Below, piece by piece: positions 1 to 64,000 of a stretch of DNA of 64,000 nt. The position numbers and the translations under genes were made by a program. Numbering within the stretch: position 1 is the stretch's first letter; each line of letters starts with the position of its first letter. The stretch spans positions 1,309,297-1,373,296 of the forward strand of contig CAWHDJ010000018.1 in assembly GCA_963827955.1 (NCBI GenBank). The letters are read 5' to 3'. Under the pieces are notes generated by a model. It was not told the origin of the DNA, did no database searches, and saw only the letters and a list, made by a program, of their open reading frames with translations. Source of the DNA: an uncultured delta proteobacterium. Its GTDB lineage: Bacteria > Myxococcota_A > Polyangia > Polyangiales > Polyangiaceae.

Positions 1-30
1 GCAGGAGCCCCAGGCGCCGCCGCGGAGGGT

Positions 31-681
31 CTATCGGTGGCACGTCGTGCAATTGGTGAGGCTGCGGATCCCGAGCTCTCTCACGAGCTCACGGCCGAGC
101 TCGAGCTGCTGGTCTCCGGCCGACCAGCTCATGTTCGTGATCTGGTCGAGAGGTCTGATGTATTGCTCGGGGTTCCGGTGGCAATCGAGGCACCACCCCA
201 TCGTCAGCGTGGGGACCTGGTGGACCGCCGCCATCCGGTCCACGCGCCCGTGGCAGGTGGCGCAGCCGAACCCGTGCGAGACGTGGATCGAGTGGTTGAA
301 ATACACGAACCCGGGGACCTGGTAGACGCGGTTCCACGGGATCGGCGCGCCGGAGAAGTAGCTCCTCCGGACGACCTCGAGCATGGGACTTTGATTCCAG
401 ATCTGGGAGTGGCAGCCCATGCACTTCTCCGTGGACGGGATGCCAGCCGTGGCCGCCCGATCGACGGTGTTGTGGCAGTACCGGCAGTCGATGCCGTCGT
501 CACGCGCGTGGTGCCGATGGTCGAACTCGACCGGCTGATCCACGACGTTCCACTGGTCGCGGGCCCACTTGGTTCGCACCCAGATCATCGGGGAGGCGAT
601 GACGCCGAACCCGCCGATGACCGCGGCCGCGATCGCGACCCGGAACGCGGTATTGCTCCACGGAGGGAAGACGGCGGCCAT
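31..681 (-). CDS. membrane-anchored pentaheme c-type cytochrome (alternative complex III ActA-like)
   Basis: ORF 31..876(-). Five CxxCH haem motifs (CRYCH, CMGCH, CATCH, CLDCH, CTTCH) follow an N-terminal TM helix (AAAVIGGFGVIASPMIW). Start placed at the ATG of MAAVFPPW (681). The operon partner would lie off the left edge. Confidence 0.7.
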   Translation of the reverse strand: MAAVFPPWSNTAFRVAIAAAVIGGFGVIASPMIWVRTKWARDQWNVVDQPVEFDHRHHARDDGIDCRYCHNTVDRAATAGIPSTEKCMGCHSQIWNQSPMLEVVRRSYFSGAPIPWNRVYQVPGFVYFNHSIHVSHGFGCATCHGRVDRMAAVHQVPTLTMGWCLDCHRNPEQYIRPLDQITNMSWSAGDQQLELGRELVRELGIRSLTNCTTCHR

Positions 682-1004
682 GGTCCCCGAGCCGCGCGGC
701 TGACAAGCACGCTGCGGCGGGGGGCACGTAGCGCTAGGGGGGGAGAGGAGGGAGGGAGGGAGGGCCGCAATGCGGTTCGGGTTGGACGTGGGGGGTGTAC
801 GGTGGGCGTAGGCGCGAGCGAGGGCGATGCGTCGCGGACGATGTGGTGAGAGCTTCCACCGGAGAGCGGCGCGCACGCCGTCGGCGGCCTGCTTGGTCGT
901 TCAATGTCACTGGAACCGGCGGGGCATCATGCTCAGACGGCGTCGGCTCGGGAGGCGACCTGGAAGCGCACGTGGGGTAGGCGCCTCGGGGAGCGGCGCG
1001 AGCC

Positions 1005-2960
1005 TCAGCGGGGAGGCGCGGCGGACGGTGTGGACACGGGGGATCGCGGCCCCCTCGCCTCGTCCGGGAGCAGGTTCGCGAGCCGGAAGGTCTGGAGGAA
1101 GGCACGCTGCTCGGCGCGCTGGAGTGTGTCCTGGAGGCGCGCCATGAGCACGCCGGGCACGATCACCAGGAAGACGCTGGAGACCAGGAGCCCGATCAGC
1201 GTCGGGAGCGGAGAGAGGGTCACGGCGCGGGGGAGGATGATCATGGCGCCGTCGTGGAAGGCGTACGAGGGCGGGACGAGCCCGGCGATCTCCGCACCGA
1301 ACGAGGCGAGCACCGCGACGGCGCCGGTGACGGCGACGGCGACGCGGAACGAGCTATTGTACGTCATGCAGTAGCCGAGGGTGAACGCCGTGAGGAGCGC
1401 GGGCATGAAAAGGAGCGGGCCGAAGCCGCTCCCGATGCAGACGATCGAGAGGACGTTGCCCAGGTACGCGGCGAAGGCGGCGCGGAACATGGACCGTGGC
1501 GCGGCGCAGCGGGAGGCCACGACCTTCATGCCGGCGGCGGCGAGCGAGAGGGCGACGGCAGCGACGAGGACCGCCGGCGTGCGCAAGCCCATCCAGAGGG
1601 CGATGGGCGTCATCAGGGTGATGCCGGCGAGGTCGGCGCCGATGGCCTGGCGGAGCTGGAGGCGGTTGCGCGCCGCCGCGTGCGCTTCGGTCTCGGCGGC
1701 GACAGCGGCGGGGATCTCGCGGGGGGCGGCGCTCAGCACCCCCGCGACGACGCGCAGCGCGGCGGTGTTGGTCGGCTCGAGGGCCAGCGCGCGCCCTGCC
1801 TCCGCGAGCGCGACGCGCACCGCGTCCTCTGCCGGGGAGCGCCCGGCCGCCTCCTCGGCGGCGCGCGCGTGCGCGGCGGCCGCCTGCCGGCGCAGCTCCA
1901 GATCGCGATCGCCCTCGAGGAAGCGCTCGACGGCGTCGTGCAGCTCCCGCGCGCTCTGGTGGCGCTCTGCCGGATCGACGCAGGTGGCCTTGATGCAGAC
2001 GGCGTCGAGCTCCGGGGGCACGTCACGGTCGGGAGCGCGCTCGGAGGCCTTCGCGTTCACGCCGTCGACGGTGGCCATGAGCATGGCGGCCCAGGTGTCC
2101 TTCTCGTGCAGGGGCGTGAGCGTCAGGATCTCGAAGAGCACGGCGCCGAGGGCGTACACGTCGCTGCGGGAGTCGATGTCGGCGAGGGCGCCGCGGGCCT
2201 GCTCCGGCGGCATGTACCCGCAGGTGCCCATGATCGTGCCGACCTCGGTTCCCACGCCATCGCGCTCGCCGTCGAGGATGGTGTCCCCCGGCGCGTTCAG
2301 GAGCTTGGCGATGCCCCAGTCGAGGACGTACACCTCCCCGTACTCGCCCAGCATCAGGTTGTCCGGCTTGATGTCCCGGTGGATCACCCCTCGGGAGTGG
2401 GCGTAGTCGACCGCGAGGCAGACGGCGGCGAACGCGCCGAGGAGGCGCCGCCGGGGGAAACGCTCCGCGCCCGGGTCGCCGCGCCGCTGCGCCCGGAGGA
2501 TCTCGGAGAGGGTCTTGCCGCGCAGGCACTTCATCGTGAAGAACGCGGTGCCCTCGTCGTCCGCGTCGAGGTCGTGGACGGGGACCACGGCCGGGTGCTC
2601 GAGCTGCCCCTGCACCCTCGCCTCCCGCAGGAAGCGGGCGATGGCGCCTTCGTCCCGCCGCGCCTTCGCGGTCATCCGCTTCAGGGCCACGTCGCGGCCG
2701 ACGTGCACGTCGCGGCACAGGACGACCTCGCCCTGCGCGCCCCTGCCGAGGGTGCGCGTCGGCGCGTACCGCCGTACGCCTGCGGCGAGGCGTGCGCCCG
2801 CGCCGAGGGGCGCGCCGGTGCCCGGGCCCACCGGCGGCGGGGCCGAGGGCTCGAACGCGCCGGGCGGCCGCTCCTGGACGGTTCGGGGCAGGGCAGCGTC
2901 GTCCGAGGGCTCCGGGCTGGGCATGGGGAGATCCTTGCCCATCCGGGAAGCGTGCGGCAA
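1005..2960 (-). CDS. Ser/Thr protein kinase with C-terminal polytopic membrane domain
   Basis: ORF 1005..2960(-). Hanks kinase motifs are present: VALKRM (Lys), HRDIKPDNLML (catalytic loop), DWGIAK (DFG-equivalent) and GTCGYMPPE (APE). About 4-5 TM helices follow after residue ~430. The start is ambiguous (2960, or MGKDLPM near 2939). It is co-directional with and immediately downstream of the RiPP genes. Confidence 0.85.
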   Translation of the reverse strand: MPHASRMGKDLPMPSPEPSDDAALPRTVQERPPGAFEPSAPPPVGPGTGAPLGAGARLAAGVRRYAPTRTLGRGAQGEVVLCRDVHVGRDVALKRMTAKARRDEGAIARFLREARVQGQLEHPAVVPVHDLDADDEGTAFFTMKCLRGKTLSEILRAQRRGDPGAERFPRRRLLGAFAAVCLAVDYAHSRGVIHRDIKPDNLMLGEYGEVYVLDWGIAKLLNAPGDTILDGERDGVGTEVGTIMGTCGYMPPEQARGALADIDSRSDVYALGAVLFEILTLTPLHEKDTWAAMLMATVDGVNAKASERAPDRDVPPELDAVCIKATCVDPAERHQSARELHDAVERFLEGDRDLELRRQAAAAHARAAEEAAGRSPAEDAVRVALAEAGRALALEPTNTAALRVVAGVLSAAPREIPAAVAAETEAHAAARNRLQLRQAIGADLAGITLMTPIALWMGLRTPAVLVAAVALSLAAAGMKVVASRCAAPRSMFRAAFAAYLGNVLSIVCIGSGFGPLLFMPALLTAFTLGYCMTYNSSFRVAVAVTGAVAVLASFGAEIAGLVPPSYAFHDGAMIILPRAVTLSPLPTLIGLLVSSVFLVIVPGVLMARLQDTLQRAEQRAFLQTFRLANLLPDEARGPRSPVSTPSAAPPR

Positions 2961-3098
2961 GTCGGTGCATCCTCGAGGCGCGGCGTACGACGTCAGTCGC
3001 AGCCCGCGGTCTTCCTCATGGAGGCGCTGGCGCTGTACGAGCCGCAGATCGGCTTGGTGCTCCTGGCCGGCGTCGAAGAAAGGGGTCGGTGCGCGGCC

Positions 3099-3995
3099 CT
3101 ACGCCCCCGCGGCCCCCCCGCAGACGCGGCACCACGGCAGCCGGACCAGCGTGCACAGCTTGGTCTCGAAGGTGACGAGGTCCTCGATCAGGATGCGCCC
3201 CCCGAGCATCGACCGCGTGTAGCCGGAGACGATCTTGACGACCTCCGTCGCGACCAGGTGACCGAGGAGCCGCGCCATGATCGCGGTCCGCGCGCCGTGC
3301 GCCGTGCGCTCGCCGAGCGGCGGGTTGAGCGCCTCGGCCGACGCGCAGATCCGGCAGGCCGTCCTGCCCGGCACCGTGAGCGGCCCGATCACGGCGCGGG
3401 CCCCGTCGAGGTGCGACCAGAGCGTGCGGACGCCCGCGCGGTGCGCGATGCTCGCGACGCGGCCCGCCTCGGCCACGTCCTCCGGGGCCAGCGCGGGGAT
3501 GAGGAGGCTCGTCCCGGCGTCGATCTTCCCCTCCGCGAGCCGGTCGATCGCGCCGATGCCCGCCGCGCGGAGCTCCGCGACCGCGACGTCGCCCCAGGGC
3601 TCGTACCCGGCCAGGAGCAGGCGCGCGGAGGCGAGCCGCTCCAGGGCCGCCGAGGGAGCGACCGACCAGCGCTGGAGGAACTCCAGTTGCCCGCGGCGGC
3701 TCTCGTCACGATCGTGGTCCGTCACCTCCTCGACGAGCCCGCGCTCCACGAGCCGATCGAGGAAGCGCGATACGCTCTCGGGCGCGTAGCCGGAGAGCGC
3801 CGCGATCACGGCGCCGCGATCGCGCGACCCGTCGAGGAGCGGCACGATCCGCGCCAGGAACGCCTGGGCGTCGGCGCCCGCGACCTGGAAGGTGCCGAGG
3901 TCGGACCGGACGATGACACCGGCCGACGTGGTGGTGACGCTCGCGGAGCTCCGGAGGAGGATGGGTGTCACGGGCGCGCCTCCTCGTCTGCGGGC
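3099..3995 (-). CDS. E1-like (ThiF/MoeB-fold, Ocin-ThiF-like) RiPP partner protein with N-terminal RRE-like extension
   Basis: C-terminal ~300 aa of ORF 3099..4736(-). Rossmann motif LLLAGYEPWGDVAVAELRAAGIGAI, a CRIC...CRVCGG Cys pair at the C-terminus, and a ~140-aa N-terminal domain (MRRTARRR...). It is a paralogue of the E1 domain at 6150-6838. The N-terminus appears in-frame with sagB only because the sagB C-terminus is frameshifted; the true start is probably near 3995. Confidence 0.6.
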   Translation of the reverse strand, partial: ARRRGGAPVTPILLRSSASVTTTSAGVIVRSDLGTFQVAGADAQAFLARIVPLLDGSRDRGAVIAALSGYAPESVSRFLDRLVERGLVEEVTDHDRDESRRGQLEFLQRWSVAPSAALERLASARLLLAGYEPWGDVAVAELRAAGIGAIDRLAEGKIDAGTSLLIPALAPEDVAEAGRVASIAHRAGVRTLWSHLDGARAVIGPLTVPGRTACRICASAEALNPPLGERTAHGARTAIMARLLGHLVATEVVKIVSGYTRSMLGGRILIEDLVTFETKLCTLVRLPWCRVCGGAAGA

Positions 3996-4736
3996 TGTCC
4001 GACGCATACGACGTAGAACGGCTCCTCGTCCTCCGGCAGTTGCAGGAGGGCGCCGAGCTTCCCGATCGTAGAATCCGCCGATCGCGGTCGGTCCGAGCCC
4101 GATCGCCGTGGAGACGAGGTAGATGTTCTGGCCGACGTGCCCGGCGTCGAGGAAGAGGTGCCGATAGCCACGCTGGCCGTACTTCCACATCGTCCGCTCC
4201 CGGATCGCCGTGATCACGACCACCACGTTCGCGTGGCGGGCGACCTCCTGATCCACCAGGAGATCGACCAGGATCGGCTGCGCGAGCCCAGGGACGACGT
4301 GCTCCAGCGCGTGGTCGCGCGCGTCGTAGTGGTAGATGCCGTCGGCGAGCCCCTCCACGGCCTGCGTCGCGACGTAGAGCTCGAGCGGATAACGCCCGCC
4401 GGCCGAGGGCGCCGGCCGGCGGAACCCCTCCTCGCCCGGCCCGCCCCGCGTGACGCGGACGCCGTACGACGCGTACAGGAGGCGCCCGAGCGTCGGGAGG
4501 GGCATGGGCCGGAGCGTGTAGTTGCGGACCGAGCGCCTCCGCTCGAGCGCGGCGCCGAGCGGCATGTCAATCGCGAAGTCCCTCCCGGGCAAGGCCGTGC
4601 GCGCGGCGCCGGGGTAGGTGCGGAGCTGCGCGGGCTGCCGGTCGAGGTCCATGATCGGCGCGATGATGCGCGCGCGCTCGTGAGAGGAGTGTGTGTGGAA
4701 GAGCCGGGCGACGTCCGCCTCGGTACGCGTTGCCAT
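3966..4736 (-). CDS. SagB-type (McbC-like) FMN-dependent azoline dehydrogenase; apparent frameshift near 4050
   Basis: The N-terminal 230 aa of ORF 3099..4736 carry nitroreductase/SagB motifs (RRSVRNYT, GGRYPLELYV, YHYDARDHAL, YRHLFLDAGHVGQNIYL). The conserved C-terminus IGKLGALLQLPEDEEPFYVVCVGQPADEEARP* is in another frame (ORF 3968..4171(-)). The frame switch falls at the GGFYD|IGKL junction. Confidence 0.75.
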
Positions 4737-4745
4737 CGCTTTGCC

Positions 4746-6838
4746 TCAGGCCATGGGGTGGGGATCGGGGTTGATGCCGCGGGAGGCCATCGCCGAGAGG
4801 CGCGGGTTGCCGAGCCGCTCGAGGCCATGGCCGAAGTGGATCTGCTGGAAGCGCGCGCCGAGGGCGCGGGCCACCCGGATCGGCGTGCCGGCGGAGATCC
4901 GGCGATGTCACGTCGACGATGGCGACGCGGAGCCCCGCGGCGGCGAGGCGCCTGCACAGCACGTCGGACGTGACGGCCTCGGGCTCGGGCAGATCGGCGG
5001 CCGCGACCTCGCCGCCTGCGCCCAGGAAGGCGAGCGCCCCCACGCGGTGCTTCGGCACGTAGTAGAGGGCATGGTCTTCGAGCGTCTGCACGTCCTCGGG
5101 ACGCTGCGGGATGGTCCGCTTTCCCTCCGCGACGAGCCGGCACATCCAGGGCCCGAGGTGGCCCTGCTCGAGCAGCGCCCGCGCGATGGCGGTGCGCGGC
5201 CGGAGGTGCGCGGCCATGGACACCGTGGCGCCGGGCCACCCCTCGCCGTCGCCGTACCCGACGCAGATCACGACGGGGATCCCCGCCCCCACCTCGAGCA
5301 GGTACAGCTCGACCCGCGTCCCGCGCTCCTCAATCTGGCGCGCCGCCTCGCGGGCCGCGGCGTCGACCGTCCGGTCGAGGAGCACGCGCCGCCCCGGGCG
5401 CCGCGTCAGCCACGCGATCATGAAGGCGTCGCGCTCGCAGAGCTCCAGCGCGGCCGAGAGCGCGGCGCGGTCGAGCGTCGGCCCGGCGGCCAGGCCGTTC
5501 GAGGTCACGTCGCAGAAGCGCGCTTCCGGGGTGACGGGGAAGCTCATGTAGGTGGGCAGCGCGGGGACCATCACGGGAGCGCGCGAGTCGAGCCAGAAGC
5601 CGCGCACCCAGTCGATCGTCGTGTACGGAGAGAGGCGCGCGAACGGGAAGCCCGGCTGGGCATACTGGCGGTCGCTGTAGAGGCCGAGATCCTGCGGAGA
5701 GAGGAAGTCGCCCTCCATCTCGGCCACGGCGGCGCGGAGCAACGAAGGGTGGTGGAAGCGGCTCGCCGAGTAACGCTCGACCGCCTCGCCCACGGCGCTC
5801 ACCAGGGCGCGCAGCGCGGTGGTGCCCTTGCCGGAGCCCAGCTCGGGGCCGGCGCAGCACGCCGGCACATCGCCCTCTGCCACGCGCGAGAGGACCGCGG
5901 AGGCCGCGATCGGTACGTCCGGCTCCAGCGGGGACGCCGCCGCGCGGACGACGAGGCCCCGGACGATGCCGGTGCGTCGATCCACGACGCCGGCCAGCAT
6001 GCGCCGCAGCTCCTCCGGATCGCGCGCTCGGTCCATGTCCTCGCCGTTGCCCTCGGGCGCGGCGGCGCCGAAGTGGTACGCCCCGCCGCAGACCGAGCAG
6101 TGCGGCATGCGCAGCACGGCGTGGAAGCTCCGCCTCCATCGTGACCAGGTTCTGGACGCAGAGCCGGCCGAGGAGGGGATGGGATCCGGGGCGCGCGAGC
6201 AGGTCGAGCACCGAGAGCGCGAGGGCATGTCCGAGCAGGGCGGGCATGGACGCGAGGTAGGTGCGGGCACGGGCGCGCGGCCGATCGGAGAGCCACGCGG
6301 CGTGGAGGGCGTGTTCGAGATCGAAGCTCGCGCTGGCGGCGAGGCGCCGGAGGCGACAGCACTCCCAGCACGCCGTCTTTCCCGGCACGACCGCCGGCCC
6401 GACGACCGCGTCGAGGCCGTCGAGGTGGGCGCCGATCGAGGCGAGAGAGGCCCGCTCGGCGAAGCGTGCGACGCTTTGCAGCGCGTGCAGATCGTCGCCC
6501 GGCAGCGCGGCGACGATCAGGTCCCAGCGCGCGTCGGGAAGGGCGAGGGAGCGATCCTGGTCGATCGCCAGCGGCCCCGCGGTGACGACACAGCGTGGCG
6601 CGGCCTCTGCCAGCGACGCGCGGAGCGCCTCCGCGCGCCCTCGCCCGAGGTCCTCTTCGCCGAAGAGGCGGGCATACGCCCGATCGTCGGCGGTGACCTC
6701 CCGGTCGTCGAGGATGTGGAGCGCGCCGAGCCCCGCCGCGGCGAGGTCGGTGGCTGCGACGGCTCCCCATGGCTCGACGCCGCAGAGGAGGACACGCGCG
6801 TGAGAGAACCTTGATTCGATGGACGATGACGTGGACAC
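4746..6838 (-). CDS. E1-like-YcaO fused azoline cyclodehydratase (PatD/TruD-like architecture); two apparent frameshifts
   Basis: The E1-like Rossmann domain lies in ORF 5330..6838(-): ARVLLCGVEPWGAVAATDLAAAGLGALHILD and GKTACWECC, running to ...LVTMEAEL. The sequence continues in the ORF 4567..6270 frame as HAVLRMPHCSVCGG... followed by the YcaO domain (GSGKGTTALRALVSAVGEAVERYSA, ...DRAALSAALELCERDAFMIAW). The YcaO C-terminal consensus GTPIRVARALGARFQQIHFGHGLERLGNPRL...NPDPHPMA* lies in a third frame. Frame switches are near 6140 and 4885. GTG start at 6838. Confidence 0.75.
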
Positions 6839-6849
6839 ACCCGCTCCGG

Positions 6850-6885
6850 AGACGATGGGCGCGCCGCGCGAGATCTCTCGCGCCG
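6850..6885 (-). promoter_or_regulatory. GC-rich near-perfect inverted repeat between precursor gene and modification genes
   Basis: gcgcgccgcgcgaga-tc-tctcgcgccgcgcgc: 15-bp arms with one mismatch, centred on agatct. It lies ~55 nt after the precursor stop (6941) and ~12 nt before the E1-YcaO start (6838). Confidence 0.4.
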
Positions 6886-6940
6886 CGCGCCCGGATCGAA
6901 GATCGCGATCAGCGCACCGGCCTCGCGGCGCTCGCCGCCG

Positions 6941-7168
6941 TCAATGGCAGCCCTCGCAGCGGAAGCAGCGGAAGCAGCCCTCGCAGCGGAAGCAGCCCTC
7001 GCAGCGATGGCAGCCCTCGCAGTGATGGCAGCCCTCGCAGCGGAAGAAATGGGCCGTGGGCAGGTCTTCCGACTCCCCCCCGGCGATGGCCCGGATCGCG
7101 TCGCGGACTTCGTTCAATGACAGATGGAGATCGTCGACCTCCACGGTGGATCTGGTCGTATCGTTCAT
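6941..7168 (-). CDS. RiPP precursor peptide: 42-aa leader + Cys-rich repeat core (RCEGC[H/F])n
   Basis: The ATG at 7168 is preceded by the SD-like tgggggg. The 75-aa product is MNDTTRSTVEVDDLHLSLNEVRDAIRAIAGGESEDLPTAHFF-RCEGCHHCEGCHRCEGCFRCEGCFRCFRCEGCH*. It has 11 Cys in 33 residues. It sits directly upstream of the YcaO/E1/SagB genes on the same strand. The core is encoded by an 18-bp DNA tandem repeat. Confidence 0.8.
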   Translation of the reverse strand: MNDTTRSTVEVDDLHLSLNEVRDAIRAIAGGESEDLPTAHFFRCEGCHHCEGCHRCEGCFRCEGCFRCFRCEGCH

Positions 7169-7405
7169 GGTGCCCCCCACGCGGACACATGGGGCCCGCT
7201 GCCTGGCCCGCAAGCCGTCGCGGGCGCCGCTTCGAGTGTCCGGGGGGCCGGGGACCGCCCTCGTCTCCGCCGCGTACCCGCGTGCGCCGGCTTACCGATC
7301 CACCGCTTTCCTGCGCCGCGGCGTGAGCCGGAGCTCACGCTCGACGTTGATTGGGCGAGGCCCGCCCGATACGCCGTACCGACCTCTTTTCTCGCAAAGG
7401 ATGTC

Positions 7406-8787
7406 ATGTCGGTCACGTCGGCTTCGCGCTTGTCCATCCTCCTCGGCTTCCTCGCCCTCGGCTGCGCGGAGCGCCCCCTCTCCGCCGAAGAGACGATGTC
7501 GTCGAGCGGCCCCGCCATCCACTTCGTGACCGGCGCCGGGGAGGTCACGCGCACCTTCCTTCCCGAGCAGGTCGACGTGAAGCTCACCGGCCTCCCGCCG
7601 GCGAGCCGCGTGACCCTGCGCGCGTCGATGCCCGGCTTCGCGTCGCACGCGACCTTCGTCGCCGACGCGGCGGGCGCGGTCGACGTCGCCGCGCAGGCGC
7701 CCGAGGAGGGCACCTACGAGGGCGCCGACGCGGAGGGGCTGTTCTGGTCGATGCTCTCGACGGGCGCGGCTTCGGCCGGCGAGCCGGAGCACATCGACGT
7801 CGACGTGCGCGCCGAGCTCGAAGGAAAGGTGGTCGCGACCGCCACGCTGGCGCGGGACGACACCGCTCCCGGCGTCGTCGAGACGCCCGTCCATGACGAC
7901 GGCCTCGTCGCCGTCCTCGTCACGCCGGCGGCGCCGGGCCCGCACCCCGCGCTGCTCACGTTCGGCGGATCGGAGGGCGGCATCGACTGGGGCCGGAAGG
8001 CGGCGCGGCTCTACGCCTCCCTCGGCTACACCTGCCTCGGCCTTGCGTACTTCGGCGCGCCGGGGCTGCCGCAGCACCTCGAGGATCTCCCGCTGGAGTA
8101 CTTCGGCAAGGCGCTCGCATGGCTGAAGCAGCGCCCCGAGGTGAAGGCCGACGCCATCGGCGTCATGGGCGTCTCTCGCGGCGGCGAGCTGGCGCTCCTC
8201 CTCGGCGCCCACTTCCCGGACGTGAAGGCGGTCGTCGCCCAGGTGCCGAGCGGCGTGGTCTGGCCGGGCTGGGATCCGGACCAGGCGGAGAACAACACGG
8301 GATCGTGGACGCTGGGCGGAAAGGAGCTCTCCTACGTGAAGCCGAGCGACACACCGCCGAAGTTCACCCGCGACGGCAAGGGACATGAGATTCGAGCACG
8401 ACACCCCCATGTTCACGGGCGCGCTCGCCGCCGCCTCGACGGCGGATCTCGACGCCGCGACCACGCCCATCGAGCTCGTGAAGGGCCCCGTGCTCCTGCT
8501 CGCTTCGGCCGACGATCAGATTCTGGCCCTCGTGCCGGCTCGCCGGCATCGCGATGGACCGCCTCCAGAAGACCGGGCACGCGGACGCCTTCGCCGACGA
8601 CTTCGTCTGCTACCCGGAGGCAGGGCACATCACGGGCACGCCCGGCCTGCCGACCACGGGGCTGCCCCTCCTCGAGAGCCACGCGCACTCCTTCATCGCG
8701 ATCGGTGGCACACCCGCGGGCATCGCCCGCGCGGCGCGCGACGAATTCGAGAAGAAGCGCGCTTTCCTCGCGGCCGCGCTCCAGTGA
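7406..8787 (+). CDS. secreted BAAT/acyl-CoA thioester hydrolase family protein (two apparent frameshifts)
   Basis: Signal peptide MSVTSASRLSILLGFLALGCA. BAAT_C motifs LTFGGSEGG and GVMGVSRGGELALLLG (Ser nucleophile). The continuation is in ORF 8385..8870 (GPVLLLASADDQIL) and ORF 8554..8787 (CYPEAGHITGTPGLP...KRAFLAAALQ*). Confidence 0.7.
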
Positions 8788-8802
8788 GGGGCGGGCCCCG
8801 CA

Positions 8803-10158
8803 TCAGCGCCCGTCGACGAAGGTCTCGTACTTGCCGTTCGCCTGCCGCGGGATCGGGGCAGGCCCGGTGAACCTCAGCCGGAAGGGGTGGCCGAGCGCCT
8901 CCTGGATCCGCGCGCCGCTCGCCTGCTCCTCCTCGGGGCCCAGATCGCGCTCGCGCGTGAACCGCACCTCCATCGCGTCCGGCCCCTGCTGGATGACCTG
9001 AATCCACTCCACGTCGGGGATCGCGGCCCACAGCGCGCCCACGTCCGGCCACGCCCGGCGCCCGTCCGGCAGCGTGACCAAGTTTCGCCGCCGGCCGAGG
9101 AGCCGCTCGATCACCGGCAGCCCGCGCCCGCACGGGCAAGGCGCGCCCACCTCCGCGTAGTCTCCGATGGCGTACCGGATGAGCGGCATGGCGAAGTTGT
9201 GCAGGCTCGTCAGCACCACACGCCCGATCTCGCCGGGCCGCGCGGGTAGCCCCTCCTCGTCGAGGATCTCGACGAGGACCGATTCGGACTGCACGTGGTA
9301 GTGCTCGTGCCGCGGGCACTGGAGCGCGACGAAGCCCAGCTCCTCGCAGGAGTACACGTCGCGCACCGGCACGCCCCACGCCTCGCGGCAGGCCTCGCGT
9401 ACGTCCGGAGTCAGAGGCTCTCCGTACGTGTGTACGGCCCGGAGGCCGGGCAGGCGGATCTTCTCTCGCTGCGCGTACCGGGCGAGGGCGCGGGTGTTGC
9501 TGGGATACGAAAGGAGGTAGTGCGGGCGCCGGGCCTCGATCACCTCCATTTGCCGAGGGATCGGCATGAGATGATAGAGCACCGTCACCGGGCCCGTCTT
9601 GCAGACCACCGGCGACATGAGCCCCCAGCTCGGTAGATCCTGGACGGCGAGCGGGTCCGGCGCGTAGCGCCCGGAGCGGATGGCGACGAGCCGCCCGTCG
9701 AGATCTCGCTCGTGCCAGAGGTCGTCGCGGAGCGCGAGGGTCCGCCAGAACAGGCCGGTCACCTCCGTGCACACCACCTCGAGGGGCTCGCCCGTGGATC
9801 CCGAGGTCTTGTTCCGGTACGTCCTGCCGTGCGCGAGCGGGACGGCCCGGCTCTGGATCTCGTCGTGGTGCTCCCGGATGTCCTGCTTCGTGAGCAGGGG
9901 AATCCGCCGCCACGCATCCTTCGTCACGGGCCCATGTCCGTCGCAGCCGGCGGCCGCGAGCCGGCCCCCGTACCACGGCACGGTCGACGAAGCGTGCTCG
10001 AGGAGCTTCGCGAGCTGCCGAAGCTGGCGAGCCTCGATCTGCTCGGCAGGCAACCACTGGCTGCGTTCGAGCTGGAACTCCATGGAGAGGAGCGTCGAGT
10101 CCTCTCCCGTCACGATGGCAGGCCAGACGACCTCGGGGATACACGACCAGAGATTCAT
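8803..10158 (-). CDS. phenylacetate-CoA ligase (PaaK)/F390-synthetase family adenylate-forming enzyme
   Basis: C-terminal 451 aa of ORF 8803..11340(-), starting at ATG 10158 (MNLWSCIPEV). AMP-binding motif TSGSTGEP. It is in-frame with the upstream TetR region only because there is no stop codon between them. Confidence 0.8.
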   Translation of the reverse strand: MNLWSCIPEVVWPAIVTGEDSTLLSMEFQLERSQWLPAEQIEARQLRQLAKLLEHASSTVPWYGGRLAAAGCDGHGPVTKDAWRRIPLLTKQDIREHHDEIQSRAVPLAHGRTYRNKTSGSTGEPLEVVCTEVTGLFWRTLALRDDLWHERDLDGRLVAIRSGRYAPDPLAVQDLPSWGLMSPVVCKTGPVTVLYHLMPIPRQMEVIEARRPHYLLSYPSNTRALARYAQREKIRLPGLRAVHTYGEPLTPDVREACREAWGVPVRDVYSCEELGFVALQCPRHEHYHVQSESVLVEILDEEGLPARPGEIGRVVLTSLHNFAMPLIRYAIGDYAEVGAPCPCGRGLPVIERLLGRRRNLVTLPDGRRAWPDVGALWAAIPDVEWIQVIQQGPDAMEVRFTRERDLGPEEEQASGARIQEALGHPFRLRFTGPAPIPRQANGKYETFVDGR

Positions 10159-10283
10159 GTCACGATCACGCCTTCGCGAGCCCACGCGCAACATGGGCCG
10201 AGCCCGCCGCAGCGTCGATTGGGGGCCGCCCGCGCGAGGCGGGCGAACGTGGATTCGGGACGAAGGCAGAAAAGGGCGAGCGC

Positions 10284-11091
10284 TCAGCCCGAACGGCGCC
10301 GAGAGGTCGTGGGGCCCGCTCCGCGGGCCCGGGGTCCAGGGCTCGCTTGCGAGCCCGCCTGGCGAGGCGGGCCGCTTGCGGCCCCATCGTGACCGGTGCG
10401 CTCGGCGATGGGCTGCGCCGCGACGCCCGTGGCTCGGGTGACCGCGTCGTAGAGCACGAGCTTCAAGAGCTCCACCAGCTCCGCCTTCCCCACGTCGCGC
10501 CGTGCCACCCAGTCGATCGACGTCGCCTCCACGAACCCGATCCACCCGCGCAGCGCGATCCGCACGAGCGGCCCCGGGAAGCTCGGTGGGCATCCCCTCG
10601 AAGATGCGCTCCGCGAACGTGCTGCGCGTCTCCTCCAGGATGGCGGCGACCTCGGGATCCGAGCCGATGCCCCCGCGCATCAGCGCCACGTACGCCTTGC
10701 CGTGCCGCTCCACGAAGGCGAGGTACGTCCCGAGCCCGCGCCGCAGCCGCTCGTCCGGCGTCCCCGGGAGGACCATCGTCGTGTCCTCGAGGAGCCGCTT
10801 CGCCGCGTGCTCGAGCGCGGCCACGTAGAGGTCCCGCTTCGTCGGGAAGTAGTGGTAGAGCAGGCCCTTGGAGACGCCGGCCGCGCGCGCCAGGTCGTCA
10901 ATCGACACCTCGTCGTACGATCGCTCGCTGAACATGGCGAGCCCGAGCGAGAGGAGCTGGGCGCGGCGCTCGTCCACGTCGAGCCGCGCCCGCGGACCGC
11001 CTCCGCTCCTCTCCGGCGGGCGCTGCGAGGCGGGCTTCGCCGCCTCCCGCGTTCGCGGGCGGGGCGGCGGCGAGGACGCGCGTCGGGCCAT
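10284..11091 (-). CDS. TetR/AcrR family transcriptional regulator (apparent frameshift near 10560)
   Basis: The HTH VSIDDLARAAGVSKGLLYHYFPTKRDLY lies in ORF 8803..11340 from the M at 11091. The ligand-domain tail LRGWIGFVEATSIDWVARRDVGKAELVELLKLVLYDAVT lies in ORF 10284..10565(-). Confidence 0.7.
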
Positions 11092-11165
11092 GACCGCCGA
11101 GGATAAGCGGGTGGCAACGTTCAGGAAAGAACGGCGCACCGCGCAACGGGCGGGAGCTTTCCCTA

Positions 11166-11211
11166 TTGACCCCGGTTCAATAGCTCCTATCCTCTGTTGA
11201 ACCGGAGTCAA
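11166..11211. promoter_or_regulatory. palindromic candidate operator in the divergent TetR/hydrolase intergenic region
   Basis: TTGACCCCGGTTCAA-(16)-TTGAACCGGAGTCAA: 15-bp arms with one mismatch, ending 5 nt before the hydrolase ATG (11216). Confidence 0.45.
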
Positions 11212-11215
11212 CGAC

Positions 11216-12040
11216 ATGCTCGACCACACCGCTCCGCACGAACGCCGCATCCCGAAGCCCCGCACGCCCGGCGTCGACCTCGACACGCCCGTGCCGCGCC
11301 ACTGGTTCGCCGGCAACGCCGTGCTCACGCACGTCGCCAACGGCGTGAACCTCCTCTTCCCGGCGGGCGAGCGCTTCTTCGTCCGCTCGGTGAACCATTA
11401 CCTCGATCGGGTCACGGACCCCGTCCTCCGCGATCAGATCAAGGGCTTCTTCGGCCAGGAGGGGCGCCACGCCAAGGAGCACGAGCGCTTCTTCCGCCAG
11501 ATGGAGGCGCAGGGCTACGAGATCGACCGCTTCCTCCGCGTCTACGAGCGCATCGCCTACGGCTTCCTCGAGCGCGTCACCCCTCCGCCGGTGCGCCTCG
11601 CGGCCACGGCCGCGCTCGAGCACTTCACCGCCATCCTCGCGGAGAACGCGCTCTCGCACGGCCTCCTCGACCACGCGCACCCGACCATGCGCGCCCTGCT
11701 CCTCTGGCACGCCGCGGAGGAGATCGAGCACCGCGCCGTCGCCTTCGACGTCCTCCAGGTGGTGGCGCCGAGCTACGGCGTGCGCGTCGCCGGCCTCGCC
11801 ATCGGCGCCGCGTGCCTCGGCGGCTTCTGGGTCGCCGCCGCCGCGATGCTCCTCTGGCAGGAGCGGGGCCTCGACCCCGACCGCCTCGCCGCCGGCGCGC
11901 GCATCGTCGCCGATCACAACCGCCGTCACCCCGTCTTCCTGAAGGGGATCCGCGAGTACCTCGCGCCCAGCTTCCACCCTTCGCAGAAGGACACGGATCG
12001 CCTCGCCGCCGCGTACCTCGCCGGCGTGGGCCTCGCCTGA
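11216..12040 (+). CDS. predicted metal-dependent hydrolase (PF10118-like)
   Basis: Intact 274-aa ORF. His/Glu-rich motifs GQEGRHAKEHERFF and HAAEEIEHRAVAFD. Divergent from the TetR gene. Confidence 0.6.
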   Translation: MLDHTAPHERRIPKPRTPGVDLDTPVPRHWFAGNAVLTHVANGVNLLFPAGERFFVRSVNHYLDRVTDPVLRDQIKGFFGQEGRHAKEHERFFRQMEAQGYEIDRFLRVYERIAYGFLERVTPPPVRLAATAALEHFTAILAENALSHGLLDHAHPTMRALLLWHAAEEIEHRAVAFDVLQVVAPSYGVRVAGLAIGAACLGGFWVAAAAMLLWQERGLDPDRLAAGARIVADHNRRHPVFLKGIREYLAPSFHPSQKDTDRLAAAYLAGVGLA

Positions 12041-12052
12041 GAGGGCCTCTCC

Positions 12053-12620
12053 ATGCAGCGCCATCACGTCGCCATCATCGGCGCAGGCTTCGGCGGCATC
12101 GGCATGGCCATCCGCCTGAAGCAGGCGGGCTTTCACGACTTCACGCTGATCGAGAAGGACGACGGCGTGGGTGGCACCTGGCGGGCGAACCGCTATCCCG
12201 GCGCCGCGTGCGACATCGAGTCGCACCTGTACTCGTTCTCGTTCGAGCCCAACCCCCGCTGGTCGCGCACCTACGCGCCGCAGCGCGAGATCCTCGCGTA
12301 CCTGGAGCACTGCGCCGACGCGTACGGCATCCGCCCGCACCTCCGCGAGAAGACGTGCGTCACGTCCGCCACCTTCGACGAGCGCCGCGGCCTCTGGACG
12401 CTCGAGACGACCGGCGGCCCCGTGCAGGCGCGCGTCGTCGTCTTCGCCACCGGCGGCCTCAGCCGCCCGTCGGTCCCCGACATGCCCGGCCTCGAGACCT
12501 TCGCCGGCAAGACGTTCCACTCCGCGCGCTGGGACCACGACTTCCCGCTCGCGGGCAAGACCGTCGCCGTCATCGGCACGGGCGCGAGCGCCATCCAGTA
12601 CCGGACGGCGAGCGGCAAGA
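12053..12620 (+). pseudogene. flavin-containing/Baeyer-Villiger monooxygenase, N-terminal fragment only
   Basis: FAD motif IIGAGFGGIG and NADPH motif VIGTGASAIQ. The homology ends after ~190 codons and no continuation appears in any frame. The expected ~350 C-terminal residues are absent before the convergent esterase gene. Confidence 0.5.
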
Positions 12621-12755
12621 ACACCACGCTCTGGCCGGGCTTCACCTTCGAGTTCCGCCTGCGCACGCGCCGGTTCGACGCGGAGCGCTACGATCTGGTG
12701 CCCGATCGCGGGGAGGCCGATCGCGACGTGGGGCGGAGTCGCGTCGAGGCGGGGA

Positions 12756-14054
12756 CTAGGAGTGTGGATTCGCCCGCATGAACCCGAGCATCTCCGGCTC
12801 GTGGTCCACCCCGCCCTTGTCGTCGAGCCCGTCCGGCCAGCGCAGGTGGTTCGTCGTCCCGGTGACGAGCCCGCACGTCGACGCGCAGCTCGTCACCGGC
12901 ATCCCGTTGTCGTCGATGATGACATCCTGCACCGTCGAATCGCCGACGCCCGTCGCGCTCGTCAGCGTCGCCCTCCAGTCCTCCACGTCGTTCCCGGGCG
13001 GAAGCGAGCCGAGCTGAGCCGCGTCGCAGGGGACCAGCGCGTCGCACGATCGGTGGATGAGGAAGATCGGCGCCTCGGACTTCGGGTAAGGCATGAGCTG
13101 GCAGGGCAGGCTCGCCTCCGGCGTGTTGAACGGGTCCGCGCCCGCATACACCGCCGCGGCCGCGACGCGCGCGCCGCCCGGCGTCGCGGTCGTGAGGCGC
13201 GCCATCGCGTACATCTGGGCGAAGAAGGCGCCGTTGGACCAGCCCGTCACGTAGATCTGCGTGGGATCCACGTCCCCTTTGGCGACCAGCGTGTCGATCA
13301 GGTGATCGAGGCTGCGGACGTCGGGGTTCTCGCTCGGGCTCGCGAGGTCGCGGTAGAAGTAGTCGTGGTGCGGCCCGCCGGGGTTCGGCCCGAGCCAGTG
13401 AAGGTTGCGCCCCTGCACCGCCGCCACGATGAAGCCCGTGCGCGACGCGTCGGTGGAGAGCTGGAAGGTGTCCGACTTGGCGCGGAGCAGGGTGTAGTCG
13501 TAGAGGTCCTGCGCGCCGCCGTGGCTCCCGTGGAGGAAGACGACGAGGGGCAGCTTCGCGGCGCTGCTCGCGCCGCTCGGCGTGTGAACGCACGCGTAGC
13601 GCTGGTCACCGTTGGTGTCGTTCCAGGTGAGCGGCGCCCCATCGTCGAACATCGGATGGTCCGAAATCTTGGAGGTCGCGCACGTCGGCGGGTCGATCTC
13701 CGTGGTGACTTGCTTGGAGGCGGAGGTGAGGCCGGGGCACGCGTTCTCTGTGGTGCAGACGAGGAGCGGCCCGCACGCGCCCGTCTGCGGGTTGCACGTG
13801 GGCGCGCACGCAACGGGCCCAGTCGCCGAGCCCCCGCTCCCCGTGCTCGCGCTCGTACTCGTACTCGTGCCCGCGCTCGCGCTCGCGCTCGTAGTCGTGC
13901 TCGCGCTCGTAGTCGTGCTCGCGCTCGTACTCGTGCCCGTGCTCAATCCGCCGGGCCCGGACGAAGTGGTCGTGCCCGTGCCACCCCCGCAGCACACGAG
14001 CGCGAGCGCAGCAGCGCTCTCCACAAACACAAGAAGACGAGACGCGGTATGCAT
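12756..14054 (-). CDS. secreted esterase, PHB-depolymerase-like (Esterase_PHB) lipoprotein with Ser/Thr-rich linker
   Basis: ATG at 14054 (MHTASRLLVFVESAAALALVCCGG lipobox). S/T-rich linker. GWSNGA nucleophile elbow and LVVFLHGSHGG. Confidence 0.7.
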   Translation of the reverse strand: MHTASRLLVFVESAAALALVCCGGGTGTTTSSGPGGLSTGTSTSASTTTSASTTTSASASAGTSTSTSASTGSGGSATGPVACAPTCNPQTGACGPLLVCTTENACPGLTSASKQVTTEIDPPTCATSKISDHPMFDDGAPLTWNDTNGDQRYACVHTPSGASSAAKLPLVVFLHGSHGGAQDLYDYTLLRAKSDTFQLSTDASRTGFIVAAVQGRNLHWLGPNPGGPHHDYFYRDLASPSENPDVRSLDHLIDTLVAKGDVDPTQIYVTGWSNGAFFAQMYAMARLTTATPGGARVAAAAVYAGADPFNTPEASLPCQLMPYPKSEAPIFLIHRSCDALVPCDAAQLGSLPPGNDVEDWRATLTSATGVGDSTVQDVIIDDNGMPVTSCASTCGLVTGTTNHLRWPDGLDDKGGVDHEPEMLGFMRANPHS

Positions 14055-14135
14055 GGACGATCTCCGTGGTGCGCCGCCTCTCACGCGGGCGGCGTCTCCT
14101 GGTACGCGCCTTCGACCGCGGACCTGCCGCGCGCC

Positions 14136-14546
14136 CTACGGGCTCTCCTGTCGAATTTCCTTCTTCGACGCGGAGACCTTCGCGTCGACCTCGGCGGCGA
14201 GGCAATCCAGCTCCTTCTGCTGAGCGGGCGTGAGCAGGGCGCGCATCTCCGCGCGCTCCGCGGTGCGCGCGCGGCCGAGCTCCGGCTCCACCCGCCCCAT
14301 GAGCGCGAAGCGCTCGATCGAGTGCCGCTCCAGGATCGCCCGCGCCTCCACGCGCTGCTCCGCCGAGAGGCCGAGCGCTCGGTCGTAGATGAGGAGCCGG
14401 ACGCGCGCGTCGAACGTCGACGCCGGCCCGTCGATCACCTCGTGCACCGTGCGCGCCACGCGCAGCGCGACCAGGCTCCCGCCCGCCGCCCCGCCCAGCG
14501 CGAAGGTGCCGGCGAGCATCAGCGCCGCCCGCAGGCGAGGCCTCAT
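14136..14546 (-). CDS. periplasmic Spy/CpxP-like (LTxxQ motif) stress protein
   Basis: Signal peptide MRPRLRAALMLAGTFALGGAAG; LTPAQQKEL motif. It is the last gene of the ECF sigma operon. Confidence 0.6.
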   Translation of the reverse strand: MRPRLRAALMLAGTFALGGAAGGSLVALRVARTVHEVIDGPASTFDARVRLLIYDRALGLSAEQRVEARAILERHSIERFALMGRVEPELGRARTAERAEMRALLTPAQQKELDCLAAEVDAKVSASKKEIRQESP

Positions 14547-14812
14547 GGCATGCCCCCCGCGCGGTCGAGGAAGAGGAGCCGCCCCGTCACGTCGCGCGCC
14601 TCGCGCACGGCCAGCACCCCCGTGACCAGCGCCGCCGCGAGCCCGCCCGCGAGCGCCACCCGCCCCAGCGCGCCGAGCGCGTCGGCCAGCGACCCGGCGC
14701 CCCCCATGACCCGCTCCGCAACCTCGTCGGCGAAGCCCGCCCGCGGCACGACCCGCTCGGTCGCCCGGCGCCAGCGCGCGAGGTCCTCGTCGATGTCCTC
14801 AGGCTCCCTCAT
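14543..14812 (-). CDS. anti-sigma factor (single-TM)
   Basis: 89-aa ORF with a 4-bp overlap with both neighbours. C-terminal TM segment VALAGGLAAALVTGVLAV. Positioned between the ECF sigma gene and the periplasmic protein gene. Confidence 0.55.
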   Translation of the reverse strand: MREPEDIDEDLARWRRATERVVPRAGFADEVAERVMGGAGSLADALGALGRVALAGGLAAALVTGVLAVREARDVTGRLLFLDRAGGMP

Positions 14813-15314
14813 CCTGGTCTCCTCGCCGGAGCGCGGCGCGCGCGCGGATCAGGCGCTGCTCCACCGCGCCCTCCGAGCAGCCGAGCATCGCCGCCGCCTC
14901 CGCGTTCGACAACCCCTCGATCTGCGTGAGCACGAGCGCGGCCCGCTGCTCTGCCGGCAGCCGCTCGAGCCGCTCGCCCATCTCGCGCAGCGCGACCCGC
15001 GCCTCCGCGTCCACCGGCGCCGCCGGCGCGTCGGGCGCCGCCTCGTCGAGCGGCGTCCGGAGCCAGCGCCACCAGCGCTGCCGCGACTTGAGCCGGTTCA
15101 GCGAGGCGTTCACCACGATCCGGTACAGGTACGTGCCGGCCTGCGCCTCGCCCCGGAACGCCCCCGAAGAGAACGCCCCGTGGGCCTTTGCAAAGCTCTC
15201 CTGCAACACGTCCTCCGCGTCCGCTCCGTTGGCGAGCAGGCGCAGCGCGGTCCGGTACAAACGCGGCGCGTTCGCGTGTACCAGCGCCCGAAAATCGTCG
15301 CCGTCTCGTCCCAA
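14799..15314 (-). CDS. ECF-type RNA polymerase sigma-70 factor
   Basis: Sigma70 regions 2 and 4: YRTALRLLANGADAEDVLQESFAKA and LTQIEGLSNAEAAAMLGCSEGAVEQRLIRAR. Confidence 0.85.
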   Translation of the reverse strand: MGRDGDDFRALVHANAPRLYRTALRLLANGADAEDVLQESFAKAHGAFSSGAFRGEAQAGTYLYRIVVNASLNRLKSRQRWWRWLRTPLDEAAPDAPAAPVDAEARVALREMGERLERLPAEQRAALVLTQIEGLSNAEAAAMLGCSEGAVEQRLIRARAALRRGDQDEGA

Positions 15315-15484
15315 CCCGCGCTCCTGCCGACCTTCTCCCGGCCACCGTACCCGCTTCGACAGGGCAACCCGACCGCTCCCTACGGGGGCCGCTCAGTTTT
15401 TGCGCGAAGGCCGCTGAAGTGCCCCACGGTACGACTTGACGCCCGCGCGCGCTCGCTCTTCCGTTCGCCGGCAGAGGTCACCCG

Positions 15485-16024
15485 ATGCTCCCTGCACGAA
15501 CCAAGCTCCCCGCCCTCCTGGCCGTCCTCCTCGCCACCCTCCTCGCCGCCACCTTTGCCTTCGGCGACGACTGGACGCTGACCGGCTCGGGCATCCGGGT
15601 GAAGACGATCGCCTTCGTCGACATCAACGTCTACGCCATCTCGCACTACATGAAGCAGCTCCCGCCCTCGAAGTCGAAGCAGGCGGTCATCGAGATGGAC
15701 ACGGGCAAGAAGTTCGTGTGGACGATGAAGCGCGACGTGGATCAGGACAAGATCCAGAACGCGCTCAAGGACGCCTTCGCCATGAACGGCTACTCCGACG
15801 CCGGGAAGATCGGGCAGTTCACCGGGGCCTTCAAGGGGGACCTCAAGGAGAAGGCGACGGTGACGATCGTCTACGACTCCGACAAGAAGGAGACGAGCGT
15901 CTCGACGCCGAGCGGCTCTGCCACCGTGGGCGGGGTCGACTTCATGAAGGCCGTGTGGAGCGTGTGGTTCGGGAAGATCGACCAGCCCAGCCTCGGGGAC
16001 CAGCTCATCGGCAAGATCCCCTGA
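15485..16024 (+). CDS. secreted chalcone-isomerase-like domain protein
   Basis: Intact 179-aa ORF with signal peptide MLPARTKLPALLAVLLATLLAATFA. Chalcone_3-like pattern (IRVKTIAFVDINVYAISHYM ... FMKAVWSVWFG). Confidence 0.55.
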   Translation: MLPARTKLPALLAVLLATLLAATFAFGDDWTLTGSGIRVKTIAFVDINVYAISHYMKQLPPSKSKQAVIEMDTGKKFVWTMKRDVDQDKIQNALKDAFAMNGYSDAGKIGQFTGAFKGDLKEKATVTIVYDSDKKETSVSTPSGSATVGGVDFMKAVWSVWFGKIDQPSLGDQLIGKIP

Positions 16025-16027
16025 TCG

Positions 16028-16816
16028 TCACTCGGCGGACGCGTCCGCGATGGACGCGTCGTCGGTAGCCGCGTCGCCCGTGCCCGCGTCGTTGGTGGCC
16101 GCGCCGCCGGTGCCCGCGCCGCTGGTGGCCGCACCGCCGGTGCCCGCGCCGCTGGTGGTCGCGCCGCTGGTGGCCGCACCGCCGGTGCCCGCGCCGCTGG
16201 TGGTCGCACCGCCGGTGCCCGCGCCGCTGGTGGTCGCCCCCCCCGTGCCTGCGCCGCCGGTGCCCGTGGCGTCGGTGCCCGCGTCCGCGCTCGTGCAGAG
16301 CGGCGGCAGCGGCTCGCACATGCACGTGGGGCTGCACACGATGTCGCCGGGGCTCACGGCGAGGTTGGGGCACGTGAGGCACTTGAAGGGGTGGAAACCG
16401 GCGCAGAAGCCCATCGCCCCCTGGGCGTCAATCTGCGCCTGCGTGACGCAAGGGCCGAAGCCGCCGACGCCGCCGCTGCTGCTGCTACTGCTCGCCGAGC
16501 TCGCGCCGCCCGTCGCCCCGACCCCGCTCCCTCCGAACCCGGAGGTCCCACCGAACCCGGAGCTCCGCCGGACCCGCTGGTCGACCCGACCCCGGCGGCC
16601 CCGCCCACGCCCGGCCCGGTGGTGCTGCTGGCGACCGTGCTCGTGACGGACCCGCTCGCGATCCCCGTGCTGCTGGTCACGGCGGGGCCGGAGCCGCCTC
16701 CGCCGCCCACGCCGCCGAGGTCGTTGCCCTGCGCGCAGCTCCACACCGTGTAGAGCAGGAAGGGCCACAACACTGCGGCGATCCTGGTGCGTGTGCGCGT
16801 GCCTGTCTGGGACCAC
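16028..16816 (-). CDS. secreted Gly/Ser-rich protein with Cys-rich domain and (GAGTGGA[AT]TS)n C-terminal repeats (apparent frameshift)
   Basis: The GTG-start signal peptide VKWSQTGTRTRTRIAAVLWPFLLYTVWSCAQG is in the ORF 16354..17103 frame. The Cys-rich domain (GPCVTQAQIDAQGAMGFCAGFHPFKCLTCPNLAVSPGDIVCSPTCMCEP) and the repeats are in the ORF 16028..17209 frame. Confidence 0.5.
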   Translation of the reverse strand: MVPDRHAHTHQDRRSVVALPALHGVELRAGQRPRRRGRRRRLRPRRDQQHGDRERVRHEHGRQQHHRAGRGRGRRGRVDQRVRRSSGFGGTSGFGGSGVGATGGASSASSSSSSGGVGGFGPCVTQAQIDAQGAMGFCAGFHPFKCLTCPNLAVSPGDIVCSPTCMCEPLPPLCTSADAGTDATGTGGAGTGGATTSGAGTGGATTSGAGTGGAATSGATTSGAGTGGAATSGAGTGGAATNDAGTGDAATDDASIADASAE

Positions 16817-16904
16817 TTCACGGAATCGACCTCCGAACGAGCGGCGGAGGGTACCACGGGGGTGTGACATTTTGCGCTCCGTCTTCGCAATCGATCTGCT
16901 GGGA

Positions 16905-17110
16905 TTGTAAAGGCCCACGCCGTTACGAGGGGCGCGGTCGTCGCTGCGGGAGGTGGGCTCCTCGCACCGATGGGTGCGGTCGTCGTTGCGGGAGGTGGGC
17001 TCCTCGCACCGATGGGCGCGGTCCTCGTTGCGGGAGGTGGGCTCCTCGCACCGATGGGCGCGGTCGTCGTTGCGGGAGGTGAGCTCCTCGCACCGATGGG
17101 CACGGTCCTC
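16905..17110. repeat. 42-bp tandem repeat x ~5 (intergenic)
   Basis: Unit ggtcgtcgttgcgggaggtgggctcctcgcaccgatgggcgc, repeated with few substitutions. All six frames are open across it. It lies between the methyltransferase gene end (17256) and the secreted-protein gene start (~16816). Confidence 0.8.
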
Positions 17111-17255
17111 GCGACGCGGGGCGCGATCCTCGTGAAAGGAGGTGCGCTCCCCGTCCCGATGCGCGCAGGCCCCGCCGAACGATTGGGTAGTGTCGAAAAG
17201 GCCCCTCACCCCAGATAAGGAGTATGGAGGACGGCGAGGTGCTACGGCGTCTCCT

Positions 17256-17957
17256 TCACGCCGCGGTCACCGCCGAGGCCCTGGCGGGCGGCGTGTGCGC
17301 GACGTCGTGCCCCTCCGCAACCTTGTCGAGGACGAAGTACCCGGTGTTGCCGTACTGGCTGTAGAACACGCCGGGCGCGTGTCGGCGGGCGTAGCCGTGC
17401 CGGCGGAACGTCTCCGTCCACCAGCTCTCGGGCTGCACGTTCACGTGGGTCGGGTCGTTGTACGCGCTCTGGCCGCGCTCGCTGACGGCGATGATGTGCA
17501 CCATCCGCCCCTTCCCGACACGATCCCACTCGTCGATGCAGCGGTCGATGGTGGATCCGTCGATGTGCTCGAGGACCTCGCGCGAGACCACGAGATCGAA
17601 CCAGTCGTCCGGGTACGGGAGCTTGCCGGAGTCCTCGACCAGCGTGCAGTGGGACGGAGCCAGGTTGTTGCGGATCGCGGCCTCGTTGACGTCGATGCCA
17701 ACGACGTCGTAGCCCAGCGCGGCCATCTCGCCGGCGAGGAGGCCGACCCCGCAGCCGATGTCGAGGACCCTCCAGCCGCGGGGCTTGACCGTCTCGCCGA
17801 TCATGCACGTCTTGGCGACGTAGCGGTAGTAGCGCCGCTGCAAGAAGCCGAACGGGGAACGTAGGAGCCTCAGGTGGTTCTTCTGGAAGTACTCGTCACC
17901 GCACTCCTTGATCCGGCGCGTGTACAAGCTCTCGAGCCAATTGAGGAAACGGAGCAT
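17256..17957 (-). CDS. class I SAM-dependent methyltransferase
   Basis: Intact 233-aa ORF. Motif I VLDIGCGVGLL; acidic post-I residue (DVVGIDVNE). Confidence 0.8.
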   Translation of the reverse strand: MLRFLNWLESLYTRRIKECGDEYFQKNHLRLLRSPFGFLQRRYYRYVAKTCMIGETVKPRGWRVLDIGCGVGLLAGEMAALGYDVVGIDVNEAAIRNNLAPSHCTLVEDSGKLPYPDDWFDLVVSREVLEHIDGSTIDRCIDEWDRVGKGRMVHIIAVSERGQSAYNDPTHVNVQPESWWTETFRRHGYARRHAPGVFYSQYGNTGYFVLDKVAEGHDVAHTPPARASAVTAA

Positions 17958-18150
17958 GGCGACGTCCTTTCACCCCCCGAGCCGAAACAACCGGAGCGTT
18001 CGGGGCGTATCAAACGACGCGTCGCAGGGCAATGAGGGCGGTGCGGCGACGGCTGCGGCGCGCGCACGACGTGTTGCGCAAATACCCTTCGAAATCGCGC
18101 TCGGGACGCGCAGTGACGAGGCACTGCGCGGCAGGCGATTTGCCCCAACG

Positions 18151-18918
18151 TCAGGTCCGCGCCTGGTAGGCGCCCACACGGTACGCGACGGTCAACCGCA
18201 GCCCCGCGCGCTGCGTCGTCGAGGGCGCGGCGCCGAGGCTCTCTGAGAGCGCGCCTCCGCCCAATCTGGCCTTGGACGGGGGCGCCGCCATCACCGGCGC
18301 GAGCGGCACCGTGTAGCTCGTCTGCGGGAGGGTGTGCTCCTCGTGGACCGCGTGTACGCCGACGATGCGCACCCCGAGCGCCTCGGCGAGGCGCGTGGCC
18401 CGTGCGCTGGCGCGCGCGGCGCAGAGCTCGGCCCAGTCTCCGGCGGAGGTCGCCGGGACGTCGTACCGCCAGCCGATGGGTCCGAGCTCGGCGCCGGACG
18501 AGAGCGCCTCGTCGATCGCCACGCCTGCGCGCGCCGTGTCCGCGCAGCGCACCTTCAGCGTCGCCGTGACGCTCCCCAGCTTTGCGGCGCGGAGGACGAG
18601 GTAGAGGAGGACGAAGGCGCCGGCCGCGGCGAGCGCGGGCAGGATCGCCTCCGTCCGGATCCATGTCGGGATGGGCGCGACGAAGGCGAAGGGGATCGCG
18701 ATCCACGCCCACGGGGTGTGGTCGATGTCCTCGAGCATGACCTCGCCCTCGGCGAAGCCGCGCGCGACGAGGCGGGCGCGCAGGGCGGCGACCCGCTGGG
18801 ACGAGCGCGCGCCGAGGCTGCGCTCCGAGACCTTGATCCGCACGTCGGCGCCGGTGCTGCGGAGGTCGTCGTAGAAGTGCTCGGTGACGGTGAGGGTGTC
18901 GGGGGCGGCGTCGGACAT
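18151..18918 (-). CDS. hypothetical membrane protein (2 TM)
   Basis: ATG at 18918 (MSDAAPDTLTV) is preceded by a perfect SD: cGAAGGAGccctccgccATG. Hydrophobic core WAWIAIPFAFVAPIPTWIRTEAILPALAAAGAFVLLYLVL. Confidence 0.5.
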   Translation of the reverse strand: MSDAAPDTLTVTEHFYDDLRSTGADVRIKVSERSLGARSSQRVAALRARLVARGFAEGEVMLEDIDHTPWAWIAIPFAFVAPIPTWIRTEAILPALAAAGAFVLLYLVLRAAKLGSVTATLKVRCADTARAGVAIDEALSSGAELGPIGWRYDVPATSAGDWAELCAARASARATRLAEALGVRIVGVHAVHEEHTLPQTSYTVPLAPVMAAPPSKARLGGGALSESLGAAPSTTQRAGLRLTVAYRVGAYQART

Positions 18919-19080
18919 GGCGGAGGGCTCCTTCGCCCGGTCCAACGGAGGGGGAGGGGGGGTCGTGACAGAGAAAAGCGCTGGAGCATTGGGGGGTTGG
19001 AGAGGCCCGTTGCCTGACGGAATTTCAACAGTTGACGCCCAACTGTGGCCCAACACACAGTCGGGCGTGGACAGCTCCAA

Positions 19081-19173
19081 AGGGCAGGAAGCACCGAAGC
19101 AAGAAGTACCGAAGGAGGAACCACCGAAGGAGGAACCACCGAAGGAGGAACCACCGAAGGAGGAACCACCGAA
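19081..19173. repeat. 15-bp tandem repeat x4 perfect (+2 degenerate) of GAAGGAGGAACCACC
   Basis: gaaggaggaaccacc x4 at 19111-19170, preceded by degenerate copies. Each unit is an SD consensus on the + strand and an anti-SD mimic (CCTCCTTC) on the - strand. The repeat lies in the divergent intergenic region between the genes starting at 18918 (-) and 19299/19344 (+). Confidence 0.85.
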
Positions 19174-19343
19174 ACGCCGCTTGGATTCGGCGTGGATACC
19201 GGCGGTGCTTGGTGTTGCTGCCGCGGCCATTGTTATGCGAGCAGGCGCCACGTTCGAGCCGCCCGACAAGTACATGTTCCTAGTGGGCGCGCTTCTCCTT
19301 GGGGTCTCGGTGCGTCTGGCCATGGCCCGGCGGGACGCTTGAC

Positions 19344-20087
19344 ATGGGCAAGGATTGGATCTCGGCGAGCGGCTGGCTCAGGCTCCAGGGCATCATCGCG
19401 TTGTTCGCGGGGGTCCGGATCCTGTTCTCGAAGCACCGGGATACATGGCACTGGTGGGTCATAAGCGCAGTGCTCGTGGTGCTCGGCATCGTGGCGGTGG
19501 GGGGGACGCGGCCCGCGAGCGGGGACGAGAAACCCGTGGGCGGGGATGAGAAAGAGGATCAGCCCGGTGGGGAGGAGCAGCAGGAGAACGCAAGCGAACA
19601 GAAGGCCATCGCGGCCGCGTACGCCAGGTTCCGCGATGAACTCGCCCACGAGAGCGTTCTGATCAACCAACGGATGACCTGGCTGCTCACCTCCCAAGGT
19701 GCGCTGCTTAGCGGCAATGCGCTGCTGCTCTACGTCAAGGCCACCGCAACGACGGCGGCCGACACGGCAACGACGGCTGCCGACACGGCGACGCACGGCG
19801 TCCATGCGGCTGCCCAGGGCACCGATCCGTTCTCAGCCGCGCTCAATACGTTCACAGCGACGCTCCCGATTGTCGGGATCGGAACCGCCGCGCTCATCCT
19901 CTTGGGCGTCCTCGGCGCCCTTTGGGCGCAGCACAACTTCCACCGGGGCATCGACGAACTCGCCGGCTGCGACAAGGCGCACTTCCCGCAGCGGGATCGC
20001 CTCGTCGACGGACCGATGTTCCTTGGGGACCTGACGGCGGTGCTCACGCCGGTGGTCTTCATCGCCATCTGGCTGGCGCTGAGCTGA
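19344..20087 (+). CDS. membrane protein of unknown function (paralogue A; contains TATTAAD x3 repeat)
   Basis: ORF 19299..20087; the preferred start is MGKDWIS (19344). Two N-terminal TM helices, a conserved block ARFRDELAHESVLINQRMTWLLTSQG, and C-terminal TM helices with AHFP. Confidence 0.5.
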   Translation: MGKDWISASGWLRLQGIIALFAGVRILFSKHRDTWHWWVISAVLVVLGIVAVGGTRPASGDEKPVGGDEKEDQPGGEEQQENASEQKAIAAAYARFRDELAHESVLINQRMTWLLTSQGALLSGNALLLYVKATATTAADTATTAADTATHGVHAAAQGTDPFSAALNTFTATLPIVGIGTAALILLGVLGALWAQHNFHRGIDELAGCDKAHFPQRDRLVDGPMFLGDLTAVLTPVVFIAIWLALS

Positions 20088-20096
20088 GGGGCTTCC

Positions 20097-20999
20097 GTGT
20101 CACCCTACAGGATCCAACTCGCTCTCGCGATCCTCGAGATCGGGGCCGGAGCCGCGTTCTTGGGGCGGCCCGGCGCCGGAGCCGCACAAATGACGGTCGG
20201 AGCCGTCGTGCTGGGAATCGGGTTTGGAACATTTCCTGCTCGCGCGCGTGGGGGAGGATCCGCCCCGAGCGGCGGCTCACCTCAAACGCTTTCTGCAACG
20301 GCAACATCCGGAAGCCGGCCGGCGCTCGAAGGGTCCGCGCCTGCTGTAGGAACGGCGGCCGCGACGACCACTGTGCTCGACGACAAAGCCCGCTGGGAGA
20401 TTGCGCGCGGCATCATTCAGCACGAGGACACGCTCACGAACCATCGCCTCACCTGGTTGGTCACCATCGAGGGGTTTGTGTTCGCCGCGGTCGGCTTCTG
20501 CCTGAAGGCGCTGATCGAATCGGAGAGAAGCGCGAGCAAGCCCGCGCTCTGGTTAATCGTCCTGGTCCTTGCTGTGCTCGGGGCCGTCTTCCCGGCGCTC
20601 ATGCACATCCCGATCGAGCGCGCGGCACGGCAAGTGTTCGAAGTGAAGGACTGGTGGGACGAGAAGCGTGCCAACTTCCCCGCGATCGTCGGCAGCCGGG
20701 ACGGTGCGGGCCTCTTCTTCGGGGTGAAGGACTGGTCGCTCCAGACCCTGACACTGCCCCGGCTCTTCGTCGCCCTCTGGACGATCTTCGGCATTGTCGC
20801 CGCGGCCGAACTGGTAGTCAGCCTCAAGGCCGCGAGAGTCGGTGGCCGGGTGGACTCCGCCGTCACTGTGCCTGCTGGATCCACGGATGCTGGAGTCGAT
20901 GCCGTCACGCCGCTGTCTGAAGCAAGGGCCCACCCCACGGCGAGTAGCGATCGACGCGGTGTTCCATCCGGGCTCCCGCCCCCTACTCCTTCGCCTTGA
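20097..20999 (+). CDS. membrane protein of unknown function (paralogue B of 19344..20087)
   Basis: Same architecture and shared blocks as paralogue A: KARWEIARGIIQHEDTLTNHRLTWLVTIEG, and ANFP preceding C-terminal TM helices. Tandem with paralogue A, 9 bp apart. Confidence 0.5.
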   Translation: MSPYRIQLALAILEIGAGAAFLGRPGAGAAQMTVGAVVLGIGFGTFPARARGGGSAPSGGSPQTLSATATSGSRPALEGSAPAVGTAAATTTVLDDKARWEIARGIIQHEDTLTNHRLTWLVTIEGFVFAAVGFCLKALIESERSASKPALWLIVLVLAVLGAVFPALMHIPIERAARQVFEVKDWWDEKRANFPAIVGSRDGAGLFFGVKDWSLQTLTLPRLFVALWTIFGIVAAAELVVSLKAARVGGRVDSAVTVPAGSTDAGVDAVTPLSEARAHPTASSDRRGVPSGLPPPTPSP

Positions 21000-21978
21000 A
21001 CACCCGGTAGAGAACGTGGAGCGACGGGAAGAGCACCACCGACCCGACGCCCAGCGCCACGAGCACCAGGTGCTGCGTGCGCGGGTTGGAGGCGGCGTCC
21101 GCCAGCGTGAGGTCCGGCACCAGCAGGTAGGGGTACTGCGAGGCGGCCCACCCGACGACGATCAGCCCGACCTGCGCCGCCGCCGCGAAGCGCGCGATGG
21201 CGAACCTCCGGCGGTAGAGGGTCCAGAACGCGGTGAGGGCGGCCGTGGCGGTGGCGGCGTGGAAGGGCCATGTCCAGGGGTGCCCGGTGAGGCCGGCGCG
21301 GATGACGGGGGCGCCCTCGAAGGAGGCCGCGAAGGTGATGATGGCGAGGAGGCCGACGACGCCGCCGGCGCCGAGGGCACGGACGCGGAAGTCCTCGGCC
21401 AGGTCGGGCGAGGGGGCCTCCCAGGCGAGGTAGGTGGCGGCGAGGAAGGCGAAGAGGGCGAGGGCGAAGACGCCGACGAGGATCGGGAAGGGGGCGAGCC
21501 AGGGGGCGAAGAAGCCGCTCGTCACGACGCCGTTCGAGACACGGACACGGCCCGAGGCGATGGCGCCGACGAGGGTTCCGAGGACGATCGGCGTGGCCAC
21601 GCTCGCCAGCGAGAAGACGAGGCCCCAGCGGCGCTGGGCGCGGTCGCCGCGGAGGTCGTACGCGCGGAAGGTGAACGCCGACCCGCGGAAGACGACGCCG
21701 AGCAGGAAGAGCAGGAGAGGGACGTGGAGCGCGACCGAGATCGCGGCGAACGCGGGAGGGAACGCGGCGAAGAGGAGGACCACGACGAGGATGAGCCAGA
21801 CGTGGTTCGCCTCCCAGATCGGGCCGATGGCCTTCTCGATCAGCGCGCGCTGCTCGGCGCGCCGCGGACCGCGGGCGAGCAGGTCCCAGACCCCGCCGCC
21901 GAAGTCGGCGCCGGCGAGCACGGAGTAGAGGACGAGCGCGGCGAGCATCACGCCGCCGAGGAGGATCTCAGTGGGCAT
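20983..21978 (-). CDS. cydB: cytochrome bd ubiquinol oxidase subunit II
   Basis: Intact 331-aa polytopic ORF with typical CydB sequence (WDLL...GPIWEANHVWLI). It overlaps the cydA end by 11 nt. Confidence 0.85.
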   Translation of the reverse strand: MPTEILLGGVMLAALVLYSVLAGADFGGGVWDLLARGPRRAEQRALIEKAIGPIWEANHVWLILVVVLLFAAFPPAFAAISVALHVPLLLFLLGVVFRGSAFTFRAYDLRGDRAQRRWGLVFSLASVATPIVLGTLVGAIASGRVRVSNGVVTSGFFAPWLAPFPILVGVFALALFAFLAATYLAWEAPSPDLAEDFRVRALGAGGVVGLLAIITFAASFEGAPVIRAGLTGHPWTWPFHAATATAALTAFWTLYRRRFAIARFAAAAQVGLIVVGWAASQYPYLLVPDLTLADAASNPRTQHLVLVALGVGSVVLFPSLHVLYRVFKAKE

Positions 21979-23284
21979 CGCCCGCCCCTCCTTCCGGTGC
22001 GGCGCGGAGCTGGCGGTAGAGAAGGAAGACGACCGAGACGCCGAGGAAGAGGTAGACGAGGGTGAACGTCCAGAAGGGCGCGGTGAGGTGCGGGAACGGG
22101 GTCACCGCGTCGCGCGTGCGCAGGGCGCCGTGGACGATCCAGGGCTGGCGGCCGAGCTCGGTGACGCACCAGCCGGCCTCGAGCGCGACGAGGCCGAGCG
22201 GGCCCGACGCCACGACGGCGCGCAGGAACCAGCGCTGGTCCGGGAGCCCGCGCTTGCGCCACGCGAGCAGGGCAGCGACGGCGGCGAGCAGCGCCATGGC
22301 CGACCCGGCGCCGACCATCACGTCGAACGCGAGGTGCACCTTGCCGACGGGGGGCCAGTCCTCGCGAGGGAAGGCGTCGAGGCCCTTCACCTCGCCGTCG
22401 AGGCTGCGCGTCGCGAGCAGGGAGAGCGCGTCCGGGATGCGGATCGCGCCATGGACCTCGCCGCGGTCCTCGTCGGGGACGCCGCCGATCAGGATGGGCG
22501 CCCCCCGCTGCGTGTGGAAGTCCGCCTCCGCGGCGGCGAGCTTGGCCGGCTGCATCGTGGCGAGGCTCTCGGCCGAGTCGTGCCCCGAGAGGGGCTGGAG
22601 CAGGGCCGTGACGCACGCGACGGCGAGGGAGATGGCGAGCGCCTTGCGGAAGAGGGCCGACGCGGGCCGGCGGAGGAGCACGGCCGCGTGGATGCCGGCG
22701 AGGGCGAAGGCCGTCGCCTGGAAGCAGGCGAGCAGGGCGTGGAGCGTCTGGTGCGGCCACGGCGGGCTCCACATCGCCGCCACCGGGTCGATGTTCGTCG
22801 GGCGGCCGTCCACCATCGTGAAGCCGGCGGGCACGTTCATGCACGCGTTCACGAGCGTGACGAAGAAGGCGCTGAGCGCGCCGGAGAGCGCGACCATCAC
22901 GCCGGCGGCGAGGTGCAGCCTGGGCGGCATGCGGTCGCGCCCGTAGAGGTAGATGCCCAGGAAGATGGCCTCCGTGAAGAAGGCGAAGCCCTCGAGCGCG
23001 AAGGGCAGGCCCACGATCTCGCCGAACGTGCCCATGAAGCGCGGCCAGAGCAGGCCGAGCTCGAACGAGAGCGCCGTGCCCGAGACGGCGCCGACCGCGA
23101 AGAGGATGCTGGTCCCCTTGGCCATCCGCCGGGCGATGTCGCGATAGTCCGGGTCGTTCGTGCGCAGGTGCAGCGCGTCGGCGATCACCATGAACAGCGG
23201 CAGCGCGACGCCGGCAGCCGCGAAAGCCATGTGGAACGCCAGGGAGATCCCCATCTGGGCTCGGGCGTAGGTCAGGTGGTCCAT
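21968..23284 (-). CDS. cydA: cytochrome bd ubiquinol oxidase subunit I
   Basis: Intact 438-aa ORF; Q-loop and haem-ligand regions (GISLAFHMAF..., GWCVTELGRQPW). Confidence 0.9.
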   Translation of the reverse strand: MDHLTYARAQMGISLAFHMAFAAAGVALPLFMVIADALHLRTNDPDYRDIARRMAKGTSILFAVGAVSGTALSFELGLLWPRFMGTFGEIVGLPFALEGFAFFTEAIFLGIYLYGRDRMPPRLHLAAGVMVALSGALSAFFVTLVNACMNVPAGFTMVDGRPTNIDPVAAMWSPPWPHQTLHALLACFQATAFALAGIHAAVLLRRPASALFRKALAISLAVACVTALLQPLSGHDSAESLATMQPAKLAAAEADFHTQRGAPILIGGVPDEDRGEVHGAIRIPDALSLLATRSLDGEVKGLDAFPREDWPPVGKVHLAFDVMVGAGSAMALLAAVAALLAWRKRGLPDQRWFLRAVVASGPLGLVALEAGWCVTELGRQPWIVHGALRTRDAVTPFPHLTAPFWTFTLVYLFLGVSVVFLLYRQLRAAPEGGAGDAH

Positions 23285-23394
23285 CTTCGAGCCCGATGGT
23301 AGGGTCAGGATGGTATTAGGGAAGCGCGGACTTTGTCCTACGACGGATCGTCGTGGGCGCGAGGGCCGGACGAGACGAGGTCAAAGGGGGCGAC

Positions 23395-24042
23395 ATGGAC
23401 GGTACAGTGGTTCTCGACAGCGTTCGACGAGCACGCTCGGCGCCTGGTGACGCCGAGGGCCCGGTGGGCGTGAGCCCCCGCTGTGGGAGCTGCGGCCTCC
23501 GGCCCCCAGCCTGCCTTTGCAGCGCGATCGTCGCGCGCCCGGTGCGTACGCGCGTCGTGCTGCTCACGCACTGCGTGGAGCGCCGCAAGAGCACCAACAC
23601 CGGCCGCCTCGTGACGCTCGCGGTCCAGGGCGCGGAGGTCCGCCTGCGCGGCGATCGCGAGGCGCCCCCGCGCACGCCGCTCCCGCAGGGCCGGCGCCTC
23701 TTGCTCTTTCCGCACCGGGAGGCGCGCGTCCTTTCGCCCGAGGATGGGCGCGGCGATCCGGTGGTCCTCCTCGTCCCCGACGGGAACTGGAACCAGGCGC
23801 GCCGCATGTGGAGGCGCGATCCCGACGCGCGGGGCGCCGAGCTCGTCACCCTGCCGGCCGGCGTCCCGAGCCGCTACGCGCTCCGGCACTCGCCGAGGGA
23901 GGGCGCCCTGTCCACGCTGGAGGCAGTCGCCCGCGCGCTCGGGCTCCTGGACGGGCCGGAGATCGAGCACGCGCTCCTGGCGATCCACGACGCGTTCGTC
24001 CAGCGCACGCGGCTCGCGGCCGGCCGGCCGCGCGGCGTGTAG
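23395..24042 (+). CDS. DTW-domain protein (tRNA-uridine aminocarboxypropyltransferase family)
   Basis: CxxC...C N-terminal cluster (CGSCGLRPPACLCS) and the DTW-like motif VLLVPDGNWNQA. Confidence 0.65.
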   Translation: MDGTVVLDSVRRARSAPGDAEGPVGVSPRCGSCGLRPPACLCSAIVARPVRTRVVLLTHCVERRKSTNTGRLVTLAVQGAEVRLRGDREAPPRTPLPQGRRLLLFPHREARVLSPEDGRGDPVVLLVPDGNWNQARRMWRRDPDARGAELVTLPAGVPSRYALRHSPREGALSTLEAVARALGLLDGPEIEHALLAIHDAFVQRTRLAAGRPRGV

Positions 24043-24059
24043 GGCGATCCACGCGCCCG

Positions 24060-25904
24060 CTATGGCCCCCTCCGGAGCTTCGTCCGGAGCCCTGCCATCG
24101 CCTCCTGCAGCGCCTTGTTGTTCCTCCTGAAGCAGGCCACCCCCTGCGTTTGCAGGACCACGAGCGTCCGGCTGTCGCCCTCCGCGACCGCGCGGTCGAG
24201 GAGGCCGAGCTTGTCGATGCACGGCGCCTCGCGCAGGACGAAGGCGATGCGCAGCTCCGGCGTCGCGCGCGCGATGACCTCGGGCTTGCGCAGCACCTCC
24301 GCGGCGCGGAGCGCGGCGGCGACCTTGCCACGCGTCGCCACGAGGTCGTAGAGCAAGTCGAGCCCTTCGGTGCCGAGGCGGTCGGTGAGCGCCTCGAAGA
24401 GGCGGTCACCGCGACGGTCGCGCTCCAGGGCGACGGCGAGGTCGCGCGTGGCGAGGGAGATGTCGGGGGCGCGGAGGGCGCCGGGGTCGTGCGCGGCGAG
24501 GTCGAGGAAGGCGGTCTCGCCGCCCGCCCAGTCGTGGACGCGGAGGGCGCGCAGGAGCAAGGCGCGCGTGTCCCCGAAGGACTCGGGGGCGACGGGGGCG
24601 TCCGTCGCCGCGGCCGCGACGGGGGAGGCCGTGGGGGCGGGCGGCGGGGGCGCCGCGTGGGTGGAGGGCTCGGCGGTGGGGATCGCGGGGGGTGGGGTGG
24701 GCGTGGGCGCCGGCGCGGCCAGGTGCGCGGACGCGGCGGAGCGCCGGGCAGGGGAGGGGTCGTGGAGGACGAGCGCCGCGCCGATGCCGACAGCGATGGA
24801 TACCGCGGCGACCAGCATCGGGAGGTGGTGGCGCGCACGCTCCACGAGCCACGCGGCGGGGCCGAGCGCGGCGTGCGCCGCGACCTCGCCGGGCTTGCCG
24901 ATGGCCGCGTCGAGGGCCTCCACGACGGCGGCGCCCGTCGGGTAGCGGTGAGCCGGGTCCTTCTCGAGCAGCTTCATCACCACGGCCTCGAGCGCCGGCG
25001 GGACGACGATCCCGGGCACGCGCTCCGCGAACGGCGGCGGCGGGGTGAAGCGGTGGGCCGTGAAGATGGCGGCGTCGGTCTCGGCGTCCCAGGGGTAGCG
25101 GCCCGCGAGCATCTGGTAGAGCACGAGGCCCAGCGCGTAGAGGTCGGCCCGCGCGTCCACGTGGTCCATCCCGAGCGCCGCCTCGGGCGCGAGGTACGCC
25201 ACCGTGCCCACAATCGTGCCCACCTCGGTGAGGCGGCCCCTGTCGTCGAGCACCGAGTCGAGGCGGGGGCGCCGCGGGGCCTTGAGGGCGGCGGCGGCGA
25301 TCTCGGGGAGCGTGGCGGCGGGCGGGCGCACCGACTGATGGGCGAGGACGCGATCGACCGGGACCTTGGCCAGGCCGAAGTCGATGAGCTTGGCGAGGTC
25401 GCCCTTGCCCTCGACCAGCATGACGTTCCGCGGCTTGAGATCGCGGTGGACGATGCCCATCGCGTGCGCCGCCTGGAGGGCCGCCGCGATCTGCCGCGCG
25501 ATGTGCGCCGCCCGCGCGGGCGGGAGCGGGCCCTCCTTCATCACCTCGTGGAGCGTCTTGCCGGAGACGTACTCCAGCACGAGGAAGTGCGAGCCGTCCT
25601 CGAGCTGACCGAAGTCGGTGGCCGGCGCCACGTTGGGGTGGACGACGTGCGCGCCGGCGATGGCCTCGCGCTCGAAGCGGGCGAGCATCTCCGGCAGGTT
25701 GTCGGTCTCCGGGAGCAGGACCTTGATGGCGACGCGCTTCCTCAGGTGCCGGTGGTGGCCCCGGTACACCGCCCCCATGCCGCCGAGGGCGAGCAGCTCG
25801 TCGATGCGGTACCGCTGCGAGACGACCTTGCCGACCAGCTCGGCCGCGCGCGCCTCCGCTGCGCGGCTTGGCTTTTCGGGCTCCGAGGGGCTCGGTTCGT
25901 CCAC
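24060..25904 (-). CDS. Ser/Thr protein kinase with TM segment and C-terminal extracytoplasmic domain
   Basis: GGMGAVYRG, VAIKVL, HRDLKPRNVML, DFGLAK and GTVAYLAPE motifs. A TM helix (VAAVSIAVGIGAALVL) precedes a Pro/Ala-rich linker and a ~250-aa domain. Confidence 0.85.
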   Translation of the reverse strand: MDEPSPSEPEKPSRAAEARAAELVGKVVSQRYRIDELLALGGMGAVYRGHHRHLRKRVAIKVLLPETDNLPEMLARFEREAIAGAHVVHPNVAPATDFGQLEDGSHFLVLEYVSGKTLHEVMKEGPLPPARAAHIARQIAAALQAAHAMGIVHRDLKPRNVMLVEGKGDLAKLIDFGLAKVPVDRVLAHQSVRPPAATLPEIAAAALKAPRRPRLDSVLDDRGRLTEVGTIVGTVAYLAPEAALGMDHVDARADLYALGLVLYQMLAGRYPWDAETDAAIFTAHRFTPPPPFAERVPGIVVPPALEAVVMKLLEKDPAHRYPTGAAVVEALDAAIGKPGEVAAHAALGPAAWLVERARHHLPMLVAAVSIAVGIGAALVLHDPSPARRSAASAHLAAPAPTPTPPPAIPTAEPSTHAAPPPPAPTASPVAAAATDAPVAPESFGDTRALLLRALRVHDWAGGETAFLDLAAHDPGALRAPDISLATRDLAVALERDRRGDRLFEALTDRLGTEGLDLLYDLVATRGKVAAALRAAEVLRKPEVIARATPELRIAFVLREAPCIDKLGLLDRAVAEGDSRTLVVLQTQGVACFRRNNKALQEAMAGLRTKLRRGP

Positions 25905-26020
25905 GGTCGTGCCTTCACGATAGCCGCCGCCGTGGGTCCTTGGCGAGCCGCGGGCTCGGGAGGCCCACCGTGGCGGTACTCGCCCGCCGCCTTCGCCGCC
26001 AGAACTGCTAGAAACGAGCC

Positions 26021-26336
26021 ATGACCAAGCGCAAGCGCACCCTCGCGCGCGCCGAGGACCGCGCCCGCGTCAGAGATCGCCAGGGACCTCGAAAAGCTCG
26101 CGCTCCTCGGGCCCGGGGGCGGTCCCGAGCGTGCAATCCCCATCACCTCGCCGGCCGAGGTCGAGGTCCTCGCCCGCGCCACGCCCTGCCCCGTCTGCCA
26201 GGGCGAGGTGCGGTTCGAGGAGCACACGGCCGAGACGCACGGGGGCGTGCGGGTGCGCGTGGCCCGGGTGGCCTGCAAGGTGTGCAGGCGGCCCTGGGCG
26301 ATCTACTTCCGGCTGAGCGGGGACGCGCTCAACTAG
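26021..26336 (+). CDS. small zinc-ribbon protein (apparent frameshift near 26070)
   Basis: ATG at 26021 (MTKRKRTLARAEDRARV). The remaining ~85 aa are in the +1 frame: EIARDLEKLALLG...TPCPVCQGEVRFEEH...VACKVCRRPWAIYFRLSGDALN*, with two CxxC pairs. That frame has no start codon after its upstream stop. Confidence 0.45.
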
Positions 26337-26337
26337 A

Positions 26338-26535
26338 GCGGCGTGCGTTTGCATTGGGTACGCACCTACCGAACCGCGAGCGCGAGCGAGCGGGTGCCAG
26401 AAGGCGCGACGCTTTCGTGCCCTCGCATGCGTAGCGCTACAGGCAGCGCGACGCGGGCAAGGGCGTGGCGCGTAGGCGCCCTCTGGCACCCGCTCCCTGG
26501 CGGTCGCGGTTCGGTATGTACTCATCCCGAACGCA
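26338..26535. repeat. ~200-bp imperfect palindrome (large stem-loop)
   Basis: Outer arms ggcgtgcgtt..taccgaaccgcgagcg / cggtcgcggttcggta..aacgcacgcc. Inner arms gtgccagaaggcgc / gcgccctctggcac. Confidence 0.6.
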
Positions 26536-26542
26536 CGCCGCT

Positions 26543-26760
26543 CTAAATCAACGAGCGCGATCCTCGTTCAAGGAGCCGCTGAGCAACGTATGGAACCCCG
26601 GGCGTGAGCCCGCGGACCGGAGCCGCATGCGTCAGCACGCGGAGGCCGCGGTACAGCCCCCTGACGTCATGGTCCCCGCGCTCACGCGCGAGGCTCCGGT
26701 CCGCGGGCTCACGCCCGTGGGTTCCATCGTGGTGTCGGATCGCGCTCGGCCATTTCAGGG
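26543..26760. repeat. REP/MITE-like palindromic element pair (family shared with 32800..32961)
   Basis: Copy 26543-26620 (ctaaatcaacgagcgcgatcc...tatggaaccccgggcgtgagcccgcgg) and an inverted partial copy 26695-26760 (ccgcgggctcacgccc..ggttccatcg..gatcgcgctcggccatttcagg). Near-identical in sequence to the hairpin element at 32.8 kb. Confidence 0.7.
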
Positions 26761-26773
26761 GCCGGGCCCTCGC

Positions 26774-29192
26774 TCACTGGACGTTGCAGACGAGATCGGT
26801 GCCAGGCGTCGAGCCGCACACGGTGGTGACGACGGTCGACTTGGTGATCGCGATCTGCGTCTCCGTGTCGCCCGACGCGTTCGGGATCTGGATCGCGGGC
26901 ATCGTGAAGGTCGCGGTCTTGTAGTTCGTCGAGCTGAACGTGGCGGTCCCGAGCATCTGGTTCCACGTCTGGAACGAGTCTCCCAGCTCTGCGGCCGGAA
27001 CCTGACCACAGATGAGGCCGCTGCCGGTGCACGCGATGTTGCCCCACTGGTTGAATCCCGTCGCACATCCGACGCCCATCGCGGCTCGACCGTTGGTGTA
27101 GCTCCAGCTCGTCATTCCGTTCGGCACCGGCGTACAAGCGCCCCAGGTGAGCGTCGTCCCCGCCAGCGTTCCGCTCGCGTTGTCCACGCACGGTCGGGAG
27201 ATGGTCGGCTTGACGTTCGTGCACGCGGTGCCGCCGGCCCCGCAGTTGGCGGTGCCGGCGGCGAGCATGCCGAGGCTCGCGTCGACGCCGACGACGAGCG
27301 TCCCCGTCTGGCCGAGCACGGTGACCGCTTGCGAGAAGTAGATCGGGAGGTACTGCTCGACGAGGTAGACGGGGCCTGCCGTCGGGGTCCCCGTCGCGTC
27401 GTTCGTGAAGCGGAGGCGCAGCATGCCCTGGGTGAAGGTCGCGGTGGTGAACGGCGAAGTGTCGCCTGCTCCCGTGAACTTCGGAGTGTTCGGGTGCGTG
27501 GCGCCGACGTTCTCCGTGACGTTGGCCGCCGCGATGGGGGCTTGCGAATCGCGAACGTGCCCGAGATGTGGTACACGACGTCGGTGTACGTCCCGCACGA
27601 GGACGACGTACACGTCGGCGCCGCGCTCCACGTCCCCGAGGCCCCGCAGGTCGGATCGCCGCCCTTCTTGGTGTAGCCCGTGTTGCACGTGTACGCCGCG
27701 GTCGCGCCGAAGGTGTCCGTGCTCCCGCCGCCGTCGCCCCCGCTCACCGTCGGCGCGCCTGCGTTGGTCACGGTCGGCGGAGCGCCGCAGTTGATCGGCG
27801 CGCAGGTCGGCGCCTGCCCCCACGTGCCGTTGGCGCCGCACGTCGGGTCGGCGCCGTTCAGGGTGTAGCCGGTGTTGCACGTGTACGCCGCGGTCGCGCC
27901 GAAGGTGTCCGTGCTCCCGCCGCCGTCGCCGCCGCTCACCGTGGGCGCGCCCGCGTTGGTCACCGCCGGCGGAGCGCCGCAGCTCACCGGCGCGCACGTG
28001 GGCGCGGGCCCGGTGAACATCCCGTCGGCCTGGCAGGTCGCCATCGCGGTCCCCATCAGCGTGTAGCCGCTGTTGCAGCTATACGTCACCGTGTTGCCGA
28101 ACGTGGCCGTCGGCGCCGAGACGGAGCCGTTGGCCGGCGCCGTCGCTCCCGAGCACGTCACGGGGGTGCTGCAGTTGGTGCCGGTCCAGCCCGGGTCGCA
28201 CGTGCCGCACGTGTAGCCGGTGCCGCCGACCGGCATGCAGCCCGTCATGCTGTGTACGCACGGGTCCGGCGTGCAGCCGGTCATGATCTGGGTGCAGGTC
28301 GGCGCCGTGCCGCTCCACGTCCCGTCCGCCTGGCAGGTCTGCGTCGCGTTGCCGGTGAGCGCATAGCCGCCGTTGCAACTATAGGTCGCGACGGTCCCGG
28401 TGGTGCCCATCGTCGGCGTGACGCTGCCGTTGGCCGGCGGAACGAGGTTGGGCGTGCAGGGGCTGGGCGCGCAGGTCGGCGCGGGGGTGGCGAACGTCCC
28501 GTCCGACTGGCAGTCCGAAACGGCGGTGCCATTGAGCGTGTAGCCCATGTCGCAGGCGTAGGTCACCGAGTTGCCGAACGTGGCGCTCGACGAGGAGACC
28601 GTGCCGTTGGCCGGCGCGACGGCGCCGGTGCACGAGACCGGCACGTCGCAGTTGGTGCCCATCCAGCCCGGGTCGCACGTGCCGCACGTGTACCCGGTCG
28701 CGCCCATCGTCATGCATCCGGTCATGCTGTTCACGCACGGATCGGGGGTGCACGCCGTGTTCGTCGTCCCGCTGGAGCTCGAGCTGGCGCTCGTGGTGGA
28801 GCTGGCGCTCGTGGTGGAGCTCGCGCTCGCGCCGCCGGCCCCGCTCGAGCTGCTGGCCGCGCCGCCCGCCCCGCCGCCACCGCTGCTCGACGAGGTGGCG
28901 CTGCCCCCGGTCCCGCCGGCGCCGCTGCTCGACGAGGTGGTGCTGCCCCCGGCTCCGCTGGAGCTGGTCGACGAGGTGGCCGCGCCCCGGCTCCGCTGGA
29001 GCTGCTCGACGAGGTGGCCTTTCCGGTGCCGCTGGAGCTGGTCGACGAGGTGGCCGTGCCGCCGGTGCCGCCCGCGCCCCCGCTGCCGGTGGCCGTGGTG
29101 ATGGTCGAGGAACCACAGCCTGCGGCCACGAGGCCCAGCGCGACGATGGGGAGCGCCGCGGAGCGGTGCGGAGACGAAGAGCGCATGTTCAT
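26774..29192 (-). CDS. large lipoprotein with EGF-like and Sushi/CCP domain repeats (two apparent frameshifts)
   Basis: Lipoprotein signal MNMRSSSPHRSAALPIVALGLVAAGC (ATG ~29192; ORF 28731..29282) plus an S/T/G linker. About 5 Sushi-like units (C..P....NG.V......G..V.Y.C..GY.L.G...C...G.W.G..P.C) interleave with EGF-like CDPGW(M/T)GTNC (ORF 27112..28734). The C-terminal domain is in ORF 26774..27997. Confidence 0.65.
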
Positions 29193-29544
29193 TTCACTCC
29201 TGCGCGTGGGAGGCGTACGCGCCGCCGAGGATCGAATACCCGCGCCGCGCGTCTGGCCCCGAAGAATGACCGGCGTCAGCAAGAAGACGAGGGGGGCGGC
29301 CGGTGGTCAAGCTCTTTCGATTCGCGTTGCCGCAATCGAACGCCGGCGCAGCGCGTCGAGCCCTCCGTGAGGCAAACCCGCGTGGCTCAGGGCGCGAACC
29401 GGCTGACGACGATGTTCCCGTTGCCGCACCCGTCGGTCACCCCGAGGATGGGCGTCGCGCCGCCGGACGGGGAGCTGGTCGACGACGAAGCGCTGCTCGA
29501 CGAGGAGCTGCTCCCCCTCACCCTCGGGCTACGGCACAGGAATT

Positions 29545-29949
29545 TCAGTTGGTGCTGTTGCAGGCCCAGACGACCACGTTGCAGGCGCCGCCGCCCTTCG
29601 ACGCGCACTCGGACTTGGCAGCGCCTTCGGCGGCGGCCTGGTTGCTCCCGAGCCCCGTGGTCATCAGGTTCTTCTTGGTGGTCGACTGCGCGAGCGCGCC
29701 GCACCCCTGATTCCAGGTCACGCGCACCGTGCACGAGCCACACTTGGCCGTCGCCGCGGACTTGGCCAGATCCTCGGTGAGCTGATCGTGGCTGTATCCC
29801 CAGCCACCCGTCTTCTCGTCGAAGGCGATGGCGGCGTGCTTCTGGGTCTTCGCCGCCATCTTGAGGAGCTTGCAGCCCGATGCGCCGATGCCCAGCGCGA
29901 TCATGGCCGTGGAGAAGGCTACAACGTACACCGCGCGTCCGAGTTTCAC
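29545..29949 (-). CDS. secreted DUF4189-family protein
   Basis: GTG at 29949 is preceded by GGAGGA. Signal/lipobox VKLGRAVYVVAFSTAMIALGIGASGC. DUF4189 hallmarks AIAFDEKTGGWGYS, CGSC, GCGALA and CNVVVWACN. Confidence 0.6.
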   Translation of the reverse strand: MKLGRAVYVVAFSTAMIALGIGASGCKLLKMAAKTQKHAAIAFDEKTGGWGYSHDQLTEDLAKSAATAKCGSCTVRVTWNQGCGALAQSTTKKNLMTTGLGSNQAAAEGAAKSECASKGGGACNVVVWACNSTN

Positions 29950-30047
29950 CTGGTTTCCTCCTCGAGTTCTTGCCTGTGGCGAATCGAGGTTACGCGTGAC
30001 GGCCTGGAAGGCAACAACCTCATCGAGCCGTAGCGTATCCTGCCGCG

Positions 30048-31117
30048 GTGAAGCCCCTCTGCGAGATGCCGCACCCAGCGCGCCTCCACCACGCGTTGTT
30101 CCTCGCCGTCGCCTTCGTCCTCTGCGCCTGCGGCGTGACGCTGCCGCACAACCTGGTGATGCGCGACGTCGGCTTCCCGCTCGGGGACCTCCGCTTTCCC
30201 TCGGGTTTGCGCGTGATCGTCGACGAGGACCATCGCGCGCCGGTGGTGGGGGTCTTCCTCCTCGTGGGCGCAGGCTCGACCAGCGACCCGAAAGGGAAGG
30301 AGGGGCTCGCCCACTACGTCGAGCACCTCGCGTTCCAGGCGCGGCCCGATGGAAGACGTCCATCTCGAGCCTCCTCGAGCGCGCGGGGGCGGCTTCGTTC
30401 AACGCCTCCACGGGCCTCGACTACACGATCTACTGGGAGCTGGGGCCGAAAGAGGCGCTCGCCCCGCTGGTGACGCTCGAAGGCGTGCGCTTGACGTCGG
30501 CCGTCGCCAACGTCACGCCCGAGGTCGCGGCCGTCGAGCGGGAGGTGGTGCGCAACGAGCTCAGGGAGCAGAATGAGACGGGGATCTACGGTTCGATCTT
30601 CAGCTACCTGCAGGCGGCCGTCTTCCCCGCAGGCCACCCGTACGCGCGGCCCGTCATCGGCAACCACGAGAGCCTCTCCTCCCTGACGCTCCAGGACGCG
30701 CAGCGCTTCGTCGCGGCAAGCTACCGGCCGGAGAACGTGACCCTCGTGATCGTCGGCGACGTCGATCTGCAGGCGGTGCAGCCGGTCGTGGAGCGGAGCT
30801 GGCCGCCCGAGCTGCTCGCCGGCGCGGCGGCGCACCCAGCAGCGCCGCGGATCAGCGACGTACCGCCGGAGCCGCCGGAGCCGCCCCCGGCGATCCTGGC
30901 GCGCGACCAGGAGGCCGTCGCCGCGCCCGAGCTGTGGATCGGCTGGTCGCTGCCGCGCAGCTTCCGCGGCGAGGGGTCCCTCGCTCCTTTCCTGGCGGCG
31001 GTGACGCAGAACGCGCTCTCGAACGGGCTCTGGCACGACGACGACATCGGGGCGATCCAAGTCCGCCTCGTCGAAGGCGCGGAGGCGTCGATGCTCCTCT
31101 GCCGCGTCGAGCCCTGA
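30048..31117 (+). CDS. M16-family (pitrilysin/insulinase-like) zinc peptidase, unit 1 (apparent frameshift near 30360)
   Basis: Signal peptide and inverted zinc motif HYVEHLAF (HxxEH) in ORF 30048..30473. The rest of the M16/M16_C domains are in ORF 29828..31117 (NETGIYGS..., RFVAASYRPENVTLVIVGDVD). Confidence 0.65.
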
Positions 31118-31150
31118 ACGCGGCGCGGCCCGAGCGGTCCCTCGATCCGC

Positions 31151-32790
<1,640 letters not shown>

Positions 32791-32799
32791 GCGCCGCCG

Positions 32800-32961
32800 G
32801 GCTCTGCCATTTCAGGCGTTATCCCGACGAGGGCCCGCGCCCGATGGTCGGCTAAATCACCGAGCGCGATCCTGACACAACGATGGAACCCGCGGGCTCA
32901 CGCCCGGGGTTCCATACGTTGCTCCCGGCTCCTTGAACGAGGATCGTGCTCGGTGATTTAG
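32800..32961. repeat. REP/MITE-like hairpin element (same family as 26543..26760)
   Basis: gctctgccatttcagg...ctaaatcaccgagcgcgatcctgacacaacgatggaacccgcgggctcacgcccggggttccatacgttgctcccggctccttgaacgaggatcgtgctcggtgatttag. Two arms in inverted orientation. Confidence 0.7.
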
Positions 32962-33289
32962 ATTCGCTCGACCTCGCACCCGAGCTTGTACGCGCTGAGG
33001 CCGCCCGCTTCGTTCACGTCGTCGATCTGGGTCCACATCGCGTTGCCCTCCGCGGCGACTCTACCGTATGGCCGAACCGGCCTCCACCGCCCGACGGACG
33101 GCCCCCTGATCCGCCAAGGATCTCGCCCCGTGAGGCGGCAGCTCAATCTGGCGGTGGGTGGCGGCGCGGCGCGTACAGTAGAGCGGTAACCGCTGAGCCC
33201 AGCGGGACACGCTCGCCGGTTGGTCTCCCCAATCCCCCACGGTCACGTCGCCGCGTGATCACCTGCACGGGGCGGCCAGGGCCGGGGGA

Positions 33290-34150
33290 TCGCGGCCCTG
33301 TGGAGCAAAGCGGGAGCGATGACCAGCGGAGCTGGAGCGATGCGGAGCGAAGCGGGTGCGATGCGGAGCGAAGTGGCTGCGATGCGGAGCGGAGCGGGGG
33401 CGATGCGGAGCGGAGCAGGGCCGCTGGGGAGCGAAGCAGGATTGCTGGAGGAAGGGAGATGGAATCGATGAGGAGGGAAGCAGGATCGCTGGGGAGCGAA
33501 GCGGGTGTGATGCGGAGCGAAGCTGGATCACTGGGGAGTGAAGCGGGGGTGCTGCGGAGCGGAGCGGGATCGCTGCGGAGCGGAGCGGGATCGCTGCGGA
33601 GCGGAGCGGGATCGCTGCGGAGCGGAGCGGGATTTCTGGGGGAGCGAAGCTGGTTTGCTGGGGAGCGAAGCAGGTGCGCTGCGGAGCGGAGCGGGGGTGC
33701 TGCGGAGCGAAGCGGGGGTGCTGGGGAGCGGAGCGGGGGCGATGGGGAGCGAAGCGGGTTTGCTGGGGAGCGAAGCGGGTTTGCTGGGGAGCGAAGCAGG
33801 TTTTCTGGGGGAGCGGAGCGGGTTTGCTGGGGAGCGAAGCCGGATTGCTGGGGAGCGGAGCGGGTGCGATGCGGAGCGGAGCGGGTGCGATGCGGAGCGA
33901 AGTGGGTGCGATGCGGAGCGAAGTGGGTGCGATGGGGAGCGGAGCGGGGGCGATGGGGAGTGAAGTGGGTGCGCTGGGGAGCGAAGTGGGTGCGTGGGGG
34001 AGCGGAGGGGGTGCGATGCGGAGCGGAACGGGTGCGATGCGGAGCGGAACGGGTGCGGTGCGAAGGGGAGCGGGAGCGATGGGGAGCGGGGCGGGCGCGA
34101 TGCGGAGCGGAGCGGGGGCGAAGCGGAGCGAGAGCGGAAGGGACGACCCC
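33290..34150. repeat. 21-bp minisatellite, ~40 tandem units (gcggagcgaagcgggtgcgat family)
   Basis: Head-to-tail units with sub-variants (gatgcggagcg / gctggggagcgaagcgggtttgct / gctgcggagcggagcgggatc). There are no intervening unique spacers. All six frames are open. Confidence 0.85.
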
Positions 34151-34380
34151 GACCGGGCCGCCGTGTCGAGGCACCGGGGCGACGACCGCCGTGCGGCCCC
34201 TTGCATACGCTGTGCGCCCGGTCTCCTGGCGGGCTCGAGATGGCTGAAATTCCTGGCGGTTCACCACGGCTCGACGAGCCCCCACGGGCTTGACCCGAGC
34301 AGGGTTTCTAGCACGGGGAGGGGTGAAGCCTGCGCGACGCTCGCGGTTGATTTACAATGTGCTCGCACATCGTCGAGCCC

Positions 34381-37300
34381 ATGACCACGGAGTCCACCAC
34401 CGCCCAGCACCTCGACATCGGCATCGTCGTCGCTCTCCCGGAGGAGCTCCGCACCTTCCTCGACCTCTGCGAGCGCTACGTCCCTCACCCCGACGATGAT
34501 CTGGACGCTTACGTCTTCACGCGCGGCCCCTACCGCTGTGCCGTCATCCTCGTCGGCGAGATGGGCCAGACGCACGCGGGCGTGTTCACCGAGCGGCTGA
34601 TCTCGGCGCTCGACCCGACCATCCTCGTCTCCATCGGCATCGCGGGCAGCGTGCACGACGATCTACACGTCGGCGACGTCCACGTCCCGTCGCAGGCCGT
34701 CCAGTACCTCCAGGACGCGAAAGCCGGGCCCGCGCAGAGCGGCGGCTTCGCCGTCGTGCCGGGCGCGCCCGCGTACCGTGCCGACTACGCGCTCCTCTCG
34801 GCCGTCCGCACCTTCGAGTTCGACCACCGTGCCGAGCACACGAAGTGGGTGGCCGACGCCGCAGCGGACCTCGCGGCCCTGCTCGCCGACGACGCCCAGC
34901 GCCAGGGCCTTGTCGCGGGCAAGCTGGTGCGCAGCGCCGCCAGACTCCTCGCAGACGGCCACGTCGCGACCGGCCCGGTCGTGGGCGCCGTCCCCGCGTT
35001 CGGCGCCTGGATCCACACGCACGACCGCAACGTGAAGTCGATCGAGATGGAATCCGCCGCCGTCCTCTCCGCCGCGCAGACCCGGAGCCAGCCGAAGCGG
35101 GCGCTCGCCATCCGCGCGATCTCCGACAAGGGCGACGCCGACAAGAAGAAGCTGGACGACATCGAGGACGGGGTGCTGCGCAGGTATGCGATGCGCAACG
35201 CCGTACGGCTCCTCTGGGCGCTGCTCGACGCGGAGGCGTTGCCGTTCGACGCCCGGCCGTCGACGAGCCCGGCCGACGTTCACATCGCCCGCCTGCCGGC
35301 CACGGGCCGGGAACTGTTCGGTCGGGAGGCGAGAGCTCGCGTGGCTCACCGCGTGCTGGGACGAAGGCGTCCGCGTGGCATCAATCGTCGCCCCCGGCGG
35401 CATGGGGAAGAGCTCGCTGGTGAACGAGTGGCTGAGGCGCATGGACGACGCCGGGTGGCGCGGGGCGACGCGGGTCTATGGATGGTCGTTCTACAACCAG
35501 GGGACCGACGGGCTGGCGTCGTCGGATGAGTTCTTCAGCCATGCGCTGCGGCGGTTCGGGGACACGGAGGCGGCGCCTATCTCCCCCTGGGAGAAGGGAG
35601 AGCGGCTCGCGGCGCTGGTAAGGAAGGAGCGGGCGCTCCTCGTCCTCGACGGCGTGGAGCCGCTGCAATGGGGGCGGGGAGAGCAGGAAGGCAAGCTCAA
35701 GGACCCTGCCTTGCTGGCGCTGCTGAAGGAGCTGGGTGGGCAGAATGTCGGGCTCTGCATCGTCACGAGTCGGATCGCGCTCACGGAGCTGGACGGGGTC
35801 GGCGGGGACAAGGTGCGGGCGAAAGCGCTAGACAAGCTCTCGGCAGCGGCCGGCGCAAAGCTGCTCAGAGCGCGCGGAGCGAAGGGGACTGACGAGGAGT
35901 TGAAGGAAGCCGCAGCGGAATATAAAGGGCACGGGTTGGCGCTCACCCTGCTCGGATCTTATGTGGCGGATGTCGCAGAGGGAGACATTCGAAGAAGGAG
36001 GGAGATTGGCCCGCTGCAAGCGGAAGAGCGGCTCGGTGGGCATGCGCGACGGGTGATGACGGCTTACGAGAAGTGGCTCGGGAAGCCCGAGGTCGCGATC
36101 CTTCGTATGCTCGGACTTTTCGACCGGCCTGCGGAAGAGGACGAGATCGCGGCGCTGCGTGCGGAGCCGGTGGTCCCGGGGCTGACGGACGCGCTGGTGG
36201 GCGTCGATGGACGGGCCTGGAAGAAAGCCGTCGCGAAGCTCGGGCGTGTAGGGCTCCTGGAGGAGCAGGAGCAGGACAAAGGGCTCGATGCTCACCCGCT
36301 GGTGCGCGAGCACTTCGGGGAGCAGCTCAAGGAGGAGCAGCCGGAGGCGTGGCGAGAGGGGCACCGGCGGCTGTATGAGCACTTGAAGAATAAGGCGAGG
36401 CCGTTGCCCGACACCATCGAGGAGATGGCGCCGCTTTATGCGGCGGTGGTGCATGGGTGCAGGGCGGGAGAGAACCAAGCCGTATTCGACGAGATCTACA
36501 ATGCACGTATCGAGCGTGGACAGGAGCGCTTCAACGAGGAAAGGCTCGGAGCTTTCAGTAGCGAGTTGGCCTTTCTCTCGGCTTTCTTCGAATCCACCTT
36601 GGGAGAAGGTGGCACCAGGACTCGGCGAGCCGGAACAGGCCCGGATCCTCAATAACGCAGGCTTCGGGCTCCGAGTGCTGGGTCGGCTGTCGGAGGCCAC
36701 GGGACCGATGCGGATGGGGTTGGAGCGCAACATCAAGCTGGGTGATTGGAAGAGCGCTGCCAGCGCTGCCGCCAACCTGGGCGGGCTCCTTCAAGCCCGC
36801 GGCAAGCTGAAAGAAGCTTTGGCGTCTGCCAGGAACGCCGTTGACTTCGCGGACAAGAGCGGTGATCCCTTCTCTCGTATCGACACCAGGGTGGGGGTAG
36901 CCGAGTTCCTCTTCGCAACGGGGCGCAGACCGGAGGCAGCTGCGCAATTCGAGGAAGCCGAGCAGATGCAGAAAGAGACCCGTCCACACCTCGGCTCGCT
37001 CCAGGGTTTCATGTATTGCGACTTCCTGCTTGACCAGGACCGGGACGCCGAGGTGCGGGAACGCGCATCGCAAACGCTGGAAGGGGCGAGGGAGCAGGGG
37101 GTGCTTCGCGACATCGCCCTCGACCATCTCTCCCTCGGCCGCGCTCACTTTCTCGCCCTCCAGCGCGGCGCTGGCGATGTCGCCCAAGCCGCCTTCCACC
37201 TACGGCAAGCCGTCGATGGCCTCCGCCATGCCGGTTACCAAGAGCACCTTCCTCGCGGCCTCTTTGCCCGCGCCGCCCTCCACACCCACACCCGCGCCTT

Positions 37301-38081
37301 CGACCTCGCCCGGCGCGACCTCGACGAAGCCCTAACCCTCGCCACCCGAAATGGCTTCCCCCTCTTCGAAGCCGACGCCCACCTCGGCCTCGCCCGCCTT
37401 TACCTCGCCGAGGGCAATCCCGCCGCCGCCCGCGAGCACCTCGACCGCGCGCGAACGATCGTCGACGCCATCGGCTACCACCGCCGCGACCGCGAGCTGG
37501 CCGAGCTGGACGCCGCCTGCCCGGCGCCTCTCCAGGCGGTCGACCTCTTCGTGATCCTCAAGCTCGCCGCCCTGAGAGACCCATCGGCGCCGGCGTCCAT
37601 CGTGGCGGAGCAGACCGGGCTCTCGAACGACGCGGTCGCGCTGTCCCTGCACAGGCTCGGGGCGATGGGGCTCTTGAAGGAGGAGGGGGAGCACCGGCGG
37701 ATCAACAAGCTCGCGCTTCGCAAATGTCTCGAGGACGCCGTCCGCTGGATCGCGCCGGCGGAGCTGGGGGGGCTGGAGGTCGGCCTCCCCACGGCGCACT
37801 CGGCGCCCCCGCTGGCGGCGAAGCTGATCGGCGACGACGACCCCATGGTGATCCCGCTCCCGCAAGGTCCGGCGCGAGGGCGCGCGGTCACGCCCTTGCA
37901 CCCCCTCGCACCCGGGGCCGCAGCGCGCGATCCCAAGCTCTACGCGTTGCTCGCCCTCGTGGACGCCCTCCGCATCGGCGGGGCGAGGGAGCGCGAAGTT
38001 GCGGCGAAGGAGCTCGGGCACATCTATGAGGGGCGCGGAGCACATCCGGGCGATCCGCGCGGTGGTCGCGGCGTTCGGTGA
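34381..38081 (+). CDS. STAND NTPase: N-terminal nucleoside-phosphorylase (PNP_UDP_1)-like domain + NB-ARC P-loop ATPase + TPR array (apparent frameshifts near 35300 and 36620)
   Basis: PNP-like domain (IGIVVALPEE...IGIAGS...IEMESAAV) in ORF 34357..35529. NB-ARC motifs GGMGKSSL (Walker A), LLVLDGVE (Walker B) and GLALTLLGSY (GLPL) in ORF 35186..36655. TPR-like helical repeats in ORF 36438..38081. The C-terminal ~170 aa may be a separate wHTH gene. Confidence 0.7.
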
Positions 38082-38721
38082 GCGGGCCGAGCACTTCGTG
38101 TTCGTCGGTGGCTGCGTGCTCGGGTTTTATGCGCGTGCGGAGGGGCCGCCGCTGCGGATGACGGAGGACGTCGATTGCATCTCCTCGCTCTCTCCGTGGT
38201 CCGCGCAGGCCAAGATCCTCGCCGAGCTGTGCGAGGCCGGCGTGATCGAACCCGACGAGTCTCTCTCGTGCCGGTACAGGATCGTCGGCGCGCCCGTGGT
38301 CGTCGACGTGCTCTCGCCCGAGGGCTTCAACGTCGGCGGCGTCAACCCGTGGTTCGCGCGCGCTGCCGAGCGCGCAGCTCGCTACGAGATTGGAGATGGG
38401 GATACCGTGCGAGCCGTCACCCCGCCGTACTTCCTCGTCACGAAGCTCGTCGCGTTCGTCGATCGTGGCCCCGACGCGCAGTCTAGCAAGGACGCCGAGG
38501 ACATCGTGGCGCTGGCCGTCGAGGTGCCTTCGCTCGTGGATGAGGTACAGGCAGAGGGGCTGCGCAAGGACGTCGCCGCTCTGTGGGAGCGCGTGTTCGA
38601 AAAGTACGGGTTCGCGCGCTCGGACCTGGCGGACTTCGTCGACTGGCACCTCGACCGAGGGGATCGGCCAGACCGGGATCGCGCCATTGGTATGCTGTCC
38701 GAGCTGGCCGAGGTAGGTTGA
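38026..38721 (+). CDS. nucleotidyltransferase-fold protein (AbiEii/DUF1814-like)
   Basis: ORF 37999..38721; the preferred start is MRGAEH. NTase signature FVGGCVLGFYARAEGPPLRMTEDVDCI (hGG x17 DhD). Confidence 0.5.
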   Translation: MRGAEHIRAIRAVVAAFGERAEHFVFVGGCVLGFYARAEGPPLRMTEDVDCISSLSPWSAQAKILAELCEAGVIEPDESLSCRYRIVGAPVVVDVLSPEGFNVGGVNPWFARAAERAARYEIGDGDTVRAVTPPYFLVTKLVAFVDRGPDAQSSKDAEDIVALAVEVPSLVDEVQAEGLRKDVAALWERVFEKYGFARSDLADFVDWHLDRGDRPDRDRAIGMLSELAEVG

Positions 38722-38990
38722 GCATCGAGCCCCGGCTTGCCGAGAACCAGGCGGGCAGGCGTCGGAGCGGTGGCCCCCTCTCGGACGGCGATGATCTTCC
38801 ATGCGCGCAGCTCCTTCCCAGCCGGGGCTTGGGGCGTCAATCGCTTCGGGCACGGGTCGACGTTGGGGCAGAACTCGATGCAGAGCCCGTACGCCGCATT
38901 GGCCGCTGCCCAGCACACTCTCCTGAGCGAGGAGCTCGAGAGCGACCTACACTCCTCGTTCCTCGCCTCCCAGTTACGTTCGCCGCGGCG

Positions 38991-39356
38991 CTACGTCACC
39001 TCTGCTCCCGCGCCTTCCGGTAGAGGAAGTCCACGACGATGAACCACACGGTCAGGAACGCCATGCCGAAGCCCCGCGCGACGTCGGAGCTGCCCGACCC
39101 TCTCGACGATCGTCCGGAGGACCAGCATCATCGCGATGCCGGCGAGGGCGAGCCTGCCGTACTTCACCCGAAGCGGGTCCGGCGGGTGCTTCCGGTTGCG
39201 GACGATCTGAAAGACCATCCAGCCAACGAAGCCCACCAGGAAGATGGCCACAGGGATGTCGGAGCGCTCACCGAGGCGCTCGACGACCCACGCCGCCACG
39301 CCCACGCCGGCGATGAGGGCAGCCCTCTGGATGTCGGTGCTGGTCACCTTGTTCAT
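38991..39356 (-). CDS. small membrane protein (2 TM)
   Basis: ATG at 39356 (MNKVTSTDIQRAALIAGVGVAAWVV...IFLVGFVGWMVFQIV). Lies 10 nt downstream of the preceding lipoprotein gene. Confidence 0.4.
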   Translation of the reverse strand: MNKVTSTDIQRAALIAGVGVAAWVVERLGERSDIPVAIFLVGFVGWMVFQIVRNRKHPPDPLRVKYGRLALAGIAMMLVLRTIVERVGQLRRRAGLRHGVPDRVVHRRGLPLPEGAGAEVT

Positions 39357-39365
39357 CTCGTCCCC

Positions 39366-40583
39366 TCAGTGAACGCAGATTCGCTCGATGACGGCCTTCG
39401 CGTACGCCCTCGAGCACTTGCCGAGCCCGGGACCCCCGGCCGCAAAGCCCGCGGCCACCGAGAACATCCCGCCGGACACCACCGCTGCGTAGCAGGCAGG
39501 AAAGGCCGCGCAAACCCCGAAGAACGCGAGACCTTCACTCGCGCAGAACGTCTCCCCCCATTCGTATGCCGCCTCGCTGCACTCGGGGTTCTTCCCGTCG
39601 TGCCAGACGTTGTGGTGGATGTACTCCCTCATCGAATCCCAGGCCGCGCCAGTACTCTTTCCGATCCAGTTGCTGGTCTTGGCAATCCACTTGATGCCCG
39701 GGGTCGCCGACTGGAAGTCGATGCAGTTGGCCTTGTAGGCGAAGTAGACGCTGCCCTCGCAGCGGATGAGCTCCTTCTCTTCCCCAGGGTCCGGCGTATA
39801 GCTCGCATCCTCTGGGCGCCCCGGCGGGAAGGACCCGTGCGACAAGTCGTCGGGGTAGACGCCGTTCTGCGCGAGGTGCTCGCACCCCGGTGGGGCCGGC
39901 GGAAGCGGCGGGGGCGACGTGTAATCGGGCTCGGGCGGGGGAGGGTGGGGAGGGGTTGGTTCCGTACCGCCACCCGTCGGGTGTCCGCCACCGCTCGGTG
40001 CCGGTCCCTGATGGTCATCGCCCGGGAGCGGCGGGGGAGGAGGGATCGTGGGCCCGCCGCCACCGTCCTCGAAGGTGGTGAGGCGGCGATACGCGGAGAG
40101 TGAGCGCGGCAGCAGCACCGGGTGCTCTTCCAGGTCCACGATCGCCATCTGGATCCCGACCCAATCGAGCGGGGTGAGCTTCATTTCGCTGCTCAGCCGC
40201 TCGAAGAACCGGTCCCCGTACAGCCATGCCTGGCGATAGAAGAGCGGGAAGCGGGTGTCCGGCAGGCCGTGCTCTCCCTGGCGGACGAGCACGATGTACG
40301 CGTGCTCGTCCACGAGGTCCGGGCGCGCCGAGGCGGCCCCATAGCGCGCGTGGTGGCCTTTGGGGGCAGCGATGTACGCCTTCCACGTGGGAACCCCAGG
40401 GATGTCCAGCGTCGGTTCCGTCGGCTCCGGTTCGAACGGCGGGATGGTGCCCGGGGCCACCACGGTCGTCGGGACCGTTGCGACCACCGCCTCCGGCGAT
40501 GCGCCGACCTCTTCGGGCGCGCTCACCTCCGCGGCGCAGGAGGTGAGCGCCAGCATCACCACGGTGCTCGCGAGCCGCTTCAT
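39366..40583 (-). CDS. lipoprotein with Pro-rich linker and C-terminal Cys-rich domain
   Basis: ATG at 40583 (MKRLASTVVMLALTSCAAEV lipobox). A PPPPLP/PPHPPPPEP linker precedes a 10-Cys C-terminal domain. Confidence 0.55.
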   Translation of the reverse strand: MKRLASTVVMLALTSCAAEVSAPEEVGASPEAVVATVPTTVVAPGTIPPFEPEPTEPTLDIPGVPTWKAYIAAPKGHHARYGAASARPDLVDEHAYIVLVRQGEHGLPDTRFPLFYRQAWLYGDRFFERLSSEMKLTPLDWVGIQMAIVDLEEHPVLLPRSLSAYRRLTTFEDGGGGPTIPPPPPLPGDDHQGPAPSGGGHPTGGGTEPTPPHPPPPEPDYTSPPPLPPAPPGCEHLAQNGVYPDDLSHGSFPPGRPEDASYTPDPGEEKELIRCEGSVYFAYKANCIDFQSATPGIKWIAKTSNWIGKSTGAAWDSMREYIHHNVWHDGKNPECSEAAYEWGETFCASEGLAFFGVCAAFPACYAAVVSGGMFSVAAGFAAGGPGLGKCSRAYAKAVIERICVH

Positions 40584-40895
40584 CCCGGCGCGTGCTAGAC
40601 GCGAAGCGCGAGGCGTCAAGGCTGGGTAGGTGGCTCGCGTGAGGCACGCGCAGTCCTGACCGCGTGCGCCAGGGATTACGCTTCATCCAGCGTCGCGTGG
40701 AACCGGGGCGAGCTGTCCAACCTCGGTGGGGTTGCTGCGCCGTTTCTCGGAACCGTCGCGCGCGAGCCCGCCATCTGCGGTCATCGACCGGAGGATGTGG
40801 CCCGGGCCGCGGCTCCAGCACCTCGCGTTGACGCGCAAGGCGCGCTCCTCTAGCCCTTGTAACCCTGGGGGTCTGCCCCGGAGGAGCGGCCGCGC

Positions 40896-43819
40896 ATGGA
40901 GACGAATCGACCGTACGACGACTTCGAAGAGTTTGCGGGCCTCCAGACCGTGCTCGAGCTCGAATCGCATCCGCTGGGAGGAGGTCCCTCCGTGGATCAA
41001 GGATCCGGGCTTGCTCGACCCGGAGGTGGCCTTCAAGGACGGCTTCGTCGAGCCGCTCGCGTACGAGTACCACCCCGCGCTCCTCTCGCCCGTGAAGGAC
41101 TGGGAGAAAGAGACGCTGAAGCTCCAGACCGGCGCAAGCGTGGTCGAGTTCGCGCCCGACGGGGCCTTCACGCCGAATCGAGCCGCCGCCCGGGATCTAC
41201 TGCGTCGTGAACGGGACCTTCAAGCTCGTGGTCACCCACGCGGGGCGCCGGCGGGTGGTGTCCGCGTGCGGCAGAGGGTGCCTGCTCGGGCTGCCGCGCC
41301 TCCTGCGCATGTACCACGCCAGGCTCGGGGTCGACGCGCCCTGGCCCAGGGACACGCGGGTGGAGGCCGTGGCGCTCGGAGGGACGCCCCCGAGCTCCGC
41401 TTCATGCCGCTGGAGAGCGCGTTCTACTTGATGAAGACGCGGCGCGATTTCCGCCGCTTCGTCGCCAACAACGTGGCGGTCCGCTTCGTCCACCACCGCC
41501 GCATCATGGAGGTCGTCCGCAGGAACTACGTCCTCCGCTACCTCCCTCCCGAGAGCCTCGAGTACGTGCTCCAGTTCGGCGCGCTCCGTCGCTTCGACGT
41601 CCTCTCGGAGTCGGACGGCGAGGCGCTCTCGCAGAACGTGCGCTACCTCGCGGCCGGCAGGCGCGCGAACCGGGGAGCCTCTGATCCTGGCGGGCCAGGC
41701 GAGCACGCACTTCCCGCGCCCCGAGCCGGAGAAGGACGGCTTGCGCGCCGATGCTCCGGGCCCGTTCGTCGGCGCGGGGTTGCCCGGCCAGCTCGTTGGC
41801 TACGAGAACATCATCACCGACACGGAGCCCACGCGCCGCACCGACATCTACATCACGCAGGGCACGGAGTTCCTCGAGTTCTGCTGGTACGTCATGAAGG
41901 TGGTGGAGAACGGATCGCTGCTCGCGTTCAACCGGGGCTTCCAGGTCATGGCCGGAGAGACGGAGGCCGAGCCCATCGCGCCGGTGGTCAGCTTCCAGGC
42001 CGCGCACCCCGGCCTCAACGTCGTCACGCTGGCCTACGGCGCCGCGGCGTCGCTGGCGCACGACGCGGGGGGCAGCGTCGTCGTCATCGACCTCCAGGGG
42101 ACGGAGAGCTTCATGCGGGCGATCGAGGCCCCCGAGCCCATCAAGGACATCGAGATGCCCGAGCCCGCCGACCCCAACCCTGTCTCCGAGCTCCTCGCGC
42201 GCTGGAACACGACGCTGATGCCGGTCCCCATCGACCAGCGCACGGGGGGCGTCCCCCAGCTCGTGGTCCGCTGGCCCAAGGCGGGGGAGGGCGCGCGCCT
42301 GACGGTCGAGGACGTCCTGCAGACGATCGAGCTGGAGCGCATGGGAAATGGCCCGCGCAGGATCGTGGTCGTCCACGACCCCGCGCCCGGGGACGACCCG
42401 ACGTTCGCCCACGATCTGGCCGAGCGCCTCAACCTCCAGAGCGAGGCCGTCTTCTACGTGGGCGACGACTCCGACGCCAAGTACCACCTCAGCGAGGAGG
42501 AGCCGGACACGCTGACCTGGGTGTTCCGGATGAACCGCGCCTACGTCGAGCGGGAGCGCAAGCACACGGAGAAGCTCGAGGGGGACACGGTCGACAGGCA
42601 CTACACGACGCGCCGGGTCGTCCGCATCCCGGAGGCGCGCAACGATCTCCTCGACGTGCGCACGGAGGAGATCCGCGCGGAGGTCGACGGCATCGACCCC
42701 AGGAACGTGGATCCCTCCCGCATGGCGCGGGCGTTCCAGCCCGAGGTGATCAAGCGGTCACCGCTCGCCCGCGCGTTCCACCGCCTCGCCCGCGTCGTGG
42801 AGCGGCGCACGGTGGGCGTGGCCCTGAGCGGCGGGGGGGCCTGGGGGTTCTGCCACATCCCGCTGCTCATGAAGCTCGAGGCCGAGGGGGTCCCCGTCGA
42901 CTTCGTGACCGGCACGTCGTTCGGCTCCGTGATCGGCGCGATCTACACCGCCGGCGGCACGGCCGCCCTCAAGGCGTTCATCGAGGAGAACTGCATGAAG
43001 CCGGGGGAGTGGCAAGCGGCCCGCCTCACGGGCTCCATCCGCGGCGTGCTCGACAGCGAGCTCACGACGACCATCCTGGGCCTCACCCCAATCGACTCCA
43101 GGTTCCTCGAGCGCTTCATCAACCGAGAGGCGCAGCGCTACGGCACCGGCGGCCCGCCGCTCCTCATGACCACCGAGATCCCCTTCTACCCGGTCGGCAC
43201 CGACCTCGACGGGCTGCACGAGTTCTTCGACGTCCGGAAGAGCCTGGGATGGGGCGTGCGCATGTCGGGCGCCATGCCCCCCATCTATCCCCCGGTGGAG
43301 GTCTCCGTGACGGGGAAGGGCAAGTCGCCTCCCCCTCCGCTGACCGACCCCAGGTACGAGTTCACCTTCCGCGCGAACCCGCCGCGGGCGCGGGACGAGC
43401 ACCACGTCGTCGACGGCGCGTTCATCGCCAACGTCCCTTCCCGCGTCGCGCGCAGCGTCGGCGCAGACTTCGTGATCGCCGCCAACGTCATCCCGCCCAC
43501 CCCGGAGGAGGCGCCGCGCATGGGCGGTATCCTGGGCATGTTCCAGGCGATGTTCGAGACCTTCACGCCGACGGGGCTGCTCCGCCGCGCCGACAATCTG
43601 AACCGCGGCACCTTCCTCCAGACCTGGAAGGGCGGTGACGACCAGGGCCGCATCTGGGCGGAGTACCGGGTGACCCTCCAGCCCCAGGGCTTCCAGTTCT
43701 ACGAGATGTGGCGCGGGCAGGACATCTGCGAGCAGATGGGACACCGAATCGACGTCTACGGCATCCGCGACCTGCGCGAGCGGTGGGAGGCCCTCTCTCC
43801 GGCCCGCCGGGGAGGTTGA
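40896..43819 (+). CDS. cNMP-binding-domain / patatin-like phospholipase (NTE-like; several apparent frameshifts in N-terminal third)
   Basis: The N-terminus (METNRPYDDFEEFAGLQTVLE...) and a cNMP-binding-like segment (FAPDGAFTPNRAA..NGTFKLVVTHAGRRRVVSACGRGCLLG...) are spread over three frames. The patatin domain is intact in ORF 41741..43819: GVALSGGGAWGFCHIPLL, GTSFGSVIGAIY (GxSxG) and VVDGAFIANVP (catalytic Asp). Confidence 0.6.
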
Positions 43820-43844
43820 GCGCGCCCGGAGGCGGCGCCTCGCG

Positions 43845-44937
43845 GTGGTCTCCTCCGTGGTGGCGGAACGCGCCGCCGCCCGGAGCATCGAAGACAGGGC
43901 GATCCCCCGGCGGATCGACGTCGTGGAACAGCGAACCGTCCTCATCTCCGGCGCGAGCATCGCCGGCCCGGCGCTCGCCTTCTGGCTGAAGCGCCACGGC
44001 TTTCGCCCCGTCGTCGTCGAACGCGCCGACGCGCTCCGTCGTGGCGGGCAGAACATCGATGTCCGCGGCGCCGCACGGACGGTCGCGCGGCGCATGGGGA
44101 TCGAGGACGAAATCCGCGCCGCCACGACGGGAGAGAAGGGAGTCCGCTTCGTCGACGGCCGCGGCCTGACGAAGGTCGAGCTCCCCGCGGGGACGTCGGA
44201 CTCGGGCGGCCTGACCGCCGAGGCTCGAGATCCTCCGGGGTGACCTCGCCGGCATCCTCTACAATCGCACCCGGGGCGACGTCGAGTACGTCTTCGGCGA
44301 CTCGATCACCGGCCTCCGCGACGGCGAGGACCGGATCACCGTCTCCTTCGAGCACGGCGCCGAGCGCGATTTCGACCTCGTGATCGCGGCCGACGGCATC
44401 CGGTCACGAACCCGTTCCCTCATCGTGGGCGACGAGCCCGAGATCCGTCATCTCGGCCTCTACATGGCCTACTTCACCATCCCCCGCGGCGCGTCCGACG
44501 GCGACTGGGCCCGCTGGTACAACGCGCCGGGAGGGCGCGCGATCCTCCTGCGCCCCGACAACGTGGGCACCACCCGGGCGGTCCTGTCGTTCCGGTCGCC
44601 GCCGCGAGGTCACGAGAGCGCGAGCACGGACGAGCAGAAGGCGCTCCTCCGCCGTACCTTCGCGGACGCCGGATGGGAGGCACCGCGGGTGCTCGCCGGC
44701 CTTTCGGGCTCGACGGACATGTACTTCGAGTCGATCGGCCAGGTCCGCGGCCCGCGGTGGTCGCACGGCCGCGGCGCGCTCGTCGGCGACGCGGGCTACT
44801 GTGCGTCGCCGATCAGCGGGATGAGCACGAGCCTCGCGCTCGTCGGCGCCTACGTGCTCGCCGGCGACCTGGGAGCGGCTCGCCTTCGGGGGCCCTCCCC
44901 GGAGCGGGTGTGGTACCGTCAGGGCACTTATGAAGAC
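43845..44937 (+). CDS. FAD-dependent aromatic-ring monooxygenase (apparent frameshifts ~44230 and ~44900)
   Basis: FAD-binding VLISGASIAGPALAFWL (ORF 43845..44243); middle LVIAADGIRSRTR; GDAGYCASPISGMSTSLAL (ORF 44380..). The likely stop overlaps the next gene's ATG (ATGA). Confidence 0.6.
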
Positions 44938-45457
44938 ACGCTTGAGAGGCCGGCTCATCGTCCCGGCAACGCTGGCAGTGACGGTGATCGCCTGCTCGTC
45001 GACGCCCACGCACGACAACAACGGCGGAAGCAACAGCGGGACGGGCGCAGGCTCCACGAGCAGCCACGGCACGGGCGCCGGTTCCACCACCAGCGCCGGC
45101 ACGGGCGCCGGTTCCACCAGCGGCACGGGCGCCGGTTCCACCAGCGGCATGGGCGGAGGTTCCACCGGCGGCACGGGCGCAGGGGCCACCGGCGGCTTCG
45201 GCGGAGGTTTCACCAGCGGTCCCGGCGTGACCGTGGGCCCGACCAGCACCGGAGCCGGAGTCGGTGGAGGGGAGCCCTGCCAGCCGGTGCCCATCGCGGA
45301 CGCGGGGGTCCTCACCTACGAGTGCGCGGACGGGCGCATGTGCGGCCCGCCCGACCCCAGCATGATCGACGGCGGCGTCTACCAGGTCTGCCCGGGTTAC
45401 ATGGAATGCGCGACCCTCGTCAGCTACGACGGCGGCGCGATGCTGGGCTACTGTTGA
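44930..45457 (+). CDS. small lipoprotein, Gly/Ser/Thr-rich with C-terminal 6-Cys domain
   Basis: MKTRLRGRLIVPATLAVTVIACSS lipobox; (GTGAGSTS)n linker; a C-terminal domain with 6 Cys. Confidence 0.55.
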   Translation: MKTRLRGRLIVPATLAVTVIACSSTPTHDNNGGSNSGTGAGSTSSHGTGAGSTTSAGTGAGSTSGTGAGSTSGMGGGSTGGTGAGATGGFGGGFTSGPGVTVGPTSTGAGVGGGEPCQPVPIADAGVLTYECADGRMCGPPDPSMIDGGVYQVCPGYMECATLVSYDGGAMLGYC

Positions 45458-45498
45458 TGATCGCGATGTAGCCCCGGGCGGGCTACGAGATGGCGAGC

Positions 45499-46272
45499 TC
45501 ACCCCCCTCGCGCGATGGCCTCCACGTTCGCCACCACGCTCTCCACCTCCGCATCCGACGTATCCACCGTATGGTGCGCCTGCCGGTACAGCCCCTCGCG
45601 CTCCCGGAGGAGCTGCCGCAGCCGCTTCATCGCGAGCGGGTCGTTCTCCATCGGCCGGTGGTCGCCCTGGGCCACCACGCGCTCCCAGTGAACCTCGGGC
45701 CGCGCCTTCAGCCAAACGGTCGTCGCGTTCCGGCGTAGCAGGTCCCACGTAGCGGCCTCGGCCACGATGCCGCCGCCCGTGGCGATCACGACGCGCGGCG
45801 TGCCATCGAGGATCTTGGCGAGCGCCTCGCGCTCGAGGCGCCGGTAGTACGTCTCGCCGTGCAGCTCCCAGATCTCGGCGAGCGAGAGGCCGGCCGCCTC
45901 CTCGATCCGGGCGTCGAGCTCGACGAACGTGCGGCCGAGGCGCTCGGCGACCGCGCGGCCGACCGTGCTCTTGCCCGCGCCGCGCAGCCCGAGCAGCGCG
46001 AGGACCTCGTTCGGCGGCGCGAGGAGCGCGACGGGCGTTGTCTCGAGCGCGCCCGCGATCTCGAACAGGCTCCGCAGCGAGGGGTTGCCCTGCCCGCTCT
46101 CGACGTGCGTGAGGAACCGCTCCGAGAGCCCCGCGCGCTCCGCGAGCTCCCGCCGGCTCCAGCCGAGCTCGTGCCGGCGTGCCCGGACGCGGCTCCCGAC
46201 CCGCGCGAGGAGCTCGTCGGCTCGTCCGGAGAGGCTCGGGGTGGACGTCACGGAAGGCACTATAGTGCGCAT
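45499..46272 (-). CDS. BzdR/BoxR-type regulator: XRE-family HTH fused to shikimate-kinase-like domain
   Basis: ATG at 46272. HTH RVRARRHELGWSRRELAERAGLSERFLTHVESGQ; P-loop LGLRGAGKSTVGRAVAERLG and an AroK-like fold. Divergent from boxC, 40 bp away. Confidence 0.7.
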   Translation of the reverse strand: MRTIVPSVTSTPSLSGRADELLARVGSRVRARRHELGWSRRELAERAGLSERFLTHVESGQGNPSLRSLFEIAGALETTPVALLAPPNEVLALLGLRGAGKSTVGRAVAERLGRTFVELDARIEEAAGLSLAEIWELHGETYYRRLEREALAKILDGTPRVVIATGGGIVAEAATWDLLRRNATTVWLKARPEVHWERVVAQGDHRPMENDPLAMKRLRQLLREREGLYRQAHHTVDTSDAEVESVVANVEAIARGG

Positions 46273-46311
46273 CTCGCCGCCGAGGCAACCCGACGATAGG
46301 AACTTTAGTGC

Positions 46312-48011
46312 TTGACGCAGGAGCCCTCGGTCGCCAGGATGCCGGCCATGACGGACTTCGAGACGTCTCCCGACCGCTACGTGCACTGGAAGCTCTCCAC
46401 GGACGGCGCCGTCGCGCGCCTCGCGCTCGCGGTGCAGGAGGAGCGTCCCCACGTGCCGACTCACGATGGGGGCTCCGCCCCCAAACCCCCGGGCTACCGC
46501 CTCAAGCTCAACTCGTACGACCTCGGCGTCGACATCGAGCTGGCGGACGTGGTGCAGCGCCTTCGCTTCGAGCACCCGGAGGTGAAGGCGGTCGTCGTGA
46601 CGTCGGCGCTGCCGAACGTGTTCTGCGCCGGCGCGAACATCATGATGCTCTCGGCCTCGACGCACCCGTTCAAGGTCAACTTCTGCAAGTACACGAACGA
46701 CACCCGCTGCTCGATCGAGGACGCGAGCGCGCACTCGGGCCAGCGCTGGATCTGCGCGGCGAACGGCACGGCCTCGGGCGGCGGCTACGAGCTCGCGCTC
46801 GCGTGCGACGAGATCGTCCTGGTGGACGACGGCAACTCCGCGGTGTCGCTGCCCGAGGTGCCGCTCCTCGGCGTGCTGCCGGGCACGGGGGGGCTGACGC
46901 GCCTCGTCGACAAGCGCAAGGTCCGGCGCGATCTCGCGGACGTGTTCTCGACGCTGGCCGAGGGCTGCAAGGCGAAGAAGGCCCTGGAGTGGAAGCTCGT
47001 GGACGCGGTGTTCTCGCGCTCGAAGTTCGAGGCTGGCGTGAACGAGCGCGCCGCGAAGGCGGCGGCGAGGCCGTCGAAGAAGGAGGGGGCGAAGGGCATC
47101 CGGCTGCTCCCGCTCGCGCCGGCCGTCTCGGACTCGAAGATCGAGTACCGGCACGTCACGCTGGAGCTCGACAGGCCCCACCGCCTCGCGACGCTCACGA
47201 TCCGCGGTCCCGAGGGCGCGCCGCCCTCCTCGGCGTCGGCCGTCCACGAGCTGGGGAGCGACTTCTGGTCGCTCCGCGCGATGCGCGAGCTGGACGACGC
47301 GCTCTGCCACCTCCGCTTCGACTGCCCCGAGATCGGCCTCGTGCTGATCAAGACGGTCGGCGACACCGGCAACATGCTGGCGTGGAGCGATTTTCCGGCG
47401 GCGCACCGCGACGACTGGCTGGTGAACGAGATCGTGCTCCACACGGCGCGCACGCTCCGTCGCCTCGACGGGATGGCGAAGAGCCTCTTCGCCGTCGTCG
47501 AGCCGGGGAGCTGCTTCGCGGGCGAGCCTTCGAGGTCGCGCTCGCGTGCGACCGCATCTACATGCTGAACGACGCGAGCCGCCCGGTCACGGTCGCCATC
47601 GGCAAGCTCGGCGCGGGCACGCTCCCGATGCAGAACGGCCTCTCGCGCCTCGCGTCGCGGTTCCTGGGCGACCCCGGGCGCGCGGCGCGGCTCATGGACG
47701 AGCGGGGCACGTTCGACGCCGAGGCCGCGGTGGAGGCAGGGCTCGTGACGGTCGCCCCCGACGAGATCGACTGGGAGGACGACCTGCGGCTCGCCATCGA
47801 GGAGCGCGTCTCCCTCTCCCCCGACGCGCTCACGGGCATGGAGGCGTCGCTGCGCTTCGGGGGGCCGGAGACGACGGACAGCAAGATCTACGGGCGGCTC
47901 ACCGCCTGGCAGAACTGGATTTTCACGCGCCCCAACGCCACCGGCGAGAGCGGCGCGCTCAAGCTCTTCGGGCAGCCGGAGCGCCCCAAGTTCGACTGGA
48001 GGAGGACCTGA
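46312..48011 (+). CDS. boxC: benzoyl-CoA-dihydrodiol lyase (2,3-epoxybenzoyl-CoA dihydrolase), crotonase superfamily (apparent frameshift near 47520)
   Basis: The N-terminal 400 aa are in ORF 46312..47568 (FETSPDRYVHWKL...). The C-terminus is in ORF 46308..48011 (...IYGRLTAWQNWIFTRPNATGESGALKLFGQPERPKFDWRRT*). Confidence 0.75.
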
Positions 48012-48013
48012 CC

Positions 48014-49426
48014 ATGGCCATCGACCTTCAAGCCAAGATCCCGAACAACGTCGACCTGGCGAACGATCCCAAGCTCCAGCGCGCGCTCGAGCACTGGCAG
48101 CCCAAGTACATCGACTGGTGGATGGACATGGGCCCGAGCGACTTCGCGGGCAACGACATCTACCTCCGGACGGCGATCGGCGTCGGCAAGGGCGGCTGGG
48201 CGAACTTCGGGTACGTGAAGATGCCGGAGTACCGCTGGGGCATCTTCCTCGCGGAGCCGGAGCCGGAGCGGAAGATCCATTTCGGCGATCCCGTCGGGAC
48301 GCCGGCCTGGAACGTGGTCCCCGGCGAGCTGCGCCGCCTGCTCCGCCGCCTCGTCGTCACGCAGGCGGACACCGAGCCCGCGAGCGTCGAGCAGCAGCGC
48401 CTGCTCGGGCACACGGCGCCCTCGCTGATCGACCTCCGCAACCTCTTCCAGGTGAACGTGGAGGAGGGCCGGCACCTCTGGGCCATGGTGTACCTGCTCC
48501 ACAAGTACTTCGGCGCCGACGGCCGCGACGAGGCGGAGGACCTGCTCCGTCGCCGCTCCGGCAACCCCGACAACCCGCGCATCCTGCAGGCCTTCAACAA
48601 GCCCGTCGAGGACTGGCTCACGTTCTTCTGCTTCACCGCCTTCACCGACCGTGACGGCAAGTACCAGCTCGCGGCGCTCGCCGAGAGCGGCTTCGACCCG
48701 CTCGCGCGCTCCACGCAGTTCATGCTCACGGAGGAGGCGCACCACCTCTCGGTCGGCGAGAACGGCGTGGGCCGCGTCGTCGAGCGCACCGCCCAGCTCA
48801 TGAAGGAGGGGACCGACCCGCGCAAGGTCGGCGCCATCCCGCTCGACATCATCCAGAAGTACGTCAACGACTGGTCGTCCTCCAGCAACGACCTCTTCGG
48901 CGGCGAGGACTCGACCAACGCGGCCGAGGCCTTCTCCCTCGGCGTGAAGGGCCGCTACCGCGAGGGCGACGGCCTCTACAAGGACCCGAAGGCGCTCGAC
49001 CAGGTGTACACGACCCAGGTCGAGCGGGACGGCAAGCTCGGTACCGTGGAGATCCCGCTCCGCCGCGCCATGAACGCGCTCCTCCTCGACTCGTACCACG
49101 CCGACTGCGCGCGCATCGTCGACCGCTGGAACCGCACGCTCGCCAAGTACGGCGTCGACACCAAGATCACGCTGCCCAGCCTGCGCTTCAACCGCCAGCA
49201 GGGCATCCACGCGGGCAAGAGCTACAACCCCGAAGGCCAGCCCATCTCGGCCGAGGAGTTCGCGAGGCGGAAGGCCGAGTGGTTCTCGACCGACGAGGAC
49301 CGCGCCTACGTGAAGAGCTGCATGGTGAAGGTGCACGAGCGCGGCAAGTTCGCGAACTGGATCGCGCCCCCGCACGCCGGCATCAACGAGCAGCCGGTCG
49401 ACTACGAGTACGTTCAGTTCCACTAG
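48014..49426 (+). CDS. boxB: benzoyl-CoA 2,3-epoxidase (oxygenase) component B, diiron
   Basis: Intact 470-aa ORF. The N-terminus MAIDLQAKIPNNVDLANDPKLQRALEHWQPKYIDWWMDMGP is nearly identical to characterised BoxB N-termini. Confidence 0.85.
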   Translation: MAIDLQAKIPNNVDLANDPKLQRALEHWQPKYIDWWMDMGPSDFAGNDIYLRTAIGVGKGGWANFGYVKMPEYRWGIFLAEPEPERKIHFGDPVGTPAWNVVPGELRRLLRRLVVTQADTEPASVEQQRLLGHTAPSLIDLRNLFQVNVEEGRHLWAMVYLLHKYFGADGRDEAEDLLRRRSGNPDNPRILQAFNKPVEDWLTFFCFTAFTDRDGKYQLAALAESGFDPLARSTQFMLTEEAHHLSVGENGVGRVVERTAQLMKEGTDPRKVGAIPLDIIQKYVNDWSSSSNDLFGGEDSTNAAEAFSLGVKGRYREGDGLYKDPKALDQVYTTQVERDGKLGTVEIPLRRAMNALLLDSYHADCARIVDRWNRTLAKYGVDTKITLPSLRFNRQQGIHAGKSYNPEGQPISAEEFARRKAEWFSTDEDRAYVKSCMVKVHERGKFANWIAPPHAGINEQPVDYEYVQFH

Positions 49427-49482
49427 TTGACGATGGGGGGGCTCCGCCCCCCCCAAACCCCCCGAGAGGGGTTGGAGGTTCG

Positions 49483-49821
49483 ATGCAGAGCGGTAAGCGG
49501 CTCGTGTACGTCTGCGAGGGCGGCGATTGCAGCGAGAAGGGGTCCATCGACCTCCACGCCGAGCTCGGGGACATGCTCCACGAGCGTGACAAGGACGGGA
49601 CGAACCGGCTGCGGAAGTACCCGTGCTTCGGCGGCTGCGAGCACGGTATCAACGTGGTGCTCTTCCCGGACCGCGTCTTCTACAGCAAGGTCCAGAGCTC
49701 CGATCTGCCCGAGATCGTCGAGCACCTGACCGGCGACGGCGAGCCCGTGAAGCGGCTCACGGGCTGCGTGGCGAAGGACGTCGAGCAGATCGTGTGGGAT
49801 CTGCTCGACACCGGGTTCTAG
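49483..49821 (+). CDS. thioredoxin-like [2Fe-2S] ferredoxin (NuoE-like)
   Basis: ATG at 49483 preceded by ggagg. Cys ligands CEGGDC...CFGGCEHG. Confidence 0.7.
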   Translation: MQSGKRLVYVCEGGDCSEKGSIDLHAELGDMLHERDKDGTNRLRKYPCFGGCEHGINVVLFPDRVFYSKVQSSDLPEIVEHLTGDGEPVKRLTGCVAKDVEQIVWDLLDTGF

Positions 49822-49849
49822 TCCGCAACCGGATTGAGAGCCGGAATTT

Positions 49850-49950
49850 CAACGCAGAGACGCAGAGACGCAGAGACGCAAAAAGGCAAAGGAGAGAGAG
49901 CTTTGATTTTTCCGCTTTTTTGCGTCCCTGCGTCTCTGCGTCTCTGCGTT
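49850..49950. terminator. AT-rich giant hairpin (35-bp stem, one mismatch) between the NuoE-like and NuoF-like genes
   Basis: caacgcagagacgcagagacgcagagacgcaaaaa-[31-nt loop]-tttttgcgtccctgcgtctctgcgtctctgcgttg. It contains a (cagagacg)x3 internal repeat. Local GC is far below the ~70% background. Confidence 0.4.
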
Positions 49951-49994
49951 GAAAATTCTTCGTCTCCAAACCGCTCGGTGCTCCAGGGATCGTC

Positions 49995-51202
49995 ATGGCG
50001 CTCCTCCTGACCCGCCCCCCCGACGCCGAGCCCGAGTGGTTCGACGACTACCTGAGTTTCGGCGGCTACGCCGCGCTCTCCCAGGCGCGCGCAGGCTCGC
50101 CCGACGCGGTGCTCGAGGCCGTGCGCGCGTCCGGCTTGCGCGGGCGCGGGGGGGCGGGGTTCCCCGCGTGGCAGAAGTGGGAGCTGGCGCAGGCGTCGTC
50201 CTCACCCGCCCACCCGACGAAGCACGTGGTCGTGAACGGCGGAGAGCACGAGCCGGGCAGCCGCAAGGACCGCTTCCTCGTGGCGCGCTACCCGCACCGC
50301 GTGCTCGAGGGGGCCGCCCTGTGCGCGTTCGCGACCGGCGCGTCGTCCATCGTGCTCTACCTGATCGAGGACATGGCCGACGCCATCGGGGCGGCCCGCC
50401 GCGCGATTGACGAGGCCACGGCGGCGGGGCACCTCGCGGGGCTCGACGTGAAGGTCGCGCTCGCGCCCACCACGTACGTCGCGGGAGAGGAGACGGCTGC
50501 GCTCGAGGTCATCGAGGGCAGGAAGGCCTGGCCTCGCAAGAAGCCGCCGTTCCCCGGCAAGGTGGGCCTCTTCGGCCAGCCGACCACGGTGCAGAACGTC
50601 GAGACCATGGCGTGGGTGGCCGGCATCGTGCGCCACGGGCCGGCGTGGTTCTCGCCCGGCGCCATGCTCTGCACGCTCGACGACAGCTTCGCGCGGCCGG
50701 GTCTCGTCGAGGTGCCGCTCGGCACCACCCTGCGCGCGCTGGTCGAGGACCACGGCGGAGGTACGCGCGGTGGCCGCCCGGTCAAGGCGATCCTCCCGCG
50801 CTGTCGAGCGCCTTCCTGCCGGCCTCCGCGCTCGACACGCCCATGACCCACGAGGCGATGCGCGCCGCCGGCTCGAACCTGGGCTGCGGCGGCGTCTCGG
50901 TCGTGGAGGAGGGCACGTGCATCGTGGAGCGCGCCCTCGGGATCGCGAACTTCTTCAAGGCCGAGCAGTGCGGGCAGTGCCCGCCGTGCCGGATGGAGAC
51001 CGCGACGATCGCCGCCGTCTTCCAGAAGGTGGCCGCGGGGGAGCCGGGAGACTACGCGGCGCAGGTCGAGAAGATCACGGCGTTCGCGCGCGGCAAGGGG
51101 AACTGCAGCCTGATCGAGATGGCGGCGGCGCCCGCGCTCTCGGCGCTCCGCCTCTTCCCCGGCGACTTCTCGGCGCACGCCGCCACCGGGCGCTGCCCTT
51201 AG
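49995..51202 (+). CDS. NuoF-like NAD(P)H-binding FMN/[4Fe-4S] flavoprotein (apparent frameshift near 50760)
   Basis: RGRGGAGFPAWQKW and SLBB region in ORF 49995..50846. 4Fe-4S motif CGQCPPCR and the C-terminus in ORF 50612..51202. Confidence 0.7.
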
Positions 51203-51235
51203 CGAGCCCCTCGGGCGGCGGGCGTGCGCCTCGCT

Positions 51236-52237
51236 TCAACCCGCTCTTCGCTGAGCCTGGGGCGGCAGCAGAGAGAACGACGCCGGATAGCGCGACCCCG
51301 CCGCTGCGCCCGGCGGCGCGATGCGGTCGAGCCGCGCCAGGTCGTCCTTGGTCACCCGGACCTCGAGCGCGCGCAGGTTCTCGTCGAGATATGCGCGCTT
51401 CTTGGTGCCGAAGATGGGCACGATGTCGTCGCCGCGCGCAAGCACCCAGGCGAGCGCGAGCTGCGACGGCGAGCACCCCTTGTCGCGCGCCATCTTCTGG
51501 ATCTCGCCCACGAGCTGCAGGTTCTTGGTGAAGTTCTCGCCCTGGAAGCGCGGCGACTGGCGCCGGTAATCGTCGGCCGGGAAGTCGTCGGGCGTCTTGA
51601 ACCGCCCGGTCAAAAAGCCGCGCCCGAGCGGGCGTAGGCGACGAAGCCGATGCCCAGCTCGCGACAGGTCGCGAGCACGCCATCGTCCTCGGGCTCGCGG
51701 CTCCACAGCGAGTACTCTCTCTGCAGCGCGGTGATCGGATGGACCTTGCAGGCGCGCCGCAGCGTCTCCGGCCCCGCCTCGGACAGCCCGAGGAGGCGCA
51801 CCTTGCCCGCCCGCACCAGCTCGGCCATGGCGCCGACGGTGTCCTCGATCGGCGTCTTCGGATCGACGCGGTGCTGGTAATAGAGGTCGATCGCGTCGAC
51901 GCCCAGCCGCTCGAGGCTGGCGTCGCAGGCCTGCTTGACGTACTCGGGCCGCCCGTCGAACGCCGTGCCGCTGTCGCGGCCACGACTGCCGAACTTGGTC
52001 GCCAGCACCACCCAATCGCGCCGGTCCTCGATCGCGCGACCGACCAGCCTCTCGTTCGTCGTACGGCCCGTAGATGTCGGCGGTGTCCAGCAAGCTGACG
52101 CCGAGATCCAGGAAACGATGGATGGTGGCGATCGACTCCGCTTCGTCGCCCTTGCCGTAGAACTCGCTCATCCCCATGCAGCCGAGGCCGAGCGCGGACA
52201 CCTGGACGCCGTTGCGTCCCAGCTTGCGCGTCTGCAT
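51236..52237 (-). CDS. aldo/keto reductase (two apparent frameshifts)
   Basis: N-terminus [24 protein letters not shown]...LDTADIYG (ORF 51236..52294). Middle in ORF 51610..52011 ([19 protein letters not shown]...). C-terminus again in ORF 51236..52294 (...[17 protein letters not shown]). Confidence 0.7.
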
Positions 52238-52345
52238 GTGCGCCTCCCCCACGAAGGACGCACGTAAGACTGCGCGCCGGCGCGCGCCAGTCACGCGCGC
52301 TCATTTCCAGGGCGGTGAGCCCGGCTACCCGCCACGCCGCAAGGC

Positions 52346-54334
52346 TCACATCCCGCTGAAGTCGCAGCTCCCGTTCGTACACCCGGCGGGCACCGTGATC
52401 TTCGGCGCCCCCGCCCACACACTCGTCACGAACGCCTGGATCTGCGACCGCGCCGCGTCGCCCGCGGGGGTGCTCTGCGCGGCGAACCCGTGGATGTCGA
52501 ACGGGTCGCTGGAGGTCACCTTGTACTGCGTGATGCCGCTCGCGCCGTCGACCTCGGTCGCGTGCGGGATCCCCGACGCGATGGGCACGAGCACGGCGCC
52601 GACCTGCGTCGCGTCCGTGACCGTCGCGACCATCTCGCTGCCGGGGTTGGGCACGACGGGGTCGCCGATGCTCTCCTGGATCAGGAAGGCCGCGTCGCGC
52701 TTCGCGAGGTTGCTCGACCAGGGCGCGCCGTCGATCTCGTCCCAGTCGCCCTGGCTCATCGCGATCGCGGCCAGCGCGTTGAGGTTGCCCTGGTAGGGGT
52801 TGCGGAGCAGGCCCGCGATCATGCTGAAGAGGAGCGACTTGGGGACGTAGTGCGTCCACGCCGCGCCGGGGACGTTGAGCACGCCGTAGTGCATGGTCTG
52901 GTCCGCGCACACGGCGACGAGGCTGATGATGCCGCCGAGCGAGCCGCCCGCCCACAGCGAGGTGGTCGGGTCGGGGCGGCGGCCGGCGGCCGGGTTCGGC
53001 GCGCCCATCAGCATGGGCGCCGAGATCGCGTCGCCGATGACCCCGGGCAGCGCGGACTGGATCGCCGTGGCGTCGGCGAGGGCCTGCATCAGCATCGCGG
53101 CCGCGTGGTGCGAGCCCTCGAACACCGACGTGATGCCGACGAACGTGTCCAGCACGTCGCTCTGCGTCCAGCCGTCCCACTGGATGCCCACCTTGGCGGC
53201 GCCGGCGGCGGCGATCTCGGCGTCGAGGGTGTTGTCCTCGTACGTCCCGCCCGTGCCGTGGCCGTACATCACGAAGCGGTAGTCCCCGGTCCCCGTCGGT
53301 ACGACGATCCGGAACGGCGCCGTCCGCGTCCCCATGGACTTGGGCAGCCCGTTCGCGTCGAGCGAGAGCGCGCTGCCGGGCATCGGGTCGATGTAGTCCG
53401 GCAGCCCGCCGAGCGTGCCCTCGATGATCGCCGCGATGGGCGCCCCCATGCTCGTGTCGACGCTGGTGATGGTCACCGGCGCCTGGTTCGCGCTCACCGC
53501 CGCGAGCGCGCCCTCGCGCATCGAGGTCAGGCGCTTCTGGCTGTCGTCCTCGGTGCGGGTCGTGAAGTCCCAGACCATGAGCACGTGGTGCGGGTCGATG
53601 CCCGCCTTGGCGAGCACCGCGCGCGTGGGCGCATGGTACGCCGCGAGCTCGGCCTCCTGCTTCGTCGCCGGCTGGACGAGGGCGAGCGCGACCTCGGCGG
53701 ATCGCGTCGCCTTCAGCTTGTCGCCGCCCTTCGCGGGGAGGTCGTCCATGACCACGCCGACGTAGTCGGCGTTGGCCTCGAGGGGCCGGAGCGGGTACCC
53801 GAAGACGAAGGACTGCGGGGGCTGGCCGGTGACCTGCTGGCTCTCGACGTCGAAGCGCAGGGTCACGGTTTGCCCGAGGTCGGGCGCGTCGTGCTGCGCC
53901 ACGATGAGGCGCACGGGCCCGTTCGCGCCCGTCGGGATCGTGCCGACGTTGGTGTCGAAGGCCGTCACGAGCGGCGTCACGCGGGAGAAGCCGTTCGCGA
54001 GGTTGATCGACCACGGGTCGTCGGGGGCGATGAGCGACGACTTGGCGATCTGGACGCGGACGCCGGTCTCGGTGCTCTTGTCGGCGACCATGAAGGTGCT
54101 GGACGGCCAGGGCAGGAGGCAGGACACCGTGTCCATGTCCCCGCACGCCGCCGTGAGCGGCGCGCGCACGCCGGGCTGGCGGTCGGGGACGTGGAAACCG
54201 CCCGAGGACGAAGACGACGCGGACGAGGACGACGACGAAGACGTCGTGCTCGACGACGTGGTGGTCGGTGCGCTGGAGCAACCGTAGGAGGCGACGAGGG
54301 CGAGGAGCGGAAGGAGGGCGAAGCGGCGGATCAT
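52346..54334 (-). CDS. secreted lipoprotein, putative serine hydrolase (alpha/beta-hydrolase-like)
   Basis: Intact 662-aa ORF. Lipobox LLALVASYGC with S/T linker; HGTGG and GGSLGG (GxSxG) motifs. Confidence 0.45.
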   Translation of the reverse strand: MIRRFALLPLLALVASYGCSSAPTTTSSSTTSSSSSSSASSSSSGGFHVPDRQPGVRAPLTAACGDMDTVSCLLPWPSSTFMVADKSTETGVRVQIAKSSLIAPDDPWSINLANGFSRVTPLVTAFDTNVGTIPTGANGPVRLIVAQHDAPDLGQTVTLRFDVESQQVTGQPPQSFVFGYPLRPLEANADYVGVVMDDLPAKGGDKLKATRSAEVALALVQPATKQEAELAAYHAPTRAVLAKAGIDPHHVLMVWDFTTRTEDDSQKRLTSMREGALAAVSANQAPVTITSVDTSMGAPIAAIIEGTLGGLPDYIDPMPGSALSLDANGLPKSMGTRTAPFRIVVPTGTGDYRFVMYGHGTGGTYEDNTLDAEIAAAGAAKVGIQWDGWTQSDVLDTFVGITSVFEGSHHAAAMLMQALADATAIQSALPGVIGDAISAPMLMGAPNPAAGRRPDPTTSLWAGGSLGGIISLVAVCADQTMHYGVLNVPGAAWTHYVPKSLLFSMIAGLLRNPYQGNLNALAAIAMSQGDWDEIDGAPWSSNLAKRDAAFLIQESIGDPVVPNPGSEMVATVTDATQVGAVLVPIASGIPHATEVDGASGITQYKVTSSDPFDIHGFAAQSTPAGDAARSQIQAFVTSVWAGAPKITVPAGCTNGSCDFSGM

Positions 54335-54348
54335 GGTCGGCGAGCACG

Positions 54349-55845
54349 CTACGGCGGCGCCCGTTCGGCGGCAATCACCGGCGTGCGGCGCAGCACCAGG
54401 TAGCGAAGGTGGGGCACGTGGCTCTGCGCCACGGGCGCGAACGCCTCACCGACGCCCGGGAAGGCGGCGACGCGCAGCTCCACGCCCCTGGCGAAGAAGC
54501 TATTGATCCACGGCGCCTCGATCGGCTCGCCTTCCTTCAACAACAGCACCATCGCGTCCACCCGCCGCGCATCCAGGAGGCCCTCCGGCACGGCCTTCGT
54601 CGTGTGCCCCCCGGGCAGCGCGGCGATCTCCAGGTCCGTGAGCCCGGCCAGGTCCACGATCGTCGCGTCCGTGGCCGCGCCGACCCAGCCGACGTCGAGC
54701 GCGGCCACGACCTTCGCGCCCGCGAGCGCGGGGCGCACCTCCTCGATGAGCGCCCGCCGGTCCGCGCCGACCCCCGCGGCCGCGGGCCCCTGCCGGACGA
54801 AGGCGAAGATCTGGCCGGCGATGGCGAGCGCGAGGCGCGCGCCGGTGGCGAGGGGGGCGGCCTCGAGGGCGATGTACGCGGCGGCGAGGACGGCGGTGGG
54901 GAGCGCCGGAACGGCGAGGCGGGAGAGGGGCATCCAGTCGCCGCCGGCCACGGCGATGGCGGCGAAGTGGGCGGCGACGGCGGCGACGAGTCCGAGGGGC
55001 CAGCCGCGGAGCCGGCGCCAGGTGGTGATGGGGGCGACGAGGGCGACCGGGCCGGCGAGGAGGAAGCAGGCGAGGGCGTACATGGCGCCGAGGCCGACGG
55101 TCGAGGGCTTGGCGTAGACGGAGAGGGGGACGGGGCGGCCGAAGACGGCGAGGCGGACGGCGACGACGACGAGGAACGGGAGGATGGCGAGCGTGACCCG
55201 GGCAGCGCGGGCGGCGCCGGGGCGCGCGAGGGGAGCAGGGGAGGGGGGAGGGGGCGAAGCCGCGACGACGATCGCCCAGGGGAGGGCCTCGGGCCGGAGG
55301 GCGGCCACGAGGCCGGCCGCGGCGGCGCCGATGCGCGGGAGGCCGAGCTCCGGGAGCGCGACGGCGAGCGCGCCGAGCGCGGCCGCGAGGCCGGTCTCCA
55401 GGCCGGCGGCGCTCCAGGCGGCGAGGGGGCCGGAGAAGGCGACGAGGAGCAAGGCCGCGAAGCGGATGCGCGGGGGTGGGCGGGCGCCGGGGGCGTCGCG
55501 TGGGCCGGGCTCGCGGCGGCCCGCGCGGTCGACGGCGACGGCGAGGGCAGCGGCGGCGAGGGTCCAGGCGGCGACGCCGAGGGCCTTGGCGGCGGCGAGG
55601 GCGGCGAGGGGGCCCTCGCGGGCGAAGGGGGCGAGTAGGTAGGGGAAGCCGAGCGGGGTCACGCCGTCGGTCACGGGACCCAGGGCGTTGAAGCGGTAGC
55701 CGAGGCCGCGGGCGATGTGCGCGGCGTAGCGCGCAGGGATGAGCGCGTCGTCGACGGTGAACCCGTGAACGAGGCGCGCAGGGACGAGGGCGAGGAGCGC
55801 GCCCGCGGCGGCGACGATCGCGGTCTCGCGGCGCAGGCGGCCCAT
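54349..55845 (-). CDS. polytopic membrane protein (possible glycosyltransferase-type, >10 TM)
   Basis: ORF 54349..55881; start preferred at MGRLRRE. Hydrophobic throughout, with the N-terminal loop motif GFTVDDALIPARYAAHIARGLGYRFN. Confidence 0.45.
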   Translation of the reverse strand: MGRLRRETAIVAAAGALLALVPARLVHGFTVDDALIPARYAAHIARGLGYRFNALGPVTDGVTPLGFPYLLAPFAREGPLAALAAAKALGVAAWTLAAAALAVAVDRAGRREPGPRDAPGARPPPRIRFAALLLVAFSGPLAAWSAAGLETGLAAALGALAVALPELGLPRIGAAAAGLVAALRPEALPWAIVVAASPPPPSPAPLARPGAARAARVTLAILPFLVVVAVRLAVFGRPVPLSVYAKPSTVGLGAMYALACFLLAGPVALVAPITTWRRLRGWPLGLVAAVAAHFAAIAVAGGDWMPLSRLAVPALPTAVLAAAYIALEAAPLATGARLALAIAGQIFAFVRQGPAAAGVGADRRALIEEVRPALAGAKVVAALDVGWVGAATDATIVDLAGLTDLEIAALPGGHTTKAVPEGLLDARRVDAMVLLLKEGEPIEAPWINSFFARGVELRVAAFPGVGEAFAPVAQSHVPHLRYLVLRRTPVIAAERAPP

Positions 55846-55985
55846 GCGCGGGGCGTACCGAGCCGGCGGGCGGGTGTCCACTGCGGGAAGAGGGGGGCGG
55901 TGCGGTGCCGGATTGGTAGCCGGATTGCGCGGAAGGCCTGGCGCACGGGCGTGCCTGTTGCGCCGCGCAGGTGGTAGGGTTCGTC

Positions 55986-56900
55986 ATGGCCAAGCCGAGC
56001 CACGACGCTCCCCTCGCACTCCCCGTGATCGCCCCCACGGAGGAGGAGTGGCGAGCCCTGGCGCCGGCCGATCGCGAGGCGTGGCTCGTCCGGGTACTCG
56101 ACGCGCTCTCCGACCCGCGCGCCGCGATGACCGAGGGGCGCCGACACAAGAAGGCCAAGACGCGGGTCCTCGACGCCCTTGGTCTGCATTTCGGCGCGAT
56201 CGGGCGCACCATCTACCTCGCCGAGGAGATGGCCGTCGTGTACCCCGGGGAGGCCGTCTTCTCGCCCGACATCCTGGCTGTCGTCGGCGTCGCCGAGCCG
56301 GAGGACGATCCACGGATGGCGTGGGTTGTCGTCGACGAGGGCAAGGGGCTCGACCTGGTGATCGAGGTCCTGCACATGGGCGACCGGAACAAGGATCTCG
56401 TCGAGAACGTGGAGCGCTACGCGCGCCTCGGCATCCCCGAGTATTTCGTCTACGACCGACGGCACCAGCAGATCCACGGCTACCGGTTGCCGGACGAGAA
56501 CGCCCGCCGCTACCGGCGGATCGTGCCGCAGTTCGGGCGGCATGCGTCGGCGGTGCTGGGGCTCGACCTGGCCGTCCAGGAGGGCAGGGTGCGCTTCTTT
56601 TACGGCACGGCGGAGCTGTTCGGGACCACCGACCTGATCGGGCGGCTCAACCGCATGGTGGCGGATCTCGGGGCGCGTGCCGAGGATGCGCAGGCGCAGC
56701 TCGATACGGCGCAGGCGACGAAAGAACAGGCGCTCACGGGGCTCCGGGAGAGCCTCGTCGCTCTCCTAGGAGCGCGCGGCATCCCCTGCTCCGAGGAGGC
56801 TCGCGCCCGGCTCACGGCCTGCGACGACGTGGCGACGCTCCGGCGCTGGCTCGTGCGCGCGGCGACCGCCGGCACGGAAGAAGAGGTCTTCTCGGGCTGA
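55986..56900 (+). CDS. Uma2-family (DUF820) PD-(D/E)xK endonuclease-like protein
   Basis: ORF 55971..56900; start MAKPSHD. Uma2 core AVFSPDILAVVGVAEPEDD...DLVIEVL...KDLVENVERYARLGIPEYFVYDRR. Confidence 0.6.
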   Translation: MAKPSHDAPLALPVIAPTEEEWRALAPADREAWLVRVLDALSDPRAAMTEGRRHKKAKTRVLDALGLHFGAIGRTIYLAEEMAVVYPGEAVFSPDILAVVGVAEPEDDPRMAWVVVDEGKGLDLVIEVLHMGDRNKDLVENVERYARLGIPEYFVYDRRHQQIHGYRLPDENARRYRRIVPQFGRHASAVLGLDLAVQEGRVRFFYGTAELFGTTDLIGRLNRMVADLGARAEDAQAQLDTAQATKEQALTGLRESLVALLGARGIPCSEEARARLTACDDVATLRRWLVRAATAGTEEEVFSG

Positions 56901-57028
56901 GCCGCCCATCGTGGGCAGGGAAGCTCACCGAGGCGAGCCCAGCGCCCCGGGGCAAACGCCCTCCGGAGCAAGATCCCGTCGCCTTTCGTCGTTGCTCCCG
57001 CGCCGCGGCGTGCCCACCCTGTCCATCC

Positions 57029-57337
57029 ATGAAGACGACGCAACGTACCCTCGCCGCCCTCGTCGCTATCGGCTTTGCCTTCCTCATGGTCCCCATCTCC
57101 CCCGCGATGGGGGACGGCTCCTGCTCCGGCAAGTGCAAGGACGCGCAGCAGTCCTGCGACCAGAACTGCGACGTGCAGAAGGTCACGTGCATCGCCCGGT
57201 GCGGCGGCCCCGCCCCGCTGGGCAACCAGGCGTGCAATGACAAGTGCGCGAGCGCCCGCACCGACTGCGGCAACACGTGCCAGGCCAACGAGCTCATCTG
57301 CGAAGGCAAGTGCGTGATCCCGCTCCCCATCAAGTAG
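57029..57337 (+). CDS. small secreted Cys-rich protein (12 Cys in ~75-aa mature region)
   Basis: ATG at ~57029. Signal MKTTQRTLAALVAIGFAFLMVPISPAMG; mature region CSGKCKDAQQSCDQNCDVQKVTCIARCGG...CEGKCV. Confidence 0.5.
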   Translation: MKTTQRTLAALVAIGFAFLMVPISPAMGDGSCSGKCKDAQQSCDQNCDVQKVTCIARCGGPAPLGNQACNDKCASARTDCGNTCQANELICEGKCVIPLPIK

Positions 57338-57407
57338 GCGCGCCCCTCTCGCTCGCGGCGGCGCCGGCCTCGTGGCGACGGCAGCCCCCCATGCTAGCGT
57401 CCGCCCG

Positions 57408-58868
57408 ATGAGCGCAGAGACCCGCGGGTACGCGACCGAGGTCAGCTACCTGCGGAGCTTCTGCGGGAGCCTCGCGCCGCCGCTCCTCCGCGCCGTCGCC
57501 GCCCTGAACGGCGTCGAGCCGCCGCCCGCGGAGGGCTTCGACTACTGCGAGCTCGGCTCGGGCAACGGTGACACCACCGCGACGCTCGCCGCCGCGAACT
57601 CCCGCGCGCGCTTCGTGGGGGTCGACATCAGCCCCGATCACGCCGCCGTCGCGCGCGACCTCGCGCGCCGCGGGGGCCTCGGCAACGTCCGCTTCGTCGA
57701 GGGCGACTTCGAGGCCCTCGACCTCGCGGCGCTCCCCGCGTTCGACTACATCACCGCCCACGGCCTCCTGAGCTGGATCAGCCCCGCGAAGCGGCGCGCG
57801 CTCGTGGCCTTCGCCGAGGCCAAGCTGAAGCCGGGCGGGCTCCTCTTCGTCAGCTACAACGCGCTGCCCGGCTGGGCCGCGGTCGAGCCGCTCCGCCGGC
57901 TGATGTTCGAGGGCTCGGCCGGCGTGCCCGACACCCTCGAGCGCGCGCGCCGCGGCGTCGCCCTCGCCCGCATGCTCGCCGACGCGAAGGCCGGCTACTT
58001 CACCCAGAACCCCGTCACCCGCGAGATGCTCGAGGCCATCGCCAAGGGGGGCATGTCCTACGCGGTCCACGAGTACTTCCAGCCGTACTGGCACGCGATG
58101 TACGTCGCCGACGTCGCCCGCGAGATGGCCGCCGCGGACCTCGGCTTCGTCGGCCAGCTCCCGCTCTACCTGAACTACGGCGACCTCTCCGTGCCGTCCG
58201 AGGCGATGCGCCTCATCGCCGACGTGGAGGATCGCATCGTCTTCGAGAGCCTCAAGGACTACGCGCTCAACGAGTTCTTCCGGCGCGACGTCTACGTCAA
58301 GGGCTCGGGGAGCCGCGTCGAGGGCGCGACCGCGGCGTACCTCGACACCACCCCCTTTGGGACGCTGGTCCCCCTGGGCCGCCTCGCGCGCACCGTGCAC
58401 CTCCCCCACTACACGGTGGACCTCGGCGGCCCCGTCTTCGACGCCCTCCTCGCCGCCATCGCGGAGGCGCCCGCCTCCGCGCTCGAGCTCGCCCGCCGGC
58501 CGGACCTCGCCGCCTTCGGCCTCGATCGCGTGCGCGAGACCCTCTCGTGCGCCCTGCTCGGCGACGACGTAGCCCCCATGCGCCCGGACACCCCCGCCCT
58601 CGCGCCGCCTCCCCGCGGTCGTGTCCACGTGCCCTCCGCCTACAACCGGATGATCCTGGCGCAGGACCTCGGCCCCGAGAGCGTCGTCGTCCTCGCCGCG
58701 CCCGCCGCGGGGACGGGGATCGTCACCTCCGGGTCCGACCTCCTCGCGCTGCGCGCGGCGGCCGGCCTCGCGCCGGCCGGGCACGAGGAGGCCGGCGCGG
58801 ACGACGTGGAGCGCTTCCGCGTCGAGCGGGCGCCGAAGCTGGCGCAGCTCGGCGTGATCGCGAGCTGA
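57408..58868 (+). CDS. class I SAM-dependent methyltransferase with C-terminal regulatory domain
   Basis: ORF 57372..58868; start MSAETRGY. Motif I YCELGSGNGDT; VGVDISPDH. Confidence 0.65.
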   Translation: MSAETRGYATEVSYLRSFCGSLAPPLLRAVAALNGVEPPPAEGFDYCELGSGNGDTTATLAAANSRARFVGVDISPDHAAVARDLARRGGLGNVRFVEGDFEALDLAALPAFDYITAHGLLSWISPAKRRALVAFAEAKLKPGGLLFVSYNALPGWAAVEPLRRLMFEGSAGVPDTLERARRGVALARMLADAKAGYFTQNPVTREMLEAIAKGGMSYAVHEYFQPYWHAMYVADVAREMAAADLGFVGQLPLYLNYGDLSVPSEAMRLIADVEDRIVFESLKDYALNEFFRRDVYVKGSGSRVEGATAAYLDTTPFGTLVPLGRLARTVHLPHYTVDLGGPVFDALLAAIAEAPASALELARRPDLAAFGLDRVRETLSCALLGDDVAPMRPDTPALAPPPRGRVHVPSAYNRMILAQDLGPESVVVLAAPAAGTGIVTSGSDLLALRAAAGLAPAGHEEAGADDVERFRVERAPKLAQLGVIAS

Positions 58869-58880
58869 CGGCGTGGTCCT

Positions 58881-60296
58881 TCACGCCTGGGCGTGCGCCT
58901 TCGGCATCTCGAACCAGAAGCAGCTCCCGGCGCCGGGCTCGGCCACCACGCCGACCCGCCCCCCGTAGGCCTCGACGATCCTCCTCACGGTCGCCAGCCC
59001 GAGCCCGGTGCCCGCCTGCTTCGTCCGGCCCAGCCGCACGAAGGGCTCGAACACCGTCTGCTCCGCGCCCGGCGGCAGCCCGGGGCCGTTGTCCTTCACC
59101 TCGACGCGCACGTTCTCGGGCTGATCGGCGACGTGGAGGCGGATCTCCCGCACGGGCGCTCGCCCGTCGACGATGTACTTGATCGCGTTGCCCACCAGGT
59201 TGTGCAGCACGCTGCTCAGCGCGCCGGGCGTGCAGGCGAGCTGCTCGGGAGGGAACGGGTCGACGTGGAGCTCCACGTGCGCGGTCGCCGCAGCGGGCGC
59301 GAGATCCTCGACCACCTGCGCCATGACGTCGCCGAGCTCGGCCCGCGCGTCGGTGGACGGCTGCCCGCCCGCGCGCGCGAACTCGAGCAGCGAGCGGATC
59401 ACCTCGTCCATCCGCGCGACCTGCACGGACGCCTTGTCGAGCGCGCCCCCGAGCTTCCGGGTGTCGTCGTCCATGTGCGAGCGCATGATCCCGAGCCGCA
59501 TCGACAGCACGGCGAGCGGATCCTTCAGATCGTGGGCGACGCGCCCCGCGAACGCCTCCAGCTCGTCGGCCCGGTCCTGGAGGAAGCGCTCGTGGATCGC
59601 CGCCTCGCGGTCCGTCTGGCGGAGGAGGCGCAGCGTCAGCGCGGCGGCGACCGTCGCGACGAGCAGCGTGCCGGCGAACATGACGAGCGTGATCTGCTCG
59701 GCGCGCCTCTGGATGCCCAGGATGGTGCGCGCCTCGACCTCCCCCTGGTCGAGGTTGAGCCGGGTCAACCGCGCGAGGACGCTGTCGACGCGCGTGTCGG
59801 CCGCGAGCCAGTCCCGGAACCGCGCGACGCGGACCTCGAGGGGCGCGGCGCGCGCGGCGAGCAGGTCGGCGGTCCGGGTGTCGAACTCCGCCAGGGCCTC
59901 CAGCATCTCGTCGTGCAGCGCCTGCTCTCCCGGGAACTGCGGCGTCGCCAGCTCGCCGGCCACCGCCGCCCCGAGCCTGCTTCGCGCCGCCGCGACGTCC
60001 TTGGCGACGTGGGCGCCCATGCCCTCGGGGAGGAGCGCCGATCGGATCGCGTCCTCGAGGTCCGTCATGGCGGAGCGCGCGGCGGACAGGTGCTTCGCGC
60101 TCGGGAGGGCGTTCACCACCACGGCGGTGGCCCGCTGCTCGGTGGGCGCGAGGGCCCAGTAGCCGTACACCAGCGTGATCGCGAAGCCCCCGAGCACGAG
60201 GTACGTCGTCACGAGGAGGCTCCTCGCGAGCGACGCCGTGCGCTGCAACCCCTTCCGCCCGCGCGTCATGCGAGGCCCCACGGGGAAGGCGGCCAC
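58881..60296 (-). CDS. sensor histidine kinase (2 TM, HisKA + HATPase_c)
   Basis: Two TM helices flank a periplasmic loop. H-box AHDLKDPLAVLSM; N/G boxes VADQPENVRVEVKDNGPGLPPG and GTGLGLATVRRIVEAYGG. Confidence 0.85.
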   Translation of the reverse strand: MAAFPVGPRMTRGRKGLQRTASLARSLLVTTYLVLGGFAITLVYGYWALAPTEQRATAVVVNALPSAKHLSAARSAMTDLEDAIRSALLPEGMGAHVAKDVAAARSRLGAAVAGELATPQFPGEQALHDEMLEALAEFDTRTADLLAARAAPLEVRVARFRDWLAADTRVDSVLARLTRLNLDQGEVEARTILGIQRRAEQITLVMFAGTLLVATVAAALTLRLLRQTDREAAIHERFLQDRADELEAFAGRVAHDLKDPLAVLSMRLGIMRSHMDDDTRKLGGALDKASVQVARMDEVIRSLLEFARAGGQPSTDARAELGDVMAQVVEDLAPAAATAHVELHVDPFPPEQLACTPGALSSVLHNLVGNAIKYIVDGRAPVREIRLHVADQPENVRVEVKDNGPGLPPGAEQTVFEPFVRLGRTKQAGTGLGLATVRRIVEAYGGRVGVVAEPGAGSCFWFEMPKAHAQA

Positions 60297-60501
60297 CGGC
60301 GCGGCGAGGTTTCGTCGACCTTCGTGAGGGGACCTCGTGCGAGCGGCGGGGGCAGCATCGGCGCCTCGGAGATTGGCGCACGAATCCGGCTCCGGCGGTC
60401 GGGACGAGACGGAAACGCGATCAGGGAAGCCCCCGACGGGCGGCGCGCGGCCGAGCCCGGCAGCCTGCGCGGCGGCGCCCGCCGAACGAGCTCTGCGTGG
60501 G

Positions 60502-61650
60502 TCAGCGGCAGTTGAGCAGCGCGAGGTGCGCGGGGCCGTCTCTCAGGGTGTAGACGATGCCGAGCGTGTCGTCCGCCGCCGCGATCCTCGCGAAGCGCGC
60601 CGCGTTGTCGGAGACGCGCAGCTCGTCGCCCGCCTGCTTCATGTCGGGCCCGAAGATCGAGAGGTAGACCTTCGGCGGCCCGTCACGGAACTGGTAGTAC
60701 ACGACGGCCGCGTACCCCCGGACGGTGGCGACGTCGGGGAAGTTGGCGCTGCCGGCGCTCGGCGGCACGGTGACCTCGCCCTTCTCCTTGCCGTCCGCGT
60801 CCACGAGGGTCAGCGCCACGGTCTCCTTGTCCTGGCCGGCGCGGTCGTCCTCCCACGTGACGTAGTAGCCGTCGCCCGCGACGCTCGCGCGCGGACCGCG
60901 GCCCAGCAGCCCCTCGCTGCCGATCATCACGGGCGAGAGCTCCCCCATCGGGCTCGGGAGCCGGGCGAAGCCGACCTTGCCGTCCGTCGCATAGACGAGG
61001 GCGCGCAGCGTCGTCGAGCCGGCGAGCGCGGGCTCGCGGGCGCCTGGCACCTTGGCCGTGTTGCCGGTCTGCATGCCCGTGAGGTCGGCGACCGTCACGC
61101 CCGACGTGTCGGCCCACGCGACGGCGTTGGCGCCCAGCGTGGCGCGCACGTCCCCGCCCTGCGTCTCTGCCATCGTCGACACGTCGCCCACCGCCCGCCC
61201 CTGCGCTCCGATGTGCACGCCGCGCACCGTGCCGGACTCCGGCCAGGCCACGACGAACCCGCCGTCCTGCGCCGCCGCGATCGTGGGATTGCCCGCGCCC
61301 GTGTCGGTGAGGACCGTGACGCCGAGCTGCTTCCCGTCCTTGTCGAAGAGGACGACGTGCATCCCCGAGCCCTGCTCGGTCCAGGCCGCCGCGAGCGTGC
61401 CGCCGCTGGAGGCGATCGCCGGCTCGCCCGCCTGCGCGGTGCCGAGCTCCGTGTCGCTCGTCACGGTGCACGTGGGGGCGGCGGCCGCCTCGCCCGGCGG
61501 CTTGGGCTTGGCGCCCGGTCCCCCGTCCTGCCCCGGCGGTGTCGCGCCGCCGCCCCCGCCGCCGCACGCCGCGACGAGCGCCGCAAGTCCGACCGCGAGC
61601 CCAAAACAGCGGGCGCACGCGGCCCCCGCACCGAGTCGCATCCGATGCAT
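60502..61650 (-). CDS. lipoprotein, beta-rich repeat (propeller-like) protein
   Basis: Lipobox LAALVAACGGGG; repeated GxxV/AW motifs. Confidence 0.45.
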   Translation of the reverse strand: MHRMRLGAGAACARCFGLAVGLAALVAACGGGGGGATPPGQDGGPGAKPKPPGEAAAAPTCTVTSDTELGTAQAGEPAIASSGGTLAAAWTEQGSGMHVVLFDKDGKQLGVTVLTDTGAGNPTIAAAQDGGFVVAWPESGTVRGVHIGAQGRAVGDVSTMAETQGGDVRATLGANAVAWADTSGVTVADLTGMQTGNTAKVPGAREPALAGSTTLRALVYATDGKVGFARLPSPMGELSPVMIGSEGLLGRGPRASVAGDGYYVTWEDDRAGQDKETVALTLVDADGKEKGEVTVPPSAGSANFPDVATVRGYAAVVYYQFRDGPPKVYLSIFGPDMKQAGDELRVSDNAARFARIAAADDTLGIVYTLRDGPAHLALLNCR

Positions 61651-61809
61651 CGTCTACCCCTCCCCTCGGGGACACCCCGAAACCTCGCGGCCCCGATTCG
61701 TGCCGGCTTCATGGATCCGAGGGGGCGGGTCGCACAGTGGGGGTGCACCGGGAGGGGCGTACGAAACGACGGCCCGCGTCCGCCCCGTACGGGGTACATT
61801 CCGTCGGGC

Positions 61810-62490
61810 ATGTCGATTCCTCGCTGGGGCTGGGCCGCTCTCGTCCTTCTTGCCATCGTCGCTCCGTCGGGGGCATCGGGGTGCGAAGAGACCCGCCCGC
61901 CCGAGGCGCCCGCCCCGCCGCCGGACGAGGAGCATCCCTACGACCCCGTCGTCCCGGGCGTCCCGGCCGCGCTGGCCAACGGCATGGAAGCCGCGGACCC
62001 TGCCGTGCCGACGCCCGAGGCGGTGCCCATCGCGGGCTCGCCGTTCGTCCGCGCCCGCGCCACCGTCACGGTGAGGGCGCCGCTCCAGCGCGTGCACGAC
62101 ACGCTCGTCGACCTCGCCCACTATGCCGGGCTCGTCCGTCGGTTCAAGACCTCGACCCTCGTCGACACGAGGGCCTCCGGCAGCCGCGACGGCTACGTGG
62201 AGGTCGAGTCCACGGAGGGCGTGATGCGGATGCAGGTCGAGATGGCCAGGCCCGCCGTCGCCGCCGACGGCAGCGAGACGGTCGAGATCCGCTCGTACAA
62301 GGGCAACGTGCGGACGTTCGAGATGTTCTGGCGCATCCGCAAGGGCAACCGTGGCGCCCTCCAGCTCTCGGTCGACACCTTCCTCGACCCCGGCATCGGC
62401 GTGCCGGCGGAGGTGCTCAACAAGGAGAACCTCGCCCGCGCGGTCGAGGCCGTGATGGCCGTCCGCGACCGCGTGGACCGGCGGAGGTAG
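61810..62490 (+). CDS. lipoprotein of unknown function
   Basis: ATG ~61810. MSIPRWGWAALVLLAIVAPSGASGC lipobox, a Pro-rich linker, then a ~170-aa domain. Confidence 0.45.
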   Translation: MSIPRWGWAALVLLAIVAPSGASGCEETRPPEAPAPPPDEEHPYDPVVPGVPAALANGMEAADPAVPTPEAVPIAGSPFVRARATVTVRAPLQRVHDTLVDLAHYAGLVRRFKTSTLVDTRASGSRDGYVEVESTEGVMRMQVEMARPAVAADGSETVEIRSYKGNVRTFEMFWRIRKGNRGALQLSVDTFLDPGIGVPAEVLNKENLARAVEAVMAVRDRVDRRR

Positions 62491-62492
62491 GC

Positions 62493-63194
62493 GCGCTCCC
62501 TCAGTTGCTCGAGCAGTTGGAGAGCCTCCGTCTGGCACAACTGCGACATGCAGCTGAGGCAGCTCATGCTGAAGGCACTTTCGGTGCAGAAGTTCGTGCC
62601 GCAGTCATTCGAGCAACCTCCCCCGATGGTGCACCCCGCGCACCCCTGGAGAGCTTGGTACTCGGTCAAACCGGCGGAGCAGGGGGGCCCGCTTCCTCCC
62701 TGGAGGGCCTGAGAGCACGAGCTTGCGCACGTCGAGCCGCCGCCGACGCCCGACCCGCCGAAGCCCGAGCCGCCGATGCCCGAGCCGCCGACGCCGCCGA
62801 AACCGCCGACGCCCGCCGACGACACGGCGAACGACGTGGAGACCTCGCCCATGAAGCTCCCGCCGACGCCGAAGCCGGCGCTGGCCTGGCTCCCCCCGGC
62901 GCCCTGGCCGCAGTTCGGCTGGATGTCCTCCTCCGTGACCGGGTAGCAGCACAGCTCGCCGTCGAACGACCCGTCGCCGTTCACGGCCGTGACGGGCCCC
63001 GGGCACGATGGATCCGTGAAGTTGGGCAGCGCGTCCATCTGCGCCGGGCACGCGTTGCCGTTCTTGATGTATGCCTGCTCCGAGAAGGCGAAGCACGCCG
63101 TCCTCCCGCAGCCGCTGCCGGCGGCGAAGGGCATCGCGGCGACGAGCGTGACGAAGAAGAAAGGGGCGAGCGAGCGGGGTAGGAAGAGCCGCAT
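62493..63194 (-). CDS. secreted Cys- and Gly-rich protein (end uncertain)
   Basis: MRLFLPRSLAPFFFVTLVAAMPFAAGSGC signal/lipobox, followed by Cys-rich blocks and a (GGFGG) stretch. The frame stays open across the convergent gene, so the stop near 62495 is inferred. Confidence 0.4.
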
Positions 63195-63409
63195 GCCGGG
63201 CCGATGGTAGCGCGGGGGCGGGGGCGCTTGCGAGGAGAGCCGGCCGAGGGGATAGATTGGGGATGGGGCAAGCGGCGACTGCCACGCCCATCTCCGGCGG
63301 GCCGCCGAGCCGGGAGGCGGACGACGGGGGCGCTGGTTACACCTCCTCGTCGGCTACCGATGCCGTCGAGCGCGAGCACTTCGAGCCTCCCGCCCGCCGG
63401 GAGCGCCGT

Positions 63410-63790
63410 CCCGTCCCCAGGCGCGCCGTCCCGTCGCCGGGAGCGCCTTCCCGTCGCCAGGCGCGCCTTCCCGCCGGCAGGCGCGCCTTCTCGCCGGCAG
63501 GCGCGCCTTCTCGCCGCCAGGCGCGCTTTCCCGTCGCCAGGCGCGCCTTCCCGCCGGCAGGCGCGCCGTCCCACCGGCAGGCGCGCCTTCCCGTCGCCAG
63601 GCGCGCCTTCTCGCCGCCAGGCGCGCCGTCCCGCCGCCGGGCGCGCCTTCTCGCCGCCAGGCGCGCCTTCCCGCCAGCAGGCGCGCCTTCCCGCCAGCAG
63701 GCGCTCCTTCGGCCTGGCAGGCGCTCCTTCGGCCTGGCAGGCGCTCCTTCGGCCTGGCAGGCGCTCCTTCCGCCGGGAGGGCGCGCCTGT
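63410..63790. repeat. 21-bp minisatellite, ~18 units (caggcgcgccttcccgccggc family)
   Basis: Tandem units with point variants (…cgccgtcccgccgc… / …gctccttcggcctggcag…). A different unit from the 33.3-kb array, but the same 21-bp period. Confidence 0.85.
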
Positions 63791-64000
63791 CGGCGGGCGC
63801 GCGTTCCTTCCACCTGGAAGGCGGGATACGCCCGCCTTTGGTTGCGTCGTCGCCGCAAGGTGCGGCGGCTTCGGCGTCTCAGCGAGACGTCGTGGGAAGG
63901 AACAGCCGGACCAGGGGCTTTCAACGTGGAGTTCGGGCTGCGTAGCACCGCGTGAGCGGGTGCTGAGCACCGATCGTCTGTTTTTTCCGAGAAATAAGCT

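Follow-up and report, generated by a model that had tools for sequence, protein, structure and literature searches.

Operon architecture and predicted product

Four genes run in the same direction, closely packed, on the minus strand of the window, the 64,000-nucleotide stretch of DNA analysed here, and they raise the question of what peptide the locus would make, whether it is intact and whether it is new in kind. All four were found among the ORF calls and translations (4/4), and we conclude that the locus is very probably a four-gene operon for a linear azol(in)e peptide (TOMM/LAP), a myxobacterial subtype of the catalogued, experimentally uncharacterised ‘anabaenasin’ group. We use F as the label for the stand-alone RRE and E1-like protein encoded by the fourth gene.

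7168-3099, minus strand: operon, in the order precursor, E1-like/YcaO fusion, SagB, F
6941-7168, minus: precursor peptide gene, 75 aa plus stop (ORF and translation)
7168-7040, minus: precursor leader, about residues 1-43, carrying the motif DDLHLSLNEVRDAIRAI
7039-6944, minus: precursor core, residues 44-75, CEGCHHCEGCHRCEGCFRCEGCFRCFRCEGCH, 11 Cys-Xaa-Xaa units
4746-6838, minus: fused cyclodehydratase, 696 aa after correction (HMM matches, homologues, corrected ORF)
about 6811-6085, minus: RRE-less E1-like (ThiF-type) domain of the fusion (CWEC...CSVC zinc-site cysteines)
about 5832-4749, minus: YcaO domain of the fusion (GEAVERY, SNGLAAG and ELCERD motifs, C-terminal PDPHP)
3968-4736, minus: SagB-type FMN dehydrogenase, 255 aa after correction (HMM matches; Lys-Tyr motif WKYG present)
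3099-3971, minus: F-like protein, 290 aa, GTG start overlapping the SagB stop as GTGA
about 3971-3690, minus: N-terminal RRE/winged-helix domain of F (alignment to TruD and the PbtF RRE)
about 3650-3102, minus: E1-like domain of F (CRIC...CRVC cysteines)

The first-pass annotation had placed the precursor and the fusion at these same coordinates, whereas the SagB gene ends at 3968 instead of 3966 and F most likely starts at 3971 instead of 3995. The YcaO, SagB and E1 profile searches suggested there were run, and every enzyme exceeded curated HMM cut-offs, which bears out the proposal that the genes form a RiPP operon of the azoline/azole (TOMM/LAP) type beside a Cys-repeat precursor. The fusion matched PF02624 (1e-64), TIGR03604 (239 bits; cut-off 219), TIGR03882 (51 bits; cut-off 36.9) and, over residues 10-249, PF00899 (9e-19). 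SagB matched TIGR03605 (150 bits; cut-off 78.4) and PF00881 (2e-27), and F matched TIGR03882 (43 bits; same cut-off). The catalytic motifs GEAVERY and ELCERD, the C-terminal PDPHP, the SagB WKYG and both CxxC...CxxC zinc sites were intact.

The precursor start is preceded by a GGGGGG Shine-Dalgarno-like run, and an 18-nt tandem repeat encodes the core, in which the 11 cysteines fall strictly at every third residue. A search for precursor homologues showed the small ORF kept beside the enzymes at the equivalent position in the closest relative, locus L002 (66% identity; tblastn 1e-26), and all related loci have a Cys-rich ORF ahead of the cyclodehydratase gene, with the leader motif conserved (consensus DDLxLxLNEVRDAIRxI, a conserved helix). 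Neither an NHLP nor a Nif11 leader was found on the precursor, its sole precursor-family match being a weak, sub-threshold one to TIGR03601 that covers the core only (22.4 bits; cut-off 35). Simple scans detected no promoter or terminator. The operon holds no immunity gene and, in agreement with the earlier annotation, no protease or exporter/transporter.

In the pathway that we propose, the 75-aa precursor would be translated and delivered to the fusion, whose YcaO domain would use ATP to cyclodehydrate the 11 cysteines to thiazolines, and the SagB FMN dehydrogenase would then oxidise thiazolines to thiazoles. The predicted product is a linear peptide, ~32 residues long, in which as many as 11 thiazol(in)es would each contribute -18 or -20 Da; leader removal and export would rely on genes outside the operon. 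YcaO enzymes also catalyse thioamide and amidine formation, and a secondary match to the McrA thioamidation YcaO model (94 bits, far below the cut-off of 365) might point to one of those products in place of azolines. We consider this extremely unlikely, given that the top match is an azoline-forming SagD-type model whose cut-off is exceeded and that an E1-like partner, SagB and a core with Cys at every third residue form the signature of azole formation. A TfuA-like gene is also absent from the five genes nearest the operon (a cytochrome, a kinase, a BAAT-family gene, an unassigned 449-aa ORF and a metal-dependent hydrolase).

A separate RRE-bearing paralogue

The fusion had been assigned to the PatD/TruD-type arrangement, but PatD and TruD have an N-terminal RRE and the fusion has none, because its ThiF match starts at residue 10; the gap to the precursor gene is only ~100 nt. 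A PDB profile search with the fusion returned TruD, LynD and MusD, and the alignment ran only from TruD residue ~177 onward. The missing part has its counterpart in F, residues 39-211 of which align to TruD 38-214 (2.6e-6) and residues 4-82 to the PbtF RRE 8T19 (2.9e-5). The best matches of the AF2 model of F (pLDDT 87.7) were LynD/TruD domains 1-2, MccB and PaaA.

The first-pass annotation had read the two E1-like domains as paralogues with a shared tail, and they do match each other at ~29% identity (tblastn E = 1e-18 and 2e-9), their tails being LVTMEAELHAVLRMPHCSVCGG and LVTFETKLCTLVRLPWCRVCGG. It had also likened F to the Ocin-ThiF-like proteins. F gave no match to that family (TIGR03693) even at E <= 10 and matched TIGR03882 instead; by these comparisons, F is a paralogue of the family's own C domain. 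Compared with the fused E1 domain, F is longer at its N-terminus by ~100 aa, not ~140. The suggestion that F serves as a leader-binding partner is supported by the RRE alignments.

The phylogenetic distribution of F follows the loss of the RRE. F is restricted to loci whose cyclodehydratase has lost the RRE and never accompanies a fused one; in all 34 non-myxobacterial relatives (34/34) the cyclodehydratase retains its fused RRE and F is missing. F and the RRE-less fusions form one clade each with mirrored topology, a pattern of co-evolution, and the named members among the 78 stand-alone F homologues are all from Sorangium, Minicystis, Byssovorax or Nannocystis. Some Sorangium loci have two cyclodehydratase units and two precursors with a single F. 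The identity of F as a C-domain paralogue, together with the fused, F-less layout of the non-myxobacterial relatives, is the under-described point of this system.

We weighed the possibility that F is a winged-helix transcription regulator or accessory factor and that the fusion recognises the precursor alone. Residues 54-86 of F do give weak, sub-threshold Pfam matches to HTH_Crp_2, MarR_2 and HTH_IclR. The N-terminus nevertheless aligns with the RREs that bind peptides in TruD, LynD and PbtF, the F model as a whole fits onto MccB and LynD/TruD domains 1-2, an E1-like domain is fused in the same protein, and F is confined to loci where the cyclodehydratase lost its RRE, all of which make a regulatory role very unlikely. 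As a leader-binding partner, F would bind the conserved leader helix through its RRE, as the homology to the TruD, LynD and PbtF domains suggests. By analogy with HcaF/HcaD and LynD, its E1-like domain may dock with the RRE-less counterpart in the fusion, and the resulting heterodimer would replace the homodimer of the single-chain RRE-E1-YcaO enzymes.

Frame breaks in the enzyme genes

The fusion and SagB genes are not open as written. Three frame corrections are needed, and at each site one base is doubled that intact homologues have only once.

6125-6126, minus: frame break 1, duplicated T, GAGCTTCCAC versus GAGC-TCCAC in L002
4893-4894, minus: frame break 2, duplicated C, GATCTCCGCC versus GACCT-CGCC in L002 and Minicystis
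4059-4060, minus: frame break 3, duplicated A, CGGGAAGCTC versus CGGG-AGCTC in L084

Removing two bases gave a clean 696-aa fusion ORF with its motifs, and removing one gave a clean 255-aa SagB ORF. Three breaks within 2.9 kb of enzyme-coding sequence could mean that the operon is a decaying pseudogene and that the organism makes no functional cyclodehydratase or dehydrogenase. We regard real frameshifts as unlikely: all three are single-base duplications, with no deletions, nonsense codons or loss of catalytic motifs, and protein identity to intact homologues continues through each break. The full-length fusion homologues are ~700 aa (57-73% identity), and the SagB site and C-terminus are intact in the 95%-identical short-read contig L084. 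Sequence error is the likelier cause because the divergent, unrelated BAAT gene has two more breaks of the same kind, one-base insertions near 8391 and 8521. Since that gene and a TetR-like gene near 10560, apparently split as well, are both affected, the defect rate of ~1 per kb is not specific to the cluster. The three breaks are therefore most probably sequence errors, and the organism probably carries an intact operon.

Relation to described systems

The first-pass annotation regarded the locus as an undescribed RiPP family combining a PatD/TruD-type fusion with an Ocin-ThiF-like partner. Our literature search gave no experimental paper on the group and none on anabaenasins later than 2015, and the literature examined does not explicitly describe a split arrangement for the TIGR03882 lineage. 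Novelty at the family level is still very unlikely, as the PatD/TruD RRE is absent, F fails TIGR03693, and many homologous loci with this layout already carry TOMM annotations. The order precursor, E1-YcaO, SagB, RRE-E1 is common to L002 and 24 Polyangia genome loci (Sorangium, Minicystis, Nannocystis), for which NCBI uses the name ‘TOMM precursor leader peptide-binding protein’. The system is uncharacterised in the laboratory, yet not new in kind; its gene-cluster family is already catalogued in Sorangium and relatives.

That catalogue is Table S2 of Cox, Doroghazi & Mitchell 2015 (PMC4603692), in which the homologues of So ce56 (A9GCG7) and So0157-2 (S4Y1K9), with their Cys-rich precursors, are entered under the ‘anabaenasin’ TOMM group, which is presumed to be isofunctional and has no member that has been characterised. 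The window cyclodehydratase matched P0049 (E = 6e-240) and P0019 (E = 4e-251), the 90%-identity cluster representatives containing A9GCG7 and S4Y1K9, and the Cys-rich precursors in loci L024 and L026 are those listed for anabaenasin. The window shares the Cys-rich precursors and the gene order, but differs from the published description, a ‘discrete cyclodehydratase’ with ‘a unique C protein’ (PMC4603692): in the window, as in every Polyangia locus, a truncated C domain and the D protein make up one chain, and the RRE-E1 paralogue is what was called the ‘unique C protein’. The residues that separate the cysteines of the window core are also Glu, His, Arg and Phe, not mainly Gly.

F-dependent truncated fused cyclodehydratases are established in heterocycloanthracin and thiopeptide systems. 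Heterocycloanthracin/sonorensin of Bacillus (HcaD/HcaF) already shows the same logic: a C-D fusion cyclodehydratase whose N-terminus is short by ~100 residues (the RRE), a leader-binding E1-like partner on its own chain and SagB as the only conserved enzymes, and a repetitive Cys-Xaa-Xaa core. The window differs in a partner outside TIGR03693, an unrelated leader, a precursor gene that is adjacent, not distant, and a host in the Myxococcota. In thiopeptide systems (PbtF/TbtF; the TclI scaffold of micrococcin), an RRE-bearing E1-like protein likewise delivers the precursor to a non-binding YcaO; the window lacks a dehydratase, a [4+2] cyclase and other thiopeptide genes, and its F belongs to another HMM family.

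The single-chain enzymes to compare are the cyanobactin heterocyclases PatD/TruD/LynD and the NHLP/Nif11-type fused cyclodehydratases (TIGR03882). Among solved structures, those of TruD, LynD and MusD come closest to the fusion, and both window proteins match the TIGR03882-type E1 domain. The distant relatives of the window enzyme have exactly this single-chain RRE-E1-YcaO layout, whereas the window carries the RRE on a separate paralogue, PatA/PatG proteases are absent and the precursor lacks the leader types of the NHLP/Nif11 systems.

Flanking genes

7406-8787, plus: BAAT-family/acyl-CoA thioesterase gene, divergent (PF04775, PF08840); taken as a neighbour of the cluster
1005-2960, minus: Ser/Thr protein kinase, 140-175 nt downstream of F (PF00069, 1e-36); taken as a neighbour of the cluster

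Both neighbours had been proposed as flanking candidates, and their family identities stand. The kinase is not orthologous to the one that follows F in one type of Sorangium locus, which it resembles only in the catalytic domain; in the second Sorangium locus type, and in L002, Minicystis and Nannocystis, this place is not taken by a kinase. The BAAT gene is conserved only beside the closest relative's locus, L002.

Organization of the operon and its precursor

The cluster lies in a region with a G+C content of about 72-75% and consists of four genes, all on the minus strand and placed back to back:

7168-6941, minus strand, precursor gene, an ORF encoding MNDTTRSTVEVDDLHLSLNEVRDAIRAIAGGESEDLPTAHFFRCEGCHHCEGCHRCEGCFRCEGCFRCFRCEGCH
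6838 (GTG start)-4746, minus strand, fusion gene for the E1-like/YcaO cyclodehydratase, spanning three reading frames as written
4736 (ATG start)-3968, minus strand, SagB dehydrogenase gene, spanning two reading frames as written
3971-3099, minus strand, F gene for the stand-alone RRE and E1-like protein, intact, its GTG start overlapping the preceding stop as GTGA

The first-pass annotation had recognized these four genes correctly; its gene boundaries needed revision, and three bases had to be corrected to open the frames. A promoter and terminator scan of 2800-7500 gave no match, and no exporter, protease or immunity gene was found linked to the operon.

The ATG of the precursor gene is preceded by a purine-rich GGGGGG run. 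Its core, encoded by an 18-nt tandem repeat, has a Cys at every third residue from residue 44, giving 11 Cys-Xaa-Xaa units without Ser or Thr; Cys makes up 11 of the 32 residues (34%) and Gly five, with Glu, His, Arg and Phe elsewhere. In L002, the locus of the closest relative, a homologous precursor is found at the equivalent position, and each of the loci with the same split layout (RRE-less E1-YcaO, SagB and RRE-E1) has a Cys-rich ORF immediately upstream. The cores of these split-type loci are hypervariable repeats (CRCGGGGG, CSCS..., CGHCHC, CGGGCHR, and CEGCHR in the window and L002). An alignment of 15 precursors revealed a leader motif, (K/D)(D)-L-x-hydrophobic-x-hydrophobic-x-E-hydrophobic-R/H-x-A-hydrophobic-x-x-L, that is common to the split-type leaders and also present in the fused-type relatives, in which the RRE is on the cyclodehydratase. 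The presence of a Cys-rich ORF at every split-type locus, together with the common leader motif, argues that the small ORF is a real gene and the predicted substrate of the operon. We found no further Cys-repeat ORFs and no second cluster within the 64-kb window.

Frame breaks in the fusion and SagB genes

Comparison of the fusion and SagB with the intact L002 proteins by tblastn gave alignments that continued unbroken, with no residues lost, across the frame changes near 6125, 4893 and 4059. DNA alignments located each break to one extra base that copies its neighbor:

6125/6126, minus strand, TT for T
4893/4894, minus strand, CC for C
4059/4060, minus strand, AA for A, with L084 as the reference

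L084 (ENA ERZ27256653, k141_742149) is a 1.19-kb contig from a short-read metagenome with 95% DNA identity to window 3100-4220, in which SagB is open through to ...GGFYDRELGALLQLPEDEEPFYVVCIGQPADEEARP and its stop codon. Its F protein is 93% identical to that of the window; these identities suggest that the public sample contains a close relative of the source organism. Deletion of the three bases generated clean ORFs of 696 and 255 aa with all motifs intact, and no nonsense codons or motif losses accompany the breaks. The neighboring BAAT gene carries two single-base insertions of the same duplicated-base type, near 8391 and 8521, compared to its L002 orthologue, and indels appear to occur at about one per kb across the window. 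Since the breaks are frequent, uniform in type, not specific to the cluster and free of nonsense codons or motif loss, the three in the cluster are probably sequence errors. GC3 frame plots of the whole 64 kb were noisy, to the point that frameshifts could not be told from gene boundaries, and we therefore limit the breaks claimed to the five checked against homologues. The three one-base duplications need to be corrected before BGC tools are run or expression constructs are made. A TetR-like gene near 10560 also looks split, seemingly continuing in another frame.

Domain composition of the cyclodehydratase, SagB and F

The corrected fusion and SagB and the intact F all scored above the curated cut-offs of the profile HMMs for YcaO, SagB and E1. 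The fusion matched TIGR03604, the azoline-forming SagD-type YcaO (239 bits, cut-off 219.25), and TIGR03882 (51 bits, cut-off 36.9), with Pfam matches to YcaO (PF02624, 1e-64) and ThiF (PF00899, 9e-19). SagB matched TIGR03605 (150 bits, cut-off 78.4) and has the Lys-Tyr motif WKYG, and F matched TIGR03882 (43 bits, cut-off 36.9). With the Cys-repeat precursor adjacent, these matches bear out the earlier functional reading of an azol(in)e RiPP (TOMM/LAP) cluster: it has the SagD-type YcaO, the E1-like partner with an RRE, the SagB and the neighboring Cys-rich precursor with a conserved leader of such a cluster, and azol(in)e rings are predicted for its mature product. Across the fusion and 12 homologues, the GEAVERY, SNGLAAG, ELxERD and C-terminal NPDPHP columns are invariant; we take these to be the ATP/Mg-binding motifs and PxPxP tail of an azoline-forming YcaO.

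The fusion had been described as a PatD/TruD-type arrangement, which its N-terminus contradicts. The ThiF match starts at residue 10 and the gap to the precursor gene is about 100 nt, leaving no room for an N-terminal RRE. In a PDB profile search the fusion aligned to TruD, LynD and MusD only from about TruD residue 165-177 on, so that the N-terminal RRE of TruD has no counterpart in it. The cyanobactin PatD/TruD-type enzyme is a single chain of RRE, E1-like and YcaO domains, whereas the window fusion is without the RRE; PatA/PatG-type proteases or a macrocyclase are likewise not found among the four genes of the operon or its neighbors, a kinase gene and the BAAT gene.

The RRE was found only in F, while the E1-like domain (PF00899, TIGR03882) is present in both proteins. 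In F, residues 4-82 match the isolated RRE of PbtF, a thiopeptide protein (PDB 8T19, E = 2.9e-5), and residues 39-211 match TruD 38-214 (E = 2.6e-6). An AlphaFold2 model of F built with 28 homologues (pLDDT 87.7) has a beta-strand/three-helix N-terminal domain followed by a Rossmann-type domain, and its best full-length matches were domains 1-2 of LynD/TruD, followed by MccB and PaaA, all of which are RRE and E1-like proteins. The alignments and the model matches indicate that F is a complete ‘C protein’. The proposal that it is Ocin-ThiF-like was not sustained, as F gave no match to TIGR03693 (IPR022291) even at E <= 10 and matched TIGR03882 instead. The suggested paralogy of the two E1-like domains was confirmed: they are about 29% identical, and the CxxC...CxxC cysteines and the C-terminal tail are kept in both.

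Distribution and proposed origin of the split architecture

A search with the corrected fusion retrieved 196 homologues at E <= 1e-10. Those of full length (about 700 aa) share 57-73% identity with it and belong to Sorangium, Minicystis, Nannocystis, Byssovorax and metagenomes, and NCBI names them "TOMM precursor leader peptide-binding protein"; no public protein exceeds 73% identity to the window cyclodehydratase. For F, 78 stand-alone homologues were retrieved, distributed over the same taxa.

A domain search over 78 loci, obtained from a scan of one genome per species, yielded a clean dichotomy among the surveyed loci. Split-type loci number 24, all in Sorangium, Minicystis rosea (two loci) or Nannocystis, and L002 and the window have this layout. 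The fused type, with the RRE on the cyclodehydratase and no F, accounts for 34 loci in Chloroflexota, Acidobacteriota, Gemmatimonadota, Undibacterium, Shewanella, Marinomonas and others. In a neighbor-joining tree of the E1-like domains, the F proteins and the RRE-less fusions each group in a clade of their own; the two clades have mirrored internal topologies, and both sit among fused-type sequences. The tree is consistent with one duplication and subsequent complementary loss of domains in an ancestor of the split-type myxobacteria.

The family is kept across Sorangium, often with two loci per genome. Several loci, namely L001/L016 (S. cellulosum So ce26), L007 (So ce388) and L017 (So ce131), contain two tandem E1-YcaO genes and one F at the end. 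Each E1-YcaO gene in these two-unit loci is preceded by its own Cys-repeat precursor; the two precursors differ and their leaders are similar. So ce26 also has two SagB genes. The pairing of two cyclodehydratase units with one F fits a shared leader-binding subunit.

We lean slightly towards an origin of the F-dependent cyclodehydratase of Polyangia that is independent of heterocycloanthracin (HCA) and the thiopeptides. An ancestral single-chain RRE-E1-YcaO gene would have been duplicated, one copy losing the RRE and the other the YcaO domain, leading to an obligate heterodimer of F and cyclodehydratase. The trans-acting RRE-E1 paralogue could then serve several cyclodehydratases or precursors, as in the two-unit Sorangium loci. 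If true, this would be a natural and datable case of RiPP leader recognition turning into a separate subunit. Here leader recognition is split off onto a protein paralogous to the C domain of the enzyme itself, which parallels the F proteins of HCA and the thiopeptides and is a possible test case for how RRE-dependent enzymes become multi-subunit.

Some gene calls and accessory genes in these loci deserve mention. Ahead of the second So ce26 cyclodehydratase, the called gene (L001:7573-7770, MQVRRLSLRRLSLRR...) is in the wrong frame; the true second precursor (L001:7382-7750) reads MSDSNDTKDLDLSVNEIRSAINDL...CRCGGCRCGG... in another frame of the same repeat. Gene callers are misled by the repetitive high-GC cores. 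In two fused-type loci (L003:9217-11838 and L004:9323-11953), the gene after SagB codes for about 875 aa bearing guanylate cyclase, AAA/STAND and TPR domains, and its product may be a dedicated regulator; nothing equivalent adjoins the window cluster. Upstream of the cyclodehydratase, the fused-type Proteobacteria loci (L043-L045, L047, L050-L055, L062-L063; Undibacterium, Shewanella, Marinomonas, Burkholderiaceae) carry Cys-rich repeat ORFs of great length, up to about 300 codons, with a unit like CxxCQPT.... A SagB search of these same loci gave no match, suggesting azoline-only products or a different oxidase.

Comparison with known systems

The cluster had been thought to represent an undescribed family. 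This was overturned by the 24 split-type loci, the TOMM names at NCBI and the listing of A9GCG7 (So ce56) and S4Y1K9 (So0157-2) as "anabaenasin" in Table S2 of Cox et al. 2015 (PMC4603692). The precursors listed there for these two proteins are those recovered here from two of the retrieved loci, L024 and L026. The window cyclodehydratase matched the cluster representatives P0049 (E = 6e-240) and P0019 (E = 4e-251), whose 90% clusters hold A9GCG7 and S4Y1K9, and the D protein falls within the anabaenasin similarity network (BLAST E < 1e-54 to members). The So ce56 protein as used in 2015 is a 555-aa mis-call. We also considered the Sorangium entries under NHLP-Burk in the same table as the homologues and rejected them, since accession look-up puts A9GCG7 and S4Y1K9 under anabaenasin.

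Anabaenasin is described in five sentences as present in 11 species, with a "discrete cyclodehydratase", "a unique C protein" and Gly/Cys-rich precursors (Cox et al. 2015, PMC4603692). The window core is also Cys-rich, but only 5 of its 32 residues are Gly, and besides a separate C-like F, its D protein bears a fused truncated C domain. Among the papers searched, we found no later use of the name "anabaenasin". We place the cluster, as a new and fairly divergent member, in a catalogued, chemically uncharacterized TOMM group whose proteins are recognized by standard annotation. Wider interest is confined to the split-RRE architecture and its probable independent origin, and in practical terms the cluster adds modestly, as another divergent member, with an unusual Glu/His/Arg/Phe Cys-Xaa-Xaa core, of an azole-peptide family.

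HCA has three conserved components, a fused cyclodehydratase lacking about 100 N-terminal residues, a leader-binding Ocin-ThiF-like F and a B protein, together with Cys-repeat precursors (PMC4603692) whose repeating unit is Cys-Xaa-Xaa (Haft 2009). The window fusion is likewise a C-D cyclodehydratase without the N-terminal peptide-binding region. However, the HCA F is a TIGR03693 protein, a family to which the window F gave no match, and the window precursor scored 22.4 bits against TIGR03601 (cut-off 35), in the core region only. By analogy, the cluster would work like HCA while lying outside the HCA family. The weak TIGR03601 match was the only one in the NCBIfam scan of the precursor, which lacks an NHLP/Nif11 leader (TIGR03793/03795/03798). 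According to the RRE-Finder paper, HCA and the thiopeptides have the RRE on TIGR03693 proteins, and other LAPs have it on TIGR03882 enzymes that bind and cyclize the substrate. The split-type clade would represent a third case, a TIGR03882-lineage enzyme with the RRE moved to a paralogue.

Proposed mechanism and function

Domain content, motifs, gene order and the co-variation of RRE location were observed directly, and homology and the HCA/thiopeptide precedent point to a pathway. The RRE of F would bind the leader, and F would dock onto the RRE-less E1 domain of the fusion. The YcaO domain, using ATP, would then cyclodehydrate Cys to thiazoline, which SagB would oxidize to thiazole. With Cys at every third position no adjacent rings can form, and the predicted product is a regular array with two ordinary amide bonds after every thiazole. 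The lack of a linked exporter, protease or immunity gene and the retention of the family across Sorangium make an intracellular or non-antibiotic role possible; metal binding by thiazole and His is one speculation.

Neighboring genes

Both flanking genes were considered as parts of the cluster, and neither was accepted as a demonstrated part. The kinase (1005-2960, minus strand) and a Sorangium kinase downstream of F are alike in the catalytic domain only, and L002, Minicystis, Nannocystis and the second Sorangium locus type have no kinase there. Conservation of the BAAT gene (7406-8787, plus strand) extends only to L002. A 449-aa ORF convergent with the BAAT gene (8803-10150, minus strand) has no Pfam match at E <= 1e-3; by eye it resembles an adenylate-forming (PaaK/CapK-like) enzyme, and it lies in one long open frame with the upstream TetR-like gene. 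An ORF at 31-876 (minus strand), at the left end of the window, has five CxxCH haem-binding motifs, so that it resembles a multihaem c-type cytochrome; it seems to have no connection with the cluster.

Follow-up and report, generated by a model that had tools for sequence, protein, structure and literature searches.

We found that three frame breaks interrupt two enzyme genes of a thiazole/oxazole-modified peptide (TOMM) cluster in the 64-kb stretch of DNA analysed here (64,000 nt, called the window below), and that these breaks are very likely consensus indel errors of the assembly and not biology. All three lie on the minus strand, and each amounts to a net gain of one base. The locus itself is an ordinary intact TOMM cluster, heterocycloanthracin-like and conserved across polyangial myxobacteria. 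Assembly error was judged almost certain because one-base slips are scattered through unrelated genes across the window.

Gene content of the cluster

The cluster consists of four genes in the order Cys-repeat precursor, fused E1-like/YcaO cyclodehydratase, SagB dehydrogenase, and second E1-like leader-binding protein (table 1). The SagB gene directly adjoins the YcaO gene, starting 10 nt past its stop, and the GTG start of the second E1-like gene overlaps the SagB stop (GTGA). In addition, the second E1-like protein showed weak winged-helix matches at residues 54-86, and it gave a single tblastn match to the orthologues, in the equivalent position.

The precursor matched the heterocycloanthracin/sonorensin model TIGR03601 only weakly (21.7 bits, below the cut-off of 35). 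It was thus rejected as a member of TIGR03601, and its likeness to the family lies in the Cys-repeat core and in its position. A Cys-repeat precursor was found upstream in the equivalent position at seven of the eight orthologous loci examined. The core of the window's precursor has CEGC repeats with His, Phe, and Arg, whereas the relatives have CGG or CS repeats. Meanwhile, the ORF at 3099..4736 is a chimera that has the appearance of a SagB-E1 fusion.

Table 1. Genes of the TOMM cluster and the three frame breaks, in window coordinates
Feature	Position	Strand	Sequence or product	Remark
Precursor peptide gene, intact	6941..7168	-	MNDTTRSTVEVDDLHLSLNEVRDAIRAIAGGESEDLPTAHFFRCEGCHHCEGCHRCEGCFRCEGCFRCFRCEGCH	ORF; Cys-rich core with CEGC repeats
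Fused E1-like (ThiF)/YcaO cyclodehydratase gene	4746..6838	-	corrected product 696 aa	2093 nt = 696 codons, stop, and 2 extra bases
SagB-type FMN dehydrogenase gene	3968..4736	-	corrected product 255 aa	769 nt = 255 codons, stop, and 1 extra base
Second E1-like/leader-peptide-binding protein, intact	3099..3971	-	290 aa	TIGR03882 43.1 bits, above cut-off
Frame break 1 (SagB)	4055..4067	-	GATCGGGAAGCTC	one extra base among 4058-4063
Frame break 2 (YcaO)	4882..4896	-	CTCCGCCGGCACGCC	extra C at 4893/4894
Frame break 3 (E1-like part of fused gene)	6118..6130	-	GAGCTTCCACGCC	one extra base among 6123-6127

The three frame breaks

An earlier note on this DNA had described three frame breaks in the enzymes of the cluster, each of which restores a conserved C-terminal or junction motif in the alternate frame. 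The breaks are present, and the motif is restored at all three sites. In an independent Viterbi segmentation by codon usage, the frame changed on the same strand at 4067/4068, 4898/4899, and 6127/6128, and profile matches and orthologue alignments (below) support them. The third break, which had been put at ~6140, actually lies at ~6124.

At site 1, the N-terminal frame reads ...GGFYDREARR, and the frame one base later gives ...LGALLQLPEDEEPFYVVCVGQPADEEARP and stops at 3968. At site 2, ...DVTSPDL is followed by Arg/Pro junk, and the next frame reads TPIRVARALGARFQQIHFGH...NPDPHPMA up to the stop at 4746. At site 3, ...LVTMEAEL goes on as HAVLRMPHCSVCGG in the next frame. Past each of the three switches, the 5' frame is free of stops for 330-970 nt. 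As deposited, the TOMM cyclodehydratase was not found as one uninterrupted frame, and two +1 breaks lie inside its gene.

Only site 2 could be resolved to the base, as a C doubled to CC. Here CTC GCC GGC ACG has become CTC(C)GCCGGCACG, and a close relative, the soil-metagenome contig L027, reads GGATCTC-GCCGGGACG. The corrected product at this site is DVTSPDLAGTPIRVARA, as compared with DVTSPDLAATPFRVARA in the orthologues. Sites 1 and 3 are most simply explained as A/T doublings inside GAGCTC, with GAT CGG GAG CTC turned into GAT CGG GA(A)G CTC at site 1 and GAG CTC CAC into GAG CT(T)C CAC at site 3.

Effect of correction and comparison with orthologues

When one base was deleted per site, each profile match gained in bits and reached the profile end. 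For instance, TIGR03604 rose from 218.4 bits (1-323/377) to 240.6 bits (1-377/377) against a cut-off of 219.25, and membership in this family, including the Pro-rich C-terminus with its NPDPHPMA end, was reached only with one base removed at site 2. TIGR03882 rose from 31.7 bits (8-100/164) to 57.9 bits (9-164/164; cut-off 36.9); thus, the N-terminal domain fused to YcaO belongs to this family after correction, and the fusion is kept in more than 20 genomes. TIGR03605 rose from 140 bits (2-151/173) to 156.5 bits (2-169/173), both above the cut-off of 78.4. Furthermore, the corrected 696-aa product also matched Pfam YcaO and Pfam ThiF, and corrected SagB matched Pfam Nitroreductase over 2-166/167.

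More than 20 loci of Sorangium, Minicystis, and Nannocystis have the three genes in this order. Along its entire length, the corrected fused product shares 57-61% identity with the products of single uninterrupted ORFs in these genera; with metagenome proteins of 679-728 aa the identity is 70-73%. A scan of the genome collection gave no copy of the source genome, its top match being 61% identical. Residues 1-255 of corrected SagB share 62-70% identity with orthologues whose genes directly follow the fused gene. The fused gene gave one uninterrupted, nearly full-length match at 21 genome loci and several metagenome loci, and an unbroken SagB adjoins it at each genome locus examined except one that ends at the fused gene. 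The heterocycloanthracin-type TOMM clusters of Sorangium resemble the window in gene order (TIGR03882 with TIGR03604, TIGR03605, second E1-like), and NCBI annotates a 'TOMM precursor leader peptide-binding protein' and a SagB dehydrogenase there. The enzymes of the relatives are 57-70% identical to those of the window and share the C-terminal ...NPDPHPMA, but the three +1 breaks occur in the window only.

Orthologous loci had been named in the earlier note as a check on the breaks. We aligned eight orthologues, and no gap fell at any of the three junctions, an agreement far beyond chance. At site 1 the orthologues read GGFYDxEL without a gap, and at site 3 the gap-free alignment reads ...E[AST]x[LFR]H[AVTS][VA]L.MP.C..CGG. 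In addition, none of the 32 related loci searched shares a frame break at any of the three sites.

Over 1390 nt, L027 is 93% identical to the window, with 95-100% identity in 5256..4257. The 1390-nt alignment contains only two gaps, one for each extra base that the window has at sites 1 and 2. L027 belongs to another strain, with 3-7% divergence, and shows the ancestral state rather than the true state of this genome. A near-identical independent sequence was not found for site 3, and the comparison with L027 covers sites 1 and 2. Past site 2, 48 codons are identical to L027 in amino acids (dS 0.07). The YcaO part gave a dN/dS of 0.12 and SagB one of 0.42, and no decay was seen in the coding sequence downstream of the breaks.

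Frame breaks elsewhere in the window

We found at least six further one-base frame breaks in four unrelated genes, each spanned by a single Pfam domain: BAAT_C (2), TetR_C_46 (1), Peptidase_M16 (1), and Aldo_ket_red (2). There are nine confirmed one-base breaks in 64 kb. The stitched BAAT protein aligned with six homologues without a gap at either junction. The M16 peptidase, a repeat protein, and a STAND NTPase probably contain further breaks, two of them in the NTPase. Confirmed and candidate sites of extra or missing bases outside the cluster are 8389, 8520, 10578, 30335, 32015, 35331, 36590, 51628, and 52057. Each break is a one-base change, with about nine insertions against three or four deletions, and neither in-frame stop codons nor larger indels were seen in the window.

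Five genes carry two breaks each. The spacing of the breaks along the sequence showed no significant clustering (P = 0.17), and clustering per gene was marginal (P ~0.015). The disrupted genes are all accessory, and no essential gene in the window is affected. Two same-frame stops crossed by the coding segmentation, at 12040 and 39366, were considered as nonsense mutations and rejected, since both are ordinary gene boundaries: the former lies between Metal_hydrol and an FMO-like protein, and the latter between an unknown protein and a small membrane protein. The plus strand after 12700 was searched for a frameshifted extension of the FMO-like ORF and gave no Pfam match.

Sequence context of the extra bases

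The earlier note had placed all three sites in short G/C homopolymers. The support for this is weak: only site 1 touches a run of three or more. Such runs are touched by 35% of random 7-nt intervals in the window, which is 72% G+C. Classical homopolymer errors were therefore rejected as the specific cause, since the junction intervals are without long runs and runs of three or more are common background.

In most of the window's insertions, an A or T seems to have been doubled within GAGCTC or GATC. In the zero frame, the junction codon is GAA at site 1 and CTT at site 3, both seldom used beside their synonyms (CTT 27 vs CTC 1138; GAA 58 vs GAG 916). Six of the nine insertion sites fall on GAGCTTC/GAAGCTC or GATTC/GAATC, of which the window holds 57, and none of 20000 randomisations reached six, an association that is post hoc, having been spotted after the sites were inspected. 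A systematic miscalling of GAGCTC was rejected, as the window still has 57 intact GAGCTC sites, and of its 23 GAGCTTC/GAAGCTC sites 20 lie in frame.

Origin of the frame breaks

The preference of the earlier note for indel error over pseudogenisation proved to be the best-supported reading, given the window-wide breaks, L027, and the lack of downstream decay. One-base indels occur in unrelated genes of the same sequence, and the extra bases of sites 1 and 2 are missing from the near-identical independent sequence. The consensus caller would have doubled one base per site; the C to CC doubling is shown at site 2, and for sites 1 and 3 we infer A/T doublings in GAG CTC. The organism itself would translate both genes without interruption, and the CEGC-repeat core would become a polyazole peptide. 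The source seems to be a long-contig assembly, probably made from long reads, and the breaks are probably technical rather than very recent mutations.

Consensus errors of long-read assemblies concentrate in methylation motifs and homopolymers (PMC6591954), and such errors lead to frameshifts and inflated CDS counts (PMC11649196). The window resembles the consensus indel errors and split ORFs of long-read (nanopore/PacBio) assemblies in its one-base indels across unrelated genes, its context bias, its otherwise perfect coding sequence, and its long contig, but it differs in that insertions dominate rather than homopolymer deletions. The classic nanopore signature is homopolymer deletion, and the insertion excess does not fit it. 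The apparent concentration of the extra bases in GAGCTC/GATC hints that base modification may have misled the consensus caller. Meanwhile, the clustering per gene counts against error, because real dead genes would also show it.

Genuine and very recent pseudogenisation, in which one-base insertions hit the cluster together with other accessory genes, is an unlikely explanation. It could have followed from relaxed selection or from a mutator episode, and the cluster would be a dead relic. The breaks do sit in the deposited sequence, only accessory genes are affected, and the five doubly affected genes (P ~0.015) are expected if decay follows a first inactivating change; the truncated FMO-like ORF at 12053..12781 also suggests some real gene loss nearby. 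Interrupted frames and genes affected more than once are likewise seen in the frameshift pseudogenes of decaying genomes. However, the signs of genuine pseudogenes, namely in-frame stops, multi-base deletions, and a raised dN/dS past the breaks, were not seen in the window, and the 48 codons past site 2 have kept their amino acids. Bacterial pseudogenes have a deletional bias, opposite to the excess of insertions here (about nine against four). Furthermore, about 8 of 58 genes would have been broken by one-base changes only, and the sequence-context bias suggests a systematic cause. A quite improbable variant is that the insertions are genuine and sequence-specific, the A/T doublings in GAGCTC/GATC palindromes being the scars that a real process has left, for example faulty repair after self-restriction or a mutator that acts in certain contexts.

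Ribosomal +1 frameshifting, programmed or genome-wide, would let the cell make full-length enzymes from the unaltered sequence, but this seems the least credible account. At junctions that read (G/C)AG-(C/A)UU-C, a tRNA bound to CUU or AUU in the P site could slip onto UUC. Four junctions have this pattern in the mRNA sense: site 3 and the TetR junction both have GAG CUU C, and the two BAAT junctions have GAG AUU C and CAG AUU C. Both CUU and AUU are seldom used as codons in this DNA, and a +1 slip at each of the four yields exactly the orthologue-like protein. The CUU-C or AUU-C of these junctions recalls prfB-type programmed frameshifting (CUU UGA C). However, the shift sites are not conserved, as the 32 related loci have no break there and a 97%-identical relative is unbroken through site 2. 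The pattern does not fit sites 1 and 2 and several others, with the motif of site 1 on the antisense strand, and three or four of the breaks are -1. Unlike the prfB site, the window's sites have no in-frame stop to stimulate the shift, and the zero frames continue for 330-970 nt. Moreover, the sites differ in direction and context and are far too numerous for 64 kb, and doubling of the T within CTC and ATC, which are very common codons, gives the same pattern. Tolerance of the breaks through widespread +1 recoding at NUU-C is a less likely version of the reading of the insertions as scars.

Implications for genome mining

Under consensus error, the main value of this case is caution. The cluster should be treated as intact in natural-product mining of the genome, and its split ORFs should not be taken for pseudogenes, novel 'stand-alone' domains, or a SagB-E1 fusion. 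If the breaks were real, this would be a freshly inactivated TOMM cluster, and if the insertions were scars, the process behind them would just have inactivated this cluster along with several further genes of the strain. The whole assembly probably needs polishing. At least one frameshifted product of this assembly, that of the BAAT gene (P0121), is already public in NCBI and ENA, on a contig of 1,783,973 bp.

Frame Breaks in the TOMM Cluster

The four genes of the thiazole/oxazole-modified microcin (TOMM) cluster lie on the minus strand and span 7168 to 3099, in a window with a G+C content of ~72%. An earlier note had proposed three frameshifts in this cluster, and direct reading of the DNA bore out each of them. 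In the SagB gene (4055-4067), ...AIGGFYD is followed by in-frame junk, and the next frame holds ...LGALLQLPEDEEPFYVVCVGQPADEEARP and a stop. In the YcaO part of the fused gene (4882-4896), ...DVTSPDL runs into Arg/Pro junk, and TPIRVARALGARFQQIHFGH...NPDPHPMA and a stop are read one frame on. In the E1-like part (6118-6130), ...LVTMEAEL is carried on one base later as HAVLRMPHCSVCGG. Furthermore, a codon-usage Viterbi segmentation, run blind to these breaks, placed same-strand frame switches at 4067/4068, 4898/4899, and 6127/6128. The 5′ frame remains stop-free for 330-970 nt past each switch.

Because the downstream codons begin one base later at all three sites, each site carries one surplus base. 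With one base deleted per site, the fused protein is 696 aa long and SagB 255 aa, and all three NCBIfam matches gained score and reached the profile end. For TIGR03604 (SagD/YcaO component), the match rose from 218.4 bits (profile 1-323/377), just under the cut-off of 219.25, to 240.6 bits (1-377/377). For TIGR03882 (E1-like leader-binding domain) it rose from 31.7 bits (8-100/164) to 57.9 bits (9-164/164), and for TIGR03605 (SagB-type dehydrogenase) from 140 bits (2-151/173) to 156.5 bits (2-169/173).

Coordinates of the cluster genes, of domains running through frame switches, and of motif-associated insertion sites
Feature	Position	Strand	Remarks
Precursor peptide	6941..7168	-	75 aa, CEGC-repeat core
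Fused E1-like/YcaO gene	6838..4746	-	
SagB-type dehydrogenase gene	4736..3968	-	
Second E1-like leader-binding protein	3971..3099	-	GTG start overlapping SagB stop
BAAT_C, profile 2-208/210	~8389, ~8520	+	two switches, single Pfam domain
TetR_C_46, profile 1-102/109	10581	-	one switch, single Pfam domain
Peptidase_M16, profile 1-122/149	30340	+	one switch, single Pfam domain
Aldo_ket_red, profile 2-289/291	52057, 51628	-	two switches, single Pfam domain
GAGCTTC/GAAGCTC insertion sites	4055, 6124, 10578		
GATTC/GAATC insertion sites	8389, 8519, 36590		

Orthologous Loci and the Closest Relative

In a genome scan limited to one genome per species, the fused gene was recovered uninterrupted and almost full length (57-61% identity) in 21 loci of Sorangium, Minicystis rosea, and Nannocystis bainbridge. 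With a single exception, a locus that stops at the fused gene, all of them continue with SagB and the second E1-like gene. The orthologous SagB proteins are 62-70% identical over residues 1-255. When orthologous loci were compared, as the earlier note had proposed, the corrected proteins aligned gaplessly with eight orthologues across all three junctions, and a Cys-repeat precursor lies upstream in seven of the eight aligned loci. In addition, a protein search found full-length metagenome relatives of the fused protein (679-728 aa, 70-73% identity). Judged by these unbroken orthologues, gapless junctions, and metagenome relatives, the cluster is a conserved and already known kind of TOMM locus, and its state without breaks is the ancestral one.

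The closest relative was a 1728-nt soil-metagenome contig, Ga0134128_10322321 (L027), found by a metagenome scan. It shows 93% identity over 1390 nt with window 5256..3867 (95-100% as far as 4257), and its alignment contains exactly two gap columns, one at the YcaO break and one at the SagB break. At the former, L027 reads GGATCTC-GCCGGGACG and the window GGATCTCCGCCGGCACG. After correction, 166 of the 169 C-terminal residues of YcaO are identical to L027; the 48 codons past the break show one synonymous change and no amino-acid change. Against L027, dN/dS was 0.12 in the YcaO part and 0.42 in SagB. L027 lacks the extra bases, and this alignment indicates that they belong to the window sequence alone and that the coding sequence behind them is undecayed.

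Breaks Elsewhere in the Window

The segmentation of the whole window found many further same-strand switches without a nearby stop. Those in four genes were confirmed when the frames were stitched and a Pfam scan found one domain running through the switch. A BAAT-family acyl-CoA thioesterase lipoprotein gene (7397-8787, +) has two +1 breaks ~130 nt apart, and the stitched protein is gapless at both junctions against six homologues (~70% identity). Its best match, the public protein P0121 (531 aa; in NCBI and ENA, on a 1,783,973-bp contig), is exactly the product of the frameshifted window ORF, including its junk tail. In a TetR-family regulator (10395-10983, -), one +1 break at ~10578 joins it and the downstream AMP-binding (CoA-ligase-like) gene 8803..10140 into an 845-aa ORF. 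A large M16-family peptidase (30042-32790, +) has a -1 break at ~30335 inside its Peptidase_M16 domain, probably with CAGGC in place of CAGGGC, and a probable second one at ~32015 (32017 in the segmentation). The listed 352-aa ORF of an aldo/keto reductase (51236-52294, -) seems intact, yet its middle 143 codons are out of frame through a compensating pair (+1 at ~52057, -1 at ~51628). Two +1 breaks (35331 and ~36590) probably divide a STAND-type protein with PNP_UDP_1 nucleosidase, AAA_16 ATPase, and TPR repeat domains (34357-37700, +) among three frames. A Cys/Thr/Gly-rich repeat protein with TCxxxGxWS...APTC units (26777-28760, -) has a probable candidate -1 break near 27590. In total, the 64 kb contain nine or more confirmed one-base breaks, spread over six genes (~13 breaks with the probable ones); ~9 are insertions and 3-4 are deletions.

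The two same-frame stops that the segmentation crossed were ordinary gene boundaries. Four frame switches also fall within ~700 nt (40726-41670, +) upstream of a patatin-like phospholipase ORF (41741..43819); this region had no Pfam match, and it could hold several further indels or have an unusual composition. A flavin monooxygenase (FMO)-like ORF (12053-12781, +) encodes just the initial 60% of its domain (Pyr_redox_3 2-179/305) before it runs into minus-strand genes that converge on it. The other plus-strand frames showed no continuation, and this may be a genuine truncation.

Sequence Context and Origin of the Breaks

The earlier note had favored sequence error over biology and had placed the breaks in short G/C homopolymers. 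The former is the best-supported interpretation; the homopolymer detail is weak, because only the SagB break touches a run of at least three and 35% of random 7-nt intervals in the window also do so. Instead, six of the nine insertion sites fall on GAGCTTC/GAAGCTC or GATTC/GAATC, which together occur just 57 times in the window (six were reached in none of 20000 randomisations). The sites at 4055 and 10578 have the 12-mer CCGAGCTTCCCG in common. The zero-frame junction codons are rare synonyms (CTT 27 vs CTC 1138, ATT 17 vs ATC 583, GAA 58 vs GAG 916). The simplest reading of this motif, which was spotted post hoc, is A/T doubling inside GAG CTC and GATC.

The cluster breaks are very probably technical errors. 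Several points favor this: the breaks are dense, all of the damage consists of single bases, insertions exceed deletions, the contexts are biased, the contig is long, a 93%-identical relative does not have the extra bases, and the coding sequence behind each break is intact. The very long contigs, such as that of P0121, suggest that the source assembly was built from long reads. Motif-bound consensus errors have been described for long-read assemblies (PMC6591954), and the post hoc association in the window is of the same kind; a link between base modification and miscalled consensus bases may lie behind it. Such indels lead to frameshifts and to inflated CDS counts (PMC11649196).

A genuine, recent inactivation of the cluster by real mutation is unlikely, even though five genes were struck twice (per-gene clustering P ~0.015), the disrupted genes are all accessory, and the truncated FMO-like ORF lies nearby. 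Programmed +1 frameshifting or recoding at the junctions is far less probable still. Four junctions do have a (G/C)AG-(C/A)UU-C pattern in common; however, T doubling in CTC or ATC yields the same pattern, the breaks are absent from every relative, and the junction contexts and shift directions are mixed. The cluster itself is an ordinary representative of a known family, and its frame breaks most likely do not exist in the organism.

Variation among the Orthologous Loci

Precursor leaders resembling each other (...V.ELRNAIDEL...) lie upstream of the orthologous cyclodehydratases (~8600-10050 in loci L001-L023; 6941-7168 in the window). The Cys-repeat cores differ strongly: CS in So ce56, CGG or CGGR elsewhere, and CEGC with His/Phe/Arg in the window. 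Three loci (L004, L017, and L018) have two tandem fused cyclodehydratase genes. The identity to L027 drops from 95-100% to 75-85% in the 3′ end of SagB (window 4257-3857, L027 1000-1728), and the second E1-like genes are no longer alignable. This pattern suggests that a recombination or mosaic boundary may lie within the cluster.

What the first reader, a model, noticed from the sequence alone, without database searches (positions are those of the whole stretch)
6941..7168. Precursor peptide with (R-C-E-G-C-H/F) tandem repeat core encoded by an 18-bp DNA microsatellite
The ORF has a strong SD (tgggggg, 7 nt upstream of the ATG). It encodes the leader MNDTTRSTVEVDDLHLSLNEVRDAIRAIAGGESEDLPTAHFF, then RCEGCHHCEGCHRCEGCFRCEGCFRCFRCEGCH. 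There are 11 Cys: five CEGC pairs plus one single FRC. Every Cys pair is followed by His or Phe and preceded by Arg. At the DNA level the core is a tandem array of the unit ctcgcagcggaagcagcc (6945-7040). Slipped-strand events would therefore add or delete whole CEGCx modules in frame, giving a built-in mechanism for product-length variation. The Cys/His-rich mature peptide could also bind metals if left unmodified; CxxC-H spacing resembles metallothionein or copper-binding motifs. Its position directly upstream of the YcaO/E1/SagB genes favours heterocyclisation instead.
Basis: seen in the sequence. Interest (0 to 1): 0.85.

Follow-up and report, generated by a model that had tools for sequence, protein, structure and literature searches.

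The report
Heterocycloanthracin-like thiazole peptide precursor, myxobacterial
This small gene encodes the precursor of a cysteine-repeat peptide antibiotic of an already described type (heterocycloanthracin-like), sitting beside the enzymes that would turn its cysteines into thiazole rings. It is real, but it is a new member of a known kind, not a new mechanism.

Summary
The ORF (6941-7168, minus strand, 75 aa) and its repetitive core are real. The core is an unbroken (Cys-Xaa-Xaa)x11 array. The basic DNA period is 9 bp, and 18 bp is a super-unit. This is the signature Haft described in 2009 for heterocycloanthracins.

Downstream lies the matching enzyme set: a fused E1-like/YcaO cyclodehydratase that lacks its own leader-binding domain, a SagB dehydrogenase, and a separate leader-binding "F protein". 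The same operon, with a homologous leader and Cys-repeat cores of many kinds, occurs in about 20 Sorangium genomes, Minicystis, Nannocystis and several metagenome contigs.

A contig 93.6% identical over 1.7 kb differs in length only inside the repeat array (+6, -9, -9 nt, all in frame; 10 versus 11 Cys), apart from one single-base difference. This supports in-frame gain and loss of modules.

Caveat: in this window the cyclodehydratase, the SagB gene and the neighbouring hydrolase carry five single-base insertions, which shift the reading frame. These are either sequencing errors or recent gene decay. Thiazole formation is inferred, not shown.

The feature is a new member of a known kind and of modest interest.

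The parts
6941..7168 (-). Precursor peptide gene (75 aa plus TGA stop)
   Evidence: Translation. Homologues P0001-P0005, P0126, and the L003 and L131 peptides.
7043..7168 (-). Leader region, residues 1-42, with the conserved motif DDLxLxLNEVRDAIR
   Evidence: Leader alignment A3. hhalign against the Sorangium-type leaders gives probability 95.5%, E 1.4e-8. pN is below pS.
6944..7042 (-). Core region, residues 43-75: R-(Cys-Xaa-Xaa)x11, with units CEG, CHH, CHR, CFR and a terminal CH
   Evidence: codon list. All 11 Cys are TGC, all 5 Glu-Gly are GAG-GGC, and 3 of the 4 core His are the rare codon CAT.
6947..7046 (.). Tandem DNA array with a 9-bp base period and an 18-bp super-unit; two perfect adjacent 18-bp copies of TGCGAGGGCTGCTTCCGC
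   Evidence: TRF. The indels relative to L082 are confined to this array.
7173..7179 (-). G-rich Shine-Dalgarno-like run (tgggggg), 4 nt upstream of the ATG
   Evidence: A G-run sits at the same place in L082, L003, L001 and L004.
7186..7194 (-). Conserved CCCCATGTG box upstream of the SD-like run; function unknown (5'UTR or promoter element)
   Evidence: Present in the window, L082 and L003; shortened to CCCATGTG in L001 and to CCCCATGT in L004.
6857..6892 (-). GC-rich stem-loop between the precursor stop and the cyclodehydratase start
   Evidence: A hairpin occurs at the same place in L082 and in L003, where the stem sequence differs. The z-scores are only -1.5 to -2.4.
4749..6838 (-). Fused E1/ThiF-like + YcaO cyclodehydratase ('CD'; 696 aa after removing single extra bases at 6126 and 4894). 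It has no N-terminal leader-binding (RRE) domain. The C-terminus is ...NPDPHPMA.
   Evidence: After repair it scores 239 bits on TIGR03604 (cut-off 219) and 57.9 bits on TIGR03882. Residue 7 aligns to MccB residue ~110.
3968..4736 (-). SagB-type FMN dehydrogenase (about 255 aa after removing one extra base at 4065)
   Evidence: TIGR03605 154.6 bits, cut-off 78.4.
3099..3971 (-). F protein: N-terminal winged-helix RRE plus a ThiF-like domain. The reading frame is intact. Its GTG start overlaps the SagB TGA stop (GTGA).
   Evidence: TIGR03882 43.1 bits, cut-off 36.9. PDB hits to the PbtF RRE (8t19) and the TruD/LynD N-terminus. GTGA overlap.
7406..8787 (+). Divergent BAAT/acyl-CoA-thioesterase-family hydrolase with a lipoprotein signal (..LALGC); two +1 frameshifts at 8391 and 8521. 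It is a conserved neighbour of this precursor subfamily.
   Evidence: Pfam. Synteny in L001, L002, L003 and L082. Frameshifts. Coordinates.
8803..10158 (-). PaaK/F390-synthetase-like AMP-dependent ligase, syntenic with the precursor family in two other loci. Its link to the pathway is unproven.
   Evidence: It is 65% identical to the ligase directly downstream of precursor P0004 in L083, and 72.5% identical to the ligase fragment in L001.

Best explanation
The ORF is the precursor (A peptide) of a linear thiazole-containing RiPP of the heterocycloanthracin (HCA) type, in a myxobacterium of the Sorangium/Minicystis lineage.

Proposed mechanism:
1. The 42-residue leader (DDLxLxLNEVRDAIR) is bound by the winged-helix RRE of the separate F protein.
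2. The F protein recruits the fused E1-like/YcaO cyclodehydratase, which has no RRE of its own.
3. Using ATP, the cyclodehydratase converts each Cys of the (Cys-Xaa-Xaa)x11 core into a thiazoline.
4. The SagB flavoprotein oxidises the thiazolines to thiazoles, giving up to 11 azoles at every third residue.

Because the core is encoded by near-identical 9/18-bp DNA units, slippage or unequal recombination adds and removes whole CXX units in frame, so close relatives make products of different length.

Shown here: the ORF, the periodicity, the leader family, the conserved operon, the enzyme family memberships, and the in-frame indels between close relatives.

Inferred: leader binding, thiazole formation, leader removal, export and bioactivity. 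Also inferred: that the enzymes are functional in this particular genome, since two of the three enzyme genes (the cyclodehydratase and SagB) are frameshifted as sequenced.
For: - The peptide sequence and the 11 Cys at period 3, and the 9/18-bp array.
- A weak hit of the core to TIGR03601, heterocycloanthracin/sonorensin. Homologue P0003 carries a precomputed Pfam PF27784 Bacteriocin_sonorensin hit.
- Eight or more peptides share the leader and have variable Cys-repeat cores.
- hhalign links this leader to the Sorangium-type leaders (95.5%, E 1.4e-8).
- The operon precursor - fused CD - SagB - F is conserved in L002-L004 and in about 20 Sorangiineae genomes.
- After repair, the CD, B and F proteins pass the NCBIfam cut-offs.
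- The CD protein starts where MccB residue ~110 aligns, so it lacks the ~100-aa RRE. The F protein's N-terminus matches the PbtF RRE.
- These are the features Cox et al. list for all HCA clusters (PMC4603692).
- Against L082 (93.6% nt identity), every length difference except one single base falls in the array and is in frame: +6, -9, -9 nt. This parallels Haft's tripeptide indels (PMC2674419).
Against: - The TIGR03601 score is 22.4 bits against a cut-off of 35, and the match covers only the low-complexity core. Homology of the leader to the Bacillus HCA leaders is therefore not shown.
- The CD gene has two +1 frameshifts and the SagB gene has one, as sequenced. The pathway may be dead in this genome.
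- No protease, transporter or immunity gene was identified.
- No chemical or expression data exist for any member of this myxobacterial family in the literature searched.
Confidence: 0.8

Rival explanations
1. Relic cluster. The locus was an HCA-like TOMM cluster but is decaying in this genome. The cyclodehydratase and dehydrogenase are pseudogenes, and the intact precursor ORF is no longer matured.
For: - There are five +1 single-base insertions relative to all homologues, at 6126 and 4894 (CD), 4065 (SagB), and 8391 and 8521 (the BAAT hydrolase).
- The 6126 insertion is absent from the 93.6%-identical contig L082.
- The five lie within about 5.7 kb. A crude scan found about one other likely frameshift in the remaining ~56 kb, in an M16 peptidase near 32000.
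Against: - All five changes are single-base insertions, with no deletions, in-frame stops or rearrangements.
- Removing three bases restores full-length proteins that pass curated cut-offs.
- pN/pS against L082 is about 0.2-0.3 on both sides of the 6126 shift in the restored frame.
- At least one unrelated gene also looks frameshifted, as expected from an error-prone assembly.
- The frameshift scan of the rest of the window was insensitive. It missed the 4065 shift, for example.
Confidence: 0.25
2. Unmodified Cys/His-rich metal-binding peptide, metallothionein-like or a copper chaperone, in which the CxxC-H motifs bind metal directly as free thiols.
For: The composition alone: five CEGC motifs, each followed by His or Phe. 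No experiment excludes partial modification that leaves some free thiols.
Against: - A 42-aa conserved leader has no role in a metallothionein.
- The gene is always immediately upstream of a TOMM cyclodehydratase/dehydrogenase/F-protein operon.
- Paralogous cores in the family, such as (CS)n, (CGGG)n and (CVG)n, lack His and Glu, so the only conserved feature is periodic Cys.
- No metal-related genes lie adjacent.
Confidence: 0.05
3. Non-coding 9-bp microsatellite that happens to lie in an open frame of a 72% GC genome.
For: A metagenome scan for the CEGCxxCEGC DNA pattern returned more than 100 hits. Most are plain (TGCGAGGGC)n-type simple repeats in unrelated contexts, so such arrays do arise without coding. 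High-GC genomes have long spurious ORFs.
Against: - The leader is conserved at the protein level, with pN below pS.
- The start codon, the SD-like run and the position relative to the enzymes are conserved.
- All indels between close and distant relatives keep the frame.
Confidence: 0.02

Closest known systems
Heterocycloanthracin / sonorensin family (TIGR03601, Pfam PF27784; Haft 2009, PMC2674419; Cox et al. 2015, PMC4603692)
   Same: - A leader followed by a low-complexity Cys-Xaa-Xaa repeat core.
- Close relatives differ by in-frame tripeptide indels.
- The biosynthetic set is a fused C-D cyclodehydratase lacking the N-terminal ~100 aa, an ocin-ThiF-like F protein and a SagB dehydrogenase.
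- The precursor is adjacent to the enzymes, as in B. licheniformis.
   Different: - The host is a myxobacterium (Sorangiineae-like, 72% GC), not Bacillus.
- The TIGR03601 score is below the cut-off and the match covers the core only, so leader homology to the Bacillus leaders is not demonstrated.
- The core units are CEG/CHR/CFR/CHH (charged and aromatic) rather than CGG/CWS/CS.
- There is no WNWWII or [FY]EY tail.
- The conserved neighbours are a BAAT-type hydrolase and a PaaK-like ligase, not the Bacillus methyltransferase and succinyltransferase genes.
Unnamed Cys-repeat precursors upstream of 'TOMM precursor leader peptide-binding protein' genes in Sorangium, Minicystis rosea and Nannocystis (loci L005-L026)
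   Same: - The same operon order: precursor - fused CD (~700 aa) - SagB - F.
- CD identity is 60-65%, and the F-protein RRE is 48-64% identical.
- The leaders are homologous.
- The cores are periodic Cys repeats that vary from strain to strain.
   Different: - Their cores are (CS)n, (CGG)n, (CGGG)n, (CGGGCHR)n or (CVG/CVS)n, without the CEGC-[H/F]-R module.
- They use the leader subtype MSDSNN..PKDLDV.VKELRNAIDELS.
- No BAAT hydrolase was noted next to them.
F-protein-dependent thiopeptide cyclodehydratases (for example the PbtF/TbtF type)
   Same: A separate RRE-bearing ocin-ThiF-like protein combined with an RRE-less fused cyclodehydratase. The F protein's N-terminus hits the PbtF RRE structure 8t19.
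   Different: No Ser/Thr-rich thiopeptide core, no lanthipeptide-type dehydratases and no [4+2] pyridine synthase were found in the locus.
Canonical fused cyclodehydratases with their own RRE next to CXX-repeat precursors in Nostoc, Gemmatimonadales, Ginsengibacter and Pyxidicoccus (L024, L039, L044-L054, L048)
   Same: Cys-periodic repeat cores next to a fused E1-YcaO and a SagB gene.
   Different: In L024, L044-L054 and L048 the F/RRE-like segment lies immediately upstream of, or fused to, the CD gene, so no separate downstream F gene is seen; no F-like segment was detected for the Ginsengibacter loci (L039, L042). The leaders are unrelated. CD identity is only 26-50%.

Membership tests
Heterocycloanthracin (HCA) type TOMM | Precursor with a C-terminal low-complexity core in which Cys recurs every third residue (Cys-Xaa-Xaa) | tested here: met
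   11 Cys at exact period 3 over 33 residues. TRF finds a 9-bp period.
Heterocycloanthracin (HCA) type TOMM | Precursor scores above the curated cut-off of TIGR03601 (35 bits) | tested here: not met
   22.4 bits, E 1.4e-4, and only core residues 42-74 are matched. The homologues score 10-27 bits.
Heterocycloanthracin (HCA) type TOMM | Match to Pfam PF27784 Bacteriocin_sonorensin | not testable with these tools
   The local Pfam copy gives no hit even for P0003, which carries a precomputed PF27784 hit. The model is evidently absent from the local library.
Heterocycloanthracin (HCA) type TOMM | Fused C-D cyclodehydratase missing the ~100 N-terminal residues (RRE) of the C domain | tested here: met
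   The repaired 696-aa protein contains ThiF + TIGR03882 + a full-length TIGR03604 match. Residue 7 aligns with MccB residues 109-112 and residue 146 with TruD residue 198. Homologues of 680-730 aa have the same architecture.
Heterocycloanthracin (HCA) type TOMM | Separate ocin-ThiF-like F protein (leader-binding) in the cluster | tested here: met
   ORF 3971-3099 scores 43.1 bits on TIGR03882 against a cut-off of 36.9. Its N-terminal residues 4-82 match the PbtF RRE (8t19) and TruD/LynD.
Heterocycloanthracin (HCA) type TOMM | SagB-type dehydrogenase (B protein) in the cluster | tested here: met
   TIGR03605 scores 154.6 bits against a cut-off of 78.4 after removing base 4065, and 140 bits unrepaired.
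Heterocycloanthracin (HCA) type TOMM | Close relatives differ by in-frame Cys-Xaa-Xaa indels | tested here: met
   L082, 93.6% identical in nucleotides, differs by +6, -9 and -9 nt confined to the array, giving 10 versus 11 Cys.
Heterocycloanthracin (HCA) type TOMM | Leader homologous to the Bacillus HCA leaders | tested here: inconclusive
   Only the Minicystis relative aligns to TIGR03601 across leader and core (profile positions 6-86), at 22.5 bits. The window's leader is not matched. No Bacillus sequences were available for a profile-profile test.
Heterocycloanthracin (HCA) type TOMM | Thiazol(in)e rings actually installed on the core | not testable with these tools
   This needs mass spectrometry of the co-expressed peptide.
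Functional TOMM gene cluster in this genome | Intact reading frames for the cyclodehydratase and the dehydrogenase | tested here: not met
   +1 insertions at 6126, 4894 and 4065 relative to L002, L003 and L082. Whether they are errors or real mutations is unresolved.
Sorangiineae Cys-repeat TOMM precursor family (unnamed) | Leader motif DL.[LV]...E[IL][RK][DN]A[IV], located directly upstream of CD-B-F | tested here: met
   Alignments A3 and A4; hhalign 95.5%, E 1.4e-8. Synteny.
Phase-variable contingency locus (simple-sequence repeat switch) | Repeat-number changes that switch expression on and off (unit length not a multiple of 3, or a promoter location), and heterogeneity within one population | tested here: not met
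   The unit is 9 bp and lies inside the ORF, so changes alter length, not frame. Within-population variation could not be tested because there are no reads.
Metallothionein-like / CxxC metal-binding peptide | Free-thiol metal ligands, no leader peptide, no modification enzymes | tested here: not met
   A conserved 42-aa leader and a dedicated TOMM operon are present. Metal binding itself is untested.

The most novel reading that the evidence does not exclude
The CEGC-[H/F]-R subfamily (this window, L082, L003, L001, L083, and P0002, P0005 and P0126) could be a distinct product class within HCA-type peptides. It would be a His/Glu/Arg-decorated polythiazole that acts as a metal-binding peptide (metallophore-like) rather than a classical bacteriocin. 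It would be further tailored or released by the two neighbours that travel with it, the secreted BAAT-type lipoprotein hydrolase and the PaaK-like AMP ligase. Its length would be diversified within populations by 9-bp repeat slippage.
Probability: 0.1. Interest if true: 0.6.

Novelty: new member of a known kind. Interest (0 to 1): 0.3.

Why it matters
No mature heterocycloanthracin-type structure from a myxobacterium, and no study of this Sorangiineae precursor family, turned up in the literature available here. The family is nevertheless present in essentially every Sorangium genome sampled, and its cores are extremely variable.

This locus adds a chemically unusual core (Glu, His, Phe and Arg between the Cys residues). 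Together with the near-identical contig L082, it gives a clean natural example of in-frame repeat-unit gain and loss in a RiPP core.

It is a reasonable genome-mining target for heterologous expression. It does not change how we understand TOMM biosynthesis.

Tried and rejected
- **Exact-sequence look-up of the window peptide:** it is not on record.
- **Local Pfam scans of the precursors:** no hits, because the PF27784 model is absent locally.
- **Metagenome scan with the leader pattern L[AS][LV][NR]E[IV]RDA[IV]:** 93 pattern matches, none confirmed as a relative.
- **Metagenome DNA scan for CEGCxxCEGC:** Only L131 is a family member.
- **Profile search of 1.84 billion representative proteins:** only 9 hits. 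Small ORFs are under-called, so family size had to be judged from DNA next to the enzymes instead.
- **Second precursor copy in the window,** as found upstream of the ligase in L083: none found.
- **Frameshifts as systematic errors at GATC methylation sites:** rejected. The window has 430 GATC sites and only 15 GATTC.
- **GC-phase frame plot to count frameshifts window-wide:** too noisy. The ORF-tail method is only semi-quantitative.
- **Ser/Thr kinase at 2960-1005 as part of the cluster:** rejected. The homologous loci have unrelated genes at that position.
- **Rfam on 1-12000:** nothing found.
- **Sigma-70 promoter and intrinsic terminator scan of 6700-7500:** nothing found.
- **Source genome:** it is not in the GTDB-representative collection. 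The best hit to the query P0007 there is 64% identical, whereas the window's own gene is about 74% identical to P0007.

Full report
**1. Observation**

Tandem Repeats Finder reports one array at 6947-7046 with periods 9, 18, 27 and 36. Read in frame, the core is an uninterrupted (Cys-Xaa-Xaa)x11 series: CEG CHH CEG CHR CEG CFR CEG CFR CFR CEG CH. The real unit is therefore 9 bp.

- One CEGC pair is preceded by His, not Arg.
- The G-run (7179-7173) ends 4 nt before the ATG.

At the codon level the units are near-identical. All Cys are TGC and all Glu-Gly are GAG-GGC. There are two perfect adjacent copies of TGCGAGGGCTGCTTCCGC. Three of the four core His use CAT, a codon that makes up only 4% of His codons in ten confident genes of the window. 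This fits descent of the units by DNA duplication.

**2. It is a gene**

A search of 5.8 billion proteins found five peptides with the same leader and variable Cys-repeat cores (P0001-P0005). A profile search of 1.84 billion representatives added P0126 and a few weaker ones. More members were read directly from DNA: L003, Minicystis rosea (L004) and L131.

The leaders share M-x-D-T...DL-x-L-x-[LV]-N-E-[VI]-R-D-A-[IV]-R (alignment A3). Over the first 27 codons, pN (0.17-0.19) is below pS (0.27-0.41) in the comparisons of the window and L082 with L003 and L001. The ATG, a G-rich SD-like run and a CCCCATGTG box upstream are conserved in position. Only one copy exists in the window.

**3. Genomic context**

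Downstream on the same strand lie three genes:
- An E1/ThiF-like domain fused to a YcaO domain (6838-4749).
- A SagB-type dehydrogenase (4736-3968).
- A protein with an N-terminal winged-helix domain and a ThiF-like domain (3971-3099). Its GTG start overlaps the SagB TGA stop.

Full-length homologues of the fusion protein (680-730 aa, ThiF + YcaO) are abundant in Sorangium, Minicystis, Byssovorax and Nannocystis. They are often annotated 'TOMM precursor leader peptide-binding protein'.

The order precursor - CD - SagB - F is conserved in the metagenome loci L002 and L003, in Minicystis rosea, and in about 20 Sorangiineae genomes. In nearly all of those loci a small ORF with a homologous leader lies directly upstream of CD (hhalign of the two leader types: 95.5% probability, E 1.4e-8). 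Its core is a Cys repeat of varying period, such as (CS)n, (CGG)n, (CGGG)n, (CGGGCHR)n or (CVG/CVS)n.

The window's organism is not among the GTDB representatives. The best CD identity there is 64%. It is probably an unsampled member of the same myxobacterial lineage; this is an inference from the nearest named relatives and the 72% GC content.

**4. Comparison with what is known**

Haft (2009, PMC2674419) defined heterocycloanthracins as TOMM precursors with a leader plus a Cys-Xaa-Xaa repeat region. He noted that closely related sequences differ by tripeptide indels.

Cox et al. (2015, PMC4603692) state that all HCA clusters share three components:
- A fused C-D cyclodehydratase missing ~100 N-terminal residues, and so lacking leader recognition.
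- An ocin-ThiF-like F protein that binds the leader. They cite Dunbar et al. 2015 for this, a paper I could not read here.
- A B protein.

I tested each feature.
- After removing the three extra bases, the CD protein (696 aa) gives a full-length TIGR03604 match (239 bits, cut-off 219) and a TIGR03882 match (57.9 bits, cut-off 36.9).
- Its residue 7 aligns with MccB residue ~110 and its residue 146 with TruD residue 198, so the RRE segment is absent.
- The F protein passes TIGR03882 (43.1 bits, cut-off 36.9). Its first 80 residues match the solved PbtF RRE and the N-terminus of TruD/LynD.
- SagB passes TIGR03605 (154.6 bits, cut-off 78.4).

The precursor itself hits TIGR03601 only weakly (22.4 bits against a cut-off of 35) and only through its core. 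Homologue P0003 carries a precomputed Pfam PF27784 'Bacteriocin_sonorensin' hit, but that model is not in the local library.

So the system works like, and is built like, an HCA cluster. Homology of the leader to the Bacillus leaders remains unproven.

Fused cyclodehydratases next to CXX-repeat precursors also occur in Nostoc, a Gemmatimonadales MAG, Ginsengibacter and Pyxidicoccus. In most of these, apart from the Ginsengibacter loci where no such segment was detected, the RRE-like segment is attached to or immediately upstream of the CD gene, so they are not the F-dependent type.

**5. Repeat-number variation**

L082 is a short-read metagenome contig covering the hydrolase start, the precursor and 331 codons of CD. 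It is 93.6% identical to the window over 1726 aligned bases.

Its only length differences are +6, -9 and -9 nt inside the repeat array, plus the single base at 6126. Its peptide has the same leader (two substitutions) but the core QCFRCEGCFRCFRCEGCHRCEGCFRCEGCH, with 10 Cys still at strict period 3.

The mechanism (slippage or unequal recombination) is inferred. Because the unit length is a multiple of 3, this is length diversification and not an on/off phase switch.

**6. Frameshifts**

Relative to L002 and L003 (and to L082 where it overlaps), the window has single extra bases at 6126 and 4894 in CD and at 4065 in SagB. Relative to L001, L002 and L003, it has extra bases at 8391 and 8521 in the divergent BAAT-family hydrolase. 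As sequenced, the cyclodehydratase and the dehydrogenase are therefore truncated.

Evidence for sequencing error:
- All five changes are +1 insertions, with no other lesions.
- Deleting them restores complete proteins that pass the cut-offs.
- pN/pS against L082 stays at about 0.2-0.3 on both sides of the 6126 shift in the restored frame.
- At least one unrelated gene, an M16 peptidase near 32000, also appears frameshifted.

Evidence for real decay:
- The five lie within about 5.7 kb.
- Most other long genes in the window run cleanly to their stop codons.

The idea that these are systematic errors at GATC methylation sites was rejected. I cannot settle the question without reads. I give about 25% to a genuinely decaying cluster.

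**7. Mechanism proposed**

- The leader is bound by the RRE of the F protein (inferred from family knowledge).
- F recruits the RRE-less E1-YcaO fusion.
- ATP-dependent cyclodehydration converts Cys to thiazolines.
- SagB oxidises these to thiazoles.
- The product is a linear peptide with up to 11 thiazoles, one at every third position.

Every second Cys follows Gly, and the others follow Arg or His. Leader cleavage, export and bioactivity are unknown. No protease or transporter gene was identified beside the operon.

Two neighbours travel with this CEGC-type subfamily and may or may not take part:
- The BAAT-type hydrolase with a lipoprotein signal, found in L001, L002, L003 and L082.
- A PaaK/F390-synthetase-like AMP ligase. 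It is 65% identical to the gene directly downstream of precursor P0004 in L083, and is also present in L001.

The Ser/Thr kinase downstream (2960-1005) is not conserved in the homologous loci.

**8. Rivals**

- A plain metal-binding Cys/His peptide is unlikely, given the conserved leader, the dedicated operon, and sister cores that lack His and Glu.
- A non-coding microsatellite is excluded by leader conservation and frame-preserving indels. However, the metagenome scan shows that (TGCGAGGGC)n arrays by themselves are common and uninformative.

**9. Verdict**

However, the feature is an instance of a class described in 2009, in a lineage (Sorangiineae) where the same operon is widespread though, as far as the searchable literature shows, unstudied.

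- Novelty: new member of a known kind.
- Interest: about 0.3. It is a sensible genome-mining target with an unusual core composition and a neat natural example of repeat-unit indels, but it is not surprising to a RiPP specialist.

Noticed in passing
window 6126, 4894, 4065, 8391, 8521: Five single-base insertions relative to all homologous loci. They frameshift the fused cyclodehydratase (twice), SagB (once) and the BAAT hydrolase (twice). Either assembly errors or recent pseudogenisation.
   Followed up: partly
window ~31118-32790 (+): A probable further frameshift near 32000 in an M16-family peptidase. The coding signal switches frame, and the Peptidase_M16_C domain begins just after the switch.
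   Followed up: partly
window 8803-10158 (-); L083 400-1740; L001 3-551: A PaaK/F390-synthetase-like AMP-dependent ligase is syntenic with this precursor subfamily. In L083 it lies directly downstream of a second-type precursor (P0004). In L001 the order is ligase - BAAT hydrolase - precursor, as in the window.
   Followed up: partly
window 7406-8787 (+): The BAAT/acyl-CoA thioesterase-family alpha/beta hydrolase has a lipoprotein-type signal (LGFLALGC). It is conserved divergently next to the CEGC-type precursors (L001, L002, L003, L082) but is not seen beside the Minicystis precursor locus (L004). It could be a leader peptidase, a tailoring enzyme or an immunity function; this is untested.
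   Followed up: partly
window 6857-6892 (-): A strong GC hairpin (15 bp with one bulge) lies between the precursor stop and the cyclodehydratase start. Hairpins occur at the same position in L082 and in L003, where the stem sequence differs. No U-tract follows. It may be a transcript-processing or attenuation element. The z-scores are modest because of the high GC content.
   Followed up: partly
window 7186-7194 (-) and equivalent sites in L082, L003, L001, L004: A conserved CCCCATGTG box lies about 8-13 nt upstream of the G-rich SD-like run of the precursor genes. The Sorangium loci also show a strongly conserved untranslated stretch just before the start, which reads '..LCVPHLLVGGSAM' when translated.
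   Followed up: no
window 6941-7168 (-): The precursor gene is enriched in rare A/T-ending codons: 11 of 75 codons, and 5 of 6 His are CAT against 4% genome-wide. Its GC3 is 0.84, against 0.95-0.99 in neighbouring genes. Homologous precursor genes show the same tendency (GC3 0.86-0.94).
   Followed up: partly
window 33325-34137: A large 21-bp tandem array with 38.5 copies at 81% match (consensus AGCGGAGCGGGTGCGCTGCGG). Not examined further.
   Followed up: no
window 63388-63788: A 20-bp tandem array with 20 copies at 87% match. The unit length is not a multiple of 3, so the array is probably non-coding.
   Followed up: no
window 16926-17132 and 16040-16288: A 42-bp array (4.4 copies, 93% match) and 15/45-bp arrays lie inside or near ORF 16028-17209. 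That ORF translates to repeated '..DRAHRCEEPTSRN..' and Gly/Thr/Ala-rich units.
   Followed up: no
L002 ~5688-6060 (+): In the nanopore-derived contig L002 there is no intact precursor between the hydrolase and CD. A frameshifted precursor-like sequence (leader MADTNKPAGDLADLLL.., then a CSGCGGC.. core) lies on the far side of the hydrolase gene.
   Followed up: no
L014 and L016 (Sorangium cellulosum So ce26, Sorangium sp. So ce131); L010, L018, L051: Some genomes carry tandem duplications of the system. Examples are two CD paralogues (SOCE26_073170 and SOCE26_073200) and two precursor genes with different cores in one locus.
   Followed up: no

Follow-up and report, generated by a model that had tools for sequence, protein, structure and literature searches.

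The 21-bp tandem array described here is most probably (at a rough probability of 0.7) a non-coding, G-rich and strand-asymmetric bacterial minisatellite, which is lineage-specific and located about 220–240 bp upstream of a PNP-STAND defence operon. The array looks fairly old and mostly diverged and is probably fairly stable; only an 83-bp block looks recent. No dedicated function is indicated, and we infer that there is none. Any effect on the downstream operon would be an indirect cis effect, exerted via spacing or DNA structure. Among the points that count against the minisatellite reading is the length of 844 bp, which is large for non-coding repeats in bacteria. The finding, an unusually long non-coding minisatellite from a poorly sampled GC-rich lineage, matters little as it stands. 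It would gain weight if the array length varied and controlled the adjacent defence operon, or if many arrays of the unit occurred genome-wide at comparable distances from start codons.

Anatomy of the array

Phasing on the anchor GGAGCGRAG resolved 40 head-to-tail 21-bp units on the + strand of the window, that is, the whole 64-kb stretch of DNA that was analysed. The units cover 844 bp (~0.85 kb; Table 1). Their length is 21 nt in 36 of the 40 cases and 22 nt in the other four (units 7, 8, 16, and 24), and the extra base of each longer unit sits in a T- or G-run. Tandem Repeats Finder (TRF) placed the array at 33325–34137, with a period of 21, 38.5 copies, 81% matches, 1% indels, and a score of 629, which makes it by far the largest tandem array within the window. 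The unit consensus, CGATGCGGAGCGAAGCGGGTG, is composed of TGCGAT followed by the pentamers GCGGA, GCGAA, and GCGGG; as a search pattern, the unit can be written CGATGSGGAGCGRAGYRGG. A 16-nt core (TGSGGAGCGRAGCGGG, ≤2 mismatches) gave 38 matches window-wide against a shuffle expectation of 1.45 ± 1.06. Thirty-six of these were inside the array, all on the + strand, and the scan revealed no second array of the unit within the window. These results confirm the sequence-only reading, which had described a ~0.9-kb minisatellite of about 40 units and had given the same core in a rotated form.

Table 1. Coordinates of the array, its parts and its neighbours in the window, and of 21-bp arrays found at other loci.
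Feature	Position	Strand	Basis or remark
Peptidase M16 family gene (inactive-domain matches)	31118..32790	+	Upstream of the array; frameshifted near 31966–32065 in the assembly
110-nt nested palindrome, REP/MITE-like	32852..32961	.	Directly after the M16 gene; 335 bp left of the array
Unique non-coding spacer left of the array	32962..33295	.	Holds one inverted quasi-unit
21-bp array, 40 units	33296..34139	+	TRF and own phasing; G-rich strand is +
Degenerate left-edge units 1–2	33296..33337	+	Phasing
Homogeneous block, units 13–16, (T/C)GCTGCGGAGCGGAGCGGGAT	33550..33634	+	83 bp perfectly 21-periodic; the only such block
Degenerate right-edge units 37–40, partial slip into an 11/16-nt period	34056..34139	+	TRF periods 11 and 16 at 33999–34138; phasing
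Unique spacer from the array to the PNP start codon, 217–241 bp	34140..34380	+	
PNP_UDP_1 nucleoside phosphorylase and, behind or fused to it, an AAA_16 STAND ATPase with TPR repeats	34381..38081	+	Downstream of the array
Terrimicrobiaceae-type arrays	L013 4020–4436, 4703–4873; L017 1077–1417, 2669–3028; also L023, L029, L043, L057		
GGAGC/GCGGA-pentamer arrays	L001/L044 193–341; L015 3858–4232; L006, L008, L016, L019, L030, L039		

The units are mostly different from one another: 35 of the 40 are distinct, and identical neighbours occur only at units 14–16, 29–30, and 35–36. Blocks of sub-variants are present at units 13–16 (three identical units and one 1-nt variant) and at units 22–24. The longest perfectly 21-periodic stretch spans 83 bp (33551–33633) and the second longest 55 bp. 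Recent local expansion, which had been proposed from blocks of identical units, holds for three small blocks only, and such blocks are a minority in the array. Since neighbours are only about 80% identical and perfect periodicity does not exceed 83 bp, the hypervariability that had also been suggested is unproven, and improbable over most of the array. Present-day changes of copy number would be expected above all in the block of units 13–16.

Variation is unevenly distributed within the unit. Positions 5, 7–10, 12, 14, 18, and 19 are conserved in at least 95% of the units, position 15 is conserved in 37 of 40, and position 11 is C in 35 of 40. Positions 1 (C/T, 28:11), 3 (A/C, 18:17), 6 (C/G, 19:17), and 13 (A/G, 20:20) are near-biallelic, and positions 20 and 21 are variable too. 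Overall, roughly 9–11 positions are conserved in at least 95% of the units versus six that are nearly biallelic. The order of the units is not random: adjacent units have a mean identity of 0.797 as compared with 0.741 ± 0.011 for a shuffled order, a value reached by one of 5000 shuffles, and the identity between units falls with their distance along the array. We attribute the likeness of neighbouring units to local duplication. The most degenerate units are the first two and the last four, which points to a lack of homogenisation at the edges; such decay would be typical of arrays homogenised from the inside.

The composition of the unit, TGCGAT plus three pentamers, suggests a pentanucleotide microsatellite as the probable ancestor of the array. 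The array contains 76 GCGRR pentamers, and TRF reported a period-5 row at 33554–33630. Its most likely origin is a (GCGGA)n microsatellite that later acquired the 21-nt higher-order period, and the passage from pentamer microsatellite to minisatellite would be the usual route. According to this scheme, the microsatellite would have gained an interruption, and slippage during replication and/or unequal recombination would then have expanded it at the 21-nt period. The 44 d(GCGNAGC) motifs of the array, together with its G-runs, may favour slippage by stabilising looped-out intermediates.

Coding potential and other identities

The array lies outside protein-coding sequence. The period equals seven codons, and long open reading frames cross the array on both strands (433 aa at 32946–34247 on the + strand, 380 aa at 33143–34285 on the − strand), so a heptad-repeat protein had been put forward in the sequence-only reading beside a non-coding locus, with every frame described as open. 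Three of the six frames (+1, −1, and −2) are indeed stop-free through the array; the other three carry 1–3 TGA stops. GC3 periodicity, which had been suggested as a check, gave no coding signal. The GC content by codon phase is flat in the array (0.68/0.72/0.73), while both flanking genes reach 0.90–0.97 at position 3 and have about 0.45–0.55 at position 2. The flat profile extends across about 32790–34350, and the longest stretch of the window without a coding call by a sliding frame caller was 32731–34141.

The translations led to the same result. In the single open + frame, four +1 insertions shift the heptad register three times, from DAERSGC to SLRSGAG, FAGERSG, and VRCGAER; selection on a repeat protein would not produce such a pattern. 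A search of 5.8 billion proteins with the + frame translation yielded no homologue. For the − strand ORF, a search of 1.84 billion representatives gave matches only to unrelated low-complexity heptad ORFs (e.g., DRTHFTL, DPLNLRS, and EPLRKRS), which have at most five hexapeptides in common with any array frame. Neither ORF appears to be present in the protein database as the source's own annotation. In view of the flat GC phase (against a GC3 of 0.93–0.97 in real genes), the stops, the register shifts, and the lack of real homologues, we rejected the repeat-protein gene, to which we give practically no credence. The same findings support the non-coding option, and they remove a potentially spurious "repeat protein" annotation.

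Other identities were tested as well. A known or structured RNA was ruled out, because no Rfam family was found at E ≤ 1 across 30000–38000 and RNA folding of the array was no better than that of shuffles (z = −0.11 for the + strand and +1.88 for the − strand). Like a CRISPR array, the locus has regularly spaced short repeats adjoining defence genes. Unlike one, it has units that directly abut (21–22 nt from start to start) and leave no room for spacers, as had already been remarked from the letters, and its repeat is not palindromic. No Cas protein was found among 20 flanking ORFs in Pfam and PADLOC scans, which did detect M16, PNP, AAA_16/TPR, AbiEii, patatin, and others. An iteron array or a partition centromere was rejected, since the neighbours scanned included no Rep, ParA, or ParB family; plasmid and phage collections held nothing matching the array. 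A phase-variation contingency locus was discarded on account of the unit length (21 nt, not 1–10), the 81% matches, and the distance of at least 217 nt from the start codon.

Genomic neighbourhood

The array occupies a 1.57-kb gap between the peptidase M16 gene and the PNP-STAND operon, in a genome with roughly 72% GC. The PNP start codon is at 34357 or 34381. Behind the PNP and AAA_16 STAND/TPR sequences follow an AbiEi/AbiEii-like pair (PADLOC PDC-M21A/B) and a patatin-domain protein, and the GC content over 35–42 kb is 0.66–0.70 compared with about 0.72–0.75 on either side. With this gene cluster and the lower GC, it is reasonable to say, as the sequence-only reading had, that the array lies next to a defence island. 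The REP-like element mentioned in the same place was also recovered. It is a nested palindrome with 22-nt outer arms that are 95% complementary and an inner ATGGAACCC...GGGTTCCAT hairpin, and it folds at −73 kcal/mol (z = −11). Copies 95–100% identical to it occur in a compound palindrome cluster at 26334–26740, 6.3 kb upstream, and the copy beside the array had no Rfam match. The palindrome is a REP/MITE-like element family of this genome.

The promoter of the PNP operon is presumably situated in the spacer between the array and the PNP start. A sigma-70 consensus scan of this spacer yielded no promoter, and no sigma-54 −24/−12 element was recognized upstream of PNP by eye. The inverted quasi-unit in the left spacer (32963–32982, 17/20 match) was dismissed as a solo unit, being within chance by a rough estimate of about 0.2 expected.

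In relatives, the order is PNP (290 aa) and then a STAND/TPR protein with a length of about 1400 aa, and no tandem repeat lies upstream. The closest PNP homologues (69–82% identity) stand in other contexts and have no upstream array either. Where the M16 orthologue (73% identity) was found, the contigs stop within the gene or 40 bp past it, at a polymorphic site. This site is TAG in the metagenome contig L065 (~2766), where the contig L063 (~11080) and the window have CAG, and two assemblies break exactly there. The base composition, abundant Ser/Thr kinase and TPR/STAND genes, and a 51%-identical Polyangium homologue hint weakly at a myxobacterial host.

Apparent frameshifts are present on both sides of the array: in the M16 gene, near the STAND start at 35310, and at about 36440–36650. 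The M16 orthologue aligns to the window in two frames, the PNP ORF extends 92 codons beyond the orthologues' stop, and the STAND N-terminus (LPATGRELFGRE | AELAWL...GGMGKSSLV) is split between frames. Either these are long-read indel errors in the assembly, or they mark the decay of the M16 gene and the defence operon. Because of the frameshifts, the copy number of the array and its four +1 indels may include sequencing error.

One could go further and regard the array itself as an artefact, namely a repeat that an error-prone long-read assembly had collapsed, expanded, or joined as a chimera. The frameshifts of the neighbouring genes, which suggest indel errors, and the position of all four extra bases in T- or G-runs would be in line with this. 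We consider it extremely unlikely, since the divergence is structured block by block and does not look like noise, errors could change the copy number or single bases and not the existence of the array, and an independent assembly (L052, see below) carries the same unit family. The latter confirms that the unit family is real DNA.

DNA structure of the G-rich strand

The two strands of the array differ strongly in composition. The GC skew of the + strand is about +0.5, and it has 50 runs of three or more G as compared with a single run of three or more C. The mean G4Hunter value of 1.07 was the maximum for windows of that length in the 64 kb, and 38% of the 25-nt windows of the array scored at least 1.2. 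The G4 motifs predicted from the sequence comprised one canonical motif (loops ≤7) and five with loops ≤12. The G-rich strand also holds the 44 GCGNAGC mini-hairpin motifs (12 GCGAAGC and 32 GCGGAGC), a type of fragment reported to melt at 70–76 °C (PMC13037366). Nearest-neighbour DNA folding of three array segments resulted in z = −0.5, −3.4, and −2.2; the C-rich strand was unstructured.

These features invite the view that the array is a functional non-B-DNA element, in which G-quadruplexes and/or GCGNAGC mini-hairpins would impede transcription or replication, or create a recombination hot spot, at the border of the defence cluster with its lower GC. The G4Hunter maximum, the G-runs, and the mini-hairpin motifs speak for it, and so do the drop in GC from about 0.73 to 0.66–0.70 right of the array and the fact that transcription coming from the M16 gene has the G-rich strand as its non-template strand. 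We nevertheless hold this view to be quite improbable. Canonical G4 motifs are limited to one, the folding is modest and leaves the C-rich strand unstructured, and no tRNA, integrase, or att-like direct repeat marks the border of the island near the array. Any repeat derived from (GCGGA)n would, moreover, have such structure potential as a by-product.

The unit family in other DNA

We scanned viral contigs, 185,579 species genomes (one each, the source genome not being among these representatives), and 241 million metagenome records with the two-unit pattern GGAGCGRAGYRGG-N6-KSGGAGCGRAG. Most of the hits were single chance matches. Others belonged to different 21-bp arrays on GGAGC pentamers in Verrucomicrobia, Gemmatimonadota, Planctomycetota, and Actinomycetes; the core that these arrays have in common is explained by the pattern, which itself required it. 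A single-unit scan of the viral contigs gave 10 isolated matches and no arrays.

The same unit was found at a second locus. The metagenome contig Ga0134128_10616789 (L052; soil-type, 1207 bp, 70% GC) ends in about 6.7 units (1–147), including CGATGGGGAGCGAAGCGGGGG, CGATGGGGAGCGAAGCTGGAT, and CGATGCGGAACGAAGCGGGTG, which align to the array of the window with 80–86% identity (E about 1e−31). The sub-variants AAGCAGGTG, AAGCTGGAT, and AAGCGGGGG are common to both arrays, and L052 was the only one of the loci fetched to contain the full 19-nt unit. Its flank is unrelated to that of the window. The unit family thus occurs at two or more loci, and it was not seen as an array in the 185,579 species genomes, the viral contigs, or the metagenome contigs other than L052. 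Judged by the sequence comparison, the unit appears to be a lineage-specific repeat family with at least two loci, known from different samples, and not a one-off, the second locus belonging to a related organism. That L052 breaks within its array is in keeping with the behaviour of short-read assemblers at such repeats, and arrays of this kind explain contig breaks in short-read assemblies of these genomes.

The L052 flank contains a gene that we take, from our own reading of its translation, to encode an ECF-type sigma factor. The gene starts about 225 nt from the array, with transcription leading away from the latter. The orientation of the array relative to the downstream gene is opposite in the window and in L052.

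The arrangement of the two loci raises the possibility of cis-regulatory protein-binding sites (iteron- or enhancer-like). In such an array, the 21-bp period, equal to two helical turns, would place the sites on one face of the DNA, and the copy number would tune PNP-STAND expression. The conserved and biallelic unit positions, with a core of G.GGAGCG.AG..GG and variable linker positions, would also fit a selected binding-site array, as would the spacing of roughly 225 bp to the start codon at both loci (217–241 bp for PNP and about 225 bp for the putative ECF sigma gene). We find this explanation unlikely for several reasons. The unit is without dyad symmetry, forty sites are far above known operator or iteron arrays, and the array is oriented oppositely to the downstream gene in the two loci. 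The PNP operons of relatives (69% identity) lack an upstream array. No DNA-binding gene is paired with the array, and none occurs among the Pfam matches of the neighbours scanned. The neutral duplication of a few old variants would give the same pattern of conserved and biallelic positions.

A more far-reaching proposal combines this layout with the structure-prone units. The unit would define a cis element that is lineage-specific and dispersed, with arrays some 225 bp ahead of the genes they regulate (PNP-STAND here and the putative ECF sigma factor in L052), and slippage at hairpin- or G4-prone units would change the array length, leading to heritable tuning or switching of expression. The locus would then be a minisatellite-type contingency locus for an anti-phage system; we rate this as a long shot.

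The occurrence of the unit family at unrelated loci could also be explained if the array were an internal part of a mobile or dispersing element. The common sub-variants within a different flank in L052 and the REP/MITE-like palindrome left of the array can be cited in its favour. As for its boundaries, terminal inverted repeats bracketing the array (33262–33286 vs 34147–34171) were rejected, since an equally good score was obtained with 151 of 500 shuffles. The two loci have no module in common in their left flanks, no transposase is adjacent, and no such array was detected in the collections scanned apart from L052. Altogether, a mobile element seems very improbable, and we retain the non-coding minisatellite as the best explanation.

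Comparison with known repeat systems

Bacterial VNTR or minisatellite loci serve MLVA typing in Burkholderia pseudomallei, Xanthomonas, and Mycobacterium (PMC1853098, PMC12654951). The array resembles such loci in its head-to-tail units within the range of 10–100 bp, the lack of spacers, the intergenic and non-coding position, the likeness of neighbouring units, and the GC-rich host. Unlike typical typing loci, it consists of forty diverged units and is longer and older-looking; in addition, its unit is also present at a second, unrelated locus. The locus would make a good length marker for strain typing.

The MIRU form a minisatellite family over many, mostly intergenic, mycobacterial loci (PMC3635867; Supply et al. 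1997 cited there). Similarly, the present family occurs at more than one intergenic locus of a GC-rich lineage, with two loci from different samples. MIRU units are several-fold longer than 21 bp. The present array, with its shorter unit, has no sequence similarity to MIRU and gives no sign that it is transcribed polycistronically or that its units contain small ORFs.

The human CEB1 and CEB25 loci are G-rich eukaryotic minisatellites that form G-quadruplexes. The array resembles them in the strong G/C asymmetry of its strands and in having one or two G-runs in each unit; its G4 potential, however, is only moderate, with loops of 6–8 nt and one canonical motif, and its host is a bacterium. The known natural d(GCGNAGC) mini-hairpins are single motifs and not tandem arrays, found at phage or plasmid priming sites and in a phage N4 promoter (PMC13037366). 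The heptamers are common to these and to the array, in whose duplex DNA the hairpins are predicted.

Other repeats and minor observations

A second large minisatellite was found in the window at 63388–63788, with 20 copies of a 20-bp unit (TCCCGCCGCCAGGCGCGCCT, 87% matches) in which AGGCGCGCCT forms a perfect 10-nt palindrome. This minisatellite has no relation to the 21-bp unit, and its period is not divisible by 3. Together with the palindromic element family, it represents the other non-coding repeats of this genome.

The pattern search also returned arrays from other organisms (Table 1). Freshwater Terrimicrobiaceae MAGs and lake metagenome contigs carry a conserved 21-bp array of 16–20 copies with the unit AGCGAAGCGGGCCGAGTTCGG (89–94% matches). 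This array follows a normal gene and has a non-coding appearance; in the two MAG loci (L013 and L017), a 42-bp array is situated beside it. Short to medium 21-bp arrays on GGAGC/GCGGA pentamers were observed between genes in several GC-rich phyla, and also in one viral contig. The combination of three pentamers and 6 nt may therefore be a recurrent route to 21-bp minisatellites, in a search whose pattern selected for such arrays.

Finally, an ORF at 27112–29193 on the − strand of the window encodes five Sushi/SCR (complement-control) repeats (Pfam E = 7e−40) and has internal DNA repeats of 96/192 bp. The Sushi/SCR domain is unusual for bacteria.
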